Below, piece after piece: positions 1 through 64,000 of a stretch of DNA of 64,000 bases; the stretch's first letter is position 1; the number at the start of each line of letters is the position of its first letter. The stretch spans positions 576,001-640,000 of the forward strand of contig AL929603.2 of the NCBI GenBank assembly GCA_000002445.1. Direction: 5' to 3'. Made by a program: the position numbers and the translations under genes. This DNA is from Trypanosoma brucei. Its lineage: Eukaryota. Below the pieces are notes generated by a model. That model had not been told where the DNA came from. It saw nothing but the letters and a program-made list of their open reading frames with translations, and did not search any database.

Positions 1-83
1 AAGGACTATTCATCCGTTTATATTAGCAACAGTAGGTACTAGCACCACTAACAACAACAACAAAGCACTTCTATTTATTTATC

Positions 84-1439
84 ATGCGTGAGGCTATCTG
101 CATCCACATTGGTCAGGCTGGTTGCCAGGTTGGTAACGCCTGCTGGGAATTGTTCTGCCTGGAACACGGCATTCAACCCGATGGTGCGATGCCCTCTGAC
201 AAGACGATTGGCGTTGAGGATGATGCGTTCAACACCTTCTTCTCTGAGACTGGTGCTGGCAAGCACGTTCCCCGCGCGGTGTTCTTGGACCTGGAGCCAA
301 CAGTGGTGGATGAAGTGCGCACTGGCACGTACCGCCAGCTGTTCCACCCCGAGCAGCTGATCTCCGGCAAGGAGGATGCGGCCAACAACTACGCTCGTGG
401 CCACTACACCATTGGTAAGGAGATCGTCGACCTCTGCCTGGACCGCATCCGCAAGCTCGCTGACAACTGCACTGGTCTTCAGGGCTTCCTCGTGTATCAC
501 GCCGTCGGCGGTGGCACTGGTTCTGGCCTGGGTGCGCTGCTCTTGGAGCGCCTCTCCGTGGACTATGGCAAGAAGTCCAAGCTCGGCTACACGGTGTATC
601 CATCACCGCAGGTGTCGACGGCTGTCGTGGAGCCCTACAACTCTGTGCTCTCGACACACTCACTTCTGGAGCACACCGATGTTGCTGCGATGCTTGACAA
701 TGAAGCAATTTATGATTTGACTCGCCGCAACCTCGATATTGAGCGCCCCACGTACACCAACCTGAACCGCCTCATCGGTCAGGTGGTTTCCTCGCTGACA
801 GCGTCCCTCCGCTTCGACGGTGCATTGAACGTGGATCTGACAGAGTTCCAGACAAACCTTGTGCCGTACCCACGTATCCACTTCGTGCTGACAAGCTATG
901 CACCAGTCATCTCCGCAGAGAAGGCCTACCACGAGCAACTCTCTGTCTCTGAGATCTCGAACGCTGTGTTTGAGCCCGCCTCCATGATGACAAAGTGCGA
1001 CCCCCGCCACGGCAAGTACATGGCGTGCTGCCTCATGTACCGTGGTGACGTTGTGCCAAAGGATGTGAATGCTGCCGTCGCGACCATCAAGACGAAGCGC
1101 ACGATTCAGTTCGTGGACTGGTCTCCCACAGGCTTCAAGTGCGGTATCAACTACCAGCCACCCACGGTGGTGCCAGGTGGTGACCTTGCCAAGGTGCAGC
1201 GCGCGGTATGCATGATCGCCAACTCCACGGCCATCGCAGAGGTGTTCGCTCGTATTGACCACAAATTCGATCTCATGTACAGCAAGCGCGCCTTCGTGCA
1301 CTGGTACGTCGGTGAGGGTATGGAAGAGGGTGAGTTCTCCGAGGCCCGTGAAGACCTTGCAGCACTTGAGAAGGACTACGAAGAGGTTGGTGCCGAGTCC
1401 GCGGATATGGACGGTGAGGAGGATGTGGAGGAGTACTAG
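84..1439 (+). CDS. TUBA: alpha-tubulin (451 aa)
   Basis: Full ORF running [15 protein letters not shown]...GEEDVEEY. It contains the GGGTGSG motif and the C-terminal EEY tail diagnostic of alpha-tubulin. Confidence 0.97.
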
Positions 1440-1469
1440 AAAGTGTGACAACGTCGCACCATGTGTAGG

Positions 1470-1740
1470 TTTTCATTTACGTTCTTTCTTTCTTTTGTGA
1501 ATTTGTTTTCTGTCTCAAATGTTTTTAATTCGCTTGGGACCTATGTTTTTCTTGTTTTTTTGCTCACCCTTTGTGTAGGAGGCACCCTGTCACGTCTGTG
1601 GTTGCGTGTATGCCTTCCTTCCCCTTATTCGCTTCTTCCTGTCGTGTCACACCTCTTTCTCTCTCTCCCTTTCCGCCTTTTCTTTCAATCTTGTTTTCTC
1701 GACCAGCCCTACTAGAGGAGAAAGAATAGTAACCCTTTCA
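1470..1740 (+). promoter_or_regulatory. pyrimidine-rich alpha-to-beta intergenic region; it probably carries the polypyrimidine tract and AG acceptor for beta-tubulin trans-splicing and the alpha 3' processing signals
   Basis: There are long T/C runs (ttctttctttcttttgtg..., ctttctctctctccctttccgcc) ahead of the beta ATG at 1766, a pattern typical of kinetoplastid trans-splice signals. The exact splice site cannot be determined from the sequence. Confidence 0.3.
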
Positions 1741-1765
1741 TCAAAGAAAATAGTTCAAACGAATT

Positions 1766-3094
1766 ATGCGCGAAATCGTCTGCGTTCAGGCTGGCCAATG
1801 CGGTAACCAGATCGGCTCAAAGTTCTGGGAGGTGATCAGTGACGAGCACGGTGTGGACCCCACAGGTACCTACCAGGGTGACTCTGACCTGCAGCTGGAG
1901 CGCATCAATGTGTACTTTGATGAGGCAACGGGAGGTCGCTATGTGCCCCGCTCCGTGCTGATTGATCTGGAGCCAGGTACAATGGACTCCGTACGTGCTG
2001 GCCCCTATGGTCAGATCTTCCGCCCCGACAACTTCATCTTTGGACAGTCTGGCGCCGGCAACAACTGGGCAAAGGGCCACTACACGGAGGGTGCGGAACT
2101 GATCGACTCTGTGCTCGATGTGTGCTGCAAGGAGGCGGAGAGCTGTGACTGCCTCCAGGGCTTCCAGATCTGCCACTCCCTTGGTGGTGGTACTGGCTCC
2201 GGCATGGGTACGCTGCTCATCTCGAAGCTTCGCGAGCAGTACCCTGACCGTATCATGATGACTTTCTCCATCATCCCATCCCCCAAGGTGTCCGACACTG
2301 TCGTCGAGCCGTACAATACGACTCTCTCCGTGCACCAACTTGTGGAAAACTCCGATGAGTCGATGTGCATTGACAACGAGGCACTGTACGATATTTGCTT
2401 CCGCACCCTGAAACTGACAACACCAACGTTCGGTGACCTGAACCACTTGGTGTCTGCTGTTGTGTCCGGCGTCACCTGCTGCCTGCGCTTCCCTGGTCAG
2501 TTGAACTCTGACCTCCGTAAGTTGGCTGTGAACCTTGTCCCATTCCCGCGTCTGCACTTCTTCATGATGGGCTTCGCCCCGCTGACCAGCCGCGGCTCGC
2601 AGCAGTACCGCGGTCTCTCCGTGCCCGAGCTAACGCAGCAGATGTTCGATGCGAAAAACATGATGCAAGCTGCAGATCCTCGTCACGGCCGCTACCTGAC
2701 AGCGTCTGCACTCTTCCGCGGCCGCATGTCGACGAAGGAGGTTGATGAGCAGATGCTGAACGTGCAGAACAAGAACTCGTCCTACTTCATTGAGTGGATC
2801 CCGAACAACATCAAGTCCTCTGTTTGCGATATCCCACCCAAGGGACTCAAGATGGCTGTCACCTTCATTGGCAACAACACCTGCATCCAGGAGATGTTCC
2901 GCCGTGTGGGAGAGCAGTTCACCCTCATGTTCCGTCGCAAGGCGTTCTTGCACTGGTACACTGGCGAGGGTATGGACGAGATGGAATTCACGGAGGCAGA
3001 GTCCAACATGAACGATCTCGTGTCTGAGTACCAGCAGTACCAGGATGCCACGATTGAGGAGGAGGGCGAGTTCGACGAGGAGGAGCAATACTAG
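1766..3094 (+). CDS. TUBB: beta-tubulin (442 aa)
   Basis: Full ORF running [17 protein letters not shown]...[10 protein letters not shown]. The GGGTGSG motif and the acidic tail are those of a canonical beta-tubulin. Confidence 0.97.
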
Positions 3095-3140
3095 ACGCGG
3101 ACGGGGCATTTCCCGTTCGTCATTAGCAGTAGGTAATGAA

Positions 3141-3260
3141 GATGTTTGTTTCTCGTCCCCTTTCTCCTTCGTCCTTCTGTCATTTTGTTCTTTTGTGTTT
3201 ATGTTTTGTTGTTTTTTTCTTTAATTTTTTTTTTCTTCCACGTTTGTGTACATCCGCGCG
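3141..3260 (+). promoter_or_regulatory. polypyrimidine tract in the beta-to-alpha intergenic region (candidate trans-splicing and polyadenylation signal)
   Basis: The sequence gtttgtttctcgtcccctttctccttcgtccttctgtcattttgttcttttgtg...ttttttttttcttcc is present in all three units. Confidence 0.3.
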
Positions 3261-3725
3261 CCACTCTATTCAGAGAGCCACGGATAGTAGAGGAGGTGGG
3301 AAGGGTATATGAGGGACACGCGTACCATGATGTGGGATGTATTGGGGTCCCTGTCTGTCCTTACGTGACTATGTATGAACCGTCACGTGTAAGATGAGCT
3401 AGTGAGATCAACAGTACAACTCATCAACACGCCTTCTTCTCGTTAAATGTACACAATCTTGATCCTCCACCTTTATGGGTCCCATTGTTTGCCTCTTCCG
3501 CTGTGTGGAGTGCGCCTACACGCACTTCTCACTTCGTAAGTGGTGGTGGCGTAAGTATTCCCTAATGTTGACTCTATGTTCTCCTCTCCTCACCCCCTCG
3601 CGGTGCTGATTTCTGACAGATCTTCAAACACTAGTTTAAGCAAAGGACTATTCATCCGTTTATATTAGCAACAGTAGGTACTAGCACCACTAACAACAAC
3701 AACAAAGCACTTCTATTTATTTATC

Positions 3726-5081
3726 ATGCGTGAGGCTATCTGCATCCACATTGGTCAGGCTGGTTGCCAGGTTGGTAACGCCTGCTGGGAATTGTTCTGC
3801 CTGGAACACGGCATTCAACCCGATGGTGCGATGCCCTCTGACAAGACGATTGGCGTTGAGGATGATGCGTTCAACACCTTCTTCTCTGAGACTGGTGCTG
3901 GCAAGCACGTTCCCCGCGCGGTGTTCTTGGACCTGGAGCCAACAGTGGTGGATGAAGTGCGCACTGGCACGTACCGCCAGCTGTTCCACCCCGAGCAGCT
4001 GATCTCCGGCAAGGAGGATGCGGCCAACAACTACGCTCGTGGCCACTACACCATTGGTAAGGAGATCGTCGACCTCTGCCTGGACCGCATCCGCAAGCTC
4101 GCTGACAACTGCACTGGTCTTCAGGGCTTCCTCGTGTATCACGCCGTCGGCGGTGGCACTGGTTCTGGCCTGGGTGCGCTGCTCTTGGAGCGCCTCTCCG
4201 TGGACTATGGCAAGAAGTCCAAGCTCGGCTACACGGTGTATCCATCACCGCAGGTGTCGACGGCTGTCGTGGAGCCCTACAACTCTGTGCTCTCGACACA
4301 CTCACTTCTGGAGCACACCGATGTTGCTGCGATGCTTGACAATGAAGCAATTTATGATTTGACTCGCCGCAACCTCGATATTGAGCGCCCCACGTACACC
4401 AACCTGAACCGCCTCATCGGTCAGGTGGTTTCCTCGCTGACAGCGTCCCTCCGCTTCGACGGTGCATTGAACGTGGATCTGACAGAGTTCCAGACAAACC
4501 TTGTGCCGTACCCACGTATCCACTTCGTGCTGACAAGCTATGCACCAGTCATCTCCGCAGAGAAGGCCTACCACGAGCAACTCTCTGTCTCTGAGATCTC
4601 GAACGCTGTGTTTGAGCCCGCCTCCATGATGACAAAGTGCGACCCCCGCCACGGCAAGTACATGGCGTGCTGCCTCATGTACCGTGGTGACGTTGTGCCA
4701 AAGGATGTGAATGCTGCCGTCGCGACCATCAAGACGAAGCGCACGATTCAGTTCGTGGACTGGTCTCCCACAGGCTTCAAGTGCGGTATCAACTACCAGC
4801 CACCCACGGTGGTGCCAGGTGGTGACCTTGCCAAGGTGCAGCGCGCGGTATGCATGATCGCCAACTCCACGGCCATCGCAGAGGTGTTCGCTCGTATTGA
4901 CCACAAATTCGATCTCATGTACAGCAAGCGCGCCTTCGTGCACTGGTACGTCGGTGAGGGTATGGAAGAGGGTGAGTTCTCCGAGGCCCGTGAAGACCTT
5001 GCAGCACTTGAGAAGGACTACGAAGAGGTTGGTGCCGAGTCCGCGGATATGGACGGTGAGGAGGATGTGGAGGAGTACTAG
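3726..5081 (+). CDS. TUBA: alpha-tubulin (451 aa), copy 2
   Basis: The protein is identical to the copy at 84-1439. Confidence 0.97.
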
Positions 5082-5407
5082 AAAGTGTGACAACGTCGCA
5101 CCATGTGTAGGTTTTCATTTACGTTCTTTCTTTCTTTTGTGAATTTGTTTTCTGTCTCAAATGTTTTTAATTCGCTTGGGACCTATGTTTTTCTTGTTTT
5201 TTTGCTCACCCTTTGTGTAGGAGGCATCCTGTCACGTCTGTGGTTGCGTGTATGCCTTCCTTCCCCTTATTCGCTTCTTCCTGTCGTGTCACACCTCTTT
5301 CTCTCTCTCCCTTTCCGCCTTTTCTTTCAATCTTGTTTTCTCGACCAGCCCTACTAGAGGAGAAAGAATAGTAACCCTTTCATCAAAGAAAATAGTTCAA
5401 ACGAATT

Positions 5408-6736
5408 ATGCGCGAAATCGTCTGCGTTCAGGCTGGCCAATGCGGCAACCAGATCGGCTCAAAGTTCTGGGAGGTGATCAGTGACGAGCACGGTGTGGAC
5501 CCCACAGGTACCTACCAGGGTGACTCTGACCTGCAGCTGGAGCGCATCAATGTGTACTTTGATGAGGCAACGGGAGGTCGCTATGTGCCCCGCTCCGTGC
5601 TGATTGATCTGGAGCCAGGTACAATGGACTCCGTACGTGCTGGCCCCTATGGTCAGATCTTCCGCCCCGACAACTTCATCTTTGGACAGTCTGGCGCCGG
5701 CAACAACTGGGCAAAGGGCCACTACACGGAGGGTGCGGAACTGATCGACTCTGTGCTCGATGTGTGCTGCAAGGAGGCGGAGAGCTGTGACTGCCTCCAG
5801 GGCTTCCAGATCTGCCACTCCCTTGGTGGTGGTACTGGCTCCGGCATGGGTACGCTGCTCATCTCGAAGCTTCGCGAGCAGTACCCTGACCGTATCATGA
5901 TGACTTTCTCCATCATCCCATCCCCCAAGGTGTCCGACACTGTCGTCGAGCCGTACAATACGACTCTCTCCGTGCACCAACTTGTGGAAAACTCCGATGA
6001 GTCGATGTGCATTGACAACGAGGCACTGTACGATATTTGCTTCCGCACCCTGAAACTGACAACACCAACGTTCGGTGACCTGAACCACTTGGTGTCTGCT
6101 GTTGTGTCCGGCGTCACCTGCTGCCTGCGCTTCCCTGGTCAGTTGAACTCTGACCTCCGTAAGTTGGCTGTGAACCTTGTCCCATTCCCGCGTCTGCACT
6201 TCTTCATGATGGGCTTCGCCCCGCTGACCAGCCGCGGCTCGCAGCAGTACCGCGGTCTCTCCGTGCCCGAGCTAACGCAGCAGATGTTCGATGCGAAAAA
6301 CATGATGCAAGCTGCAGATCCTCGTCACGGCCGCTACCTGACAGCGTCTGCACTCTTCCGCGGCCGCATGTCGACGAAGGAGGTTGATGAGCAGATGCTG
6401 AACGTGCAGAACAAGAACTCGTCCTACTTCATTGAGTGGATCCCGAACAACATCAAGTCCTCTGTTTGCGATATCCCACCCAAGGGACTCAAGATGGCTG
6501 TCACCTTCATTGGCAACAACACCTGCATCCAGGAGATGTTCCGCCGTGTGGGAGAGCAGTTCACCCTCATGTTCCGTCGCAAGGCGTTCTTGCACTGGTA
6601 CACTGGCGAGGGTATGGACGAGATGGAATTCACGGAGGCAGAGTCCAACATGAACGATCTCGTGTCTGAGTACCAGCAGTACCAGGATGCCACGATTGAG
6701 GAGGAGGGCGAGTTCGACGAGGAGGAGCAATACTAG
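5408..6736 (+). CDS. TUBB: beta-tubulin (442 aa), copy 2
   Basis: The protein is identical to copy 1. There is one synonymous difference, C versus T at 1804. Confidence 0.97.
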
Positions 6737-7367
6737 ACGCGGACGGGGCATTTCCCGTTCGTCATTAGCAGTAGGTAATGAAGATGTTTGTTTCTCGTCC
6801 CCTTTCTCCTTCGTCCTTCTGTCATTTTGTTCTTTTGTGTTTATGTTTTGTTGTTGTTTTCTTTAATTTTTTTTTTCTTCCACGTTTGTGTACATCCGCG
6901 CGCCACTCTATTCAGAGAGCCACGGATAGTAGAGGAGGTGGGAAGGGTATATGAGGGACACGCGTACCATGATGTGGGATGTATTGGGGTCCCTGTCTGT
7001 CCTTACGTGACTATGTATGAACCGTCACGTGTAAGATGAGCTAGTGAGATCAACAGTACAACTCATCAACACGCCTTCTTCTCGTTAAATGTACACAATC
7101 TTGATCCTCCACCTTTATGGGTCCCATTGTTTGCCTCTTCCGCTGTGTGGAGTGCGCCTACACGCACTTCTCACTTCGTAAGTGGTGGTGGCGTAAGTAT
7201 TGCCTAATGTTGACTCTATGTTCTCCTCTCCTCACCCCCTCGCGGTGCTGATTTCTGACAGATCTTCAAACACTAGTTTAAGCAAAGGACTATTCATCCG
7301 TTTATATTAGCAACAGTAGGTACTAGCACCACTAACAACAACAACAAAGCACTTCTATTTATTTATC

Positions 7368-8723
7368 ATGCGTGAGGCTATCTGCATCCACATTGGTCAG
7401 GCTGGTTGCCAGGTTGGTAACGCCTGCTGGGAATTGTTCTGCCTGGAACACGGCATTCAACCCGATGGTGCGATGCCCTCTGACAAGACGATTGGCGTTG
7501 AGGATGATGCGTTCAACACCTTCTTCTCTGAGACTGGTGCTGGCAAGCACGTTCCCCGCGCGGTGTTCTTGGACCTGGAGCCAACAGTGGTGGATGAAGT
7601 GCGCACTGGCACGTACCGCCAGCTGTTCCACCCCGAGCAGCTGATCTCCGGCAAGGAGGATGCGGCCAACAACTACGCTCGTGGCCACTACACCATTGGT
7701 AAGGAGATCGTCGACCTCTGCCTGGACCGCATCCGCAAGCTCGCTGACAACTGCACTGGTCTTCAGGGCTTCCTCGTGTATCACGCCGTCGGCGGTGGCA
7801 CTGGTTCTGGCCTGGGTGCGCTGCTCTTGGAGCGCCTCTCCGTGGACTATGGCAAGAAGTCCAAGCTCGGCTACACGGTGTATCCATCACCGCAGGTGTC
7901 GACGGCTGTCGTGGAGCCCTACAACTCTGTGCTCTCGACACACTCACTTCTGGAGCACACCGATGTTGCTGCGATGCTTGACAATGAAGCGATTTATGAT
8001 TTGACTCGCCGCAACCTCGATATTGAGCGCCCCACGTACACCAACCTGAACCGCCTCATCGGTCAGGTGGTTTCCTCGCTGACAGCGTCCCTCCGCTTCG
8101 ACGGTGCATTGAACGTGGATCTGACAGAGTTCCAGACAAACCTTGTGCCGTACCCACGTATCCACTTCGTGCTGACAAGCTATGCACCAGTCATCTCCGC
8201 AGAGAAGGCCTACCACGAGCAACTCTCTGTCTCTGAGATCTCGAACGCTGTGTTTGAGCCCGCCTCCATGATGACAAAGTGCGACCCCCGCCACGGCAAG
8301 TACATGGCGTGCTGCCTCATGTACCGTGGTGACGTTGTGCCAAAGGATGTGAATGCTGCCGTCGCGACCATCAAGACGAAGCGCACGATTCAGTTCGTGG
8401 ACTGGTCTCCCACAGGCTTCAAGTGCGGTATCAACTACCAGCCACCCACGGTGGTGCCAGGTGGTGACCTTGCCAAGGTGCAGCGCGCGGTATGCATGAT
8501 CGCCAACTCCACGGCCATCGCAGAGGTGTTCGCCCGTATTGACCACAAATTCGATCTCATGTACAGCAAGCGCGCCTTCGTGCACTGGTACGTCGGTGAG
8601 GGTATGGAAGAGGGTGAGTTCTCCGAGGCCCGTGAAGACCTTGCAGCACTTGAGAAGGACTACGAAGAGGTTGGTGCCGAGTCCGCGGATATGGACGGTG
8701 AGGAGGATGTGGAGGAGTACTAG
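7368..8723 (+). CDS. TUBA: alpha-tubulin (451 aa), copy 3
   Basis: The protein is identical to the other copies. It has two synonymous nucleotide differences, at 7991 and 8534. Confidence 0.97.
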
Positions 8724-9049
8724 AAAGTGTGACAACGTCGCACCATGTGTAGGTTTTCATTTACGTTCTTTCTTTCTTTTGTGAATTTGTTTTCTGTCTC
8801 AAATGTTTTTAATTCGCTTGGGACCTATGTTTTTCTTGTTTTTTTGCTCACCCTTTGTGTAGGAGGCACCCTGTCACGTCTGTGGTTGCGTGTATGCCTT
8901 CCTTCCCCTTATTCGCTTCTTCCTGTCGTGTCACACCTCTTTCTCTCTCTCCCTTTCCGCCTTTTCTTTCAATCTTGTTTTCTCGACCAGCCCTACTAGA
9001 GGAGAAAGAATAGTAACCCTTTCATCAAAGAAAATAGTTCAAACGAATT

Positions 9050-9950
9050 ATGCGCGAAATCGTCTGCGTTCAGGCTGGCCAATGCGGCAACCAGATCGGC
9101 TCAAAGTTCTGGGAGGTGATCAGTGACGAGCACGGTGTGGACCCCACAGGTACCTACCAGGGTGACTCTGACCTGCAGCTGGAGCGCATCAATGTGTACT
9201 TTGATGAGGCAACGGGAGGTCGCTATGTGCCCCGCTCCGTGCTGATTGATCTGGAGCCAGGTACAATGGACTCCGTACGTGCTGGCCCCTATGGTCAGAT
9301 CTTCCGCCCCGACAACTTCATCTTTGGACAGTCTGGCGCCGGCAACAACTGGGCAAAGGGCCACTACACGGAGGGTGCGGAACTGATCGACTCTGTGCTC
9401 GATGTGTGCTGCAAGGAGGCGGAGAGCTGTGACTGCCTCCAGGGCTTCCAGATCTGCCACTCCCTTGGTGGTGGTACTGGCTCCGGCATGGGTACGCTGC
9501 TCATCTCGAAGCTTCGCGAGCAGTACCCTGACCGTATCATGATGACTTTCTCCATCATCCCATCCCCCAAGGTGTCCGACACTGTCGTCGAGCCGTACAA
9601 TACGACTCTCTCCGTGCACCAACTTGTGGAAAACTCCGATGAGTCGATGTGCATTGACAACGAGGCACTGTACGATATTTGCTTCCGCACCCTGAAACTG
9701 ACAACACCAACGTTCGGTGACCTGAACCACTTGGTGTCTGCTGTTGTGTCCGGCGTCACCTGCTGCCTGCGCTTCCCTGGTCAGTTGAACTCTGACCTCC
9801 GTAAGTTGGCTGTGAACCTTGTCCCATTCCCGCGTCTGCACTTCTTCATGATGGGCTTCGCCCCGCTGACCAGCCGCGGCTCGCAGCAGTACCGCGGTCT
9901 CTCCGTGCCCGAGCTAACGCAGCAGATGTTCGATGCGAAAAACATGATGC
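9050..9950 (+). pseudogene. TUBB: beta-tubulin truncated after codon 300 by a retroposon insertion; the frame continues 49 codons into the ingi 5' end
   Basis: It matches the intact beta copies up to ...FDAKNMM at nt 9950. Intact copies continue QAADPRHG, but here the sequence switches to the ingi 5' end CCCTGGTGATGCTGGCCACC. Confidence 0.93.
9938..9950. repeat. 5' target-site duplication of ingi A (AAAAACATGATGC)
   Basis: The same 13-mer recurs at 15169-15181 directly after the poly(A) end of the element. It is derived from the beta-tubulin sequence. Confidence 0.8.
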
Positions 9951-10070
9951 CCCTGGTGATGCTGGCCACCTCATCGTGGTGCCAGGGTCCAGTACCTCGC
10001 CTATGCGTGGGAAGCCAAGAGCCGGCAACCGCCATCTTTGTAAGGAAGTGCCTGCGGGTGCGTCATCGTT

Positions 10071-10934
10071 TTGCCATGGGACAAGCAGAGTCAGGCTGAG
10101 ACAAAGTGTTATCAATGTCTGTCCTTAGGTACGTGCAGACGTGCCATCAGTAGTATTATTCGCGCCCAGAAACTGATGAATGGTGATGTGGAAAGTAAAT
10201 TAGACCCTGTATTCCGTGGCACCCAGTGGAACTGCGCTGCGCTCACACAGGGCAAGCGGTTAGCTCTTCATAGGATGCTCATTGAGGATAGGGTAAGCTT
10301 CTGCTTACTGTGCGAAACGAATTTTTCCTCTCTGGAAGAACAGATTCTCCATCCTCTACTTTTGCAACACGACGGAGCAGAAAGGGATGCAAACGGTGGT
10401 GGAGTATCTATTCTGATACAAAAAGTCCTCCGGGTGGAAGTCGGTGAGAAGAAAGTGGGACAGCTAGAACATGTAAGCGCCACTATCCACGTATCAGAGG
10501 AAGACAAACTAACGCTCACGTCAGCCTATTTTCCAAGAGGACGAAGCGCTGTGAACTTGGGAAAACTTGTCGCATTGAAGAGAGATGTGCAATACGTCAT
10601 AGGCGCCGACGTGAATTTACATTTGTGTCTATGGGATAGAGAGGTCCCTCCTGATGCAGGAGGTGAAGCAATGACTACTTGGTGTGTTGATACAGGTTAT
10701 ATTGTAGCAAATACAGCTGACCGCACCAGATATGACTATGCACGAAACCTCGGATCGTCCCCTGACGTAACGCTGAACCGGGAATGTCAAATTATCAATT
10801 GGACGGCTACAGAGACACCGGACAGTGATCACTACGTCATCTTATTTCAGTCATCGTCGGAAACGATGAGATCCCGATTGCCCTTGCTTGTCTGGACCGA
10901 GCGCTATTCTCTTGAAAGAAAGCCGACTGGGTGA
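10071..10934 (+). pseudogene. ingi A AP-endonuclease-like ORF segment
   Basis: This is the N-terminal endonuclease region, homologous to the ingi B ORF at 15220-15968. It is broken by stops and frameshifts. Confidence 0.6.
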
Positions 10935-11625
10935 AATTCAATGCCTACACCAAGCAAGAAAGCAAGAAGATCGGAAACTCGGGGAAAATACACAAAAACG
11001 CCCCCATTTTAGGTAATATTATCCGGGACGCGACAGTGAAAGCTGTCCCCCGCGGCTCCTTTTTCCAAAAGCCTTTGTGAACGAAGGAGTTAACAGAGAG
11101 AGATGAGAAGATACGATGCGTCCAACATCTTCGAGAGAGGCCATCTCTTGTCTCCCAGCGAAAAAAACTGCTAATGGAAGTCTCCACCAAACGATGGCAT
11201 GAGACTTGCAACAAGTTTGCAGTTTCTGAGAGTAACAGTTGGCATATCGTAAAGAATGTTTTCTCACAAAAAACCCTAGTCACACCAGCAGTGAGGGCAG
11301 ACAACAGAATCCTGGCGCAGAAGCAGCACGCACAGAGTCTCATAGATATATACCCTGAATAGTCGAAGCGGCACCCGGATGTTGCGCAAGCTCCTTCGAT
11401 TTCCCTCCCAAAACAGATGCCATACAGGCGTATCTCCATGGGAGAATTGAACACAACCCTAAGGTATATACCAAATGGTTCTGCTCCTGGAAACAATATG
11501 CAGTGGATTGAGAGGCTCTCAAGCACCTCAACAAATATGGAAGGCGTTTACTACCACGATTATTCAATCGCAGTTTATACGCTGGTGAGGATCCGCAACC
11601 GTGGAAAAAAGGTGTCATCATTCCA

Positions 11626-12545
11626 TTGTTGAAAGTGGGAAAGCCATCCATTGACCTAGCATCCTTCAGGCCTGTTACCTTAACAAGTACGGTCTTAAAG
11701 GTCATGGAAAAGATTGTCTGCGCAAGGATCCGTAACACTGTCGAATCGAAATTGAAAGTGCAGCAATCAGGATTCAGCACGGGTAACTCTACACTAGACC
11801 AGCTCTTACACCTAATGGCAGCTCTATGTAGACCTCACCACGATGACAGGAAAGGGGCTGTATTTGCTTATTACCCGGAGGCATTCGACACGGTAGATCA
11901 TGCAACAGCGGTTCGTGCCATGCAGGAAATGGGAATACCAACTTACACTGTGAAATGGACCGCTACCTTACTACAGGGAAGAAAAAAACAAGTAAGGGTA
12001 AAGAAGGTGTTTTCGGGGAACAGGGAGTTCACACGAGGGGTTCCACAAGGTACAGTCCTAGGTCCCCTCTTATCATAGTGGTGAACTCTCTCAGTAAACG
12101 CCTCAACCAAATTCCTGGTCTAGGACATGGCTTCTTCGCAGACGATCTAACTCTCTCATGTCGTCACTCTGATAGAAACATAGTCCAGGAAACGCTCCAA
12201 GCAGGGCTAAACGCAGTAGCAGCATGGAGCCGAGAGACTTATATGGGCATTAATGTGGATAAGACCAAATACACACTATTTGGCGCCAAGAACAGAAACT
12301 CACTACTTCTGTTGGTGAACGGGAAACCTATCGATGAAGATAGAAATCCCAAGATACTTGGCATCACATTACAGTCATATAGTGGTTTCTCCACCCATGT
12401 CGAGGGGGTTAAAAAGGCAGTGGATATGCGACTACTGCAACTTGCTGCAATCTCATCAACTTCTTGGGGACCACGAACCAACACGATCAGGACGTTCTAC
12501 ATTGCCCTGACTCGTGCAAAGATCTTGTACGGCGTGGCGATTTAG
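11626..12545 (+). pseudogene. ingi A reverse-transcriptase segments, two overlapping frames
   Basis: RT-like sequence: FRPVTLTSTVLKVMEKIVCARI...; ...FADDLTLSC... (YxDD-like); LVNGKPIDEDRNPKILGI. The reading frame shifts near 11955-12078. Confidence 0.7.
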
Positions 12546-13028
12546 TATCATAATGCCAACTACTTCAATCAGGAAGAGCTAGAGTGTTCCCAAAACAGAG
12601 CGTGCAGAATTCTCTCCGGAACGGTGAGAGGTTGAAACAGTACAGACGCGCGCCTAGAGGCCAACTTAACGTCCCTTAGAGAAGCCGCGACGATACGGGG
12701 TCTGAAGTACCTGATACGCTGCCAGCCACGAGATAGATACCTAAAAGAGAGTGCGGAGTTAGTATATCACCCAAGTTATCCTGTCCGAAAGTTACTGAAT
12801 GATGTAAAGCGTGAATACCCACAACTTCAGGTAGAATCCGCACACACCACAGAGTGGTGTCCATATTTCTGGATACAGCGAACAGATGTCTGTTTCACTA
12901 CGCCATTCCCCCGAATGTGAACAGAGACTCGGAGGAAGAACTCAAACGTGAGACATCCGAAAGATGGATAAAGCGCCGTTATTAGAAGAAAAGGGCAATA
13001 ACCCTGTCGCTCTATCACACTACGAAGT

Positions 13029-13310
13029 GTGGACAGACGGATCTGTAACACTGGAGGAAAATCAGGAGCGGCAGCTCTCATCGTCAAGAATGGCAAACTC
13101 CTGCACAAAGTGCTCGAAGGAACGGGACGACTTGCATGCAGCTATAGAGCTGAATGTGTAGTCCTAATAATTGGCCTGAAACAACTGTCCAAAGAGATCG
13201 ATAAAGCAGAAAAACAAAACTTCCGATTATTGATATTTACGGACTCATGGTCAATGGTAGCAGCTCTGCACGCGGGCCCGCTTACAGTTACAGACACAGT
13301 ACTGCGCTAA
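13029..13310 (+). pseudogene. ingi A RNase H-like segment
   Basis: The sequence TDGSVT...AAALIVKNGKLL...RAECVVLIIGLKQL...FTDSWSMVAAL matches the RNase H fold pattern. Confidence 0.65.
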
Positions 13311-13728
13311 ATATGGACACTACTCATCCAACTCCAAAGTAAAGGAGGACGGATTCGTATTCAGTTCATATTTGGTCACTGTGGAATAGCGGGTAATGAG
13401 CAAGCTGACGCAGCAGAGCAACCACAAATGCGAACTGCATGGATACCGGAGGTGGTTGCAGCAGCGAAAAGGCTGCTGCGCACTACAAGGGAAAAGCCAC
13501 AAACACATAGGGCCACACTTACTGGACACTGGAAGAACACAAACCTCAAGACCTCGCTGTCCAGAAAAGAATAAACCCTACTGACTCAACTCCGCACGGG
13601 TGCAGCACCTACGTACGGTTGGGTGAACAGGAAATTGAACCCTAATATCCCCAACACATGCAGATGGTGTTGCAATGTGGCAAAAAGCCAGACAGTGGAG
13701 CTCGTGAGTGTGAGACCAACATCCACAC

Positions 13729-14085
13729 GTGCAAGCGATCCAACAGTTTGCCCAATTTGTGGGCTGCGATGCTCGAACCGGCAAAATGGCGCTATACACA
13801 TGCAACGAACCCATGGAGTCCAATACGAGCAGGGCAAACGGCGACTCAAATTCCCGCGAGGAGATGGAGGAGGATTCCAATTTGGCCCTCCCACCTCCCG
13901 AACCGCCGCCAAACACAGAAACACCGCAAACCGCTGCGGATACTATTATGTATCCCTGCTTGATCTGCGAGAGGACCTTCAAATCGAAGACTTGGCAAAC
14001 AAGGCACAGAGAGACCGCACACCCGGGTGTAGCACCACCGCGCGGAACAACAGAAAACCCAGAGGGAAGTGAACAAACAACATAA
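13729..14085 (+). pseudogene. ingi A C-terminal C2H2 zinc-finger segment
   Basis: YPCLICERTFKSKTWQTRHRETAHPG is a C2H2 finger. Confidence 0.7.
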
Positions 14086-14568
14086 TCGGAGAACACTCTT
14101 CAGTGTGCCCTGTGTTCTTTTGTACACAAGTCCAAGGGTGGATTAACAAACCACCGAAGAGTCCAGCACCCAGATCAAAAGGTCACGATAGCAACCAGGA
14201 AGAGCGGAAGGGATTCGGCGAATCGACGGGAAGTAGAGGAGGAGGAACCATCAGCTACCTCGCTCCATTGTACATGCTGCGATTTCATAGAGAAATCAAA
14301 GAGTGGGTTAGCTGCGCACTGTAGGTATAGGCACCTCCAAACAGTCTAGTCTATCACTACAGTTTCAAAAAAGAGACCAAGGACCCCCACTCCAGAGAAT
14401 AGATCGCAGAAAGTACGGACGGAAAGAGTCGAAGGAAGATATCAGTGTGATCACTGCGAGAAGACATACGCCACACCATCCACTCTAATACGCCACTACA
14501 GGGCGAAAAATAGTGGAAGCGTATGTCAGCTCTCTAGCACCGAGGCAGCTCCGGCAGGACGACGATAC

Positions 14569-15000
14569 GTGAAGGTTACAGTGCCGACGCATGAGTGTAC
14601 CGAGTGCGGCACCAAGTGCTACTCAAAAGCAGGACTAACGCGTCATCAACAAACTGCACATGGTTTGAAGCTGGAAACCCCTCTCCCCCAGATGCATGAA
14701 TGCGAAGAGTCACCTAGGCACCTACTCGTGTACCCAGGACTCGCTACACTGCGTCAACGATTCTTCAAGGATGACACACCTCTCGAAAAGTTGCTGTACA
14801 GTGAAGAGTTAACAAAATTCCTACTGGAACTGGAAAAACTCTCACAAAAGGTACCGCCAGAAAGTAAAGGCCGAACGCCGGATATCGAATCAGCTGACCC
14901 TCGTAGTGATTGCCCTCCGTCTAGGAGATATCAAACTTCTGTCTCCCCCCCCCCTGTCGGATCGCGTGGGAAGCGGAAACGCTCACCATTTCCTCGATGA
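14569..15000 (+). pseudogene. ingi A second C2H2 zinc-finger segment
   Basis: HECTECGTKCYSKAGLTRHQQTAHG is a C2H2 finger. It lies in a different frame from the preceding segment. Confidence 0.65.
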
Positions 15001-15168
15001 GCCCCTGTGTACACAGTTAGTCTCCCCCGTCCATATTAAGACGGAGCCTGGGTCTCGTCAGCCCAGAAACTCTCCCCCCTTCACCACAAAGCAGGCACCA
15101 ACGTTCGAATAGGACTGCTGGTGGTACGCTGCCAAATATCTCTTTGAGATAATTGCGCGTTATATTAA

Positions 15169-15181
15169 AAAAACATGATGC
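15169..15181. repeat. 3' target-site duplication of ingi A (AAAAACATGATGC), merged with the element poly(A)
   Basis: Identical to 9938-9950. Confidence 0.8.
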
Positions 15182-16185
15182 CCCTGCACCCGCAGCAGAT
15201 TCCCTCAAAGAGCTGACGGTTGCAGGGGCTTGGCTTCCCCCGCATAGGCGAGGTACTGGACCCTGGTACCACGATGAGGTGGCCGGCTGAGCCAGGGTGC
15301 GGAAGCCAAGGGCCTGCGACACCCGAAAGGGCTAACAAGCTTAGGTTTCTACTTGTTGGGAAAACGGATAGTGGAAACCACCCTAGTGGTTGGTTGGTCG
15401 CTCGCACTGTGCGCTACAGTACTGCGGATGCAGAGATTGGACCTTGCAAGGGTTTAATTTCGCACGATTGCAAGCTTCTGCTGTTACTGTGTGGATACTT
15501 TGAGCGCAATCCTGGACCCCTCCGGTTTGTGCAGCAGAACGTTAACGGTGTCTCAGCAGTAAAGCTATCAAGCCTACTTGCTCTAGATGCAGACGTCTAT
15601 CTTCTTCCGGAGGTGAAGAAGTTGCGTGAGGCGTCTCGCATCTGTAAGGTCCCGCCATACACAGTTTACTGTAGCCCCCCGAACGCTCGGGGTGGAAGAG
15701 TTGCCATCTTGGTGCACCAACGAAGCAGCATCCAGACCAGGAGTGTGACATGGAAAGCACTCCCAAACGACACTGGCATCAAAGCCGTAACTGTGAAATT
15801 GTGATAGGTAATACTCATCTGGGTATAGTGAATGTTTACATCCCCCCACCACCGAGCATCACTGGATCCTTCGCTACCCTTCTGCAGACCTTGGAAAATA
15901 ACTGCTCTATTATTGAGGGAAACTTCAATGTTTTCCACCCACTATGGTGGAGCGAGGTCGGTCAATAAAACAGGTCGGACAAGTTCTTTTACCTGTCCAC
16001 CTATGCATATTCGAACTGCAAAACATCCTTGACGCGGTAACACGAAGCTAAGGCAATCAGAAAAGCGCCCTGGACCTCACCCCGTCTCGTTTGGATGATG
16101 CAATGCAACGGACCACGCTATTGTAGCTAGACAGCGATCACAAAGGGATCACATTTATGCTCGAAAAAGCATGCGAAATGATTAT
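15182..16185 (+). mobile_element. second ingi-type element, a 5' fragment of about 1 kb with an inverted 5' terminus; its 3' limit is approximate
   Basis: Positions 15185-15297 are the reverse complement of an ingi 5' end (Pr77). From 15298 the sequence continues in forward ingi orientation, starting near element nt 55. The ORF at 15220-15968 encodes a 2A-like ...ERNPGP motif followed by the AP-endonuclease N-terminus (LRFVQQNVNGVS...DADVYLLPEV). Confidence 0.75.
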
Positions 16186-16495
16186 TCTCATCCCCTTTAT
16201 CCCTAGCCTCTTCCACTTTCCAACTTCCCTCCTCTGCCTCCTCTCACCCTTTTGTTTTTGTATTTCCCTTTTATTTTACATTTTCACCCCACCATCAGCG
16301 TCCTTTCACTGGCTTTGTGGCACCGCTTCCTTCTTAGTAGCGGTTCTTTTGCACAACCGCATGCACACATACATCCCTTTGAATGTCATACCTCCCTCCT
16401 CTCTCTTTCTCTTTTTTTTTTCTGTTACATCTCATACTAGAAAGCTAAAAAGCTACTTTACCACAACTCTCAAACCAAGCAACAAACTAAAAGAC

Positions 16496-16897
16496 ATGTC
16501 GAGGACCAAGGAAACCGCCAGGACGAAGAAGACCATCACCTCCAAGAAGAGCAAGAAGGCCTCAAAGGGTTCTGATGCCGCATCTGGCGTAAAGACCGCC
16601 CAACGCCGCTGGAGGCCCGGCACCGTGGCACTCCGTGAAATCCGCCAGTTCCAACGCTCCACCGACCTGCTGCTACAAAAGGCACCATTTCAACGCCTGG
16701 TCCGTGAGGTGTCTGGTGCCCAAAAGGAGGGTCTGCGCTTCCAGAGTAGCGCTATTCTCGCCGCACAGGAAGCGACTGAGTCGTACATTGTGTCGCTGCT
16801 TGCCGATACCAACCGCGCATGCATTCACAGTGGGCGTGTGACAATCCAACCAAAGGACATTCACCTTGCCCTCTGCCTACGCGGTGAACGTGCATAA
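16496..16897 (+). CDS. H3: histone H3 (133 aa)
   Basis: Sequence [25 protein letters not shown]...RLVREV...[17 protein letters not shown]. The H3 core motifs are present with a trypanosomatid-type divergent N-terminus. The true start is the internal Met of the longer ORF-track entry. Confidence 0.95.
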
Positions 16898-18078
16898 GAA
16901 GGTACAGAAATGCGTAATTGAGTGAGTGAGTATGAATATGAGTAGGTGTGTGTGTATGTATGTATGTATGCGTGAGGGTCAGGGTTGAGACAAATATTCA
17001 GATTAGAGAAAGAAAGAAAGAGAGAGAGAGCACTGCAAAGCATGCATGCATGTATATGTATATATGTGTGTATGTTTATGTGCATGACCTTCTTTCTCTT
17101 TCCCCTTCTCCTCTCTGTTGCTCTCCTCTACGTTCCACTTGCATGCATAACACATACTTCCTTCTTGTAACTGCTCCCTTTCTCTCATTACACTGTGTAG
17201 CCTTTACTTTCTTTCCCCTCTTCCCCTCACTACAAAGACACTGTGTGTCCGACCCTCCTAACTTGCTCCTGCTCACAGCGGTTTCCAGTCGCATTAGCCA
17301 TCGTCACACGGTACCACACAATGATGCCTTGTGATTTGTTTTGCCTTTTGCTACTATTCATCGGAGGCCGTGCGTGGCGTGCGCGGATTGTTGTGCAGGT
17401 GTACCTGCCGGCGTGTCCCCGCTGCGCGGTTGGGGAAGAGACAAGTTTAGGGGGCTGTTGTGACACAGTTAGATTTTCCACGTCACCTCCAGCGGTGCGG
17501 ATGCCTCCACTTCAGGTGTGGTTCCCCATTCCCCCGTATATCTTTCTTTCTTTCTTTTCGTCTGCTCATTCCACTCTGGGTGCAATATCCGGGAGTGTGG
17601 AATAAGAGTTGAGATTGGGGTTAAGATGAGGGTAAAGGGGAGTGGAGGGGCGACGTGGGAGAGACGGATGGCCAGATGGAAAGGGAAAGAAAGGTGTGAA
17701 AGTGTGGAGGTAACGAGATATTGGGTGAGGGTGACTGATAGAGGACAGCATCTGTGAATGTGTGGTTACTCTTCTCCCCTTTATCCCTAGCCTCTTCCAC
17801 TTTCCAACTTCCCTCCTCTGCCTCCTCTCACCCTTTTGTTTTTGTATTTCCCTTTTATTTTACATTTTCACCCCACCATCAGCATCCTTTCACTGGCTTT
17901 GTACCACCGCTTCCTTCTTAGTAGCGGTTCTTTTGCACAACCGCATGCACACATACATCCCTTTGAATTTCATACCTCCCTCCTCTCTCTTTCTCTTTTT
18001 TTTTCTGTTACATCTCATACTAGAAAGCTAAAAAGCTACTTTACCACAACTCTCAAACCAAGCAACAAACTAAAAGAC

Positions 18079-18480
18079 ATGTCGAGGACCAAGGAAACCG
18101 CCAGGACGAAGAAGACCATCACCTCCAAGAAGAGCAAGAAGGCCTCAAAGGGTTCTGATGCCGCATCTGGCGTAAAGACCGCCCAACGCCGCTGGAGGCC
18201 CGGCACCGTGGCACTCCGTGAAATCCGCCAGTTCCAACGCTCCACCGACCTGCTGCTACAAAAGGCACCATTTCAACGCCTGGTCCGTGAGGTGTCTGGT
18301 GCCCAAAAGGAGGGTCTGCGCTTCCAGAGTAGCGCTATTCTCGCCGCACAGGAAGCGACTGAGTCGTACATTGTGTCGCTGCTTGCCGATACCAACCGCG
18401 CATGCATTCACAGTGGGCGTGTGACAATCCAACCAAAGGACATTCACCTTGCCCTCTGCCTACGCGGTGAACGTGCATAA
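18079..18480 (+). CDS. H3: histone H3 (133 aa), copy 2
   Basis: The protein is identical to copy 1. Confidence 0.95.
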
Positions 18481-19662
18481 GAAGGTACAGAAATGCGTAA
18501 TTGAGTGAGTGAGTATGAATATGAGTAGGTGTGTGTGTATGTATGTATGTATGCGTGAGGGTCAGGGTTGAGACAAATATTCAGATTAGAGAAAGAAAGA
18601 AAGAGAGAGAGAGCACTGCAAAGCATGCATGCATGTATATGTATATATGTGTGTATGTTTATGTGCATGACCTTCTTTCTCTTTCCCCTTCTCCTCTCTG
18701 TTGCTCTCCTCTACGTTCCACTTGCATGCATAGCACATACTTCCTTCTTGTAACTGCTCCCTTTCTCTCATTACACTGTGTAGCCTTTACTTTCTTTCCC
18801 CTCTTCCCCTCACTACAAAGACACTGTGTGTCCGACCCTCCTAACTTGCTCCTACTCACAGCGGTTTCCAGTCGCATTAGCCATCGTCACACGGTACCAC
18901 ACAATGATGCCTTGTGATTTGTTTTGCCTTTTGCTACTATTCATCGGAGGCCGTGCGTGGCGTGCGCGGATTGTTGTGCAGGTGTACCTGCCGGCGTGTC
19001 CCCGCTGCGCGGTTGGGGAAGAGACAAGTTTAGGGGGCTGTTGTGACACAGTTAGATTTTCCACGTCACCTCCAGCGGTGCGGATGCCTCCACTTCAGGT
19101 GTGGTTCCCCATTCCCCCGTATATCTTTCTTTCTTTCTTTTCGTCTGCTCATTCCACTCTGGGTGCAATATCCGGGAGTGTGGAATAAGAGTTGAGATTG
19201 GGGTTAAGATGAGGGTAAAGGGGAGTGGAGGGGCGACGTGGGAGAGACGGATGGCCAGATGGAAAGGGAAAGAAAGGTGTGAAAGTGTGGAGGTAACGAG
19301 ATATTGGGTGAGGGTGACTGATAGAGGACAGCATCTGTGAATGTGTGGTTACTCTTCTCCCCTTTATCCCTAGCCTCTTCCACTTTCCAACTTCCCTCCT
19401 CTGCCTCCTCTCACCCTTTTGTTTTTGTATTTCCCTTTTATTTTACATTTTCACCCCACCATCAGCATCCTTTCACTGGCTTTGTACCACCGCTTCCTTC
19501 TTAGTAGCGGTTCTTTTGCACAACCGCATGCACACATACATCCCTTTGAATTTCATACCTCCCTCCTCTCTCTTTCTCTTTTTTTTTTCTGTTACATCTC
19601 ATACTAGAAAGCTAAAAAGCTACTTTACCACAACTCTCAAACCAAGCAACAAACTAAAAGAC

Positions 19663-20064
19663 ATGTCGAGGACCAAGGAAACCGCCAGGACGAAGAAGAC
19701 CATCACCTCCAAGAAGAGCAAGAAGGCCTCAAAGGGTTCTGATGCCGCATCTGGCGTAAAGACCGCCCAACGCCGCTGGAGGCCCGGCACCGTGGCACTC
19801 CGTGAAATCCGCCAGTTCCAACGCTCCACCGACCTGCTGCTACAAAAGGCACCATTTCAACGCCTGGTCCGTGAGGTGTCTGGTGCCCAAAAGGAGGGTC
19901 TGCGCTTCCAGAGTAGCGCTATTCTCGCCGCACAGGAAGCGACTGAGTCGTACATTGTGTCGCTGCTTGCCGATACCAACCGCGCATGCATTCACAGTGG
20001 GCGTGTGACAATCCAACCAAAGGACATTCACCTTGCCCTCTGCCTACGCGGTGAACGTGCATAA
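19663..20064 (+). CDS. H3: histone H3 (133 aa), copy 3
   Basis: The protein is identical to copy 1. Confidence 0.95.
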
Positions 20065-21254
20065 GAAGGTACAGAAATGCGTAATTGAGTGAGTGAGTAT
20101 GAATATGAGTAGGTGTGTGTGTATGTATGTATGTATGTATGTATGCGTGAGGGTCAGGGTTGAGACAAATATTCAGATTAGAGAAAGAAAGAAAGAGAGA
20201 GAGAGCACTGCAAAGCATGCATGCATGCATATATATATATGTGTGTATGTTTATGTGCATGACCTTCTTTCTCTTTCCCCTTCTCCTCTCTGTTGCTCTC
20301 CTCTACGTTCCACTTGCATGCATAACACATACTTCCTTCTTGTAACTGCTCCCTTTCTCTCATTACACTGTGTAGCCTTTACTTTCTTTCCCCTCTTCCC
20401 CTCACTACAAAGACACTGTGTGTCCGACCCTCCTAACTTGCTCCTACTCACAGCGGTTTCCAGTCGCATTAGCCATCGTCACACGGTACCACACAATGAT
20501 GCCTTGTGATTTGTTTTGCCTTTTGCTACTGTTCATCGGAGGCCGTGCGTGGCGTGCGCGGATTGTTGTGCAGGTGTACCTGCCGGCGTGTCCCCGCTGC
20601 GCGGTTGGGGAAGAGACAAGTTTAGGGGGCTGTTGTGACACAGTTAGATTTTCCACGTCACCTCCAGCGGTGCGGATGCCTCCACTTCAGGTGTGGTTCC
20701 CCATTCCCCCGTATATCTTTCTTTCTTTCTTTTCGTCTGCTCATTCCACTCTGGGTGCAATATCCGGGAGTGTGGAATAAGAGTTGAGATTGGGGTTAAG
20801 ATGAGGGTAAAGGGGAGTGGAGGGGCGACGTGGGAGAGACGGATGGCCAGATGGAAAGGGAAAGAAAGGTGTGAAAGTGTGGAGGTAACGAGATATTGGG
20901 TGAGGGTGACTGATAGAGGACAGCATCTGTGAATGTGTGGTTACTCTTCTCCCCTTTATCCCTAGCCTCTTCCACTTTCCAACTTCCCTCCTCTGCCTCC
21001 TCTCACCCTTTTGTTTTTGTATTTCCCTTTTATTTTACATTTTCACCCCACCATCAGCATCCTTTCACTGGCTTTGTACCACCGCTTCCTTCTTAGTAGC
21101 GGTTCTTTTGCACAACCGCATGCACACATACATCCCTTTGAATGTCATACCTCCCTCCTCTCTCTTTCTCTTTTTTTTTTCTGTTACATCTCATACTAGA
21201 AAGCTAAAAAGCTACTTTACCACAACTCTCAAACCAAGCAACAAACTAAAAGAC

Positions 21255-21656
21255 ATGTCGAGGACCAAGGAAACCGCCAGGACGAAGAAGACCATCACCT
21301 CCAAGAAAAGCAAGAAGGCCTCAAAGGGTTCTGATGCCGCATCTGGCGTAAAGACCGCCCAACGCCGCTGGAGGCCCGGCACCGTGGCACTCCGTGAAAT
21401 CCGCCAGTTCCAACGCTCCACCGACCTGCTGCTACAAAAGGCACCATTTCAACGCCTGGTCCGTGAGGTGTCTGGTGCCCAAAAGGAGGGTCTGCGCTTC
21501 CAGAGTAGCGCTATTCTCGCCGCACAGGAAGCGACTGAGTCGTACATTGTGTCGCTGCTTGCCGATACCAACCGCGCATGCATTCACAGTGGGCGTGTGA
21601 CAATCCAACCAAAGGACATTCACCTTGCCCTCTGCCTACGCGGTGAACGTGCATAA
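21255..21656 (+). CDS. H3: histone H3 (133 aa), copy 4
   Basis: The protein is identical to copy 1, with one synonymous AAG-to-AAA change. Confidence 0.95.
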
Positions 21657-22840
21657 GAAGGTACAGAAATGCGTAATTGAGTGAGTGAGTATGAATATGA
21701 GTAGGTGTGTGTGTATGTATGTATGTATGTATGCGTGAGGGTCAGGGTTGAGACAAATATTCAGATTAGAGAAAGAAAGAAAGAAAGAGAGAGCACTGCA
21801 AAGCATGCATGCATGCATATATATATGTGTGTATGTTTATGTGCATGACCTTCTTTCTCTTTCCCCTTCTCCTCTCTGTTGCTCTCCTCTACGTTCCACT
21901 TGCATGCATAACACATACTTCCTTCTTGTAACTGCTCCCTTTCTCTCATTACACTGTGTAGCCTTTACTTTCTTTCCCCTCTTCCCCTCACTACAAAGAC
22001 ACTGTGTGTCCGACCCTCCTAACTTGCTCCTGCTCACAGCGGTTTCCAGTCGCATTAGCCATCGTCACACGGTACCACACAATGATGCCTTGTGATTTGT
22101 TTTGCCTTTTGCTACTATTCATCGGAGGCCGTGCGTGGCGTGCGCGGATTGTTGTGCAGGTGTACCTGCCGGCGTGTCCCCGCTGCGCGGTTGGGGAAGA
22201 GACAAGTTTAGGGGGCTGTTGTGACACAGTTAGATTTTCCACGTCACCTCCAGCGGTGCGGATGCCTCCACTTCAGGTGTGGTTCCCCATTCCCCCGTAT
22301 ATCTTTCTTTCTTTCTTTTCGTCTGCTCATTCCACTCTGGGTGCAATATCCGGGAGTGTGGAATAAGAGTTGAGATTGGGGTTAAGATGAGGGTAAAGGG
22401 GAGTGGAGGGGCGACGTGGGAGAGACGGATGGCCAGATGGAAAGGGAAAGAAAGGTGTGAAAGTGTGGAGGTAACGAGATATTGGGTGAGGGTGACTGAT
22501 AGAGGACAGCATCTGTGAATGTGTGGTTACTCTTCTCCCCTTTATCCCTAGCCTCTTCCACTTTCCAACTTCCCTCCTCTGCCTCCTCTCACCCTTTTGT
22601 TTTTGTATTTCCCTTTTATTTTACATTTTCACCCCACCATCAGCATCCTTTCGCTGGCTTTGTACCACCGCTTCCTTCTTAGTAGCGGTTCTTTTGCACA
22701 ACCGCATGCACACATACATCCCTTTGAATGTCATACCTCCCTCCTCTCTCTTTCTCTTTTTTTTTTCTGTTACATCTCATACTAGAAAGCTAAAAAGCTA
22801 CTTTACCACAACTCTCAAACCAAGCAACAAACTAAAAGAC

Positions 22841-23242
22841 ATGTCGAGGACCAAGGAAACCGCCAGGACGAAGAAGACCATCACCTCCAAGAAGAGCAAG
22901 AAGGCCTCAAAGGGTTCTGATGCCGCATCTGGCGTAAAGACCGCCCAACGCCGCTGGAGGCCCGGCACCGTGGCACTCCGTGAAATCCGCCAGTTCCAAC
23001 GCTCCACCGACCTGCTGCTACAAAAGGCACCATTTCAACGCCTGGTCCGTGAGGTGTCTGGTGCCCAAAAGGAGGGTCTGCGCTTCCAGAGTAGCGCTAT
23101 TCTCGCCGCACAGGAAGCGACTGAGTCGTACATTGTGTCGCTGCTTGCCGATACCAACCGCGCATGCATTCACAGTGGGCGTGTGACAATCCAACCAAAG
23201 GACATTCACCTTGCCCTCTGCCTACGCGGTGAACGTGCATAA
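22841..23242 (+). CDS. H3: histone H3 (133 aa), copy 5
   Basis: The protein is identical to copy 1. Confidence 0.95.
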
Positions 23243-24426
23243 GAAGGTACAGAAATGCGTAATTGAGTGAGTGAGTATGAATATGAGTAGGTGTGTGTGT
23301 ATGTATGTATGTATGCGTGAGGGTCAGGGTTGAGACAAATATTCAGATTAGAGAAAGAAAGAAAGAAAGAGAGAGCACTGCAAAGCATGCATGCATGTAT
23401 ATGTATATATATGTGTGTATGTTTATGTGCATGACCTTCTTTCTCTTTCCCCTTCTCCTCTCTGTTGCTCTCCTCTACGTTCCACTTGCATGCATAACAC
23501 ATACTTCCTTCTTGTAACTGCTCCCTTTCTCTCATTACACTGTGTAGCCTTTACTTTCTTTCCCCTCTTCCCCTCACTACAAAGACACTGTGTGTCCGAC
23601 CCTCCTAACTTGCTCCTACTCACAGCGGTTTCCAGTCGCATTAGCCATCGTCACACGGTACCACACAATGATGCCTTGTGATTTGTTTTGCCTTTTGCTA
23701 CTATTCATCGGAGGCCGTGCGTGGCGTGCGCGGATTGTTGTGCAGGTGTACCTGCCGGCGTGTCCCCGCTGCGCGGTTGGGGAAGAGACAAGTTTAGGGG
23801 GCTGTTGTGACACAGTTAGATTTTCCACGTCACCTCCAGCGGTGCGGATGCCTCCACTTCAGGTGTGGTTCCCCATTCCCCCGTATATCTTTCTTTCTTT
23901 CTTTTCGTCTGCTCATTCCACTCTGGGTGCAATATCCGGGAGTGTGGAATAAGAGTTGAGATTGGGGTTAAGATGAGGGTAAAGGGGAGTGGAGGGGCGA
24001 CGTGGGAGAGACGGATGGCCAGATGGAAAGGGAAAGAAAGGTGTGAAAGTGTGGAGGTAACGAGATATTGGGTGAGGGTGACTGATAGAGGACAGCATCT
24101 GTGAATGTGTGGTTACTCTTCTCCCCTTTATCCCTAGCCTCTTCCACTTTCCAACTTCCCTCCTCTGCCTCCTCTCACCCTTTTGTTTTTGTATTTCCCT
24201 TTTATTTTACATTTTCACCCCACCATCAGCATCCTTTCACTGGCTTTGTACCACCGCTTCCTTCTTAGTAGCGGTTCTTTTGCACAACCGCATGCACACA
24301 TACATCCCTTTGAATGTCATACCTCCCTCCTCTCTCTTTCTCTTTTTTTTTTCTGTTACATCTCATACTAGAAAGCTAAAAAGCTACTTTACCACAACTC
24401 TCAAACCAAGCAACAAACTAAAAGAC

Positions 24427-24828
24427 ATGTCGAGGACCAAGGAAACCGCCAGGACGAAGAAGACCATCACCTCCAAGAAGAGCAAGAAGGCCTCAAAGGG
24501 TTCTGATGCCGCATCTGGCGTAAAGACCGCCCAACGCCGCTGGAGGCCCGGCACCGTGGCACTCCGTGAAATCCGCCAGTTCCAACGCTCCACCGACCTG
24601 CTGCTACAAAAGGCACCATTTCAACGCCTGGTCCGTGAGGTGTCTGGTGCCCAAAAGGAGGGTCTGCGCTTCCAGAGTAGCGCTATTCTCGCCGCACAGG
24701 AAGCGACTGAGTCGTACATTGTGTCGCTGCTTGCCGATACCAACCGCGCATGCATTCACAGTGGGCGTGTGACAATCCAACCAAAGGACATTCACCTTGC
24801 CCTCTGCCTACGCGGTGAACGTGCATAA
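24427..24828 (+). CDS. H3: histone H3 (133 aa), copy 6
   Basis: The protein is identical to copy 1. Confidence 0.95.
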
Positions 24829-26010
24829 GAAGGTACAGAAATGCGTAATTGAGTGAGTGAGTATGAATATGAGTAGGTGTGTGTGTGTGTATGTATGTAT
24901 GCGTGAGGGTCAGGGTTGAGACAAATATTCAGATTAGAGAAAGAAAGAAAGAGAGAGAGAGCACTGCAAAGCATGCATGCATGTATATGTATATATGTGT
25001 GTATGTTTATGTGCATGACCTTCTTTCTCTTTCCCCTTCTCCTCTCTGTTGCTCTCCTCTACGTTCCACTTGCATGCATAGCACATACTTCCTTCTTGTA
25101 ACTGCTCCCTTTCTCTCATTACACTGTGTAGCCTTTACTTTCTTTCCCCTCTTCCCCTCACTACAAAGACACTGTGTGTCCGACCCTCCTAACTTGCTCC
25201 TGCTCACAGCGGTTTCCAGTCGCATTAGCCATCGTCACACGGTACCACACAATGATGCCTTGTGATTTGTTTTGCCTTTTGCTACTATTCATCGGAGGCC
25301 GTGCGTGGCGTGCGCGGATTGTTGTGCAGGTGTACCTGCCGGCGTGTCCCCGCTGCGCGGTTGGGGAAGAGACAAGTTTAGGGGGCTGTTGTGACACAGT
25401 TAGATTTTCCACGTCACCTCCAGCGGTGCGGATGCCTCCACTTCAGGTGTGGTTCCCCATTCCCCCGTATATCTTTCTTTCTTTCTTTTCGTCTGCTCAT
25501 TCCACTCTGGGTGCAATATCCGGGAGTGTGGAATAAGAGTTGAGATTGGGGTTAAGATGAGGGTAAAGGGGAGTGGAGGGGCGACGTGGGAGAGACGGAT
25601 GGCCAGATGGAAAGGGAAAGAAAGGTGTGAAAGTGTGGAGGTAACGAGATATTGGGTGAGGGTGACTGATAGAGGACAGCATCTGTGAATGTGTGGTTAC
25701 TCTTCTCCCCTTTATCCCTAGCCTCTTCCACTTTCCAACTTCCCTCCTCTGCCTCCTCTCACCCTTTTGTTTTTGTATTTCCCTTTTATTTTACATTTTC
25801 ACCCCACCATCAGCATCCTTTCACTGGCTTTGTACCACCGCTTCCTTCTTAGTAGCGGTTCTTTTGCACAACCGCATGCACACATACATCCCTTTGAATG
25901 TCATACCTCCCTCCTCTCTCTTTCTCTTTTTTTTTTCTGTTACATCTCATACTAGAAAGCTAAAAAGCTACTTTACCACAACTCTCAAACCAAGCAACAA
26001 ACTAAAAGAC

Positions 26011-26412
26011 ATGTCGAGGACCAAGGAAACCGCCAGGACGAAGAAGACCATCACCTCCAAGAAGAGCAAGAAGGCCTCAAAGGGTTCTGATGCCGCATCT
26101 GGCGTAAAGACCGCCCAACGCCGCTGGAGGCCCGGCACCGTGGCACTCCGTGAAATCCGCCAGTTCCAACGCTCCACCGACCTGCTGCTACAAAAGGCAC
26201 CATTTCAACGCCTGGTCCGTGAGGTGTCTGGTGCCCAAAAGGAGGGTCTGCGCTTCCAGAGTAGCGCTATTCTCGCCGCACAGGAAGCGACTGAGTCGTA
26301 CATTGTGTCGCTGCTTGCCGATACCAACCGCGCATGCATTCACAGTGGGCGTGTGACAATCCAACCAAAGGACATTCACCTTGCCCTCTGCCTACGCGGT
26401 GAACGTGCATAA
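26011..26412 (+). CDS. H3: histone H3 (133 aa), copy 7
   Basis: The protein is identical to copy 1. Confidence 0.95.
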
Positions 26413-27481
26413 GAAGGTACAGAAATGCGTAATTGAGTGAGTGAGTATGAATATGAGTAGGTGTGTGTGTATGTATGTATGTATGCGTGAGGGTCAGGGT
26501 TGAGACAAATATTCAGATTAGAGAAAGAAAGAAAGAAAGAGAGAGCACTGCAAAGCATGCATGCATGTATATGTATATATATGTGTATGTTTATGTGCAT
26601 GACCTTCTTTCTCTTTCCCCTTCTCCTCTCTGTTGCTCTCCTCTACGTTCCACTTGCATGCATAACACATACTTCCTTCTTGTAACTGCTCCCTTTCTCT
26701 CATTACACTGTGTAGCCTTTACTTTCTTTCCCCTCTTCCCCTCACTACAAAGACACTGTGTGTCCGACCCTCCTAACTTGCTCCTACTCACAGCGGTTTC
26801 CAGTCGCATTAGCCATCGTCACACGGTACCACACAATGATGCCTTGTGATTTGTTTTGCCTTTTGCTACTGTTCATCGGAGGCCGTGCGTGGCGTGCGCG
26901 GATTGTTGTGCAGGTGTACCTGCCGGCGTGTCCCCGCTGCGCGGTTGGGGAAGAGACAAGTTTAGGGGGCTGTTGTGACACAGTTAGATTTTCCACGTCA
27001 CCTCCAGCGGTGCGGATGCCTCCACTTCAGGTGTGGTTCCCCATTCCCCCGTATATCTTTCTTTCTTTCTTTTCGTCTGCTCATTCCACTCTGGGTGCAA
27101 TATCCGGGAGTGTGGAATAAGAGTTGAGATTGGGGTTAAGATGAGGGTAAAGGGGAGTGGAGGGGCGACGTGGGAGAGACGGATGGCCAGATGGAAAGGG
27201 AAAGAAAGGTGTGAAAGTGTGGAGGTAACGAGATATTGGGTGAGGGTGACTGATAGAGGACAGCATCTGTGAATGTGTGGTTACTCTTCTCCCCTTTATC
27301 CCTAGCCTCTTCCACTTTCCAACTTCCCTCCTCTGCCTCCTCTCACCCTTTTGTTTTTGTATTTCCCTTTTAATTTACACCTTTTTTTTATTTACACTTT
27401 TTGTATGATGTTTTTTTTTTTTTGCTGTTATCCCTTTTCTTTTTTTTTTGTATTGAAGTATTGATTTTTAGTGTCGTGAGT

Positions 27482-30430
27482 ATGGAGGCCAAAGCTGAGG
27501 GTTTTTGTAGTTTTCTTGTGGGGTTGAGTGGGGCTCCTGTGAATTCGAAGGAACTTAAATCAGCTTTGGAAAAGGGGGATATGAAGGCACGTGCGTCCGC
27601 TCTTGAGGCATTGATCCGGATGCATCTTAACGGCGAACCGCAAAATCATATGATCATGACTGTAATCAAGTTTATCACTCCGCTTGATGATCATTATATT
27701 AAGAAGCTTGTTTTATATTTCTGGGAAGTGGTAGACAAAACCGATGCGAGTGGTAAGCTGCTGAGTGAAATGATTCTTATTTGCTCGTTTCTGCGAGAGG
27801 ACCTGCTTCATCCCAATGAGTACATCCGGGGCCTTGCGTTGCGGTTCATGTGCAAAGTAAAGGAAAGGGAGCTGGTGGAACCGCTTGTGTCGTCGGTGGT
27901 GCAGAATTTAACGCACCGTGTTACATATGTGCGCAGAAATGCTGTTCTCGCCGTGCATAGGATCTTTAAGAGGTTCCCCGAGTTGCTCCCGGATGCAGCT
28001 GAGCTTGTCGAGAAGTTTATTAGCGAGGAAAACGACGTATCGGCCAGTAGGAACGCGTTTGAAATGTTGGTGGAATGTTCGCCCGATCGGGTTGTAAAGT
28101 TTTTGGCAGAGTTGCGGGAGTCAAAGAATTTGGAGAGTCTGGGAGCGACCTTGCAAATGTCCATTGTGGATTTTGCAGGGCACATGATACGGGCGAATCC
28201 TTATGACAAAGGGAGATATGTTACGGTACTCTTTAGCATACTTCAATCAAACAATCCAGCGGTGCGCTATCAGTGTGCCTCAACGCTTCTAAGCATCTCA
28301 ACTTCCCCAACAGCTATTCGCCAGGCGGCGTTAACGTTTATTGATTTGCTCAAGACGCACACTGATATCAGTGTGCGTCTGATTGTGGTGGATCAGCTCG
28401 ATGCAATGCGGGAGAGGTTCAGCAAGATTCTACAGGATTCTCTGCTAGACATTTTGAGCGTTCTGGCCAACGGCACGATGGAAATTCGAAAGCGGATAGT
28501 AACACTTGGAGTGGAGCTCGTCTCCAATCAAAACAGTGAGGTGTTCGTGCAGGCGATTAAGAAGGAACTTTACTGGGTTAAAAATGAGTGTGATGTTGAT
28601 GACAAAGAGTCTTTGCTCGAGTACAAGAAGTTATTGATACGCGCTACCCGCACAGCGGTGGCTCGGCGGCCGCACATGGCATCAGCAGTGATACCTTTGG
28701 TCCTGGAGTACCTGTATGAGGAAGATGACTCGGGGTTTGAAGTCGTTTCTCTCATTCGAGAAGTTCTGCAGTTACAACCTTCGCTACGTAGCGAAACATT
28801 GAGACAGCTCAGGCAGACGCTCCGTATGATTCGGTGCCCATCAGTAATTCGCACGGTGTTGTGGTTGCTCGGCACACATGTGACATCAGCAGACGACGCA
28901 TTGGAGGTTATCAGACTCCTCATCAATACTTTGGAACCATTACCCCTAGAGCCCACCGTTAAAGAACAGATGAAACAACAAGAGGACTTCGACAGTCACA
29001 AGGGGGGGCAACAGAAGCCCCGTATGCAGATGACCACGATCGTGCAGGAAGATGGCACGTACGTGATGTCGTCTGTACCCTCCAATAAAACTCAGGAAGA
29101 CGCGGAGGGTAATGATTCGAACTGTGGTCTGCGGGGGGTGCTTACGGGAGGAAAGTTTTTCATTGCGGCACCGCTTGCCAGTACGCTCTCTAAACTTATC
29201 ATTCGCCTGTTCAACCACCACAGCAGCGGTGTGGACGAGAGCACCATGAAGGAAGCGCAAAATAGCGCCATCATGCTGCTCAACGAAGTACTTCGTTTTT
29301 GCACGATGGATGGGGCGGCTGGTATGATTGATGATGCCACCCACGAGCAAATACGGCTCGCACTCCTTAACATTACTAATCCCCGATCGCCGCTTCTTGC
29401 GACTTTTGTAGAGGATTCTTCAAAGGCACTCGACTCACTGACGAATAAGGTGGGGTCCATTGCGGGCGGTGATGGGTTCGATTTTAACAAAAGAAACAAT
29501 GATAATGTTGTTGGTAGGACCTCGTTCGATGAGCAGCAAGTGGCGTTGTGCAGCGTGGACACACCTGTCATGTTCACACAAATCATGGAAGGAAAGGGAT
29601 CGCTGCTAGAGCTGGAAGCCGTGGACGACTTGGGGTCCGTCGTGGCAAACGCATCTATCGAAAAGACGGAAGAATTCCTTATAAAACTTGAGAAGACGGT
29701 CCCCTTGTCTGGTTTCTGTGATCCGTTATATTGTGAAGCCTCAGTCACGGTGCATCAGTTCGATATAACTGTGGACTGGTACATTGCAAACTGCACAGCA
29801 AACGTCTTGCGAGATGTCTCGATTGAGTTGACGCCACTTGGCAGCATGAAGCTTTGTGAAAGACCACAAGTCCACACCATACAGCCCCACGGTTCTGTTA
29901 GGATCCGCACGGCGCTCAAGGTGGGTAGCCCCGAGACCGGCGTCATATGCGCTAGTGTTTTGTATGAGGGTCCCCAGAACGAGCGGGGTTGTGTTGTTCT
30001 GAACAACGTCCGCGTCGACATTATGAACTATGTTAGACCTGCCAAATGCAGTGCATCAGAATTCCGGGACAAGTGGTGCAAGTACGACTGGGAAAATGCT
30101 GTTGCAATCAGAACAGAAAAAACAGATATGCGTGAGTACGTGGAGTATGTGATGCAAGGGACAAACACGCGGTTGTTGGAGCCCTATCCAGAGGAAGACG
30201 ACGAGGTGGTTTCTGCATTTGATGGGAAAGGTGACAATGGTCACCGCTACGTGTCTTGCAATATGTACGCCCGCACGCTATTCGGTGATGACGCTCTGCT
30301 GAATGTGTCCATTGAGCGTGACGCGGAGGGAAAACTTAGCGGAATGGTGCGAGTCCGTGCTAACAAGCGGCCTGTTGCCTACGGTTTTGGTGAGAAGCTC
30401 AATATACTGAATCGACGTATAGTGTCATAA
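27482..30430 (+). CDS. COPB: coatomer (COPI) beta subunit, about 983 aa
   Basis: The N-terminal adaptin-type region aligns closely with beta-COP (LEKGDMKARASALEALIRMHLNGE...KKLVLYFWEVV...YVRRNAVLAVHRIF...NAFEML). The ORF-track start at 27401 reads through a poly-pyrimidine tract, so Met-28 at nt 27482 (MEAKAEG) is the likelier start. Confidence 0.88.
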   Translation: MEAKAEGFCSFLVGLSGAPVNSKELKSALEKGDMKARASALEALIRMHLNGEPQNHMIMTVIKFITPLDDHYIKKLVLYFWEVVDKTDASGKLLSEMILICSFLREDLLHPNEYIRGLALRFMCKVKERELVEPLVSSVVQNLTHRVTYVRRNAVLAVHRIFKRFPELLPDAAELVEKFISEENDVSASRNAFEMLVECSPDRVVKFLAELRESKNLESLGATLQMSIVDFAGHMIRANPYDKGRYVTVLFSILQSNNPAVRYQCASTLLSISTSPTAIRQAALTFIDLLKTHTDISVRLIVVDQLDAMRERFSKILQDSLLDILSVLANGTMEIRKRIVTLGVELVSNQNSEVFVQAIKKELYWVKNECDVDDKESLLEYKKLLIRATRTAVARRPHMASAVIPLVLEYLYEEDDSGFEVVSLIREVLQLQPSLRSETLRQLRQTLRMIRCPSVIRTVLWLLGTHVTSADDALEVIRLLINTLEPLPLEPTVKEQMKQQEDFDSHKGGQQKPRMQMTTIVQEDGTYVMSSVPSNKTQEDAEGNDSNCGLRGVLTGGKFFIAAPLASTLSKLIIRLFNHHSSGVDESTMKEAQNSAIMLLNEVLRFCTMDGAAGMIDDATHEQIRLALLNITNPRSPLLATFVEDSSKALDSLTNKVGSIAGGDGFDFNKRNNDNVVGRTSFDEQQVALCSVDTPVMFTQIMEGKGSLLELEAVDDLGSVVANASIEKTEEFLIKLEKTVPLSGFCDPLYCEASVTVHQFDITVDWYIANCTANVLRDVSIELTPLGSMKLCERPQVHTIQPHGSVRIRTALKVGSPETGVICASVLYEGPQNERGCVVLNNVRVDIMNYVRPAKCSASEFRDKWCKYDWENAVAIRTEKTDMREYVEYVMQGTNTRLLEPYPEEDDEVVSAFDGKGDNGHRYVSCNMYARTLFGDDALLNVSIERDAEGKLSGMVRVRANKRPVAYGFGEKLNILNRRIVS

Positions 30431-31177
30431 CTCTCCTCTGCATGTTGGTCGTTGCTGTTACTGCTGTTCTATTTGTTCATTCCTCGCCCCGAACTGCAGG
30501 ACGCGGCGTTACCACAGCGGAATCCGTACAAGCGTGAATTATATAAAATGCGTTGCCCGAGTATATCACCCTGTCATATTGAGAATTGAGCGTGTGAGGT
30601 GCCGCAGCGGCCCCGGGTGTGAGTAACGAGGAAGGTGAGGGGAAAACATGAGGAAAAAAAAACGTAGAGATGAGACAGGGCAAATAAATGAATTAGAATA
30701 AGAGAAGAAACATACGTGTGTGAGTGTGGAGGGAAGCGATGGTGAAGGTAGCGACAAAAAAGGCAAAAATGAGACCTGAGACAAGGAGAGGAGTAGGGAT
30801 ACCGAGAGTTTCAATCCATTAAAAGTGCATCACGTAGTATGGAGCAATGAGGGAAAACGTGGAATGGAAAGGGAAGGGAAGGGGTCTGGGTAAAAAAAGG
30901 TAAGCATGCGCTCGTTTATTCCTCTTACCCCGTGTCATTTGGTGTCACCATCCCCTGATTTACAATCTCTTTTGTACATATATATATATGTGTATGTGTT
31001 CTGGTGCTCTAAAAGTTTCTTTTCCACACATCTAATGTCCTGAGAGGCAATGAAGGTCTAATGCATCCACCGTCTCCTGACCGTTCCCCTTTATTTGCCC
31101 GTTCATACGCTCGTTATTATTCACTTTTTTTCTATTGTGCTCGGTTAGCCATTTTGCCCTTTTCTTGCTCTGTGACC

Positions 31178-31182
<5 letters not shown>

Positions 31183-31212
<30 letters not shown>
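31183..31212. repeat. (TA)15 microsatellite
   Basis: A direct TA dinucleotide run. Confidence 0.95.
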
Positions 31213-31213
<1 letters not shown>

Positions 31214-31401
31214 CCGGTAGCGTAAGTCTGTGCAGCTCCCGTGGCGACTTTTCTGGTTTTCCTCTGCGGTTTCTCTTTACAGTTTTACATCCCTCTTTCC
31301 TTTCCTTATTTTTCCTTTTTGTGGGGGGGTTGTTGCATTATTATTATTATTATCATTTTGTGTGCATGTGTATTGAGCGTCGGCATAACCGTTAGCACAG
31401 A

Positions 31402-32595
31402 ATGCAGTTTGGCCCTGTTGTCAGTGAGGCGGAAATACGGACGGTGCAGGACGGCATTGCAAACGGTGTTCGCAGTGACGGCCGATCCCTTACGCAGCGC
31501 CGTCCCTTCACCGTTGTGACTAACCGCGGCTCAACCACACATTTTGAAGGCAGTAGTGTTGAGGTGCATTGCGATGGTACCACTGTTGTGGCCGCTGCAA
31601 CACCGTCAGTTGTGGAACTGGACATCGACCGCGGCCAGGCACCGCGTGGCTCATTGTTTGTCAACATCGATGCCGTTCCCGCTGTGGTGGAGCATTACGC
31701 GCAATCGGTGCGAAATAACAGCGCCCGCTACCGTCAAGCCTTCCTTTCCTTCTTAGCAACGGCCATCCGTCAAACGTTCGGGGCACAAGGCGTTACGGCT
31801 GAGGAGCGGCAGCAGCAACTGGGAATTGCGGAGGCGGAGATTATTGCTGATGAGGGAGATGATGAACAAAGGGAGGATGCCTTCGGGGGAAGAGGCGCAG
31901 CAGAGGAGAAGCCGGTGGAAGAGACTGCGGAACAACGGGTGGATTGTTGCGGATTTCCCGGTGAACAATTGTATATTGGAGGGGGATATGCTTTTCGTAT
32001 TGATGTGGACGCGCATGTACTGCAGGCTCATGGGGGGAGTTTGGCCTCCATCGTGGCGCTAGCGGTGCATGCTGCACTCAAAACTGTACGACTACCAAGT
32101 GTTACCCTTCACGAAGCCTCCGCCGGGTTTTCACTGGAAGTGAACTACAGTAAACCGTATGCCACAGCAGTAAATTGGAGTCGGCTACCGGTGTTGAGTG
32201 TTGTGCATGTGTCGCCCACGCGGCATTATGTGGTGGATCCAACGCGGTTGGAGGAGTTGGCGCTGCCGCAGCAGTTGCGTGTGGCAGTCAACAGCTTCGG
32301 GCAAGTGTTTCACATGCGATTTCAGCAGTTGCCTTCGCGCCGCGGGAATGCCATGCGACTTATTCGCAGTCCGCGGGAGGAAGCTGGAAAGGATAACAGT
32401 AACGATAATAGCGAGCGCGATGTTGATGGTGATGATGTGGACGACAGTAGTCGAAGAGGTTTTGATGCCGGTGTTAAGGGAACGGTGGGTGGGATGAATA
32501 TGCCCGACATGGCGGCAGTTCTGCACGCGGCTGTTCACATTTCACAGGCCGTCATTGCAGAGTGCGACGAGGCACTTGCGGGGAGTAGTGGGTAA
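31402..32595 (+). CDS. RNase PH-like exosome subunit (Rrp42/Rrp45 class), 397 aa
   Basis: The sequence follows the RNase PH pattern: R-x-DGR near the N-terminus (VRSDGRSLTQRRPF), a central DxxVLQAxGGS-like block (DAHVLQAHGGSLASIVALAVHAALK), and a later ...VVDPTRLEE... segment. Which specific subunit it is remains unresolved. Confidence 0.55.
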   Translation: MQFGPVVSEAEIRTVQDGIANGVRSDGRSLTQRRPFTVVTNRGSTTHFEGSSVEVHCDGTTVVAAATPSVVELDIDRGQAPRGSLFVNIDAVPAVVEHYAQSVRNNSARYRQAFLSFLATAIRQTFGAQGVTAEERQQQLGIAEAEIIADEGDDEQREDAFGGRGAAEEKPVEETAEQRVDCCGFPGEQLYIGGGYAFRIDVDAHVLQAHGGSLASIVALAVHAALKTVRLPSVTLHEASAGFSLEVNYSKPYATAVNWSRLPVLSVVHVSPTRHYVVDPTRLEELALPQQLRVAVNSFGQVFHMRFQQLPSRRGNAMRLIRSPREEAGKDNSNDNSERDVDGDDVDDSSRRGFDAGVKGTVGGMNMPDMAAVLHAAVHISQAVIAECDEALAGSSG

Positions 32596-33054
32596 AAGGA
32601 AAGTCGTACAAGATAGGCCGCAATGAAACAGGCACTCAATAGCAAAGACGGAAGGTGAAACACGCAGAATGAAGGACAATTTATGTGATGTGTCGCGGCT
32701 GTAAACTGAGCCTCCTGTATTTCTCTTGCATATTATAAGAATGTAAACGCAAAGGTTCCCGTCTCGTCTTTTGAGTCGCTTCGCCATCTATTTTTTCCCC
32801 TTGTTAAATGGTGATGTTGTGGTTTATGCACCGATTAACTTCTTTTCCCTCCGTAGTTTCACCGACTCTCCCATTTTATTTTATTTTATTGCGTCTCTTT
32901 CCCATCACTGGGTTTCCCTCGTTACTTCGACTGCGCCCCTTCCCCCCCCCCTCTTTCTTTTCTTTTTCCCCCTTGCTCATCATATAGATATCACGAAGGG
33001 TGGCTGATGTGTTAGTTCCGCAGCGCCGCATTCGGTTTCATTACATCCTTTAGG

Positions 33055-33056
<2 letters not shown>

Positions 33057-33133
<77 letters not shown>
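33057..33133. repeat. (GT)n microsatellite, about 38 perfect repeats
   Basis: A direct GT dinucleotide run with no interruptions. Confidence 0.98.
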
Positions 33134-33134
<1 letters not shown>

Positions 33135-34029
33135 ATGGAAGGAGAGAAGGTGTCTTTGCTTCATATTAGAATCGATTTAGGCCCTTTAGTTGTGTGGGTG
33201 AACGGACAGAAAAGGCGGAGTGATAATATAAGAAGTAATATGCTTCAAAAATGGAAAAAAAAGCAGGGAAGCGGGAATTGAGTTGGAATCTGATCGGCAG
33301 AAAAACAGTATTCGTCCAACAATATCGAACGCTCATCAGCGTATTTACTTGTTTTGATGGAAGTTTTATTTGACTCTACACATGTAAGCGTACATGATCC
33401 TGAACGCTGTACTCTTGCATTTATGTGGCACCATTCATACGCTCCGTTTTTCTTAACCTTTTTTCTTGGTTTATTTAGCCCTAGAGTAGAAAGAGTAAAG
33501 TAAATTAAACTAAAGAAAAAGAAATATAAGACTAACTCACGCAATCCATCACCTTGTAACATTTCAACAACGGACGCATCCAGAAGGGAAGCGCAAAGAG
33601 TTAATATAAAGAAAGAGATAAGCAAAGGGAAAAGTATATATATATATATACGGAGTGAACTTGTGATAAGCATTACAATCGAAGGGGATTTAAACCCCCG
33701 AAGTGAAAAGGAAGAAAACAAATAAGGCGAAGACAACAAAGGAAGATAGCATTAGAGAAGATTAGAAGAAGGAAAAGCAAAGCAAAGCAAAAGCGTGGGG
33801 AAAGGGTAGAAGTAAAGGAAGAAAGGAAGTTAGTTTAGAAGAGGAAGGAAAGGGTGCGTAGAAAACGCACTTCATATACCTTCACGTGTAGCTCTATCTA
33901 CTTGGATATAAACTTACATTGCCGCTGGCTATCTCCCACGGTGGCATTTAAAAGAAAACAAAAAAGAAAACAAACGCAACGCAACACGACGCAAGTGACA
34001 CTACTAGTCAGCCTCCGTCACCAGTCATT

Positions 34030-36033
34030 ATGGAAGTACGCGATGTGAATACACATGGCGGAGGCCATACGGCAGGTGGAAGGCCTGCCATCATAAAGCG
34101 GGACGAGCAGTCCAGGGCCATTCCCTCTTCATCCACCGTAACTAACGAGCCCGCGACGCGCGTCAAGCCGGAGCGGCAGTCAAATGCCACGCAAACGGAG
34201 GCGGACATGTATGTGCCAAGTGTTTACCATGATGTGAACAATACAGTGGAACTGCAACGACCTGCAAGCGCTCCACCATTGAGTTACGCGGAGTGCCCGT
34301 GTGCGGCGTGTGCTCAACAACTCTCTTCCTACCCCGCAGCAGCTCCGATGCGGAGGCCCCCGACGAGCCCCTACGGAACAATCACCACGCAACAATATAA
34401 CACATATGCTGCGCCTCAAACACCACTGCAGTCGCACCAAAGTAGAAACCTATCTGTGCATCCGCAACAACGGACAACTGCTGCGGCAACGGCAACAGCA
34501 ACAGCGCCCCCGGTGCCGACCCTCTCGCGACCCGCCCCATCAACAAGCGGCGACTATGGTCATTACCAGCAGGAGCCGCATTACCCACCACAGCAGAAGG
34601 AACAACCGCAACAACATCAATATCCGCGCCATAATGTCATTCAGCATCAGCCCTATCAGCTGTACGCGCAACCGCGCCCCTCACAACAGCCACCCCCGAG
34701 CCAAGCGCCGATATATAGTAAAGCAGTGACGGCTCCAACGGCACTTGATGTCCATCCCCTCATTGATACCACCAGCGAGTTTCTTCGTAAATGTGCTGGG
34801 CGTGTGGTGGAACTGGCCTGCACGCCGGACGGTCGCTCGATGTTGATTAACGCCTTGTCCTCGCAGGATGCCGCTTTAGTGGATACCATGGTGAGGGAAA
34901 TCGCTGATGACTTGGAAAGGGTAGCACTTGATGTGCATGGCTGCCACGTGCTTCGTGCGCTGCAGAGCTACGCGAGCGCTGAGCACACGAGAATTCTTGT
35001 TTCATGCTTCACGGAGACACTAGTGCTGAACCTCTGTACGGCGACGCAGCACACCCGACACATCCTTGAGTCTCTTTTTCAGCGTCGGTTAATTGACCTC
35101 CAACCGATTATTGATGTGCTCGCCTCGCACTCGCGGTACCTTGCCGCCACGCAGCAGGGATGCATCTCTTTCATGCACATATTGGAATTCTGCAACGAAG
35201 CCCAAAAGAAGCAACTAATTTCCCCATTGGTACCGTACTTCGCCCATGTTGCCTTGGATCCGTTTGGAAACTACGTCGTGCAACGTATCATTCAGAGTAT
35301 TGGCCTTGACGCGTCGGAATACATTACATCGTGCTTCGCTGGGGAGCTGCTTAATATGAGCTGCAACAAGTTTGGCAGTAATGTCGTAGAAGAAACTATA
35401 AAGGTTTGTGGTGGGGTCCCGGCTGTACGAAGGCTCCTGATGGAAGAGCTGATCAGTAAGCCCGGTGCCTTGCAGCGTCTCGTGCAGGACAGTTTCGGGA
35501 ACTTTGTGGTGCAAACCTTCATTGGGAGTATCACCGACCAAAATGAATTGAAGTACGTCAACGAACGCCTTCGTCCGGTATTGCAGAACAGTCCGTACGC
35601 CGCCCGCATTGAGACGAGACTTCGCACTGCCCTTACAGCTGCATCCAAGAGAAACAGCCAGGCAAGTGCTCACTGTCAGCAACGCCAACCTCATCCCAAT
35701 CGCTGCTCGCAACATTATCCCACACACCCCGGTACGCCAACTCAATTGGCAGCCGATGCACCGCCGTGTTTTGCCCCTCCCTCATCATCATTTGCTCATG
35801 TTGCCACAACTGCCGCCTCCCATCATCAGCCGCGGCAACAGCCACAACAACAGCAGCAGCAGCAGCAGCAATTCATGAGCCCTCGCTATCAACCCCCACC
35901 ATGCAACAAAGCGGCCTTTCCGCAGCGTCAGCAAAATAGGCGGCAGAGCCATTCTCAACCGAGGCGACAGCCACAACAACAACATCATCATCAGCATCAG
36001 CAACAGGTTGATTGTGATGACGGAGAATGTTAG
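34030..36033 (+). CDS. PUF9: Pumilio/PUF-family RNA-binding protein (667 aa), probably PUF9 by synteny
   Basis: It contains several Pumilio repeat signatures (FGNYVVQRIIQ, KFGSNVVEETI, SFGNFVVQTFI, HGCHVLRALQ). The N- and C-termini are Q/P-rich and low-complexity. The PUF9 name rests only on the recalled chromosome-1 gene order (coatomer beta ... PUF9 ... PF16). The family call is firm; the paralogue number is an inference. Confidence 0.8.
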   Translation: MEVRDVNTHGGGHTAGGRPAIIKRDEQSRAIPSSSTVTNEPATRVKPERQSNATQTEADMYVPSVYHDVNNTVELQRPASAPPLSYAECPCAACAQQLSSYPAAAPMRRPPTSPYGTITTQQYNTYAAPQTPLQSHQSRNLSVHPQQRTTAAATATATAPPVPTLSRPAPSTSGDYGHYQQEPHYPPQQKEQPQQHQYPRHNVIQHQPYQLYAQPRPSQQPPPSQAPIYSKAVTAPTALDVHPLIDTTSEFLRKCAGRVVELACTPDGRSMLINALSSQDAALVDTMVREIADDLERVALDVHGCHVLRALQSYASAEHTRILVSCFTETLVLNLCTATQHTRHILESLFQRRLIDLQPIIDVLASHSRYLAATQQGCISFMHILEFCNEAQKKQLISPLVPYFAHVALDPFGNYVVQRIIQSIGLDASEYITSCFAGELLNMSCNKFGSNVVEETIKVCGGVPAVRRLLMEELISKPGALQRLVQDSFGNFVVQTFIGSITDQNELKYVNERLRPVLQNSPYAARIETRLRTALTAASKRNSQASAHCQQRQPHPNRCSQHYPTHPGTPTQLAADAPPCFAPPSSSFAHVATTAASHHQPRQQPQQQQQQQQQFMSPRYQPPPCNKAAFPQRQQNRRQSHSQPRRQPQQQHHHQHQQQVDCDDGEC

Positions 36034-36059
36034 TGGAATCCGTTCCCACACCTTCACTC

Positions 36060-39000
36060 ATCCTCGTCTGTCTGCTCCTTTGATGTGAGGTCAGTTTGGT
36101 TTGGTTTTGGTTTTGAGTGAATGAGTGGAGGGCCGGCCGAGGCGGCGGCTCATCGCAATCTGCAATTATGTATAATTATATATATATATTTATATTTATA
36201 TATTTATATATAATCGTGTACTTATGTACTTTTATACATGTATGTGTGCATATATTTTTATATATATACACATATTTACGTATTCTTATTTATGTAAACT
36301 TTACTTGTGACTATATATATATATATATATATGTGTTATACACGTCTACATTGCCGTGTCGGTATTTTCCCTCTCATTCGGAAGGGGGATGCTCTCGCGT
36401 CATTGCTGCGGTCTTCATATGCCACTTTTATTATTATTACTACTACTGTTATTATTATATGTGTTTCACACGTGTACATTAATGTATTTCTACATTTGTA
36501 TATATATATATATATACATACATATATGTATGTATGTATGTGTGTGTGTGTGTGTGTTGACATTCTTTTTTGGATGGGGTTGCTTTAAAAGAATCTTTAC
36601 CGTTTTGTTTTGACTTTCGTGTTATTGAAGTGGGGGAGCCAAAAAGAAAAAAAGGAGGAGGAAGGGGAAGAGGAAAGGGAAGCGAAGGAGAAAAGAACCG
36701 CAAGAAATGGAAAAGATAAATAAATGAATAAAACGAGGAAATTTAGATGAGGAGTGGTGAAAGAGTTGAGAAAAGGGAAACTATGGCGGTTTAATTTCAA
36801 TTGGTGCGCTTTGCACATTCATTTCGGATATTCGCCTCCTACCTTTTATTTTGGGTTTTTTTTATCTTTCTTTTTTCTCCTCCCCCCCCCCCCCCCTCCT
36901 TCGTTCTTTCATTTTTGTGCCGCGTAATCTATTTCCTTATTCTTCTCTTATCATTGTGTGGCTCTTCCTTCACTTTCTTAGCAACTGTGCCTCTTTTGCT
37001 CTCCCAAATCCTTCAACCTGAACATATAAACTTACTCATTTTTTTTTTTTAGTTTTCCTCATTTTATTTTATTTTTCGTTTAGCCTTTTAGGTTTTTTAT
37101 TTTATTTTTGAGGCGAGCTGAGCCTGTGGGCTTCTCTCTCCTCATCGTCTATTTATTTCATTTTTTTTTTTTTGTGTGTGTGTCCAATTGTTTGTTTGTT
37201 TGTTTTGACTTCTGGCTCGTTGTTGTTGTTGTCATTTTTGTTTTTGTTTTTAGAGATATTCCACATGCGCTTAGTCATGCCTTCTTTTCTTCTTTTTTTT
37301 TTCGCCTTAATTTCACTATAAATGCTTTTGTGGTGTAGTTTTATGTTATTTTCAGAAACCTCTTTTTTTATTTTCCCTTTAGTTTTATTTGTTTTCCTCC
37401 TCCGTTCCGTGCAACTTTAGATTTCACACACAAATACACAAGTAATTATATATATATTTATTTATTTATATTCATTTATTCTGCTATTTACTTATGTGAT
37501 CGTTTATATATTATATAAATAATATATATTACGTGTGGGGGAACAAAATTTAAAAAAAAAAGAAGAGAAGGGAAGAGAAGAGAAGAGAAGGATTTTAAAT
37601 AAATAAATTTATTAAGAAGAGGTGGAGAAAATTTAATGATAATCAAAAAGAAAAGAGTAAAGGTATTGACGAGTGTGCTTCAGAACGAAAAGGGAAACAA
37701 AAACAAAATAGTTAACTAACTAATTAATTAATTAATTGTACAAAAAGATAAAAGATAAATAAGTAAGAAGTAAGTCGTGTTCGGGTTGTTCTTCTTATCA
37801 GTTTTTGTTACCATTTTTATTATTATTATTGTTGTTATTATATATATATATATATATATTTATATATTTTTTTTTTGATCTTACCTTTACTTTTCAATTT
37901 CACGAATGAAGAAAAGAAAAGAAAAAGAAAAGTTACACGGCTTCCATTCTATTTAGCGACTAGATTACATGCACACACACTTTCATTTTTTTTTTCCACA
38001 CACACACACACAGACCTGTATTTAATTTTATATCACTTCTCGGTGTTTTGTTTTTTGTTTTTGTTTTGTTTTTACGGTTGTTGGTTTGTGCGTCCTTTTG
38101 CTTTTTGTGTTTTTCTTTTTTTTTTCTTTTTTTCTTTTATATAATCGACAGCTCAAATAAAATTATATCATAAAATATATATTATATATATTATAATATA
38201 AGAAAAGGATGGGCATTTTCAACCATCAACAATTGATGGGCCCTTCATTTCAGTTCTCTTCTCTTCTGAAGAGGTTTTTTGTTGTTTTTTTGTTTTTTTT
38301 TGTTTTTTGTTTTGGGGTTTTGCAAATAAAATAAATAAATATATAATTAAGTTAAACAAATATATTCGAATATTTGAATGTTTGTTCGTTTGTTTTAGAA
38401 TTACTTTAACAAATTTTTTTTCTTCCTTTTTTTTTTTCCTGCTGCGCGGTTCTCTTTTTTTTTTTTTTTTGTTTCTTGTTGTTGTTGTTGGTATTTTTGT
38501 TTTTTTGCTTTTGTGCGTGTTTTCAACAACAACAAAAAAAACTTTCTGTCATTTATACGCATTTGGTCGCTGTTGATTATATTTTTGTTTTTTGGTTATT
38601 TTATGAATGATGTCGGAAGGAATAGTTTTCAAAAGGACAAAATTAAATCAAATTTAATTGGCGTTTTTTTTTCTTTTTTTTTTCCTTTCCCCCCCCCCCC
38701 CCGCCTTAACAAGAAAGAAAGAAAGGAAAAAAAGTATGAAGGGAAAATGAAGTTGAAGATGAAAAATGAAACAACAGATAATAATAATATTATTAATAAT
38801 AATAACAACAAAGGGGGAAAAGAGAAGGAAGTAAATAAATAAATACGGAAAAATAAATAATTTTTAAAATGGAGTGATTGAGTTATTATTGGATTTTGGT
38901 GGTGGTAAGAAGGAAGGAAAAGGAAGGAATGTGTCATGTATATTATTAGAATGTTTCAATGAGAAAAGAAAAGGAGGGGAGGGGAGGGGAGGAAATATTA

Positions 39001-40590
39001 ATATATAAATATTTATTAATTAATATATTTGTATAAGGGGAGATATGAAATATGAAATGTGGTAAGAAATAAATAAGAATACGAAAAGGAAAAGGAAAAG
39101 AAAAAAAAAGGAAACACGTTTCAAATAAATTTTAGTTCGATACATTCCGTCGAGCTCATTTCATTTATGCATCAAACTCTTTTCCATCTTCCATTGTTTC
39201 ATATTATTATTTTTTTCCCCTCTTCCCCCGTGTCTTTTCTCTCCTCTTTCCACCACGCGTAGGCGTCACCTCAACTCTTATGCGCATGTTTTGAAATTAA
39301 ATTAAATTAATTTGATTTGATTTGATTTGATTTTTCAAAAAGAAAAAAAAGAAAAGAAGTGATCCCCTGGGAGGGGCGCAACGCTGTGCAATCGCGTATT
39401 CGTGTCTCTGAAATTCCCTTTTTGTTTGTTTGTTTGTTTGTTTGTTTGTTTTTATTTGAAAAGGTAATAGTAAAAAAAAGAAAATAAACAAGCAAGCAAA
39501 TAAATAAATAAAGGGAATTTTTATTTTTTTAAAAAAAAAAAAGAGGAAAGGAAAGGAAAGGAAAACGAAATAAACGTGTATTTTTTCTTTTCTTTTCTTC
39601 TCTTTTTTTGGTATTACAAATAATATGATCATGTTGCGCCGTCCCCGTTTGTGTGCTGCTTATGCATGATGATGATGATGATGATGTTTTGTTTTTGTTT
39701 TTGTTTTTGTTTTCAGTTGTTGTTGTTGTTGTTGTTCTTTTTATTGTTTCATCTTTTTCTTTTTTTTTCCTTCTTTTCCATTACTTCTTGTTGAAGAAAT
39801 TAATTGTTTTTTGTTTTTGTTTTTTGTTTTTTGTTTGTTTTTTGTTTTTTGGATGTTTGCTTCTGTGCTTTTTTTTCCTCTTTTTGGAATGTTCCCGTCA
39901 CTCGTCAGTTTTCCAACTGCATTACTGAAAAGAGGCGGGAACATTCCAAAAAGAGGGAGAAATGAAGAGAAGAGAAGAGGGATTTTGTGAATCCCAAACA
40001 AGAGAAAGGAGAGAGAAAAGATATACAATAAACCACTTGCAAATGCAAATGCAAATGTAAAAAAAAATGATTGAATTAAATTAATAAGTTATATATGTAT
40101 CTGATTTAAATTGGTTTAAATTGACAAAAGAAAAAAACGTTCCCTTCTTTTTTTTCCTCTTTTTTTTCTCTTTTTTTATTTCTTTTTTTTTATTTTATTG
40201 GTTATACATCAGTATGGGGAAATATAAAACCAAGTAAAAGACACATATTAGTTATCATAGTAAATACACGCCATAAAAAAAAAAAAGTGGGGGAGAATAA
40301 CCTCGAACATCCCTTCGAAGTTGGCTAAGTTCAAAAACAAAAACAAAAAGGAAGGGGGTCACCCATACATATTTGTATTCATTAAACAAACGCAAAGAAA
40401 AGGAAAAAAAGAAAGATAGAAAAGAATAAAACAAAAGAGAAATATATATATATATATACGTACACATATAGAAGTAAGGAAGGAAAAAAAGAAAGAAAGA
40501 ATTTTTATAAAATAAGGGAAAGAGGAATAAAAAGAAGCAATAAATATTACTTTTGAAAAAGATATCTATCTATCTGATATATATATATAT
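36060..40590. repeat. AT-rich, low-complexity region of about 4.5 kb with no gene; it contains many simple-sequence tracts, including (TA)n, (ATTTG)n, (GTTT)n, poly-C 15-16 and poly-T
   Basis: No ORF here has non-repetitive amino-acid composition. Homopolymer and oligo repeats are seen directly, for example C15 at 36885-36899, C16 at 38687-38702, (ATTTG)5 at 39310-39333 and (GTTT)8 at 39419-39450. Confidence 0.8.
39877..39956. other. perfect 21-bp inverted repeat (CCTCTTTTTGGAATGTTCCCG / CGGGAACATTCCAAAAAGAGG) separated by 38 nt; a hairpin-forming element
   Basis: The arms at 39877-39897 and 39936-39956 are exact reverse complements. Confidence 0.85.
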
Positions 40591-40595
40591 ATATA

Positions 40596-41552
40596 ATGAA
40601 GTCAGAGAAAGCAGAGAAGGCATTGCAGCTTTTTGCCTCACTTCAGGATACCATACAAGCTCAACAACAACAACAACCTCCATTTCATAGCAAATCACCA
40701 TCCACATCATGTGTCATTACTAATCATATAATTCCACAGCCGGAACCGTCACGGCCAACCACATCTGAAGAAAAGAATTTGTTGAGGCGGGCGGAGGCGG
40801 CGGAATGTTTGGCTCGACGCCTACACGAAAAAAATAAACAACTTTTAGGACAAATGAGTGCATTGGAGAGACGAGGAAGAGGAGGCGCTAATGATAATTA
40901 TGAAGCGGAAGCGCAACTGCTGCGGGACCTGCTGGCGGAACGGGATGTGGAAGTGCAATGGCTTCGTGAGCAATTGCATCAGATGGAGGAAAAACAAAAA
41001 CAGAAAAAACAACAATCAACTCAAATTCAAATTCAAAGTCAAAGTCAAAGTCAGAAGCAACAAAATCACAAAAAACAAAGTCCAAATCATCAAAAGTTGT
41101 TGTTGTTGCAAGCGGCAACAGCTGCAGTTGGTGGTATTAATGGGAAAAGCAGCCACAACGCCAGCATCAGAAGTGCTGACGGCAACAGTCACAACAGAAA
41201 TGGTCATAACAAACAGTTGAAATGTGCACATGAGGATAATGGTGAGGATGAGGAAGAAGAAGGAGTTATTATTGTGAAGCAAAGAAGGAGAAGTACGGCC
41301 AGCAACACCCATCACAGCAACATGAAAAATAATAATAATAATAATAGTGGCAGTGGTAGTGGTGGTGACAACAACAATAGTATTAACAACAGCATTAGCA
41401 GCATCAGTAATATTAATAATCATAATAATCATAATCTTCTTCATCATCATCATCATCATCATAGGAGCAGCACTGTATCCAGCAGAGGTCAACAGGAACT
41501 GCGGGAATGGTTGCCAGGAGCCAGTTCCAGTCGTACGGAAGTGTTGTATTAA
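40596..41552 (+). CDS. hypothetical protein (318 aa), Q/N/H-rich with a central coiled-coil-like segment
   Basis: A long + strand ORF in register with the polycistron. A non-repetitive segment (EAEAQLLRDLLAERDVEVQWLREQLHQMEE) is flanked by poly-Q, poly-N, SQ repeats and an H7 run. The coding status of the low-complexity parts is uncertain. Confidence 0.5.
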   Translation: MKSEKAEKALQLFASLQDTIQAQQQQQPPFHSKSPSTSCVITNHIIPQPEPSRPTTSEEKNLLRRAEAAECLARRLHEKNKQLLGQMSALERRGRGGANDNYEAEAQLLRDLLAERDVEVQWLREQLHQMEEKQKQKKQQSTQIQIQSQSQSQKQQNHKKQSPNHQKLLLLQAATAAVGGINGKSSHNASIRSADGNSHNRNGHNKQLKCAHEDNGEDEEEEGVIIVKQRRRSTASNTHHSNMKNNNNNNSGSGSGGDNNNSINNSISSISNINNHNNHNLLHHHHHHHRSSTVSSRGQQELREWLPGASSSRTEVLY

Positions 41553-42928
41553 TTAATTATTTATTTATTTTATTGTACCCATTTATTTATTCATTTTTGA
41601 GCCAGTGATGAAATGGATAAGTGAAGGAGGATGGAAAGGGGATAAGTATAAAACTGATGTTTGATTTTTTGCTTTCGTTGCTGTTGCTGTTGTTGTTATT
41701 ATTAGTGGCGGTGGTTTTAGTTTCGGCTCTTGATGAGCCTGTTGTTGCGTTTATGTGTAAGATTAAAGGAACTGCGGCAGGGATTCCACGCGGCTGTTTT
41801 CCATGCAAAAATAAACGCTCCAACACGTTTATTTATTTATATTTTTTTTCCCTCCCCTCCCCTCCCCTCCCCCCTGTTTATGTCACGCACGCATTTCACT
41901 CCCAATGTTATTATTATTATTGTTATTGTTGATGTTGCTGCCATTTTCAGTGTTCCGCATCGCTGTGCCCTTCTGTGTTGTTGAGTTTGATGTTGAGCTT
42001 CTTGTTGTTGTTGTTGTTGTTGTTTTTTGTTGTTTTTGTTCAACTCTTCTCTCTTCTCAGTACTACCGTTATTGTTGTCATACTTGTAAAATGTTTTACT
42101 TTCTCTTTCCCTCTATTCTTTATTTATGTATATGTTTGTGTATGTTTCTATTTACCTTGTAATGTTTTTTTTCTTTAAAAATTATTATTATTATTATTTT
42201 CTTCTCGGAGATAATATGTCACTTACTGCTACTGCTGTTATCATCATTATCATTATTATTATTATTATTGTCCTCTTCTTTTCTTCTATTTTTTTTTTTG
42301 TTTTCTCTCTTTGGGGGTGGGTGGGGGGGTATTAAAATTTGTCAACATTTTTACCTCCATCTTCCGTATTTGTTAGACCGTTTAAACTGAAGGCGTATCG
42401 TAGGCGGTGACAAGGCACGGAAAAGTATTTTTTTAAAAAAAAAAGGAGAAGGAAGAATTATACATTTAGTTTTTTCTTTTTCCTTTTTCCTTTTTGCCCT
42501 TTTCTCCTCTTTTTAGGGAGAAACAAAAAAAAAAGAAGACAGAAAGGACAAGGTGAGCATTTAGTGAATATATATATATATATATTTACGACGGCAATTA
42601 GATAGACACGTAAAGAAGAAAAAGAAGAGGAAATTAAAAGGAGGAACAAGGAAAAGAAAAATATTTTGTAACAGCGCCAACAACACCAACAGTAGAAAGC
42701 AGTCAAGAAGAGAAGAGCTGCACAGTGGTTTTTTTTTGTCGTTGTTGTTGTTTCTTTAGCTTTCTAAAGGATAAAAGAAAGTGAGAAGGGAAAAGAAAAA
42801 AAGGTAAGAAGTGAGAAAGAAAGATAGATAGAAAAGGTTGGGGAGAAAGGGCGGAAGATTCTTCTTTTCCCTTTTTATCTAAGAGCAGGAAAAAGAATTT
42901 TTAAAAAAAAAAAAACTATCACATCACA

Positions 42929-44470
42929 ATGCCCAACAGGCAGATCATTCAGGTATTTGAGGAATACCAAAGGGCCCGTGTCAAGTTTGTACAGACGGTG
43001 GCAGATTTTGCTTCAAAACCACAACATATTGATGCCTTGCAGCAGGCCGGTGTCATGCAACTTCTTCGGCCACTGTTATTAGATAATGTACCTTCCATTC
43101 AACAGTCCGCAGCACTTGCATTGGGAAGGCTTGCCAATTACAATGAAGAACTTGCGGAAAGTGTCGTGTCCGGTGACATACTCGCGCAATTGGTTTATTC
43201 ACTCGGTGATCAGAGCCGTTTTTACAAAAAGTCAGCAGCGTTTGTGTTACGCAGCGTGGCACGACATAATGCGCAACTGGCGCAGGCGGTGGTGGGCAGT
43301 CAAGCCGTGGAGGCCCTCGTTGGATGTTTGGAGGATTTTGACCCAACGGTGAAGGAAAGCGCCGTATGGGCGTTGGGTTATGTGGCACGACATAATGCCC
43401 ATCTCGCGCAGGAGGTTGTTGACAAGGGCGCCATTCCGCCATTGGTATTATGCGTTCAGGAGCCGGAGCTTTCACTCAAGAGGACAGCGGCTTCAACACT
43501 CGCGGATATTGCGAAACATTTACCGGAACTTGCGCAAGCGGTGGTGGATCAGGACGCGGTTACGCACCTCGCGCCACTCATTGGCAGCAATGATGGAAAA
43601 CTGAAGCGACAGGTGTGTCAGTGTCTTGCGCAGATTGCGAAGCACAGCGTGGAGTTGGCAGAGTTGGTGGTGGAGGGAGAAATATTTCCCCGTATATTTT
43701 CGCTACTGAAGGATAGCGATGAAACGGTACGCAAGAATGCCTCCACATGTATTCGGGAGGTTGCCAAACACACACCGGAGTTAGCGCAGCTTATTGTAAA
43801 TGCGGGTGGCGTTGGAGCACTCGTAGACTACACAAATGAGTCTACTGGCAGCGCACGGTTGCCGGGAATTATGACACTCGGTTACATTTCTGCATTTTCT
43901 GAGACGCTCGCTCTCGCTGTCATTGTCTCCTGTGGTATTGAGCCATTGTCTAATGCACTGGAAAAGGAACAGGAGGATCACATAAAGTCTGCGGCCGCAT
44001 GGTCACTTGGGCAAATTGGCCGTCACAGTGCTGATCATGCAAAAGCTGTGGCAGACTGTAATGTACTTCCCAAACTGCTTGACCTCTACTTACATCCCAG
44101 CAGTTCGGATGATCTCCGCATGAAAAGTAAGCGGGCGCTCAAAAATATCATTCAGCGCTGCGTACAACTCCCCGCCTTGGAGCCATTGCTCCACCCGGAA
44201 GCACCAAAGAATGTTCTCAAGTACGTCTGTGGACAGTTTGCAAAGGTGTTACCAACAGATATCGCCGCCAAACGGGAGTTCGTAGCTAACCGTGGGCTTG
44301 CAACTGTGCAGCGCATTCAACCCGAACCCGGTTCCAAACTGGCGGAGTATATTCAAAGCATCAACAACTGCTACCCACCTGAGATTGTTCAATACTACTC
44401 GCCGCAGTATGCGCAGACATTCTTGGAGAAAATAGAAAACTACCATGTCCAACAAGTGCAGCAGCATTAA
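42929..44470 (+). CDS. PF16: PF16/SPAG6 axonemal central-pair armadillo-repeat protein (513 aa)
   Basis: Armadillo repeats span the whole length, with the repeated LAQAVV / ARHNAxLAQxVV / AKHxPELAQxVV pattern. Its length and its N-terminus (MPNRQIIQVFEEYQRARVKFVQTVADFA) match PF16/SPAG6. Confidence 0.9.
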   Translation: MPNRQIIQVFEEYQRARVKFVQTVADFASKPQHIDALQQAGVMQLLRPLLLDNVPSIQQSAALALGRLANYNEELAESVVSGDILAQLVYSLGDQSRFYKKSAAFVLRSVARHNAQLAQAVVGSQAVEALVGCLEDFDPTVKESAVWALGYVARHNAHLAQEVVDKGAIPPLVLCVQEPELSLKRTAASTLADIAKHLPELAQAVVDQDAVTHLAPLIGSNDGKLKRQVCQCLAQIAKHSVELAELVVEGEIFPRIFSLLKDSDETVRKNASTCIREVAKHTPELAQLIVNAGGVGALVDYTNESTGSARLPGIMTLGYISAFSETLALAVIVSCGIEPLSNALEKEQEDHIKSAAAWSLGQIGRHSADHAKAVADCNVLPKLLDLYLHPSSSDDLRMKSKRALKNIIQRCVQLPALEPLLHPEAPKNVLKYVCGQFAKVLPTDIAAKREFVANRGLATVQRIQPEPGSKLAEYIQSINNCYPPEIVQYYSPQYAQTFLEKIENYHVQQVQQH

Positions 44471-44533
44471 AGTTGTAAGCGCAACCATTTCCCATGCTGG
44501 GGGAAGGAGAGAGAAAAAGAAAGGAGGGATTTG

Positions 44534-44574
<41 letters not shown>

Positions 44575-46543
44575 TTCCCCTCCCTCCCTCTGCCTTTGGT
44601 GTCATATGACTTATCCTATCCTCCCATATAAATATATTCATATATTTATTTATGTGTGTCTCTTTCTGATGATATGACTGCATGATTGTGTGTTGACAGA
44701 AAATAAGAAGAGACGGAGGAAAGTGCATATGCGTTTGTTTTATTATTTCCTTTGTCAACCAACCAATCCCCTTCCTCTTCCCCCCTTCCTCCCTCACTCT
44801 CTTCTCTTTCCTCTCTCTTTTTTTTTTTTTTCGTTGTTGTTGTTGTTGTCGTTTTTACTTTTGTTTATTTGGTTCCTCCGTCTCTTGTAGGTCCTGTGGA
44901 GTACAAACCGAATAAATAAACAAACAAACAACCGAGATGATGGAAAGAGAAGAGAGTGAGGGAGGAAGGGTGGGGAAGGGAAAACAAAAAAAAAGAGGGA
45001 GAGGAAAGAGAAACGCATGGGATTTGGAAAGTGCGCTGGTGCTGATTTGGAAACGCATAATTTTTTTTTTTTTGAAGAAAAAAAAAAAGAAATGTATATG
45101 TACAGTTTTTTTGAGGTGCAAGTAGAGAGCAGGGCGGCAGCGGTGCAAAAGATGTGTTGGGTTTTCGTTTTGTTCGGTTTCATTGTTGTTGTTGTTGTTG
45201 TTTCTGTTGTGTTTTTGTTTTGTTTTTTATTTTCGTTTACTCTTTTCTCTTTTCTCTTTTCGCTTCATTCATTCATTTTTTTTTTTTTGACTGCAGGGCG
45301 CTCGTAATCAACCTCAGCAACAAATATCAACAAAAAAAACGCATTTATACTTATATACTTTTTTGTTTATATTTTTACACGTATATTACGTGTGTGCTGT
45401 ACGATGTGAGACTTTTTCTTTTTTCTTTTTTCTTTTTACCCGTTACGCAGCCTTCCCTTTACGGTCTGCAAAAAAAAAAAAGTACATATATATATATATA
45501 TATGAAATATGAAGGCTTGAAAGAAGGTAAAAAAAAAAAAAGTATCATGACAAAATACATTCATGCCTGCATATATTTACAAATATATGTTTGTGTGTTT
45601 GTTTGTTTGTTTGTTTGCTTGAGGTTGTAATAAATATGTAAAATTGCAAAAAAAAAAAAGTATGTGATTGAGTTCATGGGAATGAAAGATGTTGAAGTGA
45701 AATGAGGTCTTTCATCGTGTTCCTCACATGTACATGTGTGGGGGGGGAAAAAAAAAGAAAAGAGGGGAAGAGGTAATGGGGTTCAGGGAAACGGGAAAAG
45801 GAAGAAAAAAAAGAAAAAGAAAACGAAAACGGACAAATAACAACAACGACGACCAAAACCAAAACATGAAAACAATAAAGAAAAAAGAAAAGAAAAGAAA
45901 AGAAAAGAAAAACACCGCTTCACCCCGTCGCTGCCTCCTTGGCAACGTCTTTTCATTAATTATCTCCTCGCCATTTTATTTTTTGTTTGTTTGTTTGAGG
46001 TTGGGTTTCCTCAACCGTCATGATGTAAAATGCAAAAAAAAAAGGAATTGGCTTCGAATTAGCCTGAAATCTCAACAAATCTCTCTTTTTCGTCTTCTCT
46101 TCCCTTTTTTTTTCTCTCTTCTTCTTCTCTCGGTTTAATGAATGTTACGTCTCTTATCTTTAAATTTGCGGTAGGAGAATGCCTTTACCGAATTTAGATT
46201 AAAGAAAAAAATATCAAAGTCTGGGAAGGCGAACAAAAACAAAAACAAAAAAGAACAAAAGGAGTGCGTGCCCCCCCCCTTTTTTTTTTCCGCTTTTGAG
46301 GGAAGGGGCACCATTTAAAAAAAAAATAAGTAAAATAAGAAAATAAGCGCAGGTTCGTATCATTGTATTCACATATATATATATATATAGATATATATAT
46401 ATAGATATATCATATTGATTTAGTCGTTGGTTTGTTTGTTTGTTCGCTCGTCACATTATTCAGGGGTATTATTGTTTAGTAAAGCGGTGTGTCCCTTCCA
46501 TATCTTTTATCATCAGACATTTGTCATTTATTTTCATATTTAT

Positions 46544-47776
46544 ATGGAACAGTGCTGCGGGGCGGCCGCGATCACGGATGCTGTGGATTTGAGGGATGTT
46601 ATAACATCCAGCAGGAAGCGGCGACGCGTGGATGTGGGCGAGTGTGAGGAATTGTGGCAGCAAATAAACAAAATACTTCAAGAGACCTTCACTGAACCTC
46701 AAATGGTGGTGCAGAGAAATGAAAAGGAAATGGATACCATAACTGTTACGATTCTCGCACAGTTGTATCGTGTCTTACGCGATTGTTGGTGCTTCAGTGG
46801 AGATCCTTATGATCTGTTTGAACCTGTGACGAATTTGCACGACGTAACGAAAAGAGTCCTGATGACAAGCGGGGGTTATGTGCTGACGCCTGATTCGCAA
46901 AATCTCCTTCTCGGAAGTGATGCAAACATGGCGTATGTTGGAATCCTCCTTTCGAGGGTTTATCGAGTACTGGTGGGATTTGGGCACCTTCATTGCATCC
47001 CACCTGAAGATGCGGGAATAACAAATCTAGAAAATGAGGTGTGTATTGTGCTGAGAAATCGCCAAGGCCTCACTGGTGTTGAAAGTGATTTGATAAAAGA
47101 AATATGCTCTACCCTTCGGTCGCAACTGCAGGACCCCACAGGCACAGCAGTGGCATTGTTTGAAGAATGGCCGCTACTTGAAACCAGCGAATTCGCTCGA
47201 CTTGTGGCAGACTTCAACATGAAGTTTATCGAATTCCTTCCATTCCTGCCGACGGAAGGAAGTGGAGGGGCGGCCTTTTGCTTAATTCCAAGTAATAATT
47301 ATGACACGGTGTGGGGTCGCGTTGTGAGCTGTGGAAGTTGTTGGGTAGCGGGAAAGATGTGTGCGCAGTCGTTTCTTGTGAGCCCCAGTGGGCCATTAAT
47401 TGTACATTTATTGAGGTGTCAGCGGAAGGACGGAATTCCATATGATGGCGGTGCTCATGTGACGGTGTCCGGCAACGAAGATGAAGTGATTCTGAGAGAA
47501 TGGCTCCGTCAACGCCTGTGGACGCCACAACCTACCGTTATAGTTCAATGGTGGAGAGCAAATGTTTTATCTTCATGTGTTGACTTTCCATCCTCATTAA
47601 TAAGTGAAGTTGATAATGGACCTGGGAATCATAAGTTTGAGCGGTGCTGGCCGCAGTTCATTGATGGCGCAGCGGACTGCTTGCCTGCAGTTTGGGTGCG
47701 TGGGTTGCAAGTCGTTTCAAGTGTTAAGGTTGATGTTGAGTGTTGTGTGTGTCGTATGGTGTCGTGTCCGTGGTAA
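46544..47776 (+). CDS. hypothetical protein, about 410 aa
   Basis: A non-repetitive ORF. The ORF-track start at 46427 runs through a UTR-like stretch, so Met at 46544 (MEQCCGAAAITD) is the likelier start. I recognise no domain. Confidence 0.55.
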   Translation: MEQCCGAAAITDAVDLRDVITSSRKRRRVDVGECEELWQQINKILQETFTEPQMVVQRNEKEMDTITVTILAQLYRVLRDCWCFSGDPYDLFEPVTNLHDVTKRVLMTSGGYVLTPDSQNLLLGSDANMAYVGILLSRVYRVLVGFGHLHCIPPEDAGITNLENEVCIVLRNRQGLTGVESDLIKEICSTLRSQLQDPTGTAVALFEEWPLLETSEFARLVADFNMKFIEFLPFLPTEGSGGAAFCLIPSNNYDTVWGRVVSCGSCWVAGKMCAQSFLVSPSGPLIVHLLRCQRKDGIPYDGGAHVTVSGNEDEVILREWLRQRLWTPQPTVIVQWWRANVLSSCVDFPSSLISEVDNGPGNHKFERCWPQFIDGAADCLPAVWVRGLQVVSSVKVDVECCVCRMVSCPW

Positions 47777-48699
47777 TGTTAAAGCGAAGGAACTTCCACT
47801 ACACCAAGTTTGATACAACTGCGGTGTGGTGGTTTTATCTCTTGAATTTACTTTACACGGGAAATGAGGGGACGGGGGGGAACCTTCCGATACATTTGCA
47901 CTATTTGGATATCCCACCACCACCCACGCGTGTTTTCCACACAGAAGAAAATTTTACATCTCTCTCTATTATTATTTTTTTTTCACCGTTTGCCTCCTCC
48001 TCCTCCCTGCCTGCCTGCCTGCCTGCACATATACTCACTAGCACATACATTTATTTGTTTGTTTACATATATATATATTCCTTACATCTTTCCCTTTTCC
48101 TTTTTTTTTTTTTGATTTTATCTCCTTTTATACAAACGACTTGTTGATCAATTGATTCAGCGTGTAAGCAAAGGGAACGAGGGGTTGGAAATTGGTTACA
48201 AGGGTCTTTTTTTTTTTGTTTTTTTCCTTTTTCTTTTTCTTTTTTTCAGTAGTTTACAGAAGGGTTGTCGCAGTTGCGGCCCAGCGGACAAGCTGGTGTT
48301 TCGCCCTGATCCGTAAAAGGTTCTAAAAAGTAGAGAGAATTGTACCGTTTCACACTTATTTATCCCTAGGCAGCAGCATAATTTAAGAATTTTTTGCCTT
48401 GTAAAAAAGAAAAAAAAAGAGAGAAGAGAGTGATAGTGATAGTGGCCTTGCGCACAGGCACGGAAGTTCAGAAGAAGCACAATTTCTTTTTTTTGTTTTG
48501 TTTTGTTTTTTTAAGAGTTTTGTACGAAAGATTAATAGAGCAGCTCGGGTCCCACGTACTGCGGGTCTAGATTTTATATCTATCTACCTATATATATATA
48601 TATTATTTATAACATTGAGGTCATATACCCTACCCATTTTTCACCTCCAGGGAGTGTGAAATTATTAGAAGGGTAGCGCGGCGGGCACGAAGTCATAGA

Positions 48700-50841
48700 A
48701 TGGACTCGCTACGCTCGCTTCCCGCGCATCCGCCTATTCGTAGCAGCAAAGAACGAGAAAAAGGTTTGCGGCGGCTACGAGTTATTGCATGTGGCATCGA
48801 AATTGACATCCCTGCAGAGGGTGAAACTTCAGTGAGGGCACTTATGCGAGCCGTCGTTTCGTTGGCATTTCCCGACCGCCGCTCTCATGGAACACATTGT
48901 TGCCTTTTCCATGGCGACAGAGCGCTACCGGAGTCAACACGAGTAGCTGAATTGCCTCCCAATGCGGTGTTGCATCTTCATTTTGTTGCAGATGGACTCG
49001 GCACGGGAATCACTCGTTCTGAGGAGCGGGATGCGGTGCCGTACACACACACTGTCCCTGGCGCAAACCGTGGCATTCTCCGTCATTCCGCCTCACCTGT
49101 GATGCTCTCACCACTTGACACAATACAACTGCAGCAGCGTGGAGGTTCTTATGATGGGCCGCGTATGCCAAATCGCATTAGTAGTGGCCCCAGTAGCACT
49201 TCACCAATGCCAAACCCTTTGCGTAGGTATGGACAGTGGCAACAACGGAATATAGGTCTTACGGCATCCGCTACAATGATGGGGAGTTCCACTGATGCAG
49301 GGACGGGAAGCCGTGCAACACTTCCTCTGCCTATGGGTTCTTACCCACGCTTGCGAAGGGAATACCAAACAACAAGCCCCGCAAGGGACCAATTGACCAC
49401 AGATGGAAGCAGAATTAGTATCACTGTCATGCTCTTAAAGCGAAACACAACTGAGGATAAGGATAACGCCAAGGGGGATGACCAACAGGCGACATCAGTC
49501 ACGTCGCTTGAGTGTGGCAGCGGTGGAGCAAGTTCCAGTGACGGAACTGTGGCGTATCGCCGTCTGCGTGTGGAAAGTGACTATCCCGTGGGAACACTGC
49601 GGGAATTCTTTGGAATAACCTCAGATTATTGTATTTACTTGGGTGAAACTGCCATTAAAGATGACAGGGCGCCATTCGGCTCGTTGCAAGGGGTGTCCAC
49701 GCAAACATTTAGCTTTCGTCCATACCCTACCGCTCGTGCAGGCTTGAGTCTTGCAACCACTAGTGTCAACGTGGCGCACACGAACGCGGGGAAGGCGAAA
49801 TCTAAAGTCGGTGAAGGCAAAGACAAAACCACCAAAAGCGTTAACAGTAACCTCTTAAGCAGCAGTAGCCCCAGTGGTGTGGGGAAAACCAAGTCGGAGT
49901 TGGATGAAACGAAGGAAAAGGAGAAGGAGAAGGTGGAGGTGGAGGTGGCAGCGGAAAAGGAAAAGGAAAAGGAAACTAGAAGTGAAACTGTAGAATATAT
50001 GAAGTTGAATGCAGTACCTGTTACGGATGTAAATAGCATCGGCGACAGCGACGGTGGTGGTGGTGGTGGTGGTGGTGTGAGTAGTGAAGGCCAACAGAAG
50101 AAACACAAGAAATGTGTCACCGCAGAGGGGCCCGAGTCAGTGGGTAAGGCCGGCAACTGTGAATGTTCAAGTAATGATGGCAATGCATCAACGGTAGGGG
50201 ACCCCCTTGAAACAACAATGCCTTTCGAGTCCCCATCAAAAGCCACGCGTAGCCGTCTTGCCGCGGAGGCATTGTTGTCTCAAACCCATCCGGGACCATT
50301 TTTGGGTAGTGGTGACGCTTTAAGTAAAGCGAGGAGTTTGGTCCGTGCAGAACTCATGGGAGAACCCCCGTTACATGAATTTGGTTCGTTGTCATTTGGT
50401 GCAGGGTTGGGGAGGAGATTCGGCGGTGGAAGAGTTGAGGCGGGGGGCGTACGTTTGGCTTTGCGACCCCATTCGTTAGCGCCGTTGGAAACCTCTGGGG
50501 ATGTGCGGGGTTGGCGAGAGGAGGGACAAACTCAACATCATTACGGAACCGTAACCATCACGCCACCAACGCCTACGGAACGGGGAACTGTTGTTGTGCC
50601 CGTCCCTCCACTACGTCCAGTAGATGTTTTAGTGGACGATACCAACGTGAAGGGTCATCACACATTGGCACCTTTAAGTGGAGTGTCACATCCCGTTTCT
50701 ATTCTTTCATCGGGTCTCATGCAAAGGCATCGTCGGAATGTTGTTGGTAGCGGCCCCGTTATTGTAGAGGAGAAGCAGCAAAACAATACTGTAAGCCAAC
50801 AAACCCCACCTTCTGTAGATCCAACAAAAGAAAAAAATTAA
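48700..50841 (+). CDS. hypothetical protein (713 aa) with a possible N-terminal ubiquitin-like fold and long S/G/K/E-rich low-complexity regions
   Basis: A long + strand ORF. The N-terminus (RVIACGIEIDIPAEGETSVRALMRAV...AVLHLHFV) resembles a ubiquitin-like beta-grasp. The rest contains KEKEKEKVEVEV and a G9 run. Confidence 0.55.
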   Translation: MDSLRSLPAHPPIRSSKEREKGLRRLRVIACGIEIDIPAEGETSVRALMRAVVSLAFPDRRSHGTHCCLFHGDRALPESTRVAELPPNAVLHLHFVADGLGTGITRSEERDAVPYTHTVPGANRGILRHSASPVMLSPLDTIQLQQRGGSYDGPRMPNRISSGPSSTSPMPNPLRRYGQWQQRNIGLTASATMMGSSTDAGTGSRATLPLPMGSYPRLRREYQTTSPARDQLTTDGSRISITVMLLKRNTTEDKDNAKGDDQQATSVTSLECGSGGASSSDGTVAYRRLRVESDYPVGTLREFFGITSDYCIYLGETAIKDDRAPFGSLQGVSTQTFSFRPYPTARAGLSLATTSVNVAHTNAGKAKSKVGEGKDKTTKSVNSNLLSSSSPSGVGKTKSELDETKEKEKEKVEVEVAAEKEKEKETRSETVEYMKLNAVPVTDVNSIGDSDGGGGGGGGVSSEGQQKKHKKCVTAEGPESVGKAGNCECSSNDGNASTVGDPLETTMPFESPSKATRSRLAAEALLSQTHPGPFLGSGDALSKARSLVRAELMGEPPLHEFGSLSFGAGLGRRFGGGRVEAGGVRLALRPHSLAPLETSGDVRGWREEGQTQHHYGTVTITPPTPTERGTVVVPVPPLRPVDVLVDDTNVKGHHTLAPLSGVSHPVSILSSGLMQRHRRNVVGSGPVIVEEKQQNNTVSQQTPPSVDPTKEKN

Positions 50842-51244
50842 TAACATGAAGTCATGATGCATGTGAGTTAAGAGGAATCGGGTGGAGAGATAAAATGCGT
50901 GTGTGCGTTACATTTCCTCGCAACTATTCCGATCCTCACGCAGCAGTTGCAGCATCCTTCCTACCTCCTCTCTCTTTTTTTTTGTACTCATGGTTTAGTT
51001 TCCTTTATATAATACTGCACATGGTTGTCGTGCGGTGTTGTTTCGTTTGTTTGTTTGTTTTCTGTTTATTATTATATATGTATGTTTGGGCGTGTTGTTG
51101 TTGTTGTTGTTGTTGTTTTTCTTTCATTTTCAATCCTCTCACACAAATTTACACCAATCGGTTGCAGACGCCAGTGACCCTGTGCCAAAAGACAAATATA
51201 AATTAAAATATGAAAACCTGACAGCGTGGCGCAACATCGGGCGC

Positions 51245-51279
<35 letters not shown>

Positions 51280-52873
51280 TATATTACAATGTGGTTTTGG
51301 AAGGTGCAGGGAAATGTGTGTGTTCACCAATGGTGTAGTAGTCCCTCACTTCGTTATTATAGCCGCAATGATGATGATGATAATAATAATAATAGCAATA
51401 ATAACGAAGCAAATGGAATGAGAATAGGTGTGTGCTTTTTTTTTCTTTTTTTTTTGAAACAGGAAATGAGGACGAAAGATTTTTTTGGAGGCAAATGAAA
51501 AAAAGAAAGTGGGGGAAGTAGAAAAGTGGGGAAATGTGTGAAGTTAATTTAGATACGCAAGTGGGAAACGGAAGATGGAAATGTTGCCGTGAGTTTTGTT
51601 GTTGCTGAGTTTTTGTTTTCTTTTTTTTTTCTCCCTCAAACGCCAACAGCAGCGGTTTGTTTTACCTCCTCTTCCTCCCGCTTATCATTTATTAATTTCA
51701 TCTTTTTTGTCCTTTTTTGTTCTTCGTCTGTTTTTTTTTGTTAATTTTATTGTTCACCGCAGTTACTGCTTGACTTCCACGGGTGAACAATCTCACTCCA
51801 CAGAAACACACGTTCCTTTTTTTTTTATTAAAAAGGACGGGCGTTGTTTTGTTTTTTTTTGTCTCTTTCCTTCATTCAAAAAGCCGAAAAAAAAAAAAAG
51901 AGAACTGTTCACAACTTTCAGGTGGACTAGACTTCATCTTCCGTATGCATTACTAAAACTACAACTTCCCTGCGCCCGAAACCAGATTCCCTTTTTTATT
52001 TTTATTTTGTCTTATTTTCTTCTTGTTGCCATGCTTTACATTATTAAATTCATTGGCCGCTTCCTCGCGATGTGCTGTCCACGTACTGCCGTCGAACAAT
52101 TTGCATACCTCATTTTCTTTCTTTCTTTACCACATATTTATAAATAAATATATGCTTCCCGCATTTCCCATTCCCTTTTGTGTTGTTGTTGTTGTTTTTG
52201 AATCATTCAAACAACTCCATATATATATATATATATATATATATATGCTTACTTAGTTGTTTAATTGTACATGTGTTTGTGTTTTTGTTTGTATGCGGGT
52301 GTGCGTGCAATTTTTTCCCTTGCATGTGTTTAGGAAGCGCTGATGATAATATGATGATGTTGAACATGTTTCTGCTACTATTCTTCAATCCGTATTTCTG
52401 TTATTATTTGTTCTTTTTATGTCCATCTGCCTTCTTTTTTTTTTGTTTAACTTCTTCTTTTCTTTGTATTTCATGCTACTATTCTTTCATTCATTCGTTC
52501 CATTATTTTCTCTTCTTTATGCACCTGCTAGATCAAAAGAGGGAAGGGAATAAGAGAAAAAAAAAGAATAAGGCGGTTAAATATAGTCAATAGGAAGGAA
52601 CAGAAGGCGTGCAAAAAAAAAAAAAAAGAGGAAACGCGCCACACACATACACACATAAACACACAAAACCCCGTAGTCTGGCCCTACCGTCATTTTGTTC
52701 TTCTTTTTTCTTTTTTTCTTTTGTCTATTGTTGTTGTTGTTGTTGTTGTTTTTAAATTTGGTATTTTTTTTGTTGTTATTTCTGTCGCGTGTGTTTCCCT
52801 CCCTTCCCCCTCCACAAACACACACACATACATACACGCAAGCACACAAATACCACCGCCGTCGGTTAACATT

Positions 52874-53938
52874 ATGTTTAGATTGTCATTTGCCGCATTC
52901 ACATCGGTAGCGGCAGGTAGCCGGAGTGTGGGATGCTCCACTACATTTAGCACAACAACATCAGCGGCAGCATCATCATCATCATCAGCAGCAGCAGCAA
53001 CGGGAAAAGAGGCATATGAAGCTTTGATGAAATTTCTCACCTCCAGTGGAGCTACTTTTGAAGGCGTGGCGGTACGACCGAGTGCTGAACAGTGCCGTGG
53101 CCTCATCGCAACACAAACCTTCCGTGAAGGCACAACAATTCTTTCAGTGCCCATGACAACTCTCTCCATTACAGCAGATCGATTGCTCAATACGGATTTT
53201 ATACGATCGCTCAACCCTCCCACACGCGATGATGTGCGGCGACTTCTCATGGCGCGTGGTGTTAATGATCCCGTGTTATGCGATCAGGTGCATTTGGCAC
53301 TTCTTGTCGCAGGTGAGAGAATTAATGTACACTCGCCATTTGCTCCATACTTTGATGTTTTACCATATCCAGCCATAGATGATACGGCAGTAATACAACG
53401 TTACAAAGATGTGTTGGACCCAACGCAATTGTTGGAGTGGGATGATCACCAACGTGACTGGGTGACGGTACTCCGAGCCTTAACGGATCAATGGGGAAAT
53501 GCAGGTCCACCAGTTGAAGTGTGTTATTGGGCTTGGAGAACTGTTCTTAGTCGAATGCATATGTTACCGGACAGGGGACTCGCACCAGCAGATGTGGGAT
53601 CAAGTTTACATTACTCCGCACTCGCCACATATGGCCGAGCTGAGCGACAAACTCGCATTATGAAACGACTTCGCGCCACCATCGGTGCGGTGTTTGGTAG
53701 TGATGGCGTGGCGGAGGATTATCGTCTTGTTCCCACATTACTTCCGTTACTTGATATGGTGGATCATTTACCTTCCAGTAATGTAAGCGTTGAGGTGCAA
53801 CCACGGGGTGATAGAGGGAGTTGTGGTGAATTGCAGGCATTGCGAGAAATACAAGCGGGGGAACATATTGGTTTTAGTTTTAACCGCTCGCAGGGAATTC
53901 CTTTCACGCTTTATCGCTTTGGGTTTCTGCCTCTATAG
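52874..53938 (+). CDS. SET-domain protein of the Rubisco-LSMT / SETD3-SETD6 class, about 354 aa
   Basis: The N-terminal block (GVAVRPSAEQCRGLIATQTFREGTTILSVPM) has the SET-N signature. A PYxDVLP-like block (FAPYFDVLPYP), LLPLLDMVDH (the NH site) and a C-terminal LREIQAGEHIGFSF follow. The ORF-track start at 52721 reads through poly-GTT, so Met at 52874 is the likelier start. Confidence 0.5.
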   Translation: MFRLSFAAFTSVAAGSRSVGCSTTFSTTTSAAASSSSSAAAATGKEAYEALMKFLTSSGATFEGVAVRPSAEQCRGLIATQTFREGTTILSVPMTTLSITADRLLNTDFIRSLNPPTRDDVRRLLMARGVNDPVLCDQVHLALLVAGERINVHSPFAPYFDVLPYPAIDDTAVIQRYKDVLDPTQLLEWDDHQRDWVTVLRALTDQWGNAGPPVEVCYWAWRTVLSRMHMLPDRGLAPADVGSSLHYSALATYGRAERQTRIMKRLRATIGAVFGSDGVAEDYRLVPTLLPLLDMVDHLPSSNVSVEVQPRGDRGSCGELQALREIQAGEHIGFSFNRSQGIPFTLYRFGFLPL

Positions 53939-55268
53939 TATTGGAAAAAAAACAAACAAACAAAAAAGGAAAAAGGAAAAAGGAAATGAAAAAGAAAAAA
54001 GAATAACAGGAAGAGGAAGAAGAAAAAAAAGGGTAGAAAGGATTAGGATAAGGATAAGGAGCAAACAAACATACAAACAAGCAAGCAATGTAAATATTAT
54101 AGTTGAAAAGTTTAGATAAATAGAATGGAGTGAGGTTGAGGGAATTTGTGGTGTACAGTAATTAAAAGAAAGAGGAGGTGTACGGTTTTGTGAAGCAGAG
54201 GGGGGAAAACGGAAAATTAAAAAAAAAAGAGGTGAGATGTTTCATGTAAGCCGCGGCTGTGCGGCTCTTGTCGTACATTCACCCACCTATTCGTTGATGA
54301 TGCTGCTATTGTTTGTTTTGTTGTTGTTTTGCTTTATTTTTTATTGTTATTATATTATTATTTTTATATTTATTTTTTTTTGACGAGTACGCCGCCCCTT
54401 TTTTTTGTGTGTGTGATCGTCATCTTTTCCCTCTCCACTGAAAGAAAAAAAAACCATAGGCGCTTTCGCCTCGCGATGGCGTTTCTCTTCCATAGAAGCA
54501 CCACAGCAGATATTGTTTATTCCATTTATTTACCAACAGTCGTCTTGTTTTGTTTTGTTTTGTTTTTCTTTTCCTTTTCCTTTTTTTTTACAAAAAAGAA
54601 AAGTTTTGTTTTATTTTGCCACGTTTTAGATCTTCTATAGAAAAGAACAGAAAAAATTTTTTAATATATAAACATATATACATCCTTACTAAAATAAAAA
54701 TGCGTAACTGATTGAATGGTTATGATGGTAAGGGACTTTTAGGAACTGAATCGTTGCCTCCTGTGGGCGGCCGGTTAGTCCGGTTGTTTTTTTCCGCCAT
54801 TTGCGTATCATGAGAGGAAATGACGGCAATTCGTCGCGGATCCCCACAGGCGCTTTTGTTACTTTGGCTGAATGAAGCTACTATTACTATTATTGTTATT
54901 GTTATTGTTGCCTTTTATGTTTTTTTTTGTTTTTTAATATCTTGTTTTGTTGTTGTTTTTGGGTTCGGCATCCTTTTTTTCTCACCTTCTTCCCCTCCTC
55001 CCTTCCTCTTATATCCTCCTATACATCTAAAAATAAAAATAAAATAAATAATAGCAGAGGTGGAGAATAAAAGGGAAAGTGAACAAAGTAGAGAAGGAGC
55101 ACCGAGACAAGTGTGCGTCATCACGTGGCGTTTAGAGTTTACGGAAAGATTTACATACATGCCAGTCAGCAAAGGCGGTTTGAGTACTAAAAGGTGTGTG
55201 TTCATACATCCTTGTACTTTCCTCACATCTATATATATATATATATATATCTGTAGATATATATAAAT

Positions 55269-56888
55269 ATGCAAATGATGGGACGGGCCACAATGCATTT
55301 GCGCTCTGCTGCATCCTCTCTAGTTAGCAGGGCGCGACTCATCCCCAGCAGTTTCTTATGGCCTTGTTTAATACTCACGAAAGAATCGCTCCACGTGGGT
55401 GTTATTGCTTATCGCACATTTATCCATTCCCGCGTGCGGCTCGTGCTGCGGACCGCTGTTGGAGTACCCATCGCCTCCGTCTCGCTTTATCTTTCTTATG
55501 CCCTTTTCGCCTGGTATCCGGAGCCAACAGCTGCAGTGAGTACCGATTCCGTTGCTGACAGGCCGCTGTTGCGATGCACAAGTGATTTGCTTGAGTTTGG
55601 CCGCAGTTGTGCTGGTCGCTACCATCGTATCGAAAGCAACAGTACCGCAGGAATGACGGGTTGGGGAAGGAAACTCCCCGAGTCGGAAAGAAATGAAGTA
55701 GTGGGCGATGTGCTTTACATTCTGCGGTGTATAGAGGCCATTAGAGGAACCTTTGAGGAGCGGCAACTTGTAACACCTCGTGCGGATCATGGTGCCGCGT
55801 GTCCTGCGGAAGAACTGCTGCGGATTGTTTTGGCCATCTCCCTCGATCAGGAATGGTTTGATATTGTGGAGGCCGCTCGCGAGATGTTTGAGCAAGTCGT
55901 CAGGGACCGGCCGGTGCCTGTGCAGGCAAATGTGACCAGCGCTATTGCTGACCTTTGCGCACTTTCCTACGAACTGGAGCATTGCACGGACTCATCAGAG
56001 GTGACTGTAACCCAGCGGCAACGTGTGGCACGGGCTGTTGATTCCTTTCGTCCGGAAAAGTCTGTGCGGGAACTGTGCACCATCGCAGCTGAGATCGCCG
56101 TGCTTCCGCTCGTGGACCTTGACGAAACCACGCGTTGCCTCATGTTGACGCGAAATAGCCCGGGCTACCGTCCACAGCTTATCATAACATTCATTGGCAC
56201 GAATAGCTGGCGGAGTTGGTTGACAAACTTAAGATATTGGCCGAGAGCGCCTCCTGCTGGATTGTTCGGCACTCAACTTCGTGTTCACGCGGGCTTCTTG
56301 GAAATGTTGCAATCCATTCATTTCGCTGAGGCTGCGGAGGACTTTGATCAAATCATTCTCATTGGACACAGCATGGGTGGTGCTCTGGCGCAACTTGCTG
56401 GAGTGTGTCTTGCCAATGGTAAGTCGTCTCGTCGTGTCACAGTGCTGACAGTCGCGTCTCCCCGCGTATTTGCGGTTCGGCACGGCACTTTATGGCCCTT
56501 AAGGAGTTGGCTAAGTGGAACAGAACTGACAAAAAATGAGAAGGTTGTGATTGCAGGTGCTGAGGAAGGGAGGGAAATTGATGATGAAAAGAATCAACAT
56601 GTGCAATACAGCGACTGTGAGGCAGACGTGTCGCGGGCTCTCCCCGAAAACTACCGCCATATTCGAGTTTTTATGTATGCCGATGTGGTGCCGAAACTCC
56701 CCCCGGTGTTTCTGGGTTACCACCACGTCGGGACGCCGCTGCCGTTGCACACGGGTTGCCCGACACGCAAGTCATTTGTTGGTTGGGGACTGTGGTCCCA
56801 ATGTTTCCACAGTGCAGAAATGTATAAAGCCGTGCTTGAGCGGCCCGTCGTGGCGCAGCGGCAGCGGTATTACAAATCCTTATCATAA
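55269..56888 (+). CDS. class-3 (fungal-type) lipase domain protein, 539 aa
   Basis: Lipase_3 signature: ...LIITFIGTNSWRSWLTNL... (the FRGT/W/NL block), then HAGFLEM and the nucleophile elbow ILIGHSMGGALAQLAG (GHSxGG). Confidence 0.6.
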   Translation: MQMMGRATMHLRSAASSLVSRARLIPSSFLWPCLILTKESLHVGVIAYRTFIHSRVRLVLRTAVGVPIASVSLYLSYALFAWYPEPTAAVSTDSVADRPLLRCTSDLLEFGRSCAGRYHRIESNSTAGMTGWGRKLPESERNEVVGDVLYILRCIEAIRGTFEERQLVTPRADHGAACPAEELLRIVLAISLDQEWFDIVEAAREMFEQVVRDRPVPVQANVTSAIADLCALSYELEHCTDSSEVTVTQRQRVARAVDSFRPEKSVRELCTIAAEIAVLPLVDLDETTRCLMLTRNSPGYRPQLIITFIGTNSWRSWLTNLRYWPRAPPAGLFGTQLRVHAGFLEMLQSIHFAEAAEDFDQIILIGHSMGGALAQLAGVCLANGKSSRRVTVLTVASPRVFAVRHGTLWPLRSWLSGTELTKNEKVVIAGAEEGREIDDEKNQHVQYSDCEADVSRALPENYRHIRVFMYADVVPKLPPVFLGYHHVGTPLPLHTGCPTRKSFVGWGLWSQCFHSAEMYKAVLERPVVAQRQRYYKSLS

Positions 56889-57364
56889 ATATGTGTTGCT
56901 CATGCGCAGCCCAAAACACGCATACGGTTACATATATATATTTATATATTTATATGTTCACGCCTATGCCAGTGTCTATGTGTATGTGTATTGCTGAGGT
57001 GCGATAGACAGCTCAAACGGGGTACCTTCCACCGTTGTTGATTATATATTTCTACTGTTTGAACGCTTGGAAAAATATTTTATTTCATTTCATGTACGTC
57101 ACCCGCCTTCCTTTGTCATGTTTTGGTGCTCTTGAAGGCTGGTAATCACCCCTTTCTTTTACATATTTTTCCTCGCTGACTAAATGTCAATAGTGGAAGG
57201 CGCAGCGCGTGCACTAATAGTAAAGGGAGAAGAGAAAGCAAAGAGAATAAATTCTGTCGCGCGAGTGAAACAGACGAGAAGGAAAACGAAAAGCGAAAGA
57301 GTATAGGCAGGCAGAAGGGGGGGAGAGAAGGAAGGATACAAAAAAAAAGGAAAAAGGAAGAGTC

Positions 57365-57871
57365 ATGGAGTCAGGGAAGAATGCTCACCGCCTGAACCGC
57401 ATCTTCCGCAAGCCCAAGACGATGGTGGCCCCACGTGCCTGGCGCCCAGCGGCAGATGGAGAAGGCGAACGGCAGCAGCCTTTCAGCGGTGTTTCGCTTC
57501 AACGGATAAACGCCATGATCAGCGAACTCTCCGAAGAGGAGCGAACTCGGGCGTTGGCCCAACAGGATCCCCCAACAGTCGTACAAGAGGAACTCGCCAA
57601 ACGGGCGGCGCGATTTGGCCTCACAATAGAGCGAGCAGACGCGGGCAACAATGAAAAGACGGCCTCGAGTGAAATTACACCAGAGGTGCAGGCGGTGTTT
57701 CAGAGACGCATGGAGCGATTTGGGCAGTCCGCGGCGGAGGAAGCCATGCAAAAACGCGTGGCTCGGTTTGGTAATGCAGCCACGTCTGCTGAAGGCCCCG
57801 GAGTGGAGCTGAAGTTGTCGGAAGCGGATCGTGAGGCAATGCAGCGCAGGCAGAGCCGCTTTGGGGGCTAA
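57365..57871 (+). CDS. small RFG-repeat protein (168 aa) resembling the C-terminal repeats of SARNP/Tho1/CIP29
   Basis: Four repeats of the [KR]R-x-x-RFG pattern: KRAARFGL, QRRMERFGQ, QKRVARFGN, QRRQSRFGG. No clear SAP domain is visible. Confidence 0.35.
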   Translation: MESGKNAHRLNRIFRKPKTMVAPRAWRPAADGEGERQQPFSGVSLQRINAMISELSEEERTRALAQQDPPTVVQEELAKRAARFGLTIERADAGNNEKTASSEITPEVQAVFQRRMERFGQSAAEEAMQKRVARFGNAATSAEGPGVELKLSEADREAMQRRQSRFGG

Positions 57872-58815
57872 GGCGGCTAACAATCTCTAGAGGCAGGCCG
57901 ACTTACGCAACTGGGCGTCTCTTTTGGTGGTGTTGTGTGTTTGGTGGGGATAACTTTTGGTGGTGCTTTGTTTTGTTTTTGTTTTTGTTTTCTTTTTTTG
58001 GGAGCACTTTTGCTATTGTTACCCTCAATGTTCCTTTTTTTGTTTTTTTCTTCATTCGTTTCGTATACAAGCACACAGCGTTGTAGCTATTTCCGCCCGT
58101 CGTCACATAATTATGTGGGTTTCCATCTACCGATGTGGGGCCCGCGCGACTTTACCGCAGGCACAGAGAGGGAAAGAGGATGAGGAAGGCTTTGAGGCGG
58201 AGGTGGTAAAAGTTAAAGAGGATTAAGAGGAAGGAATCGGGAGGGAAAAAAGAGGGGGAAAGTGAAGCGGTGACGTAAGGGGAGAGATGACCCTGCACGT
58301 GCTTTGGCTGGTCGACTAATTGGGTTGGAGGGAAGAGGAATTAGGAAGAAAAGGGTAAGGAAAGAGGATATACATGCACGAACCGTCTGGGAAGTGTGGC
58401 GCCTAATTATTTATTTTTAACCCATCCCCATTTCTTGTTGTCTTCTCAGTGGTTCTTAATTTTTATAACTCCCCTACGCACTGTGAAAGCACTCACATCC
58501 TTCTCCCCTCCCCCCTCATATCAGTTGCCCTTTTTGTGCTTTTGGCATCACATGTCATGGTGCATATGTTCATCATATCCTCCGAGTCCGCCTGCGCGGG
58601 TCCACTTAACGCATCTGTAACATAAAAAGCATATAAACACACGGGCACAAACAACGTGTATTCCATGCGCGGGAATGCAGCCGGCACCCCCATGTCCCAC
58701 TGCTGTCGTGGAGACACAAACAAACGAGCGTCTCCCATTATTTTTGTTTTTGTTTTTGTTTTTGTTTTGCTCTTTACTTACCATCGAGCGAAGCAAAAAG
58801 TAACAGACAGTAGAA

Positions 58816-60027
58816 ATGTCGGTCAGTTCCCCGCTCGCCAGCAGCGGTGAGAGGGAGCAATATGGCCCGCAGGAACAGCGGCAATATGGATTCGTTCCCG
58901 TTCAAATGACAAATTTAGTTCCCGTACGCGTGGTCAGTGTGCACGGCGACTTTTTCGATATGGAAATACATCAGGACGCACCGCTGCATATAGTTCAGAG
59001 AGCAGCTGAGGACTGCTTTAAGGTCCGCCCTGAGTTGCAGTTACTGACGCACAACCGGAAGCCAATAAACCCCAATCAGTCTCTGAGGCGCAATGGTTGT
59101 CTGCTATTGAAAGGCGATCCGTTTGTCAAAATTGTGCTTGATGTGAAGAAGGGGTCAAGGCTAAACATTGTCTGCCAAATGGCCCACTGCGAACCCATAC
59201 CGCTCGCTTGCGAGGCTGAAGACACGATTTGGGATGTCAAAAAGAAGTTCTGCTCATCTTTAGAAAAGTCGGAGGTCACACCGCAGCGCATTCGCCTGTT
59301 GTGGCGCTACTGGGAGCTGAACGATAAGGCCACAGTTGACTATTACCACATCCCCACCAATTCAAAACTGACTGTGATGAAGAAACGGGACATCTTAGGG
59401 GGACAACAAACAGAAAGACGCAGGGCGCCCTCACAGAGACGGAGACAAGATGTCCAGAGACGTCACGAACGCTGCGACGCCGATACCGATGATGTGGCAG
59501 CGTGGCCGAAAGCACCATCAGTTGTTCCACCATACGAAAAGTATAGACAAGCATCCGGCCGTGAACCGCTGGAAGGCGAAGATAATCGCTCAAAAACGCC
59601 AAATGCGAATGGTAGCGCCCAAGTGGTGGAAGGTGGGGCGGATCGGGACAGCCATCATCCCCCAATTCGGGCGTGGCCCGCCTTGCCCCAAGAGCAATTT
59701 GGCCGGGCTGTAATTCCTCTTTATCCGATAGTCCCGCCCCTCTCCGGAGGAAGTTATTATAGAGAGCCTCGCGCACAAACGCCCGACAGGCGACCCGCCG
59801 TAGTGCCGGTGGCAGAGGCAACACAAGTTGTGGATTTTACCGAGGTTCAACGCCTGAGGATGGAGGTGGAGGAGTTAGGACGGCGTATGGAGACCTGCGT
59901 CACAGATCGGGCGGAGTTTTCGGCGATGGAGGAATCATTCCGCGCCGCTGTGACGCGAGTGTCGGAATTGGAGGCATCCGTTGGCCGGGTTCAGAACCTA
60001 CTGAAACGAGCGCTTCACTTGATGTGA
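58816..60027 (+). CDS. hypothetical protein (403 aa) with two N-terminal ubiquitin-like-looking segments and a C-terminal coiled coil
   Basis: Two segments have UBL-like hydrophobic periodicity (VRVVSVHGDFFDMEIHQDAPLHIVQRAAE...; LNIVCQMAHCEPIPLACEAEDTIWDVKKKF...). The C-terminus reads RLRMEVEELGRRMETC...VSELEASVGRVQNLL. Confidence 0.5.
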   Translation: MSVSSPLASSGEREQYGPQEQRQYGFVPVQMTNLVPVRVVSVHGDFFDMEIHQDAPLHIVQRAAEDCFKVRPELQLLTHNRKPINPNQSLRRNGCLLLKGDPFVKIVLDVKKGSRLNIVCQMAHCEPIPLACEAEDTIWDVKKKFCSSLEKSEVTPQRIRLLWRYWELNDKATVDYYHIPTNSKLTVMKKRDILGGQQTERRRAPSQRRRQDVQRRHERCDADTDDVAAWPKAPSVVPPYEKYRQASGREPLEGEDNRSKTPNANGSAQVVEGGADRDSHHPPIRAWPALPQEQFGRAVIPLYPIVPPLSGGSYYREPRAQTPDRRPAVVPVAEATQVVDFTEVQRLRMEVEELGRRMETCVTDRAEFSAMEESFRAAVTRVSELEASVGRVQNLLKRALHLM

Positions 60028-60504
60028 AGAGGGTATAACACGGTGTGTGGGTCTTGTGTTTTTCGTGGTGGGAGCACTGTGTTTGTAATGTGTATATTCC
60101 TGTTTCGTCACGTGTGTTTTACACGGAGATGAAGGAAGCATGACGCTGCGACTCTGCAAGTTTTGCTTAAGAGCACATATCACACACTCGAGGGTGTTGT
60201 GGGTCTGAGCGATTGAAGGGAGGGGAATAAAGTGGAGGGCAGCGGTCAGTCACGCTGCACGAGATCCCTGTTTCTCACATTCCTCTTCATCTGTGCCGTT
60301 CTTTCACTTCTGTCACCGACGGCCGCCGTTTGCCCATACCCCCCCCCCTCCCAATCCCTTTATTGTCCCTTCCTGAATATTACCAAACGCTGTGAAGCGG
60401 CGATTAGGATAGTAATACATGGTGTTGGATGATTGTACATCTGGGACTGGATCTCGAGTATCAGTTGTTCTACAGGTTTAGTGCATGTCGGACACGTAAA
60501 TGCG

Positions 60505-60505
<1 letters not shown>

Positions 60506-60538
<33 letters not shown>
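60506..60538. repeat. (CA)16 microsatellite
   Basis: A direct CA dinucleotide run. Confidence 0.95.
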
Positions 60539-60541
<3 letters not shown>

Positions 60542-61374
60542 CACGGATACACCATTCCATGACGACGGCGGACACGTGACCTCCGTACAACAGGAAAGTG
60601 AATGGTCGGGAACTCGGTCGCTTAAAGTGGAACGACCAAGATGCCGGTGGGGGATGCAGTTAGTTTAAGGGAAAAAAATCTGTTACCGCGTAGGCTCTTC
60701 AGCAGTTAGCTCCGACTGCCCCACAGTTGCCACGCACGCCTGATTGCGGTGCCAGTGTGAACTGGGTTGTCTTTCCGGTGCCAGTAAAGGCAGAGCAAAC
60801 AGCAGTGACTCGCACCCGCTACTGCAAGAGCAAAAACTGGCACGTTTAGGTGACGTTGCGTTGCATCATCTCAAAACATGTTTCCACCACTTGCGGGAAG
60901 GTCCAGCAACCTCAGTTACAAAATTTTGCCGCGCGGCGAACTGGCACGCACACGTACAGCAGGGGTTTTTGCATCTCACCGGTGGAATTTCTGCCCCTCC
61001 ATGAAAGGATAGACAAAAAAAAGGAGGATCTCTCAAATGTCATGGCGCGGAGTCTTATGAGGAAGCGAAAATTAGAGGAAAACGGTTTAGCGAGCCTCTC
61101 CACGGGGACACCGTGCGTATGTTACAAAACAAGCTTTGGCGCGTTTACACACCACCCGCTGTAAGATGGCTATGGAGTGCGGACTTGGGAAAGACGGACT
61201 CACAGAATCCGTAGGAATGGACTGAAGGGAGGGGGGCGATGGAACAGCCAGAAAACAAGTCACAAGCGTGTCAACTTTTACCTAGCGACCCACACTGATT
61301 TCCCTCATCTGCCTTTGAGGTCGGAGCCCGCGAAAGTGATGGATGGGAAACACATCCTTAAGCGAGTAAGGAAT

Positions 61375-61662
61375 AAAGAATGTCTCCTGCAGTTTCGGTG
61401 TGTATGGGCGTTTCGTGGCATAAGAGTCAGTTCGCGAATGCCTGTGCGGAAGCCCAACGAATACGACCCTACTACGCAGCTGCCTCAGCGCATGAACTGG
61501 TATCATGGCAACTGCCACGCGGTGGAAGAGGATTAAAGGCCTAAACAATTTGAGAGTGCTTTGTTAATATAAACAACGGGTAAAAATGTGATAACACTTG
61601 GCAGCATGCCATCAGCAGTATCATCCGCACTAATCTGCTGCTGGCCGGTGATGTGGAAGAGA
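61375..61662. repeat. left arm of an inverted repeat of about 290 bp
   Basis: It is the reverse complement of 63556-63845. The minus-strand ORF at 61282-61548 has the same translation as the + strand ORF at 63675-63857. Confidence 0.8.
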
Positions 61663-61989
61663 GGGGAAGGCAGGGGGTGTTGTCTCCAGTGAAGGAGAGG
61701 TCCATCACGTTGCTTACCCGATTTGCTTTCGGAAACGTGGCCGCATCTGTGCTTGCTTCCGTCTCGCTCCCTCAGTGGCGAGGGGTCCTTGTCTCTTCCC
61801 TAATGCTACCGCGATGTCTCGAGTTCTGTGCTCTTGCTTGTGGTGCGTTGTGGATTCGCCCCTCGATTTCGTTGTGTGATCACATTCCCGATTTTTGGGT
61901 GGAAGTTGTGTCCTTCTGTCTTTCCGAACTCCGGACGCTTCTCTTCCCTTCTTCAAATGCACTATTGCACTCATTGGGTACAGTTGCCG

Positions 61990-63420
61990 TGGAGTTACAT
62001 TCGGGTGCCGGACTCTTCGGTGGTTTGTTAATCCACCCTTGGACTTGGGTACAAAAGAACACAGGGCACACTGAAGAGTGTTCTCCGATTCTGTTGTTTG
62101 TTCACTTCCCTCTGGGTTTTCTGTTGTTCCGCGCGGTGGTGCTACACCCGAGTGTGCGGTCTCTCTGTGCCTTGTTTGCCAAGTCTTCGATTTGAAGGTC
62201 CTCTCGCAGATCAAGCAGGGATACATAATAGTATCCGCAGCGGTTTGCGGTGTTTCTGTGTTTGGCGGCGGTTCGGGAGGTGGGAGGGCCAAATTGGAAT
62301 CCTCCTCCATCTCCTCGCGGGAATTCGAGTCGCCGTTTGCCCTGCTCGTATGGCACTCCATGGGTTCGTTGCATGTGTATAGCGCCATTTTGCCGGTCCG
62401 AGCATCGCAGCCCACAAATTGGGCAAACTGTTGGATCGCTTGCACGTGTGGATGTTGGTCTCACACTCACGAGCTCCACTGTCTGGCTTTTTGCCACATT
62501 GCACCACCATTTCCATGTGTTGGGGATATTAGGGTTCAATTTCCTGTCCAACCCACCCGTACGTAGGTGATGCACCCGTGCGGAGTTGAGTGAGTAGGGT
62601 TTATTCCTTTCTGGACAGCGAGGTCTTGAGGTTTGTGTTCTTCCAGTGTCCAGTAAGTGTGGCCCTATGTGTTTGTGGCTTTTCCCTTGTAGTGCGCAGC
62701 AGCCTTTTCGCTGCTGCAACCACATCCGGTATCCATGCAGTTCGCATTTGTGGTTGCTCTGCTGTGTCAGCTTGCTCATTACCCGCTATTCCACAGTGAC
62801 CAAATATGAACTGAATACGAATCCGTCCTCCTTTACTTTGGAGTTGGATGAGTAGTGTCCATATTTAGCGCAGTACTGTGTCCGTAACTGTAAGCGGGCC
62901 CGTGTGCAGAGCTGCTACCATTGACCATGAGTCCGTAAATATCAATAATCGGAAGTTTTGTTTTTCTGCTTTATCGATCTCTTTGGACAGTTGTTTCAGG
63001 CCAATTATTAGGACTACACATTCAGCTCTATAGCTGCATGCAAGTCGTCCCGTTCCTTCGAGCACTTTGTGCAGGAGTTTGCCATTCTTGACGATGAGAG
63101 CTGCCGCTCCTGATTTTCCTCCAGTGTTACAGATCCGTCTGTCCACACTTCGTAGTGTGATAGAACGACAGGGTTATTGCCCTTTTCTTCTAATAACGGC
63201 GCTTTATCCATCTTTCGGATGTCTCACGTTTGAGTTCTTCCTCCGAGTCTCTCTTCACATTCGGGGGAATGGCGTAGTGAAACAGACATCTGTTCGCTGT
63301 ATCCAGAAATATGGACACCACTCTGTGGTGTATGCGGATTCTACCTGAAGTTGTGGGTATTCTTTCTTCACATTAAGTAGAAGTTGACGAACAGGACGAG
63401 TGGGGTTATACACCAGCGTT
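61990..63420 (-). mobile_element. internal ingi-type retroposon fragment (RNase H plus C2H2 zinc-finger region), both ends truncated; limits approximate
   Basis: The minus-strand ORFs at 62865-63146 (RNase H) and 61714-62445 (zinc fingers) are about 98% identical to ingi A at 13029-13310 and 13729-14085. Homology ends near the ingi A equivalents of about 14170 on the left and about 12800 on the right. Confidence 0.8.
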
Positions 63421-63555
63421 GAGCTCTCATTTAGGGCACCCCCACTGGATCCGCAGCATAATAGGTAGACTACTCCTCGGAGTGTTGCCTCTTCACGTAA
63501 TCTCTCCTTGAGTTTGCCCAGCGCAGTTCCACCGCGCCCCGCTCAACGACGGGCC

Positions 63556-63845
63556 AATATTCTCTTCCACATCACCGGCCAGCAGCAGATTAGTGCGGAT
63601 GATACTGCTGATGGCATGCTGCCAAGTGTTATCACATTTTTACCCGTTGTTTATATTAACAAAGCACTCTCAAATTGTTTAGGCCTTTAATCCTCTTCCA
63701 CCGCGTGGCAGTTGCCATGATACCAGTTCATGCGCTGAGGCAGCTGCGTAGTAGGGTCGTATTCGTTGGGCTTCCGCACAGGCATTCGCGAACTGACTCT
63801 TATGCCACGAAACGCCCATACACACCGAAACTGCAGGAGACATTC
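63556..63845. repeat. right arm of the inverted repeat of about 290 bp
   Basis: It is the reverse complement of 61375-61662. Confidence 0.8.
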
Positions 63846-64000
63846 TGTTGCTGCTAGCCCCACGGTGGATGATGGGCCATCTCACACTCCCACAACTGTG
63901 CCTTAATGTACAACACGGAAAGTACAGCAAGAAGACGCAGCGGCCACCAACTCTTTCGCAACGTTGCGTAACCACGTTGATATCCTCTCGGATCAGCAGA

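Follow-up and report, generated by a model that had tools for sequence, protein, structure and literature searches.

The stretch of Trypanosoma brucei DNA analysed here (64,000 nucleotides, hereafter the window) lies on chromosome 1 and includes the end of the alpha/beta-tubulin array. The terminal beta-tubulin gene (9050-9950, plus strand) is cut after codon 300; up to 9950, where the beta-tubulin homology ends exactly, it shows 99.9% identity with the two intact copies (1416-2666 and 5058-6308). The gene reads into a retroposon, designated as element A (9951-15168, plus strand), and forms with it a 349-aa fusion ORF (9050-10099), the T. b. gambiense orthologue of which is annotated as 'Tubulin beta chain'. 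No remnant of the 3' third of the gene was found elsewhere in the window. Element A is bracketed by two copies of the 13-mer AAAAACATGATGC (9938-9950 and 15169-15181, both plus strand), which consists of the 12-nt target-site duplication (TSD) AAAACATGATGC plus one A. Two further retroposon fragments, B (15182-15297, minus strand) and C (15298-16178, plus strand), precede the tandem array of histone H3, with seven units of ~1584 bp and a partial unit, and then the coatomer-beta gene (16179-27379, plus strand). The orientation of element A is the same as that of both flanking arrays, and the element marks their boundary. The original prediction had placed it exactly between the arrays, which does not hold on the right side: the first H3 unit starts at 16179, and the ~1 kb between the right repeat copy and that unit (15182-16178) is occupied by older retroposon debris.

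Element A measures 5218 bp between the repeats and retains both complete ends, as had been predicted from its CCCTGG start, its 5' signature and its TATATT(A)n terminus. It starts with CCCTGGTGATGCTGGCCACCTCATCGTGG and ends with ...GCGCGTTATATT, followed by A's. The 5' '76-79-bp signature' (the Pr77-type hallmark; 9951-10029, plus strand) aligned with five other ingi-clade 5' ends, and its core at 9966-9996 matched without a mismatch, with no match expected by chance as judged from shuffled sequences. Downstream, a degenerate 2A-like motif (GDVESKLDPV, where GDVExNPGP is expected) and an APE-type endonuclease domain occupy 10044-10931 (plus strand), the latter being detected with the Pfam model Exo_endo_phos_2 (E=4.1e-7, over the curated cut-off). 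The reverse transcriptase (RT) domain (11512-12542, plus strand) is split by a frameshift at ~12075, and both of its pieces were recognized by RVT_1 over the curated cut-offs (E=1.3e-18, profile positions 3-129; E=6.9e-8, positions 132-205). The best protein matches of the endonuclease and the RT are trypanosome ingi-type proteins, with 43-55% identity for the RT. A putative C-terminal C2H2 zinc-finger remnant (14590-14661, plus strand) scored below the curated cut-off of zf-C2H2 (E=3.3e-4; 21.4 bits vs 25.2), and its region is collinear with the C-terminus of canonical ingi. The order of the parts is that of ingi: 5' signature, 2A-like motif, APE endonuclease, RT, putative zinc finger and A-rich tail.

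Given the signature that begins at CCCTGG, the APE endonuclease followed by an RT, and the A-rich tail with a 12-bp TSD, the right copy of which may be partly native to fragment B, element A belongs, as a full-length but dead non-LTR retroposon, to the trypanosomatid ingi/L1Tc clade. Its reading frame shifts in the order f0>f2>f1>f0>f1 (at least four changes) and carries several in-frame stops, in agreement with the prediction of an ORF broken into at least five pieces and a probably inactive element. A single long ORF comparable to the 1657-aa one of potentially active Tbingi is absent from element A. A protein search revealed no intact ORF of its family, the best non-self match being 75% identical. 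Element A has no coding function today.

The debris on the right side of element A contains two layers. Fragment B corresponds to the start (~116 nt) of an A-like retroposon in inverted orientation: it shares 85% identity with 9961-10061 in reverse complement, matches the signature core on the minus strand, and has its 5' end (CCCTGG) at 15297. Fragment C is a very divergent, endonuclease-only remnant of the ingi clade, in which the signature is present from position ~63 onward, followed by a 2A motif (ERNPGP) and an endonuclease domain that is complete, though frameshifted. The stitched translation of this domain matched Exo_endo_phos_2 with E=2.5e-9 (profile positions 3-116 of 117) and is ~32% identical to other ingi-clade endonucleases. 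An annotated ORF, Tb927.1.2420 (15274-15804), falls in the region of fragment C, and the ORF found here is identical to TB927.1.2420. Fragment C ends at the boundary of the H3 repeat. The A-like element from which fragment B derives had inserted into C.

The direct repeat was examined at both junctions. The left copy is native beta-tubulin sequence, and the 13-mer occurs elsewhere only at the same position of the two intact beta-tubulin copies (2654 and 6296). A 12-nt identity abutting both of the independently defined ends of element A has a chance of ~6e-8, and the 12-13-bp length is, as predicted, that published for TSDs of the clade (PMC3820030). However, the right copy is followed by CCCTGCACCC..., the inverted 5'-signature fragment, vs AAGCTGCAGATCC in intact beta-tubulin, so that of the two copies attributed to beta-tubulin in the original prediction only the left one sits in that gene. 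The last 7 nt of the right copy (ATGATGC) also continue fragment B, and the reverse complement of the whole right copy, GCATCATGTTTT, contains the family-conserved GGCATCAT in register and aligns at 11 of 13 positions with the homologous GCGTCATCGTTTT of element A (10061-10073; A positions 111-123). The right copy could therefore be original B sequence and not a duplicate of beta-tubulin. The passage of the right copy into B instead of beta-tubulin, together with the at least 7 nt that this copy shares with B, implies a second, microhomology-type rearrangement. The absence of the 3' third of beta-tubulin likewise makes the picture of a simple insertion incomplete, and this loss and the position of the B junction in the microhomology indicate that the second event brought the tubulin side together with the block of B, C and H3.

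From this anatomy we infer, with good though not full confidence, that a dead ingi-clade element of a non-Tbingi family inserted into beta-tubulin, and that the tubulin side became linked to the B-C-H3 side in a separate, second event. The anatomy, the family relationships, the degeneracy of the element and its fixation across subspecies are observed, whereas the steps of its arrival, the order of events and the repair pathway are reconstructed. Element A would most likely have arrived by target-primed reverse transcription, with the last beta-tubulin gene first nicked ahead of AAAACATGATGC, cDNA synthesis primed on the A-rich tail of the element, and a second nick 12 nt downstream, the fill-in of which would have produced the 12-nt duplication. 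The stack to the right of the duplication would be older, B having inserted in C and C having been cut off by the H3 array. For the joining event, which may have occurred before or after the insertion of A, the most plausible mechanism is a deletion or end joining mediated by the microhomology of 7 nt or more (ATGATGC). Whichever of the two events came first, the microhomology and the duplication must end at the same place, a coincidence that weighs against this reading.

A rather unlikely alternative is that the 13-mers are not a beta-tubulin TSD at all: element A would have inserted in an inverted A-like element, the source of fragment B, at a AAAACATGATGC that belonged to B itself, and a chance identity of 12-13 nt in beta-tubulin would later have allowed recombination or microhomology-mediated end joining to attach the tubulin array to the left copy. 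The continuation of B homology into the right copy, where GGCATCAT is in register and 11 of the 13 positions agree with A, speaks for this scheme, as do the missing 3' part of beta-tubulin and the published link between a retroelement and the movement of the H3 array (PMC1621084). Between a 3.6-kb tubulin unit and a 5.2-kb element, ~0.6-2 exact matches of 12-13 nt are expected by chance on both strands, which also favours it. However, the target of A in B must then be the very 12-mer that matches beta-tubulin, and the native sequence of B past position 116 is deduced rather than observed. A plain beta-tubulin TSD followed by a deletion at 7 nt of microhomology needs fewer assumptions.

In a further scheme, the repeat would be native to both beta-tubulin and B, element A having been captured as cDNA during a microhomology-mediated fusion of the tubulin array to the B-C-H3 block; we regard this as improbable, but if it were true, the locus would preserve the trace of a move of the histone H3 array that a retroposon had assisted. 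Still less probability attaches to the explicit, endonuclease-independent form of such a capture, in which, during repair of a break between the tubulin side and the B side through the shared 12-nt microhomology, a 3' overhang ending in T served as the primer for reverse transcription of an A-family RNA from its A-tail, so that both copies of the microhomology were retained around the new copy. It would account for three coincidences at once, namely that the 13-mer is native to beta-tubulin, that it fits B, and that A lies exactly between the copies; T. brucei is, moreover, an organism that relies on microhomology-mediated end joining. Nevertheless, such events are not described for trypanosomes in the literature examined, and a repeat as long as the canonical 12-nt TSD of the clade (PMC3820030) suggests that the endonuclease of the element itself was at work.

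Whether element A is ingi in the strict sense was judged against canonical Tbingi, defined operationally as the RIME-flanked copies in two other sequences (L002 and L011). In L011, a RIME with a perfect 12-bp TSD is 93.5% identical to the ingi 5' end in its 5' half and 90% identical to the ingi 3' end in its 3' half, and the two canonical copies share ~95% nucleotide identity. That a canonical, RIME-flanked 5.25-kb Tbingi simply inserted in beta-tubulin is suggested by the 5218-bp length, near the published 5250 bp (PMC3820030, Table S1), and by the CCCTGG start, 5' signature, domain order, A-rich tail and 12-13-bp repeat that element A has in common with this ingi4-subclade family (PMC3820030). 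Alignment to the canonical copies did reveal collinear homology over the whole length, but at the protein level (35-55% amino-acid identity, mean ~43%); DNA similarity is 70% within nt 1-320, and none was detected beyond them. The 5' 242 nt of A are 72% identical to the 5' half of RIME, whereas its 3' end showed no similarity to the RIME/ingi 3' half. The RT of A is ~50% identical to the canonical RT, as against 93% between the two canonical RTs, and a crude neighbor-joining tree together with the RT identity table placed A outside the Tbingi cluster. In contrast to Tbingi, element A also has a degenerate 2A motif, many frameshifts and stops, and no RIME 3' half.

The target site leads in the same direction. 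On the ingi4 signature AxxxxxxxTxxxGTxGGxTxxx^xTxTxxTxxxxx (PMC3820030), the site of A scored 4/10, which is background, being reached by 27% of window positions, whereas three canonical ingi/RIME sites scored 10/10, 8/10 and 7/10. Since the right flank is moreover not beta-tubulin, a simple insertion of canonical Tbingi is very improbable. The original call of a full-length ingi accordingly survives as a full-length, inactive ingi/L1Tc-clade retroposon that truncates the terminal beta-tubulin gene, but not as Tbingi (ingi sensu stricto). Element A was also considered as a TbRIME, with which it shares the 5' signature region and, in relation to the element described in PMC1621084, the genomic position; RIME is a ~500-bp non-coding element made of two ingi ends, however, and the 5218 bp of A, its endonuclease and RT remnants and its different 3' end rule this out.

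Relatives of element A point to a heterogeneous family, known here from three other members, all partial: one at L012 is 83.5% identical over nt 2-1950, another in the window (62003-63435) is 96.4% identical, and the A-type 3' end recurs at L001 (89%), where it is followed by A7. Placed by published definitions rather than by a DIRE reference sequence, element A fits a degenerate ingi-related element of the DIRE type. TbDIREs (degenerate ingi/L1Tc-related elements) are ~5 kb long and present in 73 copies (PMC3820030, Table S1); element A resembles them in its length, signature, ingi-type domains, frameshifts and stops, and in belonging to a heterogeneous (83-96%), evidently extinct family. Unlike them, it is complete at both ends and still flanked by a perfect repeat of 12-13 nt, and its target site scored just 4/6 on the ingi6 signature, a value that is reached by 5.5% of window positions and is only suggestive. 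L1Tc of T. cruzi and Tcoingi/Tvingi of T. congolense and T. vivax belong to the same clade and have the same architecture, with RT identities to A of 43-50% for the T. vivax/T. congolense elements and ~35% for a T. cruzi RT; they are, however, potentially active families of other species without DNA-level similarity to A.

An assembly artefact, in which repeated elements were wrongly joined where two collapsed arrays meet, has a negligible probability. Arrays and retroposons are hard to assemble, and the contig of T. equiperdum OVI is interrupted within A; however, four independent sources agree in this structure and in the sequence of its junctions, among them chromosome 1 of T. b. gambiense and a T. 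equiperdum assembly at chromosome scale. Both junctions of A are base-for-base identical in T. b. gambiense DAL972, in the IVM-t1-type T. equiperdum assembly GCA_003543875.1 and in T. equiperdum OVI, so the comparison of empty and occupied sites proposed as a PCR, carried out here in silico, returned an occupied site throughout, with no empty site among these three assemblies. The orthologous copies of A in the three genomes are all degenerate and 1.2-3.1% diverged. The insertion is old and fixed across subspecies among the genomes checked. A perfect duplication of 12-13 nt is unusual for so degenerate an element; it fits a divergence of a few percent since insertion, not great age.

The presence of a retroelement at the tubulin/H3 boundary is already published: it was described where the tubulin array of T. 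brucei ends, was tied to the adjacent H3 array, was reported to be missing in other species that conserve the gene order, and was called TbRIME (PMC1621084). Both 12-bp TSDs and retroposons adjoining other retroposons are typical of the ingi clade (PMC3820030).

The 5' end of element A and fragment B form a near-perfect inverted repeat of ~120 nt on one polycistronic strand, with a cofolding energy of -203 kcal/mol vs -97 +/- 5 kcal/mol for shuffled sequences. Such a repeat could conceivably feed double-stranded RNA to the RNAi pathway that silences retroposons.

The window matches the tubulin/H3 boundary of T. brucei chromosome 1, given its array genes and a 176-aa ORF (15274–15804) identical in sequence to TB927.1.2420 in T. 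b. brucei TREU927. Alpha-tubulin genes (e.g., 7368–8723) and beta-tubulin genes alternate in a 3642-bp repeat, and the histone H3 array, with seven units of about 1584 bp, occupies 16179–27379. The last beta-tubulin gene is 99.9% identical to the intact copies, the homology ends exactly at 9950, and a search of the rest of the window, including the region beyond the H3 array, did not recover the missing 3' part. The gene is cut by element A (9951–15168, plus strand), which we characterized together with its flanks and its counterparts in related genomes.

Element A is 5218 bp long, starts with CCCTGGTGATGCTGGCCACCTCATCGTGGTGCCAGGG, and terminates with GCGCGTTATATT followed by A's. Its 5' end was set by the CCCTGG start common to other elements and its 3' end by the equal terminal sequence and A-run in a family copy on a T. 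equiperdum OVI contig (L001, 1313–1396). The trypanosomatid 5' signature core was found at 9966–9996 with 0 mismatches, whereas none is expected in shuffled sequences. The 13-mer AAAAACATGATGC, a 12-nt duplication plus one A, occurs four times: in the intact beta-tubulin genes (2654 and 6296), at 9938–9950, and at 15169–15181. The latter two copies abut both element ends, and 12/12 identity of flanks abutting independently set ends has a chance probability near 6e-8. The length, start, 5' hallmark, A-tail, and 12–13-bp flanking repeat of the original prediction were thus confirmed. Pfam searches detected an APE-type endonuclease, a reverse transcriptase (RT), and a weak C2H2 finger. The RT is broken by a frameshift near 12075, and the frame path of the element (f0>f2>f1>f0>f1), with several in-frame stops, bears out the predicted splitting of its ORF into at least five pieces. 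The 2A-like motif has also decayed (GDVESKLDPV, 10170–10215; relatives have GDVEKNPGP or GDVEENPGP). An Rfam scan of 9800–16300 at E ≤ 1 gave no match, so the signature corresponds neither to a curated HDV-like ribozyme nor to any other curated RNA family.

To assign element A to a family, we drew up a working definition of canonical Tbingi from two elements that are about 95% mutually identical, one from chromosome 2 of T. b. gambiense (locus L002), the other from T. equiperdum (locus L011). L011 also carries a 480-bp RIME with a perfect 12-bp target-site duplication (TTATTTTCCCTA). The 5' half of this RIME is 93.5% identical to the 5' end of the L002 element and its 3' half 90% identical to the 3' end of the L011 element, a relationship that is the classical description of ingi, as the title of Kimmel et al. 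1987 (cited in PMC3820030) indicates. Compared with canonical Tbingi, element A is collinear over its full length at the protein level, but the identity is 35–55% (mean, about 43%) and the DNA similarity is limited to the first 320 nt (70%). Its RT is about 50% identical to the canonical RTs, whereas these are 93% identical to each other, and its 3' end does not resemble the 3' half of RIME. In a crude neighbor-joining tree, element A falls outside the Tbingi cluster. Three canonical sites reach 10/10, 8/10, and 7/10 on the Tbingi/RIME target signature published in PMC3820030, whereas the site of element A reaches 4/10, the background level; on the ingi6 signature it scores 4/6, as do 5.5% of positions or more favorable ones combined. 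Neither the window nor any of the fetched loci, the canonical ones included, contains the ingiR-TALE 15-mer of PMC12975129 (GCCGGCCACCTCAAC), which therefore did not discriminate.

Sequences closer to element A do exist: the T. equiperdum contig L012 matches it with 83.5% identity over nt 2–1950, an A-type 3' end in L001 has 89% identity, and an internal 1.4-kb piece on the minus strand of the window (62003–63435) is 96.4% identical to 12740–14171. Given these relatives and the low identity to canonical Tbingi, we regard element A as full-length and as belonging to a divergent, degenerate family of the ingi clade. We file this family under DIRE, to which it would correspond by the published category description (about 5 kb, 73 copies; PMC3820030 Table S1). 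Element A is accordingly neither Tbingi nor RIME but a probable DIRE-type relative of ingi: a fixed, dead retroposon with a clean 12–13-nt flanking repeat, real but ordinary.

With histone H3 and the 176-aa ORF as queries, orthologous loci were retrieved from three genomes: chromosome 1 of T. b. gambiense DAL972 (L003), T. equiperdum assembly GCA_003543875.1, and the T. equiperdum OVI contig. Positions 7000–16600 of the window are collinear with the first (98.6%) and second (97.9%). None of the three differs from the window in either repeat copy or at either junction, so the insertion predates the split of these Trypanozoon lineages. The orthologous copies of element A differ by 1.2–3.1% and are all broken. 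The proposed check of occupancy in other strains and subspecies, performed here by sequence comparison, therefore found the site occupied in all three genomes and empty in none of them. On the OVI contig, another 3' end of the same family, followed by A7 and unrelated sequence, lies beyond an assembly gap at the H3-unit start (1303–1400), and an ESAG1 gene lies further along; the arrangement at 1303–1400 is probably a scaffold join across collapsed repeats.

The element had also been placed exactly between the two arrays, but the H3 unit begins at 16179 and 15182–16178 is other sequence. The right repeat is followed by CCCTGCACCCGCAGCAG, whereas the intact beta-tubulin genes continue with AAGCTGCAGATCC. 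Hence, the left copy is embedded in beta-tubulin, with homology up to 9950, and the right one is not. Fragment B (15182–15297, minus strand) represents, in reverse complement, the initial ~116 nt of an ingi-type 5' end and has its CCCTGG at 15297; its identity to the 5' end of element A is 85%, and the two have A-specific variants in common. Fragment C (15298–16178, plus strand) begins at about signature position 63 and ends at the start of the H3 unit. It retains a 2A motif (ERNPGP, 15490–15520; NPGP kept) and a complete endonuclease domain with two frameshifts, the stitched translation of which matches Exo_endo_phos_2 (E=2.5e-9, profile 3–116/117) and is only about 32% identical to other ingi-clade endonucleases. 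A database protein search with its ORF found only its own cluster ('T. brucei spp.-specific protein' / Tb927.1.2420). Tb927.1.2420 (15274–15804; 'hypothetical' or 'T. brucei spp.-specific protein') is the 2A and N-terminal endonuclease part of this decayed ingi-clade remnant and is unlikely to be a genuine gene. Three nested ingi-clade pieces thus make up the entire 6.2-kb inter-array spacer.

The simplest reading of element A is that target-primed reverse transcription would have inserted it into the last beta-tubulin gene with a 12-nt duplication, as is usual for the ingi clade (PMC3820030). Insertion alone would leave the remainder of beta-tubulin to the right of the element; since this is absent from the window, a second event is needed. 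Other clade members conserve GGCATCAT where the reverse complement of fragment B reads GGGGCATCAT, running into the repeat, and in this register at least ATGATGC is common to beta-tubulin and B. Because of this overlap and the missing 3' part, a second, microhomology-type rearrangement must be assumed, which would have joined the tubulin side to the B–C–H3 side before or after the insertion. Alternatively, the right repeat may be B's own sequence, with the tubulin side joined to the left copy. Chance alone should produce about 0.6–2 exact 12–13-nt matches when a tubulin unit is compared with a 5.2-kb element, so such microhomology is not implausible. In reverse complement (GCATCATGTTTT), the 12-nt repeat aligns 11/13 with the homologous stretch of element A (GCGTCATCGTTTT, 10061–10073). 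Each of these scenarios leaves a coincidence to be explained, namely that the end of the microhomology is also that of the duplication. The prediction of an ingi inserted simply between two arrays is only partly right. Two other readings of the spacer were rejected: fragments B and C as a twin-priming-type 5' inversion of one element, since they diverge completely after about 30 nt of overlap, and B as a plus-strand element starting CCCTGC in tandem with A, since the match is the reverse complement of signature-region positions 1–116.

Affolter, Rindisbacher and Braun reportedly described, in 1989, a terminal beta-tubulin gene that is truncated and into which a retrotransposon-like sequence intrudes. 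The feature is already known: a retroelement has been reported beside the H3 array where the T. brucei tubulin array ends; it seemed linked to the relocation of the adjoining H3 array and is absent, as is that array, from other species with otherwise conserved gene order (PMC1621084). The nested debris is consistent with an H3 array that came here together with retroposons. Our additions are the placement of the element in a family and the detailed structure of its right flank; the locus is present in reference genomes, and its importance beyond housekeeping is slight.

At the other end of the H3 array, the first ~100 nt of the unit (16179–16280) recur with 95% identity at 27278–27379, just upstream of the coatomer-beta gene, so an incomplete unit closes the array directly before that gene; that side has no retroposon remnant. 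The truncated beta-tubulin gene (9050–10099) reads into the retroposon 5' signature, giving a 349-aa ORF. Its T. b. gambiense counterpart (L003, 2599–3648), annotated as 'Tubulin beta chain' (CBH08959.1), is such a tubulin–retroposon read-through. Exact-protein look-ups matched the ATG-started 176-aa ORF and histone H3 and gave no match for the 349-aa fusion ORF or a TTG-started 194-aa ORF. The 90% protein cluster of the truncated tubulin (L003, 2599–3645) includes Leishmania 'histone deacetylase' proteins of 628–1011 aa, which suggests that Leishmania annotations contain tubulin–HDAC fusion gene models or that the cluster is chained.

The 5' end of element A (9951–10075) and fragment B with the right repeat (15169–15297) can pair on the same strand over about 120 nt across a 5.1-kb loop, with a cofold energy of -203 kcal/mol versus -97 +/- 5 for shuffled sequences; judging from this folding, the pair is a possible source of double-stranded RNA if co-transcribed. 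Near the window end, 61377–61662 and 63561–63846 are the 286-nt arms of a perfect inverted repeat, with 100% complementarity and a spacer of 1898 nt; in T. brucei, inverted repeats that are long and perfect have been reported to give rise to siRNAs (PMC3447711). The arms include parts of the 5' region of canonical ingi and bracket the minus-strand internal fragment of the element A family at 62003–63435; 61377–63846 is a mosaic of two retroposon families.

Follow-up and report, generated by a model that had tools for sequence, protein, structure and literature searches.

The alpha/beta-tubulin array of Trypanosoma brucei ends in a beta-tubulin gene that is cut short by retroposon sequence. In the stretch of 64,000 nucleotides analysed here (the window), the block behind the interrupting element, here called ingi A, appears to be made of fragments of two different retroposon families lying head to head, which look like a palindrome merely because both carry a 5′ hallmark that is common to all ingi-clade families. 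On balance, we regard it as probable that this block is a composite scar, left after one beta-tubulin target had been hit at least twice by events that an endonuclease initiated, the insertion of ingi A being the later one.

The tubulin array occupies positions 1–9950 of the window and is built of a 3643-bp unit according to self-BLAST. Its terminal beta-tubulin gene (9050–9950, forward strand), delimited by self-BLAST and by comparison with the intact copies, ends with …FDAKNMM (…GCGAAAAACATGATGC); it breaks off after …TTCGATGCGAAAAACATGATGC, where intact copies go on with AAGCTGCAG, and the orthologous open reading frame of 349 amino acids has a Pfam Tubulin match. The last 12 bp before the break (9939–9950, forward strand) are, by direct reading, the 5′ copy of the target-site duplication (TSD) AAAACATGATGC, whose identity extends to 13 nt if the preceding A is counted. 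They are followed by ingi A (9951–15169, forward strand), a 5.2-kb element that is full-length but degenerate, starting with CCCTGG, carrying many frame breaks and closing with …GCGCGTTATATT, to which a very short A tail of a few residues is added. This element is 84–86% identical to an ingi copy of T. equiperdum (L011), and its internal part is 98% identical to 62003–63362 of the window in self-BLAST. The 3′ copy of the TSD AAAACATGATGC lies at 15170–15181 (forward strand). Between this copy and the tandem array of histone H3 genes (16179–27379, forward strand, unit of ~1.59 kb) there is ~1 kb, which is accounted for by an inverted ingi/RIME-type 5′ fragment termed M (15182–15297, reverse strand) and by element B, consisting of a forward hallmark remnant (15298–15320) and a degenerate body (15321–16170), both on the forward strand, and cut off at its 3′ side by the H3 array. 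No exact protein on record was found for the open reading frame that fuses the truncated tubulin to ingi. Affolter, Rindisbacher, and Braun reportedly described in 1989 (Gene) that the T. brucei tubulin cluster closes with a truncated beta-tubulin gene into which a retrotransposon-like (TRS/ingi) sequence has entered; there, as here, the array terminates in a beta gene cut by ingi, and we take this to be the locus of the present window. A truncated beta-tubulin gene with ingi at the array end has thus reportedly been known since 1989.

In T. b. gambiense DAL972 (FN554964.1, 98.4%) and in GCA_003543875.1 (CM010672.1; T. brucei equiperdum according to its protein names; 97.5%), the whole structure between 9.0 and 16.5 kb is found in collinear arrangement, and the interval 15120–15460 is 99.7 and 100% identical in the two, respectively. 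Because the same junctions recur in three assemblies that represent different subspecies, a misassembly can be excluded, and the arrangement is older than the split of the three T. brucei-group lineages. In T. vivax, an outgroup comparison anchored on histone H3 led to a locus that has long stretches of H3 array on both sides, from which the tubulin border is not visible. It could be argued that a repeat-rich context of tubulin and H3 arrays and ingi copies is prone to misassembly, and the initial annotation had offered a tandem duplication of one insertion as an alternative; however, given the same junctions in three assemblies and the fact that ingi A and element B are unrelated beyond the hallmark, an assembly artefact or a duplication of this kind is hardly credible.

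Directly after the 3′ TSD the sequence does not return to beta-tubulin, as the initial annotation had noticed: intact copies read ATGATGC|AAGCTGCAG, whereas here the sequence reads ATGATGC|CCCTGCACCC. That annotation had also taken 15185–15297 for the reverse complement of an ingi 5′ end, and this is confirmed by BLAST, which aligns 15186–15297 with the reverse complement of 9951–10061 at 85.2% over 115 columns (E = 5e-27). Moreover, a 26-nt hallmark probe matches the window only at 9982–10007 on the forward strand and at 15241–15266 on the reverse strand, with 0 matches expected. BLAST and local alignments show that M, 116 bases in length, begins directly after the 3′ TSD of ingi A, runs from element nt ~116 downward, and ends exactly at nt 1, with the complete 79-nt hallmark at 15219–15297. 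Its similarity to ingi A passes the hallmark, covering nt 1–112 in BLAST (85–86%) and reaching nt 122 in local alignment, and that to the ingi copy L011 extends up to nt 115, while two other hallmark-bearing elements, L009 and L010, match M only to nt 68–77. The hallmark variant CCTCGCCTATGCG is common to M and ingi A, other copies having CCCCGTATCATCG or CCCCGTCTCATCT, in a comparison that covers four ingi-clade 5′ ends only. With a 5′ hallmark containing the DPE and with homology beyond the hallmark, M has what marks Tbingi/RIME elements; judged from these alignments it is of ingi/RIME type, 116 nt being insufficient to separate RIME from ingi.

The 77–79-nt hallmark corresponds to the Pr77 promoter, in which a DPE, CGTG at +25 to +28, is essential (PMC4748587). 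By direct reading, the hallmark of M retains CCACC (nt 16–20) and the DPE motif CGTG (nt 25–28), and element B is without both of these hallmark positions. Antisense transcription from the inverted Pr77 into ingi A and the tubulin array could therefore be possible. An Rfam search of the hallmarks for an HDV-like ribozyme gave no family match at E ≤ 1.

The forward part had been read as ingi sequence from 15298 onward. Indeed, the hallmark core restarts there (GGAAGCCAAGGGCC at 15301–15314), but ingi sequence accounts for only ~23 nt (nt ~53–79), and past hallmark nt ~79 element B could be aligned neither to ingi A nor to M. The motif GGAAGCCAAGGGCC is found in the window only at three hallmark positions, and likewise GGAAGCCAAGNNCC has three occurrences in the 64 kb, all at hallmark positions. 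A tblastx comparison of element B against ingi A gave no match. Three-frame translation of element B revealed a 2A-like ERNPGP (15502–15519) followed by an AP-endonuclease domain (PF14529, E = 1.3e-7) that is broken by stops and frameshifts and in which the motifs QQNVNG … GGRVAILV … NVYIPP … GNFN … HPLW … LDLT … SDH can be recognized; with the endonuclease of ingi A it shares ~22% identity (E = 0.1). In an exhaustive HMMER search, the closest relatives were found in Leptomonas seymouri (46%), T. theileri, Angomonas deanei, and T. melophagium, and in T. cruzi L1Tc/L1Tco (32%), and a word-indexed protein search for paralogues of element B gave only the orthologous open reading frame of 176 amino acids. 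The distance from the inferred nt 1 to NPGP is ~263 nt in element B and ~270–290 nt in the T. theileri and A. deanei elements, and since this spacing matches, element B is collinear with its relatives from nt ~53 on.

Element B is thus missing its first ~52 nt and is cut at the 3′ side after the endonuclease SDH motif, which leaves ~0.87 kb; up to and into the border with the H3 array (~16170–16179), no RT domain, poly(A), or TSD was seen. The absence of a full hallmark, of RT, and of poly(A) is a matter of truncation and not evidence against the family. Element B hence is an older, doubly truncated L1Tc/DIRE-like relic that is separate from the inverted element. The name DIRE is used by Bringaud et al. 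(PMC3820030) for degenerate elements of the ingi/L1Tc clade, and element B resembles them in its partial hallmark, its degenerate AP-endonuclease frame, its 2A-like NPGP, and its relatives across trypanosomatids. It differs in being only ~0.87 kb long, without RT domain or ends, and the likeness is to DIRE in general rather than to a named TbDIRE subgroup. A TSD-like CGAAAAAGCATG at the border of element B and the H3 array was rejected as such, since it is probably made up of coding sequence of element B (LEKAC, which follows the SDH motif) and of the start of the H3-unit homology. The relatives of element B in T. theileri and Angomonas deanei are located at an identical alpha-tubulin codon, and as a side possibility the lineage of element B may repeatedly target tubulin genes; a strictly tubulin-specific lineage is weakened by the T. 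melophagium relative, which lies outside tubulin.

Given these two identities, the palindrome takes on a different meaning. The initial annotation had proposed that element B starts with an inverted duplication of its own 5′ end. The inverted repeat that is actually found, far from extending over ~60–113 nt, has arms of 20 nt (15219–15238 within the hallmark of M and 15301–15320 within the hallmark remnant of element B) that are 85% complementary, lie 62 nt apart, and differ by three mismatches and a 2-nt indel, and the two arms belong to two families, so that such a duplication is not upheld. The underlying model, in which a single second ingi (“element B”) entered the same site with a 5′ inversion by twin priming or template switching, does describe the topology, in which the TSD is followed by an inverted piece down to nt 1 and by a forward restart at nt ~53, inside the inverted range, and it is in agreement with the microhomology at the TSD junction. 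However, the two parts can be aligned only over nt ~53–79, that is, over the 20-nt arms with their 85%, and are unrelated from nt 80; the forward endonuclease has only the ~22% identity to that of ingi A, with its nearest relatives outside Tbingi; and neither poly(A) nor a second TSD is present after element B. A single inverted second ingi is therefore very improbable.

A self-primed hairpin has also to be considered, in which a cDNA would fold upon itself at the P1 stem that the hallmark forms (nt 1–7 with nt 31–37), prime a hairpin-type duplication of itself, and be joined to an element B lacking a hallmark. GCCAGGG at 15291–15297 is the reverse complement of nt 1–7 and at the same time the forward hallmark nt 31–37, and the DNA of this region folds moderately better than shuffled sequences do (z = −3.1). 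Yet the GCCAGGG overlap predicts a restart at nt 38 and the restart is seen at nt ~53, the arms are not exact copies but carry the mismatches and the indel given above, and their homology stops at nt ~79, where ingi-clade families diverge, as if the hallmark were element B's own. Such a snap-back origin can scarcely be maintained.

The suggestion that two elements used the same insertion site is borne out in so far as the second retroposon-derived block begins at the very nucleotide where the 3′ TSD of ingi A ends, and two endonuclease-initiated events at one target are supported by this same-nucleotide start. Pairs of ingi-clade elements in tandem, with nothing but the 12-bp TSD between them, are well documented and have been explained by the same upstream target being recognized again (Bringaud et al., PMC3820030). 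The present locus is like these pairs in that ingi A is followed by one copy of the 12-bp TSD and by ingi-clade material, but it differs from them in that the downstream partner begins with the inverted nt ~116-to-1 fragment and that there is no third copy of the TSD; a canonical pair, with a 5′-intact downstream element in the same orientation and another TSD, is not what is found here. The site preference reported for ingi/L1Tc endonucleases, which had been thought to fit, is matched only weakly: the tubulin target agrees with the ingi4 signature at 4–5 of 10 positions, which places it among the top 9–25% of window positions, and with the other published signature (ingi6) at 4 of 6 positions, among the top 5%.

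The junction between tubulin and M carries further information. ATGATGC, the last 7 nt of the TSD (15175–15181), complements GCATCAT at nt ~117–124 of ingi-type 5′ regions; at the aligned position of three independent ingi-clade 5′ regions, L009 and L011 have this heptamer exactly, L010 has GCATCAG, and ingi A has GTCATCGTTTT. Just past the clear homology of M, these three regions read …CGGCATCAT…, with …CGGCATCAG… in L010 and …GCGTCATCGTTTTG… in ingi A, and the reverse complement of the window at the tubulin/M junction reads …GGGTGCAGGGGCATCATGTTTTT; therefore the ATGATGC of the TSD is also the expected continuation of M. In the local alignment of the inverted strand with ingi A, the similarity extends through the whole TSD to window position 15170. 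The microhomology at the junction amounts to 7 exact nt, or to up to 12 nt if a 2-nt gap against the ingi A version is allowed. By eye, tubulin seemed to resemble the antisense strand of the ingi 5′ region over a longer distance (17/25), but its score of 18 compares with a shuffle mean of 16.1, 108 of 500 shuffles being as good, and since this is at chance level only the 7-nt microhomology counts, its significance being judged post hoc. To the nucleotide, the tubulin/M junction coincides with the end of the ingi A TSD, which is the top-strand nick. At the other junction, between nt 1 of M and nt ~53 of element B, no clear microhomology was seen; from an overlap in GCCAGGG one would expect the forward sequence to resume at nt 38 instead.

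In T. brucei, broken ends are joined by microhomology-mediated end joining (MMEJ) with microhomologies of 5–20 bp and NHEJ has not been found (PMC3045614), and the microhomology at the tubulin/M junction falls within this range. The deletions obtained by Glover, Jun, and Horn (PMC3045614) are similar to the present case in that a microhomology junction removes the 3′ part of a gene. They differ in size, the experimental deletions being small (mean 284 bp) and that proposed here comprising kilobases, and in the nature of the break, which here would be the nick of a retroposon endonuclease.

The order in which these pieces came together can be approached from the logic of target-primed reverse transcription (TPRT). 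In TPRT, the sequence downstream of the 3′ TSD is the original target; therefore the target of ingi A would already have read tubulin…AAAACATGATGC-CCCTGCACCC, and ingi A would be younger than the tubulin/M junction. As a deletion would end by chance at this same nucleotide in only about one case in hundreds to a thousand, we infer that the older junction arose at the cut of an ingi-type endonuclease. The events may then have run as follows. In a first step, the endonuclease cut would have left a top-strand 3′ end …AAAACATGATGC-3′ with a 12-nt overhang, the last 7 nt of which, possibly up to all 12, would have annealed to GCAUCAU/GCATCAT at nt ~117–124 of an ingi/RIME-type sequence, and as a result tubulin would have been joined to this sequence in reverse orientation, down to nt 1. 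In a second step, the order of which is deduced from the sequence, ingi A would have inserted by TPRT at the same nicks, the target upstream of the nick being intact, and would have duplicated the 12 bp. Later, the 3′ part of element B would have been lost at the border of the H3 array.

Two routes to M, which we regard as equally plausible, are conceivable for the first step. If the template was RNA, top-strand-primed reverse transcription would have proceeded to the RNA's 5′ end and the end of the cDNA would have been joined to element B; this route accounts for the ending of M exactly at nt 1, and it needs the joining of a cDNA end to element B. If the template was DNA, MMEJ would have linked the cut end to an ingi/RIME copy that was already present in reverse orientation, head to head with element B, and the beta-tubulin 3′ part would have been deleted together with the DNA in between, the greater part of the ingi/RIME copy, and the first ~52 nt of element B; by this route a single deletion explains why both the 3′ part of tubulin and the 52 nt of element B are missing, and a prior normal insertion of M beside or into the hallmark of element B is needed. 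A head-to-head recombination product, which had been named as an alternative in the initial annotation, is still a viable description of the block. Since no tubulin remainder, poly(A), or TSD follows element B, an insertion of element B itself at the tubulin site is not demonstrable.

The block might also have arisen at the DNA level with no role of an endonuclease, from independent head-to-head insertions of ingi/RIME and element B downstream of the array and a spontaneous break that was repaired by MMEJ between ATGATGC of tubulin and GCATCAT of ingi; the coincidence with the TSD of ingi A would then be due to chance, or ingi A would have come first and been followed by a deletion that ended at its TSD. 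That MMEJ is the end-joining route of T. brucei (PMC3045614), that a 7-nt microhomology is present at the junction, that retroposon relics cluster, and that the tubulin target fits the endonuclease signatures poorly are all in its favor. The difficulty is that the end of a deletion and an independent second-strand nick have to fall on one nucleotide, for which we estimate a chance of about 1 in hundreds to 1 in 1000 within a gene of ~1.3 kb, and for this history, in either form, we consider the case unlikely though of some substance. The composite scar with at least two endonuclease-initiated events at one target thus remains the preferred reading.

LINE-1 5′ inversions were reportedly explained by twin priming by Ostertag and Kazazian in 2001. 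For L1, top-strand priming on an internal RNA site and the priming of two nicks by different RNAs (“dual priming”) have been described or proposed, and classical twin priming yields two fragments of the same RNA that are bounded by TSDs and carry a poly(A) tail (PMC2837659). The present locus shares with these L1 events an inverted segment beside a TSD copy and an internal site complementary to the 3′ overhang of the nicked top strand, from which the segment extends toward the 5′ end, and dual priming would allow for two RNAs. Indeed, the geometry of M is as top-strand priming predicts, since M abuts the TSD, runs from nt ~116 to nt 1, and has the 7-nt microhomology. It differs from twin priming in that the forward partner belongs to another family, that M reaches nt 1, and that poly(A) and a 3′ TSD do not close the structure; with inverted and forward parts of different families and no such closure, a 5′ inversion by twin priming or template switching on the same RNA, as initially proposed, can no longer be held. 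Furthermore, a DNA template joined by MMEJ explains the junction equally well. That M is a cDNA whose synthesis started at the top strand cut by the endonuclease, with the 5′ region of an ingi/RIME RNA as template, and which was joined to another element, is a tentative proposal, and somewhat doubtful in our judgment. No literature linking twin priming with ingi was found in the searchable library.

Taken as a whole, the locus behaves like known phenomena put together, a tandem insertion at one site and a junction with microhomology at the cut of an endonuclease. For annotation, it teaches that a clade-wide hallmark of 79 nt can mimic a palindromic duplication out of two unrelated relics. Antisense transcripts across ingi A and the tubulin array might arise locally from the inverted Pr77, which is intact. 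Should the RNA-templated route hold true, twin or dual priming, so far a matter of mammalian L1, would be extended to a very distant LINE clade with a ribozyme-defined 5′ end, in an organism without NHEJ, and the event, which would have cut the tubulin array short, would be the first one of twin- or dual-priming type to be documented in trypanosomatid ingi-clade retroposons. For T. brucei itself, the locus would show in what way a truncated gene became the last of the tubulin array, as proposed here through repeated action of retroposon endonuclease at one nucleotide, followed by microhomology-guided repair.

The full-length ingi A (window 9951-15169) is a pseudogene that carries numerous stops and frameshifts. 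Its 3′ end reads …TTATATT, and from there only about 3 nt of A tail lead to the TSD, which is itself rich in A. Since it is just 84-86% identical to the ingi copy L011, ingi A may be a member of an older ingi subfamily. Within the 79-nt hallmark, the variant CCTCGCCTATGCG at nt ~45-57 is common to ingi A (9951-10030) and the inverted fragment (15219-15297), while three other T. brucei-group hallmark copies (L009:10133, L010:9993, and L011:1239) have CCCCGTATCATCG or CCCCGTCTCATCT at these positions. Elsewhere in the window, a perfect 286-bp inverted repeat (61377-61662 and 63561-63846) encloses a reverse-oriented fragment from the interior of an ingi (62003-63362, 1.36 kb), which shows 98% identity to ingi A at 12813-14171.

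The hallmark of the inverted fragment (15219-15297, minus strand) is a candidate antisense promoter, because two motifs of the Pr77 promoter, CCACC at nt 16-20 and CGTG at nt 25-28, are retained in it and it is oriented toward ingi A and the tubulin array. The forward hallmark of element B, the L1Tc/DIRE-like relic that follows, is without both of these positions.

Immediately ahead of the endonuclease domain of element B stands a 2A-like motif, ERNPGP (window 15502-15519), the same arrangement as in L1Tc-type elements. Their versions of the motif are GDIEQNPGP (T. theileri, T. cruzi), GDIERNPGP (Angomonas deanei), and DVESNPGP (L. seymouri). At the border between element B and the histone H3 array (window 16160-16180), CGAAAAAGCATG is similar to the tubulin target CGAAAAACATG, with 11 of 11 target bases matched plus one inserted G; most likely it consists of element B coding sequence (LEKAC) and the beginning of the H3-unit homology, and less probably it is a degenerate TSD.

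Among the relatives of element B, that of T. melophagium (L016, element start ~9865) is located outside tubulin, and therefore tubulin targeting by this lineage is not exclusive. Those of T. theileri (NBCO01000298.1, L013:~560-920) and A. deanei (ATMG01005355.1, L012:~430-760) are joined in frame to alpha-tubulin, the alpha-tubulin reading being followed at once by the retroposon hallmark (CCCTGG.../ACTCTGG...), and the fusion codon is identical in these two distant genera. Such same-codon fusions suggest that a tubulin site has been used recurrently by this L1Tc/ingi lineage, or that retroposon-capped tubulin arrays exist in several trypanosomatids.

What the first reader, a model, noticed from the sequence alone, without database searches (positions are those of the whole stretch)
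61375..63845. Ingi fragment on the opposite strand, bracketed by inverted repeats of about 290 bp
The only minus-strand coding material in the window is a roughly 1.4-kb internal ingi fragment with no 5' Pr77 end and no 3' end. It sits between two arms, 61375-61662 and 63556-63845, that are exact reverse complements of each other. The arms do not match the ingi sequence in this window. The region would form a large foldback (stem-loop) structure. It looks like a product of palindrome-mediated rearrangement or an inverted duplication that captured a retroposon piece. It may also be the edge of a retrotransposon-hot-spot-type locus that continues beyond the window.
Basis: seen in the sequence. 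Interest (0 to 1): 0.55.

Follow-up and report, generated by a model that had tools for sequence, protein, structure and literature searches.

The report
Invertible retroposon relic between inverted repeats
A broken retroposon copy sits where two gene clusters converge on Trypanosoma brucei chromosome 1, bracketed by two identical 286-base inverted repeats that recombine: the repeats stay identical within each genome and the 1.9-kb piece between them lies in opposite orientations in different strains.

Summary
Arms 61377-61662 and 63561-63846 are 286 nt and 100% complementary, 1898 nt apart. They enclose a minus-strand ingi-like fragment. The same structure occurs in four independent T. brucei-group assemblies, so it is not an artefact.

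The interpretation needs correcting in four ways.
1. This is not the edge of an RHS locus. It lies in the convergent strand-switch region between Tb927.1.2770 (TZP46) and the minus-strand pteridine-transporter array Tb927.1.2820-2880.
2. The arms are not wholly foreign to the retroposon. Their inner 67 nt, plus the next 63 nt, encode the 2A-like peptide and endonuclease start of a degenerate ingi-related element. The outer ~217 nt remain unassigned.
3. The insert is a mosaic. A 1.36-kb tract 98% identical to ingi lies inside old, diverged retroposon sequence.
4. The arms recombine. Twelve inter-strain differences are shared by both arms. The spacer has one orientation in TREU927 and IVM-t1 and the opposite one in DAL972 and OVI, and orientation does not follow haplotype.

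Transcripts of either strand would form a 286-bp hairpin. The literature marks this region as a DCL2-dependent siRNA source carrying H3.V and base J. The link between hairpin and siRNAs is inferred, not shown. Verdict: a new member of a known kind, of moderate interest.

The parts
61377..61662 (.). Left arm of the inverted repeat (286 nt)
   Evidence: 100% complementary to 63561-63846. Present in IVM-t1, DAL972 and OVI. The OVI contig L001 breaks 32 nt into it.
63561..63846 (.). Right arm of the inverted repeat (286 nt)
   Evidence: Both arms share 12 differences against the DAL972/IVM-t1 arms.
61596..61662 (+). Inner 67 nt of the left arm. Retroposon-derived and sense on the + strand. Codes for the first part of a 2A-like peptide.
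   Evidence: 89.6% identical to the DIRE-like element L008 at 6178-6244. 73% identical to window ingi 10142-10193.
63498..63627 (-). Start of the old retroposon. Encodes the 2A-like peptide AISSIIRTNLLLAGDVEENIGP followed by the endonuclease start (RWNCAGQ), then a stop codon. Spans the inner end of the right arm and the first 63 nt of the spacer.
   Evidence: Translation. blastp against the window ingi ORF gives E=1e-13. 84.8% over 132 nt to L008 (E=1e-32) and 65% to the window ingi. 2A-like sequences lie just upstream of the endonuclease domain in ingi/L1Tc (PMC3708506).
63361..63497 (-). Diverged ingi-like stretch, about ingi nt 2725-2865. It follows an internal deletion of ~2.4 kb that removed most of the endonuclease domain and all of the RT domain.
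   Evidence: 58% nt identity, collinear with the window ingi. tblastx gives 62% over 16 aa.
62003..63360 (-). Tract nearly identical to modern ingi (ingi nt ~2865-4221; RNase H region and two C2H2 fingers). Likely a gene-conversion patch.
   Evidence: 98.2% identity to window 12815-14171. Identity drops sharply at both ends. Weak zf-C2H2 Pfam hits. 60.6% to the RNase H region of L008.
61663..62002 (-). 340-bp segment with no nucleotide match to ingi. It continues the same reading frame and holds a degenerate C2H2 finger (61828-61890). Probably the old element's diverged continuation.
   Evidence: No blastn hit. In-frame match to the zinc-finger ORF of L008: tblastx 5e-4 and blastp 9e-4. This homology is weak.
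61282..61506 (-). Annotated ORF Tb927.1.2780 (74 aa, hypothetical). It overlaps the outer part of the left arm and is probably not a real gene.
   Evidence: Exact match to P0025, 'hypothetical protein TB927.1.2780'. Tb427.01.2780 is flagged H3.V yes / base J yes in PMC4721609.
63778..63916 (.). 139-nt unit (outer 69 nt of the right arm plus 70 nt of right flank). It recurs as a direct repeat at each boundary of the ~4.0-kb pteridine-transporter tandem unit.
   Evidence: L002 20386-20507, L006 18956 onward and L007 4605-4743.
58816..60027 (+). Tb927.1.2770 (TZP46), the last plus-strand gene before the strand switch. Given for context.
   Evidence: Identical to P0016, the TREU927 protein XP_001218976.1. 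TZP46 is described with two ubiquitin-like domains and a coiled coil (bioRxiv 10.64898/2026.09.23.753794).

Best explanation
SHOWN.
- The window is T. brucei TREU927 chromosome 1.
- The feature lies in the convergent strand-switch region between the last plus-strand gene (Tb927.1.2770/TZP46) and the minus-strand pteridine-transporter array (Tb927.1.2820/2850/2880).
- It is the relic of a degenerate ingi-related (DIRE-like) retroposon. The relic is 5'-truncated just before its 2A-like peptide. It has lost ~2.4 kb internally, including the reverse transcriptase. It has no 3' end.
- A 1.36-kb stretch of the relic is 98% identical to modern ingi. It lies between old sequence that is 58-65% identical or recognisable only at protein level.
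- The first 69 nt of the relic plus 217 nt of adjoining unassigned DNA occur twice, in inverted orientation, as the 286-nt arms.
- The arms exchange sequence. Within each genome they are 98.95-100% identical, while 12 differences between genomes are shared by both arms.
- The 1.9-kb spacer is in one orientation in TREU927 and T. b. equiperdum IVM-t1. It is in the opposite orientation in T. b. gambiense DAL972 and T. equiperdum OVI. Orientation does not follow sequence haplotype.

INFERRED.
- Homologous recombination between the arms causes both the concerted evolution and recurrent inversion (flip-flop) of the spacer.
- The ingi-identical patch was written in by ectopic gene conversion from an active ingi.
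- Polymerase II running in from either gene cluster would make RNA that folds into a 286-bp perfect hairpin carrying ingi sequence in its loop. That hairpin would be a substrate for the nuclear Dicer DCL2. This probably contributes to the unusually high, DCL2-dependent siRNA yield reported for this strand-switch region.
- I regard the locus as a recombinationally active relic whose siRNA output is a by-product, not a selected device.
For: Identity of the window and locus:
- ORF 61282-61506 equals Tb927.1.2780, and the 403-aa gene equals the TREU927 protein.
- TZP46 description matches.
- A BT1 gene lies on the minus strand ~5.25 kb downstream in L002, L006 and L007.
- The three pteridine transporters cluster on chromosome 1 (PMC5114424).

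Inverted repeat.

Retroposon origin of the inner arm and spacer start.

Mosaic identity profile.

Conservation and concerted evolution:
- Arm divergence between genomes is 4.5-4.9%, against 0.7-1.9% in the neighbouring sequence.
- The same 12 substitutions are in both arms.

Inversion:
- In DAL972 the left arm abuts the 125-bp end and the right arm abuts the 340-bp end. There are no Ns in 21 kb.
- The OVI contig joins the 340-bp end to the right arm and right flank. It is 99.85-100% identical to TREU927 and has no Ns there.
- IVM-t1 (chromosome-level record) has the TREU927 orientation but the DAL972 haplotype.

Hairpin: the minimum-free-energy folds of both strands keep all 286 cognate pairs, and the duplex energy is about -600 kcal/mol.

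Literature context:
- CTU1 at chr1 636000-642000 gave 28,345 AGO1-bound small RNAs, the second highest of the convergent units listed. Reads stay at 94% of wild type in dcl1-/- and fall to 3.4% in dcl2-/- (PMC3447711).
- The chr1 convergent region 636387-642042 gave 69 RPM small RNA, against 3.7-6.7 RPM at the three other non-subtelomeric chr1 regions in that table (PMC4721609 S2).
- cSSR 1.4 at 635-637 kb shows dual-strand transcription.
- Tb427.01.2780 is flagged H3.V yes and base J yes.
Against: - I could not map small-RNA reads, so nothing shows that the published siRNAs come from the arms rather than from plain convergent transcription.
- The match between the window and coordinates 636-642 kb rests on gene IDs, gene order and region width (5.25 vs 5.66 kb). 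It does not rest on a direct coordinate look-up.
- The OVI orientation rests on one contig of a draft assembly that had to traverse a 286-nt repeat. If it is wrong, a single inversion on the DAL972 branch explains the data and 'recurrent' is not shown.
- The homology of the 340-bp segment is weak (E about 1e-3).
- The outer 217 nt of the arms are unassigned. Their resemblance to Pr77 is marginal (p 0.0007-0.03 by shuffles, 0.3% of genomic controls). They have no match to the 5' regions of ingi or the DIRE-like element.
- How the inverted duplication first arose is unknown.
Confidence: 0.7

Rival explanations
1. The palindrome is an assembly artefact, such as a collapsed repeat or a chimeric fold-back clone.
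For: Perfect palindromes are a classic cloning and assembly artefact. A draft OVI contig ends at the arm.
Against: The same arms, at the same boundaries, occur in the window (TREU927), in DAL972, in IVM-t1 and in OVI, which are independent assemblies. There are no Ns across the structure.
Confidence: 0.02
2. The locus is the edge of an RHS (retrotransposon hot spot) region, and the arms are RHS-derived.
For: ingi and RIME often sit in RHS genes. The feature is at the window edge.
Against: Sequence to the right in three genomes is a BT1/pteridine-transporter array (Pfam E=2e-115), with no RHS-like ORF called there. The arms have no further copies in the 12-21-kb loci fetched, apart from the 69-nt outer piece in the BT1 units. 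The OVI assembler read through the arm but broke at the ingi tract, so the arm is low-copy.
Confidence: 0.02
3. Two related retroposons inserted independently, tail to tail, at neighbouring sites. Deletions and gene conversion then left two identical 5' ends. On this view the whole arm is a degenerate retroposon 5' end that includes a decayed Pr77.
For: Arm nt 36-78 aligns with Pr77 nt 23-66 at about the expected distance from the arm's outer end. Shuffle tests give p = 0.0007-0.03, and 0.27% of genomic control segments score as well. The inner 67 nt are clearly retroposon.
Against: The 5' regions of ingi and the DIRE-like element are ~70% alike over 320 nt. Arm nt 1-217 matches neither. Stricter scoring gives p = 0.06-0.25. 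The outer 69 nt belong to a 139-nt unit that extends 70 nt beyond the arm and recurs in the BT1 array. That suggests local intergenic DNA rather than a retroposon end.
Confidence: 0.12
4. The module is a selected device. It could be a hairpin siRNA generator that silences ingi/DIRE in trans. It could also be a structural element of polymerase II termination at this strand switch, kept perfect by selection.
For: The arms are perfect or near-perfect in four genomes. The location is a termination region marked by H3.V and base J, with high DCL2-dependent siRNA output. The authors of PMC3447711 speculated about selection on the other long inverted repeats.
Against: Arm identity is explained by gene conversion alone. 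Most of the arm (217 nt) is not retroposon sequence. The 67 retroposon nt are only 65-73% identical to the ingi in the window, which is too low for efficient trans silencing of that copy. ingi siRNAs are already over half of all small RNAs. Other convergent regions terminate without such a module.
Confidence: 0.15
5. The opposite orientations are assembly choices, not biology. The arms homogenise but the spacer does not invert.
For: Orientation across a repeat is a known weak point. DAL972 contigs were ordered against TREU927. OVI is a draft.
Against: 286 nt is shorter than a typical Sanger read (my own knowledge of the technology). Both DAL972 junctions are clean and gap-free. A reference-guided build would favour the TREU927 orientation, not the opposite. 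Two assemblies independently show orientation B.
Confidence: 0.1

Closest known systems
Long inverted repeats IR1-IR7 of T. brucei (Tschudi et al. 2012, PMC3447711)
   Same: They are pairs of essentially identical inverted repeats separated by a spacer in the TREU927 core genome. All are sources of AGO1-bound siRNAs, several of them DCL2-dependent. Their arm identity was noted as puzzlingly high.
   Different: This one is 286 nt, below the smallest listed (422 nt). It is on chromosome 1, where none is listed. It is partly retroposon-derived. Here the spacer is shown to be inverted between strains and the arms to evolve in concert. No small-RNA mapping specific to this repeat is available to me.
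ingi and DIRE (degenerate ingi/L1Tc-related element) retroposons of trypanosomes
   Same: It has the 2A-like peptide immediately before the endonuclease start, an RNase H region and C2H2 fingers. 1.36 kb is 98% identical to ingi. The 2A/endonuclease start is 85% identical to a degenerate element on DAL972 chromosome 2.
   Different: There is no canonical Pr77, no reverse transcriptase, no 3' end or poly(A), and no target-site duplication. It is a rearranged mosaic fragment, not an element copy.
Convergent strand-switch regions as siRNA loci and termination sites (PMC3447711; PMC4721609)
   Same: Same genomic setting. The region is listed as CTU1 / cSSR 1.4, with dual-strand transcription, H3.V and base J.
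   Different: Published accounts attribute the dsRNA to overlapping convergent transcription. An intramolecular hairpin from this repeat is not mentioned in the papers I read.
Inverted-repeat-mediated inversion polymorphisms, such as the plastid large inverted repeat flip-flop and the human Xq28 FLNA-EMD inversion (from my own knowledge, not tested here)
   Same: Recombination between inverted repeats inverts the intervening segment and homogenises the arms. Both orientations segregate among lineages.
   Different: The scale is much smaller (286-nt arms, 1.9-kb spacer). No genes are inverted, only a retroposon relic. Within-clone switching has not been shown.
Transposon-derived hairpin silencers, such as maize Mu killer and Drosophila hpRNA loci (from my own knowledge, not tested here)
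   Same: An inverted duplication includes the 5' part of a mobile element. Read-through transcription would give a long hairpin that Dicer can process.
   Different: Only 67 of the 286 stem nucleotides are retroposon sequence. No evidence of trans silencing exists.

Membership tests
ingi (Tbingi) retroposon copy | Conserved 77-79-nt 5' signature (Pr77) | tested here: inconclusive
   There is no blastn match to the two Pr77 copies in the window. A weak collinear similarity of arm nt 36-78 gives p = 0.0007-0.03 with mild scoring and 0.06-0.25 with strict scoring.
ingi (Tbingi) retroposon copy | 2A-like peptide directly upstream of the AP-endonuclease domain | tested here: met
   AISSIIRTNLLLAGDVEENIGP is followed by RWNCAGQ. 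blastp against the window ingi ORF gives E=1e-13. The motif is degenerate (NIGP instead of NPGP) and a stop codon follows soon after.
ingi (Tbingi) retroposon copy | Reverse transcriptase domain | tested here: not met
   The homology jumps from about ingi nt 306 to about nt 2725. No RVT Pfam hit was found among the eight ORFs scanned. In the DIRE-like comparator, RVT_1 lies at element nt ~1750-2390.
ingi (Tbingi) retroposon copy | RNase H / C2H2 zinc-finger C-terminal region | tested here: met
   98.2% identity to ingi nt 2865-4221. Weak zf-C2H2 hits. Match to the RNase H region of L008.
ingi (Tbingi) retroposon copy | 3' end with poly(A) and flanking target-site duplication | tested here: not met
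   Homology stops at ingi nt 4221. No ingi 3' sequence occurs anywhere in 61000-64000. The full ingi at 9951-~15170 shows a poly(A) and a duplicated AAAAACATGATG for comparison.
DIRE (degenerate ingi/L1Tc-related element) | Degenerate, frame-shifted element related to ingi mainly at protein level | tested here: met
   The old parts are 58-65% identical to ingi and carry stops. They are 85% identical over 132 nt to a degenerate multi-ORF element on DAL972 chromosome 2, whose endonuclease is 46-50% identical to ingi. I had no curated DIRE reference, so 'DIRE-like' is by resemblance.
T. brucei long inverted-repeat siRNA loci (IR1-IR7) | Near-identical inverted arms with a spacer in the core genome | tested here: met
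   286 nt, 100% identical, 1898-nt spacer. It is shorter than the smallest published member (422 nt).
T. brucei long inverted-repeat siRNA loci (IR1-IR7) | AGO1-bound siRNAs map to the arms and spacer | not testable with these tools
   Only region-level counts exist for the enclosing strand-switch region. No read data are available here.
RHS locus | RHS gene or pseudogene at or next to the insertion | tested here: not met
   The flanks are TZP46 and a BT1 transporter array. There are no RHS-like ORFs.
Repeat-mediated invertible segment | Both orientations exist, with breakpoints inside the arms | tested here: met
   TREU927 and IVM-t1 have one orientation; DAL972 and OVI have the other. The junction sequences are exactly swapped. 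Within-strain switching was not tested.

The most novel reading that the evidence does not exclude
The module is a flip-flop switch built from a retroposon relic at a polymerase II termination site. Recombination between the arms repeatedly inverts the ingi-bearing spacer. That changes which strand of ingi sequence each converging gene cluster transcribes. Meanwhile the 286-bp hairpin seeds DCL2-dependent siRNAs that act on ingi/DIRE transcripts or on local chromatin (H3.V, base J). On this reading the arms are kept perfect because the hairpin is useful, as has been speculated for the other long inverted repeats of T. brucei.
Probability: 0.12. Interest if true: 0.65.

Novelty: new member of a known kind. 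Interest (0 to 1): 0.4.

Why it matters
T. brucei has a handful of near-perfect long inverted repeats that make siRNAs, and nobody knows why they stay perfect. This smaller, unlisted example gives a concrete answer for one case. The arms recombine with each other, which both homogenises them and flips the DNA between them.

It also offers a simple explanation for why one particular convergent strand-switch region (chr1, about 636-642 kb) yields far more DCL2-dependent siRNA than most. That explanation can be tested with existing small-RNA and long-read data. It shows as well that retroposon relics in the core genome are still being rewritten by conversion from active ingi copies.

For users of the reference genomes, it flags a 1.9-kb segment whose orientation differs between assemblies. 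It also flags an annotated 'gene' (Tb927.1.2780) that is just the edge of a repeat arm.

Tried and rejected
- Exact-protein look-ups of five window ORFs from the locus (arm, spacer and the 74-aa Tb927.1.2780 ORF) plus the nearby 539-aa lipase-like gene found nothing. TREU927 DNA itself was never returned, so I could not read TREU927 coordinates directly.
- A homologue search with the 45-aa arm-encoded peptide found no candidates.
- Hall et al. 2003 (the chromosome I paper) is not held.
- A test of the whole arm as a retroposon 5' end gave only marginal Pr77 similarity. There was no match of arm nt 1-217 to the ingi or DIRE-like 5' regions or to any other fetched DNA. I therefore dropped my intermediate idea that the arm is a complete degenerate 5' end.
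- No Rfam family and no tRNA occur in 58-64 kb. Pfam finds nothing in the arm ORFs.
- I first read the RBP33 table entry 'antisense within TU' for the BT1 genes as evidence of antisense transcripts. It is only a positional class, so I do not use it as such.
- Twin priming during retrotransposition was considered for the origin of the arms. It was rejected because it inverts an internal segment and does not duplicate a 5' junction together with flanking DNA. This is reasoning from what I know of L1 biology.
- The bacterial promoter/terminator scan was not used, because it does not apply to trypanosomes.
Full report
**1. The observation**

The repeat finder on 60000-64000 reports one strong inverted pair, 61377-61662 and 63561-63846. 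The arms are 286 nt and 100% complementary, with 1898 nt between them. blastn of 61000-64000 against the whole window confirms this. It also shows that the only other match is 62003-63435 against 14171-12740, the full-length ingi of this window, in the opposite orientation (96.4%). A perfect 286-nt inverted repeat is far beyond chance.

**2. Where this is**

The window carries the following features:
- alpha/beta-tubulin repeats
- an ingi at 9951-~15170
- seven 1.58-kb histone repeats
- coatomer beta and a PUF protein
- only plus-strand genes

Three results identify it as T. brucei brucei TREU927 chromosome 1:
- The 403-aa ORF 58816-60027 is identical to the TREU927 protein XP_001218976.1.
- That ORF fits the description of TZP46 = Tb927.1.2770, which has two ubiquitin-like domains and a coiled coil.
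- The minus-strand ORF 61282-61506, which overlaps the left arm, is exactly 'hypothetical protein TB927.1.2780'.

Related loci show what lies to the right of the window. I fetched them through exact-protein look-ups:
- L002: T. b. equiperdum IVM-t1, CM010672.1
- L006: T. b. gambiense DAL972, FN554964.1
- L007: T. equiperdum OVI

About 1.4 kb beyond the right arm there is a 652-aa BT1 transporter gene on the minus strand. It is repeated with a period of ~4.0 kb (Pfam E=2e-115). This is the pteridine-transporter cluster Tb927.1.2820/2850/2880 (PMC5114424).

The feature therefore sits in the middle of a convergent strand-switch region. It is ~1.35 kb past the TZP46 stop codon and ~1.4 kb past the stop of the last BT1 gene. 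It is not the edge of an RHS locus.

**3. What the arms and the insert are**

*Start of the retroposon.* Reading the minus strand inward from the right arm, the last ~67 nt of the arm and the next 63 nt encode NTWQHAISSIIRTNLLLAGDVEENIGPSLSGARWNCAGQTQGEIT, followed by a stop. This aligns with the N-terminus of the window's ingi ORF (22/42 identical, E=1e-13; DNA alignment). It is the 2A-like peptide that in ingi and L1Tc lies immediately upstream of the endonuclease domain (PMC3708506).

At DNA level this 130-nt stretch is only 65% identical to the ingi in the window. It is 85% identical (E=1e-32) to a degenerate, multi-ORF, Pr77-bearing element on DAL972 chromosome 2 (L008). The endonuclease of that element is 46-50% identical to ingi's. 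I call this 'DIRE-like' by resemblance, because I had no curated DIRE reference.

*Deletion and mosaic.* After the stop codon the homology jumps to about ingi nt 2725. About 2.4 kb, including the reverse transcriptase, is missing. The identity profile along the fragment is sharply stepped:

| Window coordinates | Identity to the window's ingi |
|---|---|
| 63361-63500 | 58% |
| 62003-63360 (1358 nt) | 98.2% |
| below 62003 | none detectable at nucleotide level |

*The 340-bp segment.* The remaining 340 bp (61663-62002) continue the same reading frame. They contain a degenerate C2H2 finger at roughly the position expected for ingi's third finger. This finger matches, in frame, a finger in the L008 element (tblastx 5e-4, blastp 9e-4). 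That homology is weak.

Taken together, the pattern is old - new - old. I read it as an old element with an internal patch overwritten by ectopic gene conversion from a modern ingi. That reading is an inference.

*The outer arm.* The outer ~217 nt of each arm match nothing: not the 5' regions of ingi or L008, and not any other fetched DNA. Those two 5' regions are ~70% alike over 320 nt. A faint, collinear Pr77-like similarity (arm nt 36-78) gives p = 0.0007-0.03 with mild scoring and 0.06-0.25 with strict scoring. I leave this part unassigned.

The outermost 69 nt, together with 70 nt of right flank, form a 139-nt unit that recurs at each BT1 repeat boundary. This suggests that the outer arm is local intergenic DNA. 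If so, the duplication that made the arms spanned a junction between flank and retroposon.

*Copy number.* The OVI assembler read straight through the arm and the 340-bp segment but broke 49 nt into the ingi-identical tract. The arm is therefore low-copy and is not an ordinary ingi/RIME end.

**4. The structure is conserved, homogenised and invertible**

| Genome | Arms compared with each other | Arm haplotype | Spacer orientation |
|---|---|---|---|
| TREU927 (window) | 100% | 1 | A |
| T. equiperdum OVI | only the right arm assembled; 100% to TREU927 | 1 | B |
| T. b. equiperdum IVM-t1 | 98.95% (3 mismatches) | 2 | A |
| T. b. gambiense DAL972 | 100% | 2 | B |

*Concerted evolution.* Between TREU927 and the other two complete loci, the arms differ at 13-14 positions (4.5-4.9%). 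Neighbouring sequence differs by 0.7-1.9%. Twelve of these differences are present in both arms of each genome, and ten fall within arm nt 230-270, the 2A-coding part. Relative to the DIRE-like element, each haplotype carries its own set of changes. This fits short ectopic conversions from dispersed retroposon copies that are then copied from arm to arm.

*Inversion.* In orientation A the left arm is followed by the 340-bp end of the spacer (GGGGAAGGCAGG...). In orientation B it is followed by the 125-bp end (AATATTGGCCC...). In DAL972 the whole spacer is the reverse complement of the TREU927 spacer, with breakpoints inside the arms and no Ns in 21 kb.

The OVI contig CZPT02001561.1 joins the 340-bp end to the right arm and right flank, which is orientation B. 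Yet it is 99.85-100% identical to TREU927 there and has no Ns. The other OVI contig stops 32 nt into the left arm. IVM-t1, a chromosome-level record (CM010672.1), has orientation A but the DAL972-like sequence haplotype.

All four combinations of haplotype and orientation therefore occur. If all assemblies are right, this needs at least two inversion events. If the OVI contig is set aside, one inversion is still required.

The DAL972 genome paper mentions only two large inversions on chromosome 10, not this one (PMC2854126).

**5. How it most likely works**

*Shown.* The anatomy, the conservation, the shared arm substitutions and the two orientations.

*Inferred.* Homologous recombination between the arms produces both the homogenisation (non-crossover conversion) and the inversion (crossover).

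*Hairpin.* RNA from either strand across 61377-63846 is predicted to keep all 286 cognate arm pairs (duplex about -600 kcal/mol). Any polymerase II that runs past the last poly(A) site of either converging cluster would therefore make a long perfect hairpin.

*Published data that fit a dsRNA source here:*
- Tschudi et al. list CTU1 (chr1 636000-642000) with 28,345 AGO1-bound small RNAs. This is second highest among the convergent units listed. Reads are unaffected in dcl1-/- (94%) and nearly abolished in dcl2-/- (3.4%).
- Bulk ingi/RHS reads rise from 52% to 70% of annotated reads in dcl2-/-. The CTU1 reads are therefore unlikely to be mere multi-mapping ingi reads. This step is my inference.
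- Reynolds et al. list a chr1 convergent region at 636387-642042 with 69 RPM small RNA. The three other non-subtelomeric chr1 regions in that table give 3.7-6.7 RPM.
- The same paper shows dual-strand transcription at 'cSSR 1.4, 635-637 kb'. It flags Tb427.01.2780, the ORF on the left arm, as lying in H3.V- and base-J-marked chromatin.

*How firm the coordinate link is.* The match between the window and these coordinates rests on gene IDs, gene order and region width (5.25 kb against 5.66 kb). I estimate it at about 90% likely to be correct.

*What is not shown.* The seven long inverted repeats catalogued by Tschudi et al. range from 422 to 10,011 bp, and none is on chromosome 1. This one was below their range. 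Whether the siRNAs come from the hairpin has not been tested.

**6. Rivals**

- Assembly artefact: excluded by four assemblies.
- RHS edge: excluded by the extension to the right.
- Two independent tail-to-tail insertions, later homogenised: possible only if the whole arm is a decayed retroposon 5' end, for which support is marginal.
- A selected hairpin or terminator device: cannot be excluded, but it is not needed. Gene conversion alone keeps arms identical, and only 67 of the 286 stem nucleotides are retroposon sequence.
- Orientation differences as assembly choices: unlikely for 286-nt arms read with Sanger or long-read technology (my own knowledge of the technologies), but only spanning reads can settle it.

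The origin of the inverted duplication is unresolved. One model is an inversion produced by staggered breaks, which would duplicate the 286 nt at one breakpoint. That model comes from my own knowledge of work in Drosophila and is untested here. It would explain why the arm spans a flank-retroposon junction.

**7. Comparison with what is known, and novelty**

The locus works like the published long inverted repeats of T. brucei and like repeat-mediated invertible segments elsewhere. It contains pieces of ingi and of a DIRE-like element, but it is not a member copy of either. It fails the tests for reverse transcriptase, 3' end and target-site duplication, and the Pr77 test is inconclusive.

It is best filed as a new, small, retroposon-derived member of the T. 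brucei inverted-repeat / strand-switch siRNA loci. The added observations are concerted evolution of the arms and inversion of the spacer between strains. Interest is moderate. The locus is ordinary in kind, but it gives a directly testable explanation for one siRNA hot spot and for how such repeats stay perfect.

Noticed in passing
window 9951-15297: The full-length ingi (9951-~15170) truncates the last beta-tubulin copy at about codon 300. It ends in poly(A) and is flanked by a duplicated AAAAACATGATG. Directly after it, at 15203-15297, a second Pr77-type retroposon 5' end lies on the minus strand. It is 84% complementary to the ingi's own Pr77 (repeat I4). The rest of beta-tubulin does not follow. 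The tubulin array therefore ends in nested retroposon insertions.
   Followed up: partly
window 63778-63916; L006 14953-21212; L002 16387-20507; L007 4605-4743: A 139-nt unit (outer 69 nt of the arm plus 70 nt of flank) recurs at every boundary of the ~4.0-kb pteridine-transporter repeat. In OVI it also appears as a partial copy beyond the collapsed array. This is an A-B-A-B-A layout, which implies unequal crossing-over between pre-existing direct repeats. It also implies that the outer arm sequence predates the array expansion.
   Followed up: partly
window 36001-40000: GC content drops markedly to 0.29-0.32, against ~0.5 elsewhere. The drop lies just downstream of the PUF-domain gene (34030-36033), and no ORF of 150 aa or more is listed there.
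   Followed up: no
window 61282-61506 and 63869 onward: Two annotated 'hypothetical' ORFs are probably not genes. Tb927.1.2780 (74 aa) is simply the outer edge of the left arm. The 92-aa 'unlikely' ORF starting at 63869 is repeated once per BT1 unit (three TREU927 accessions).
   Followed up: partly
window ~60480-60520: A (TG)n/(CA)n dinucleotide run lies in the region downstream of TZP46. It appears as VCVCVCVC / THTHTHTH in the ORF translations.
   Followed up: no
L008 5993-10435 (DAL972 chromosome 2, FN554965.1 78335-90946, reversed): A degenerate ingi-related element has an intact Pr77 and an almost canonical 2A (GDVEENPGP). Its ORFs are broken (endonuclease, RVT_1, RNase H, C2H2) and annotated as 'hypothetical, unlikely'. 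It is the closest relative found for the old part of the chromosome 1 relic.
   Followed up: partly
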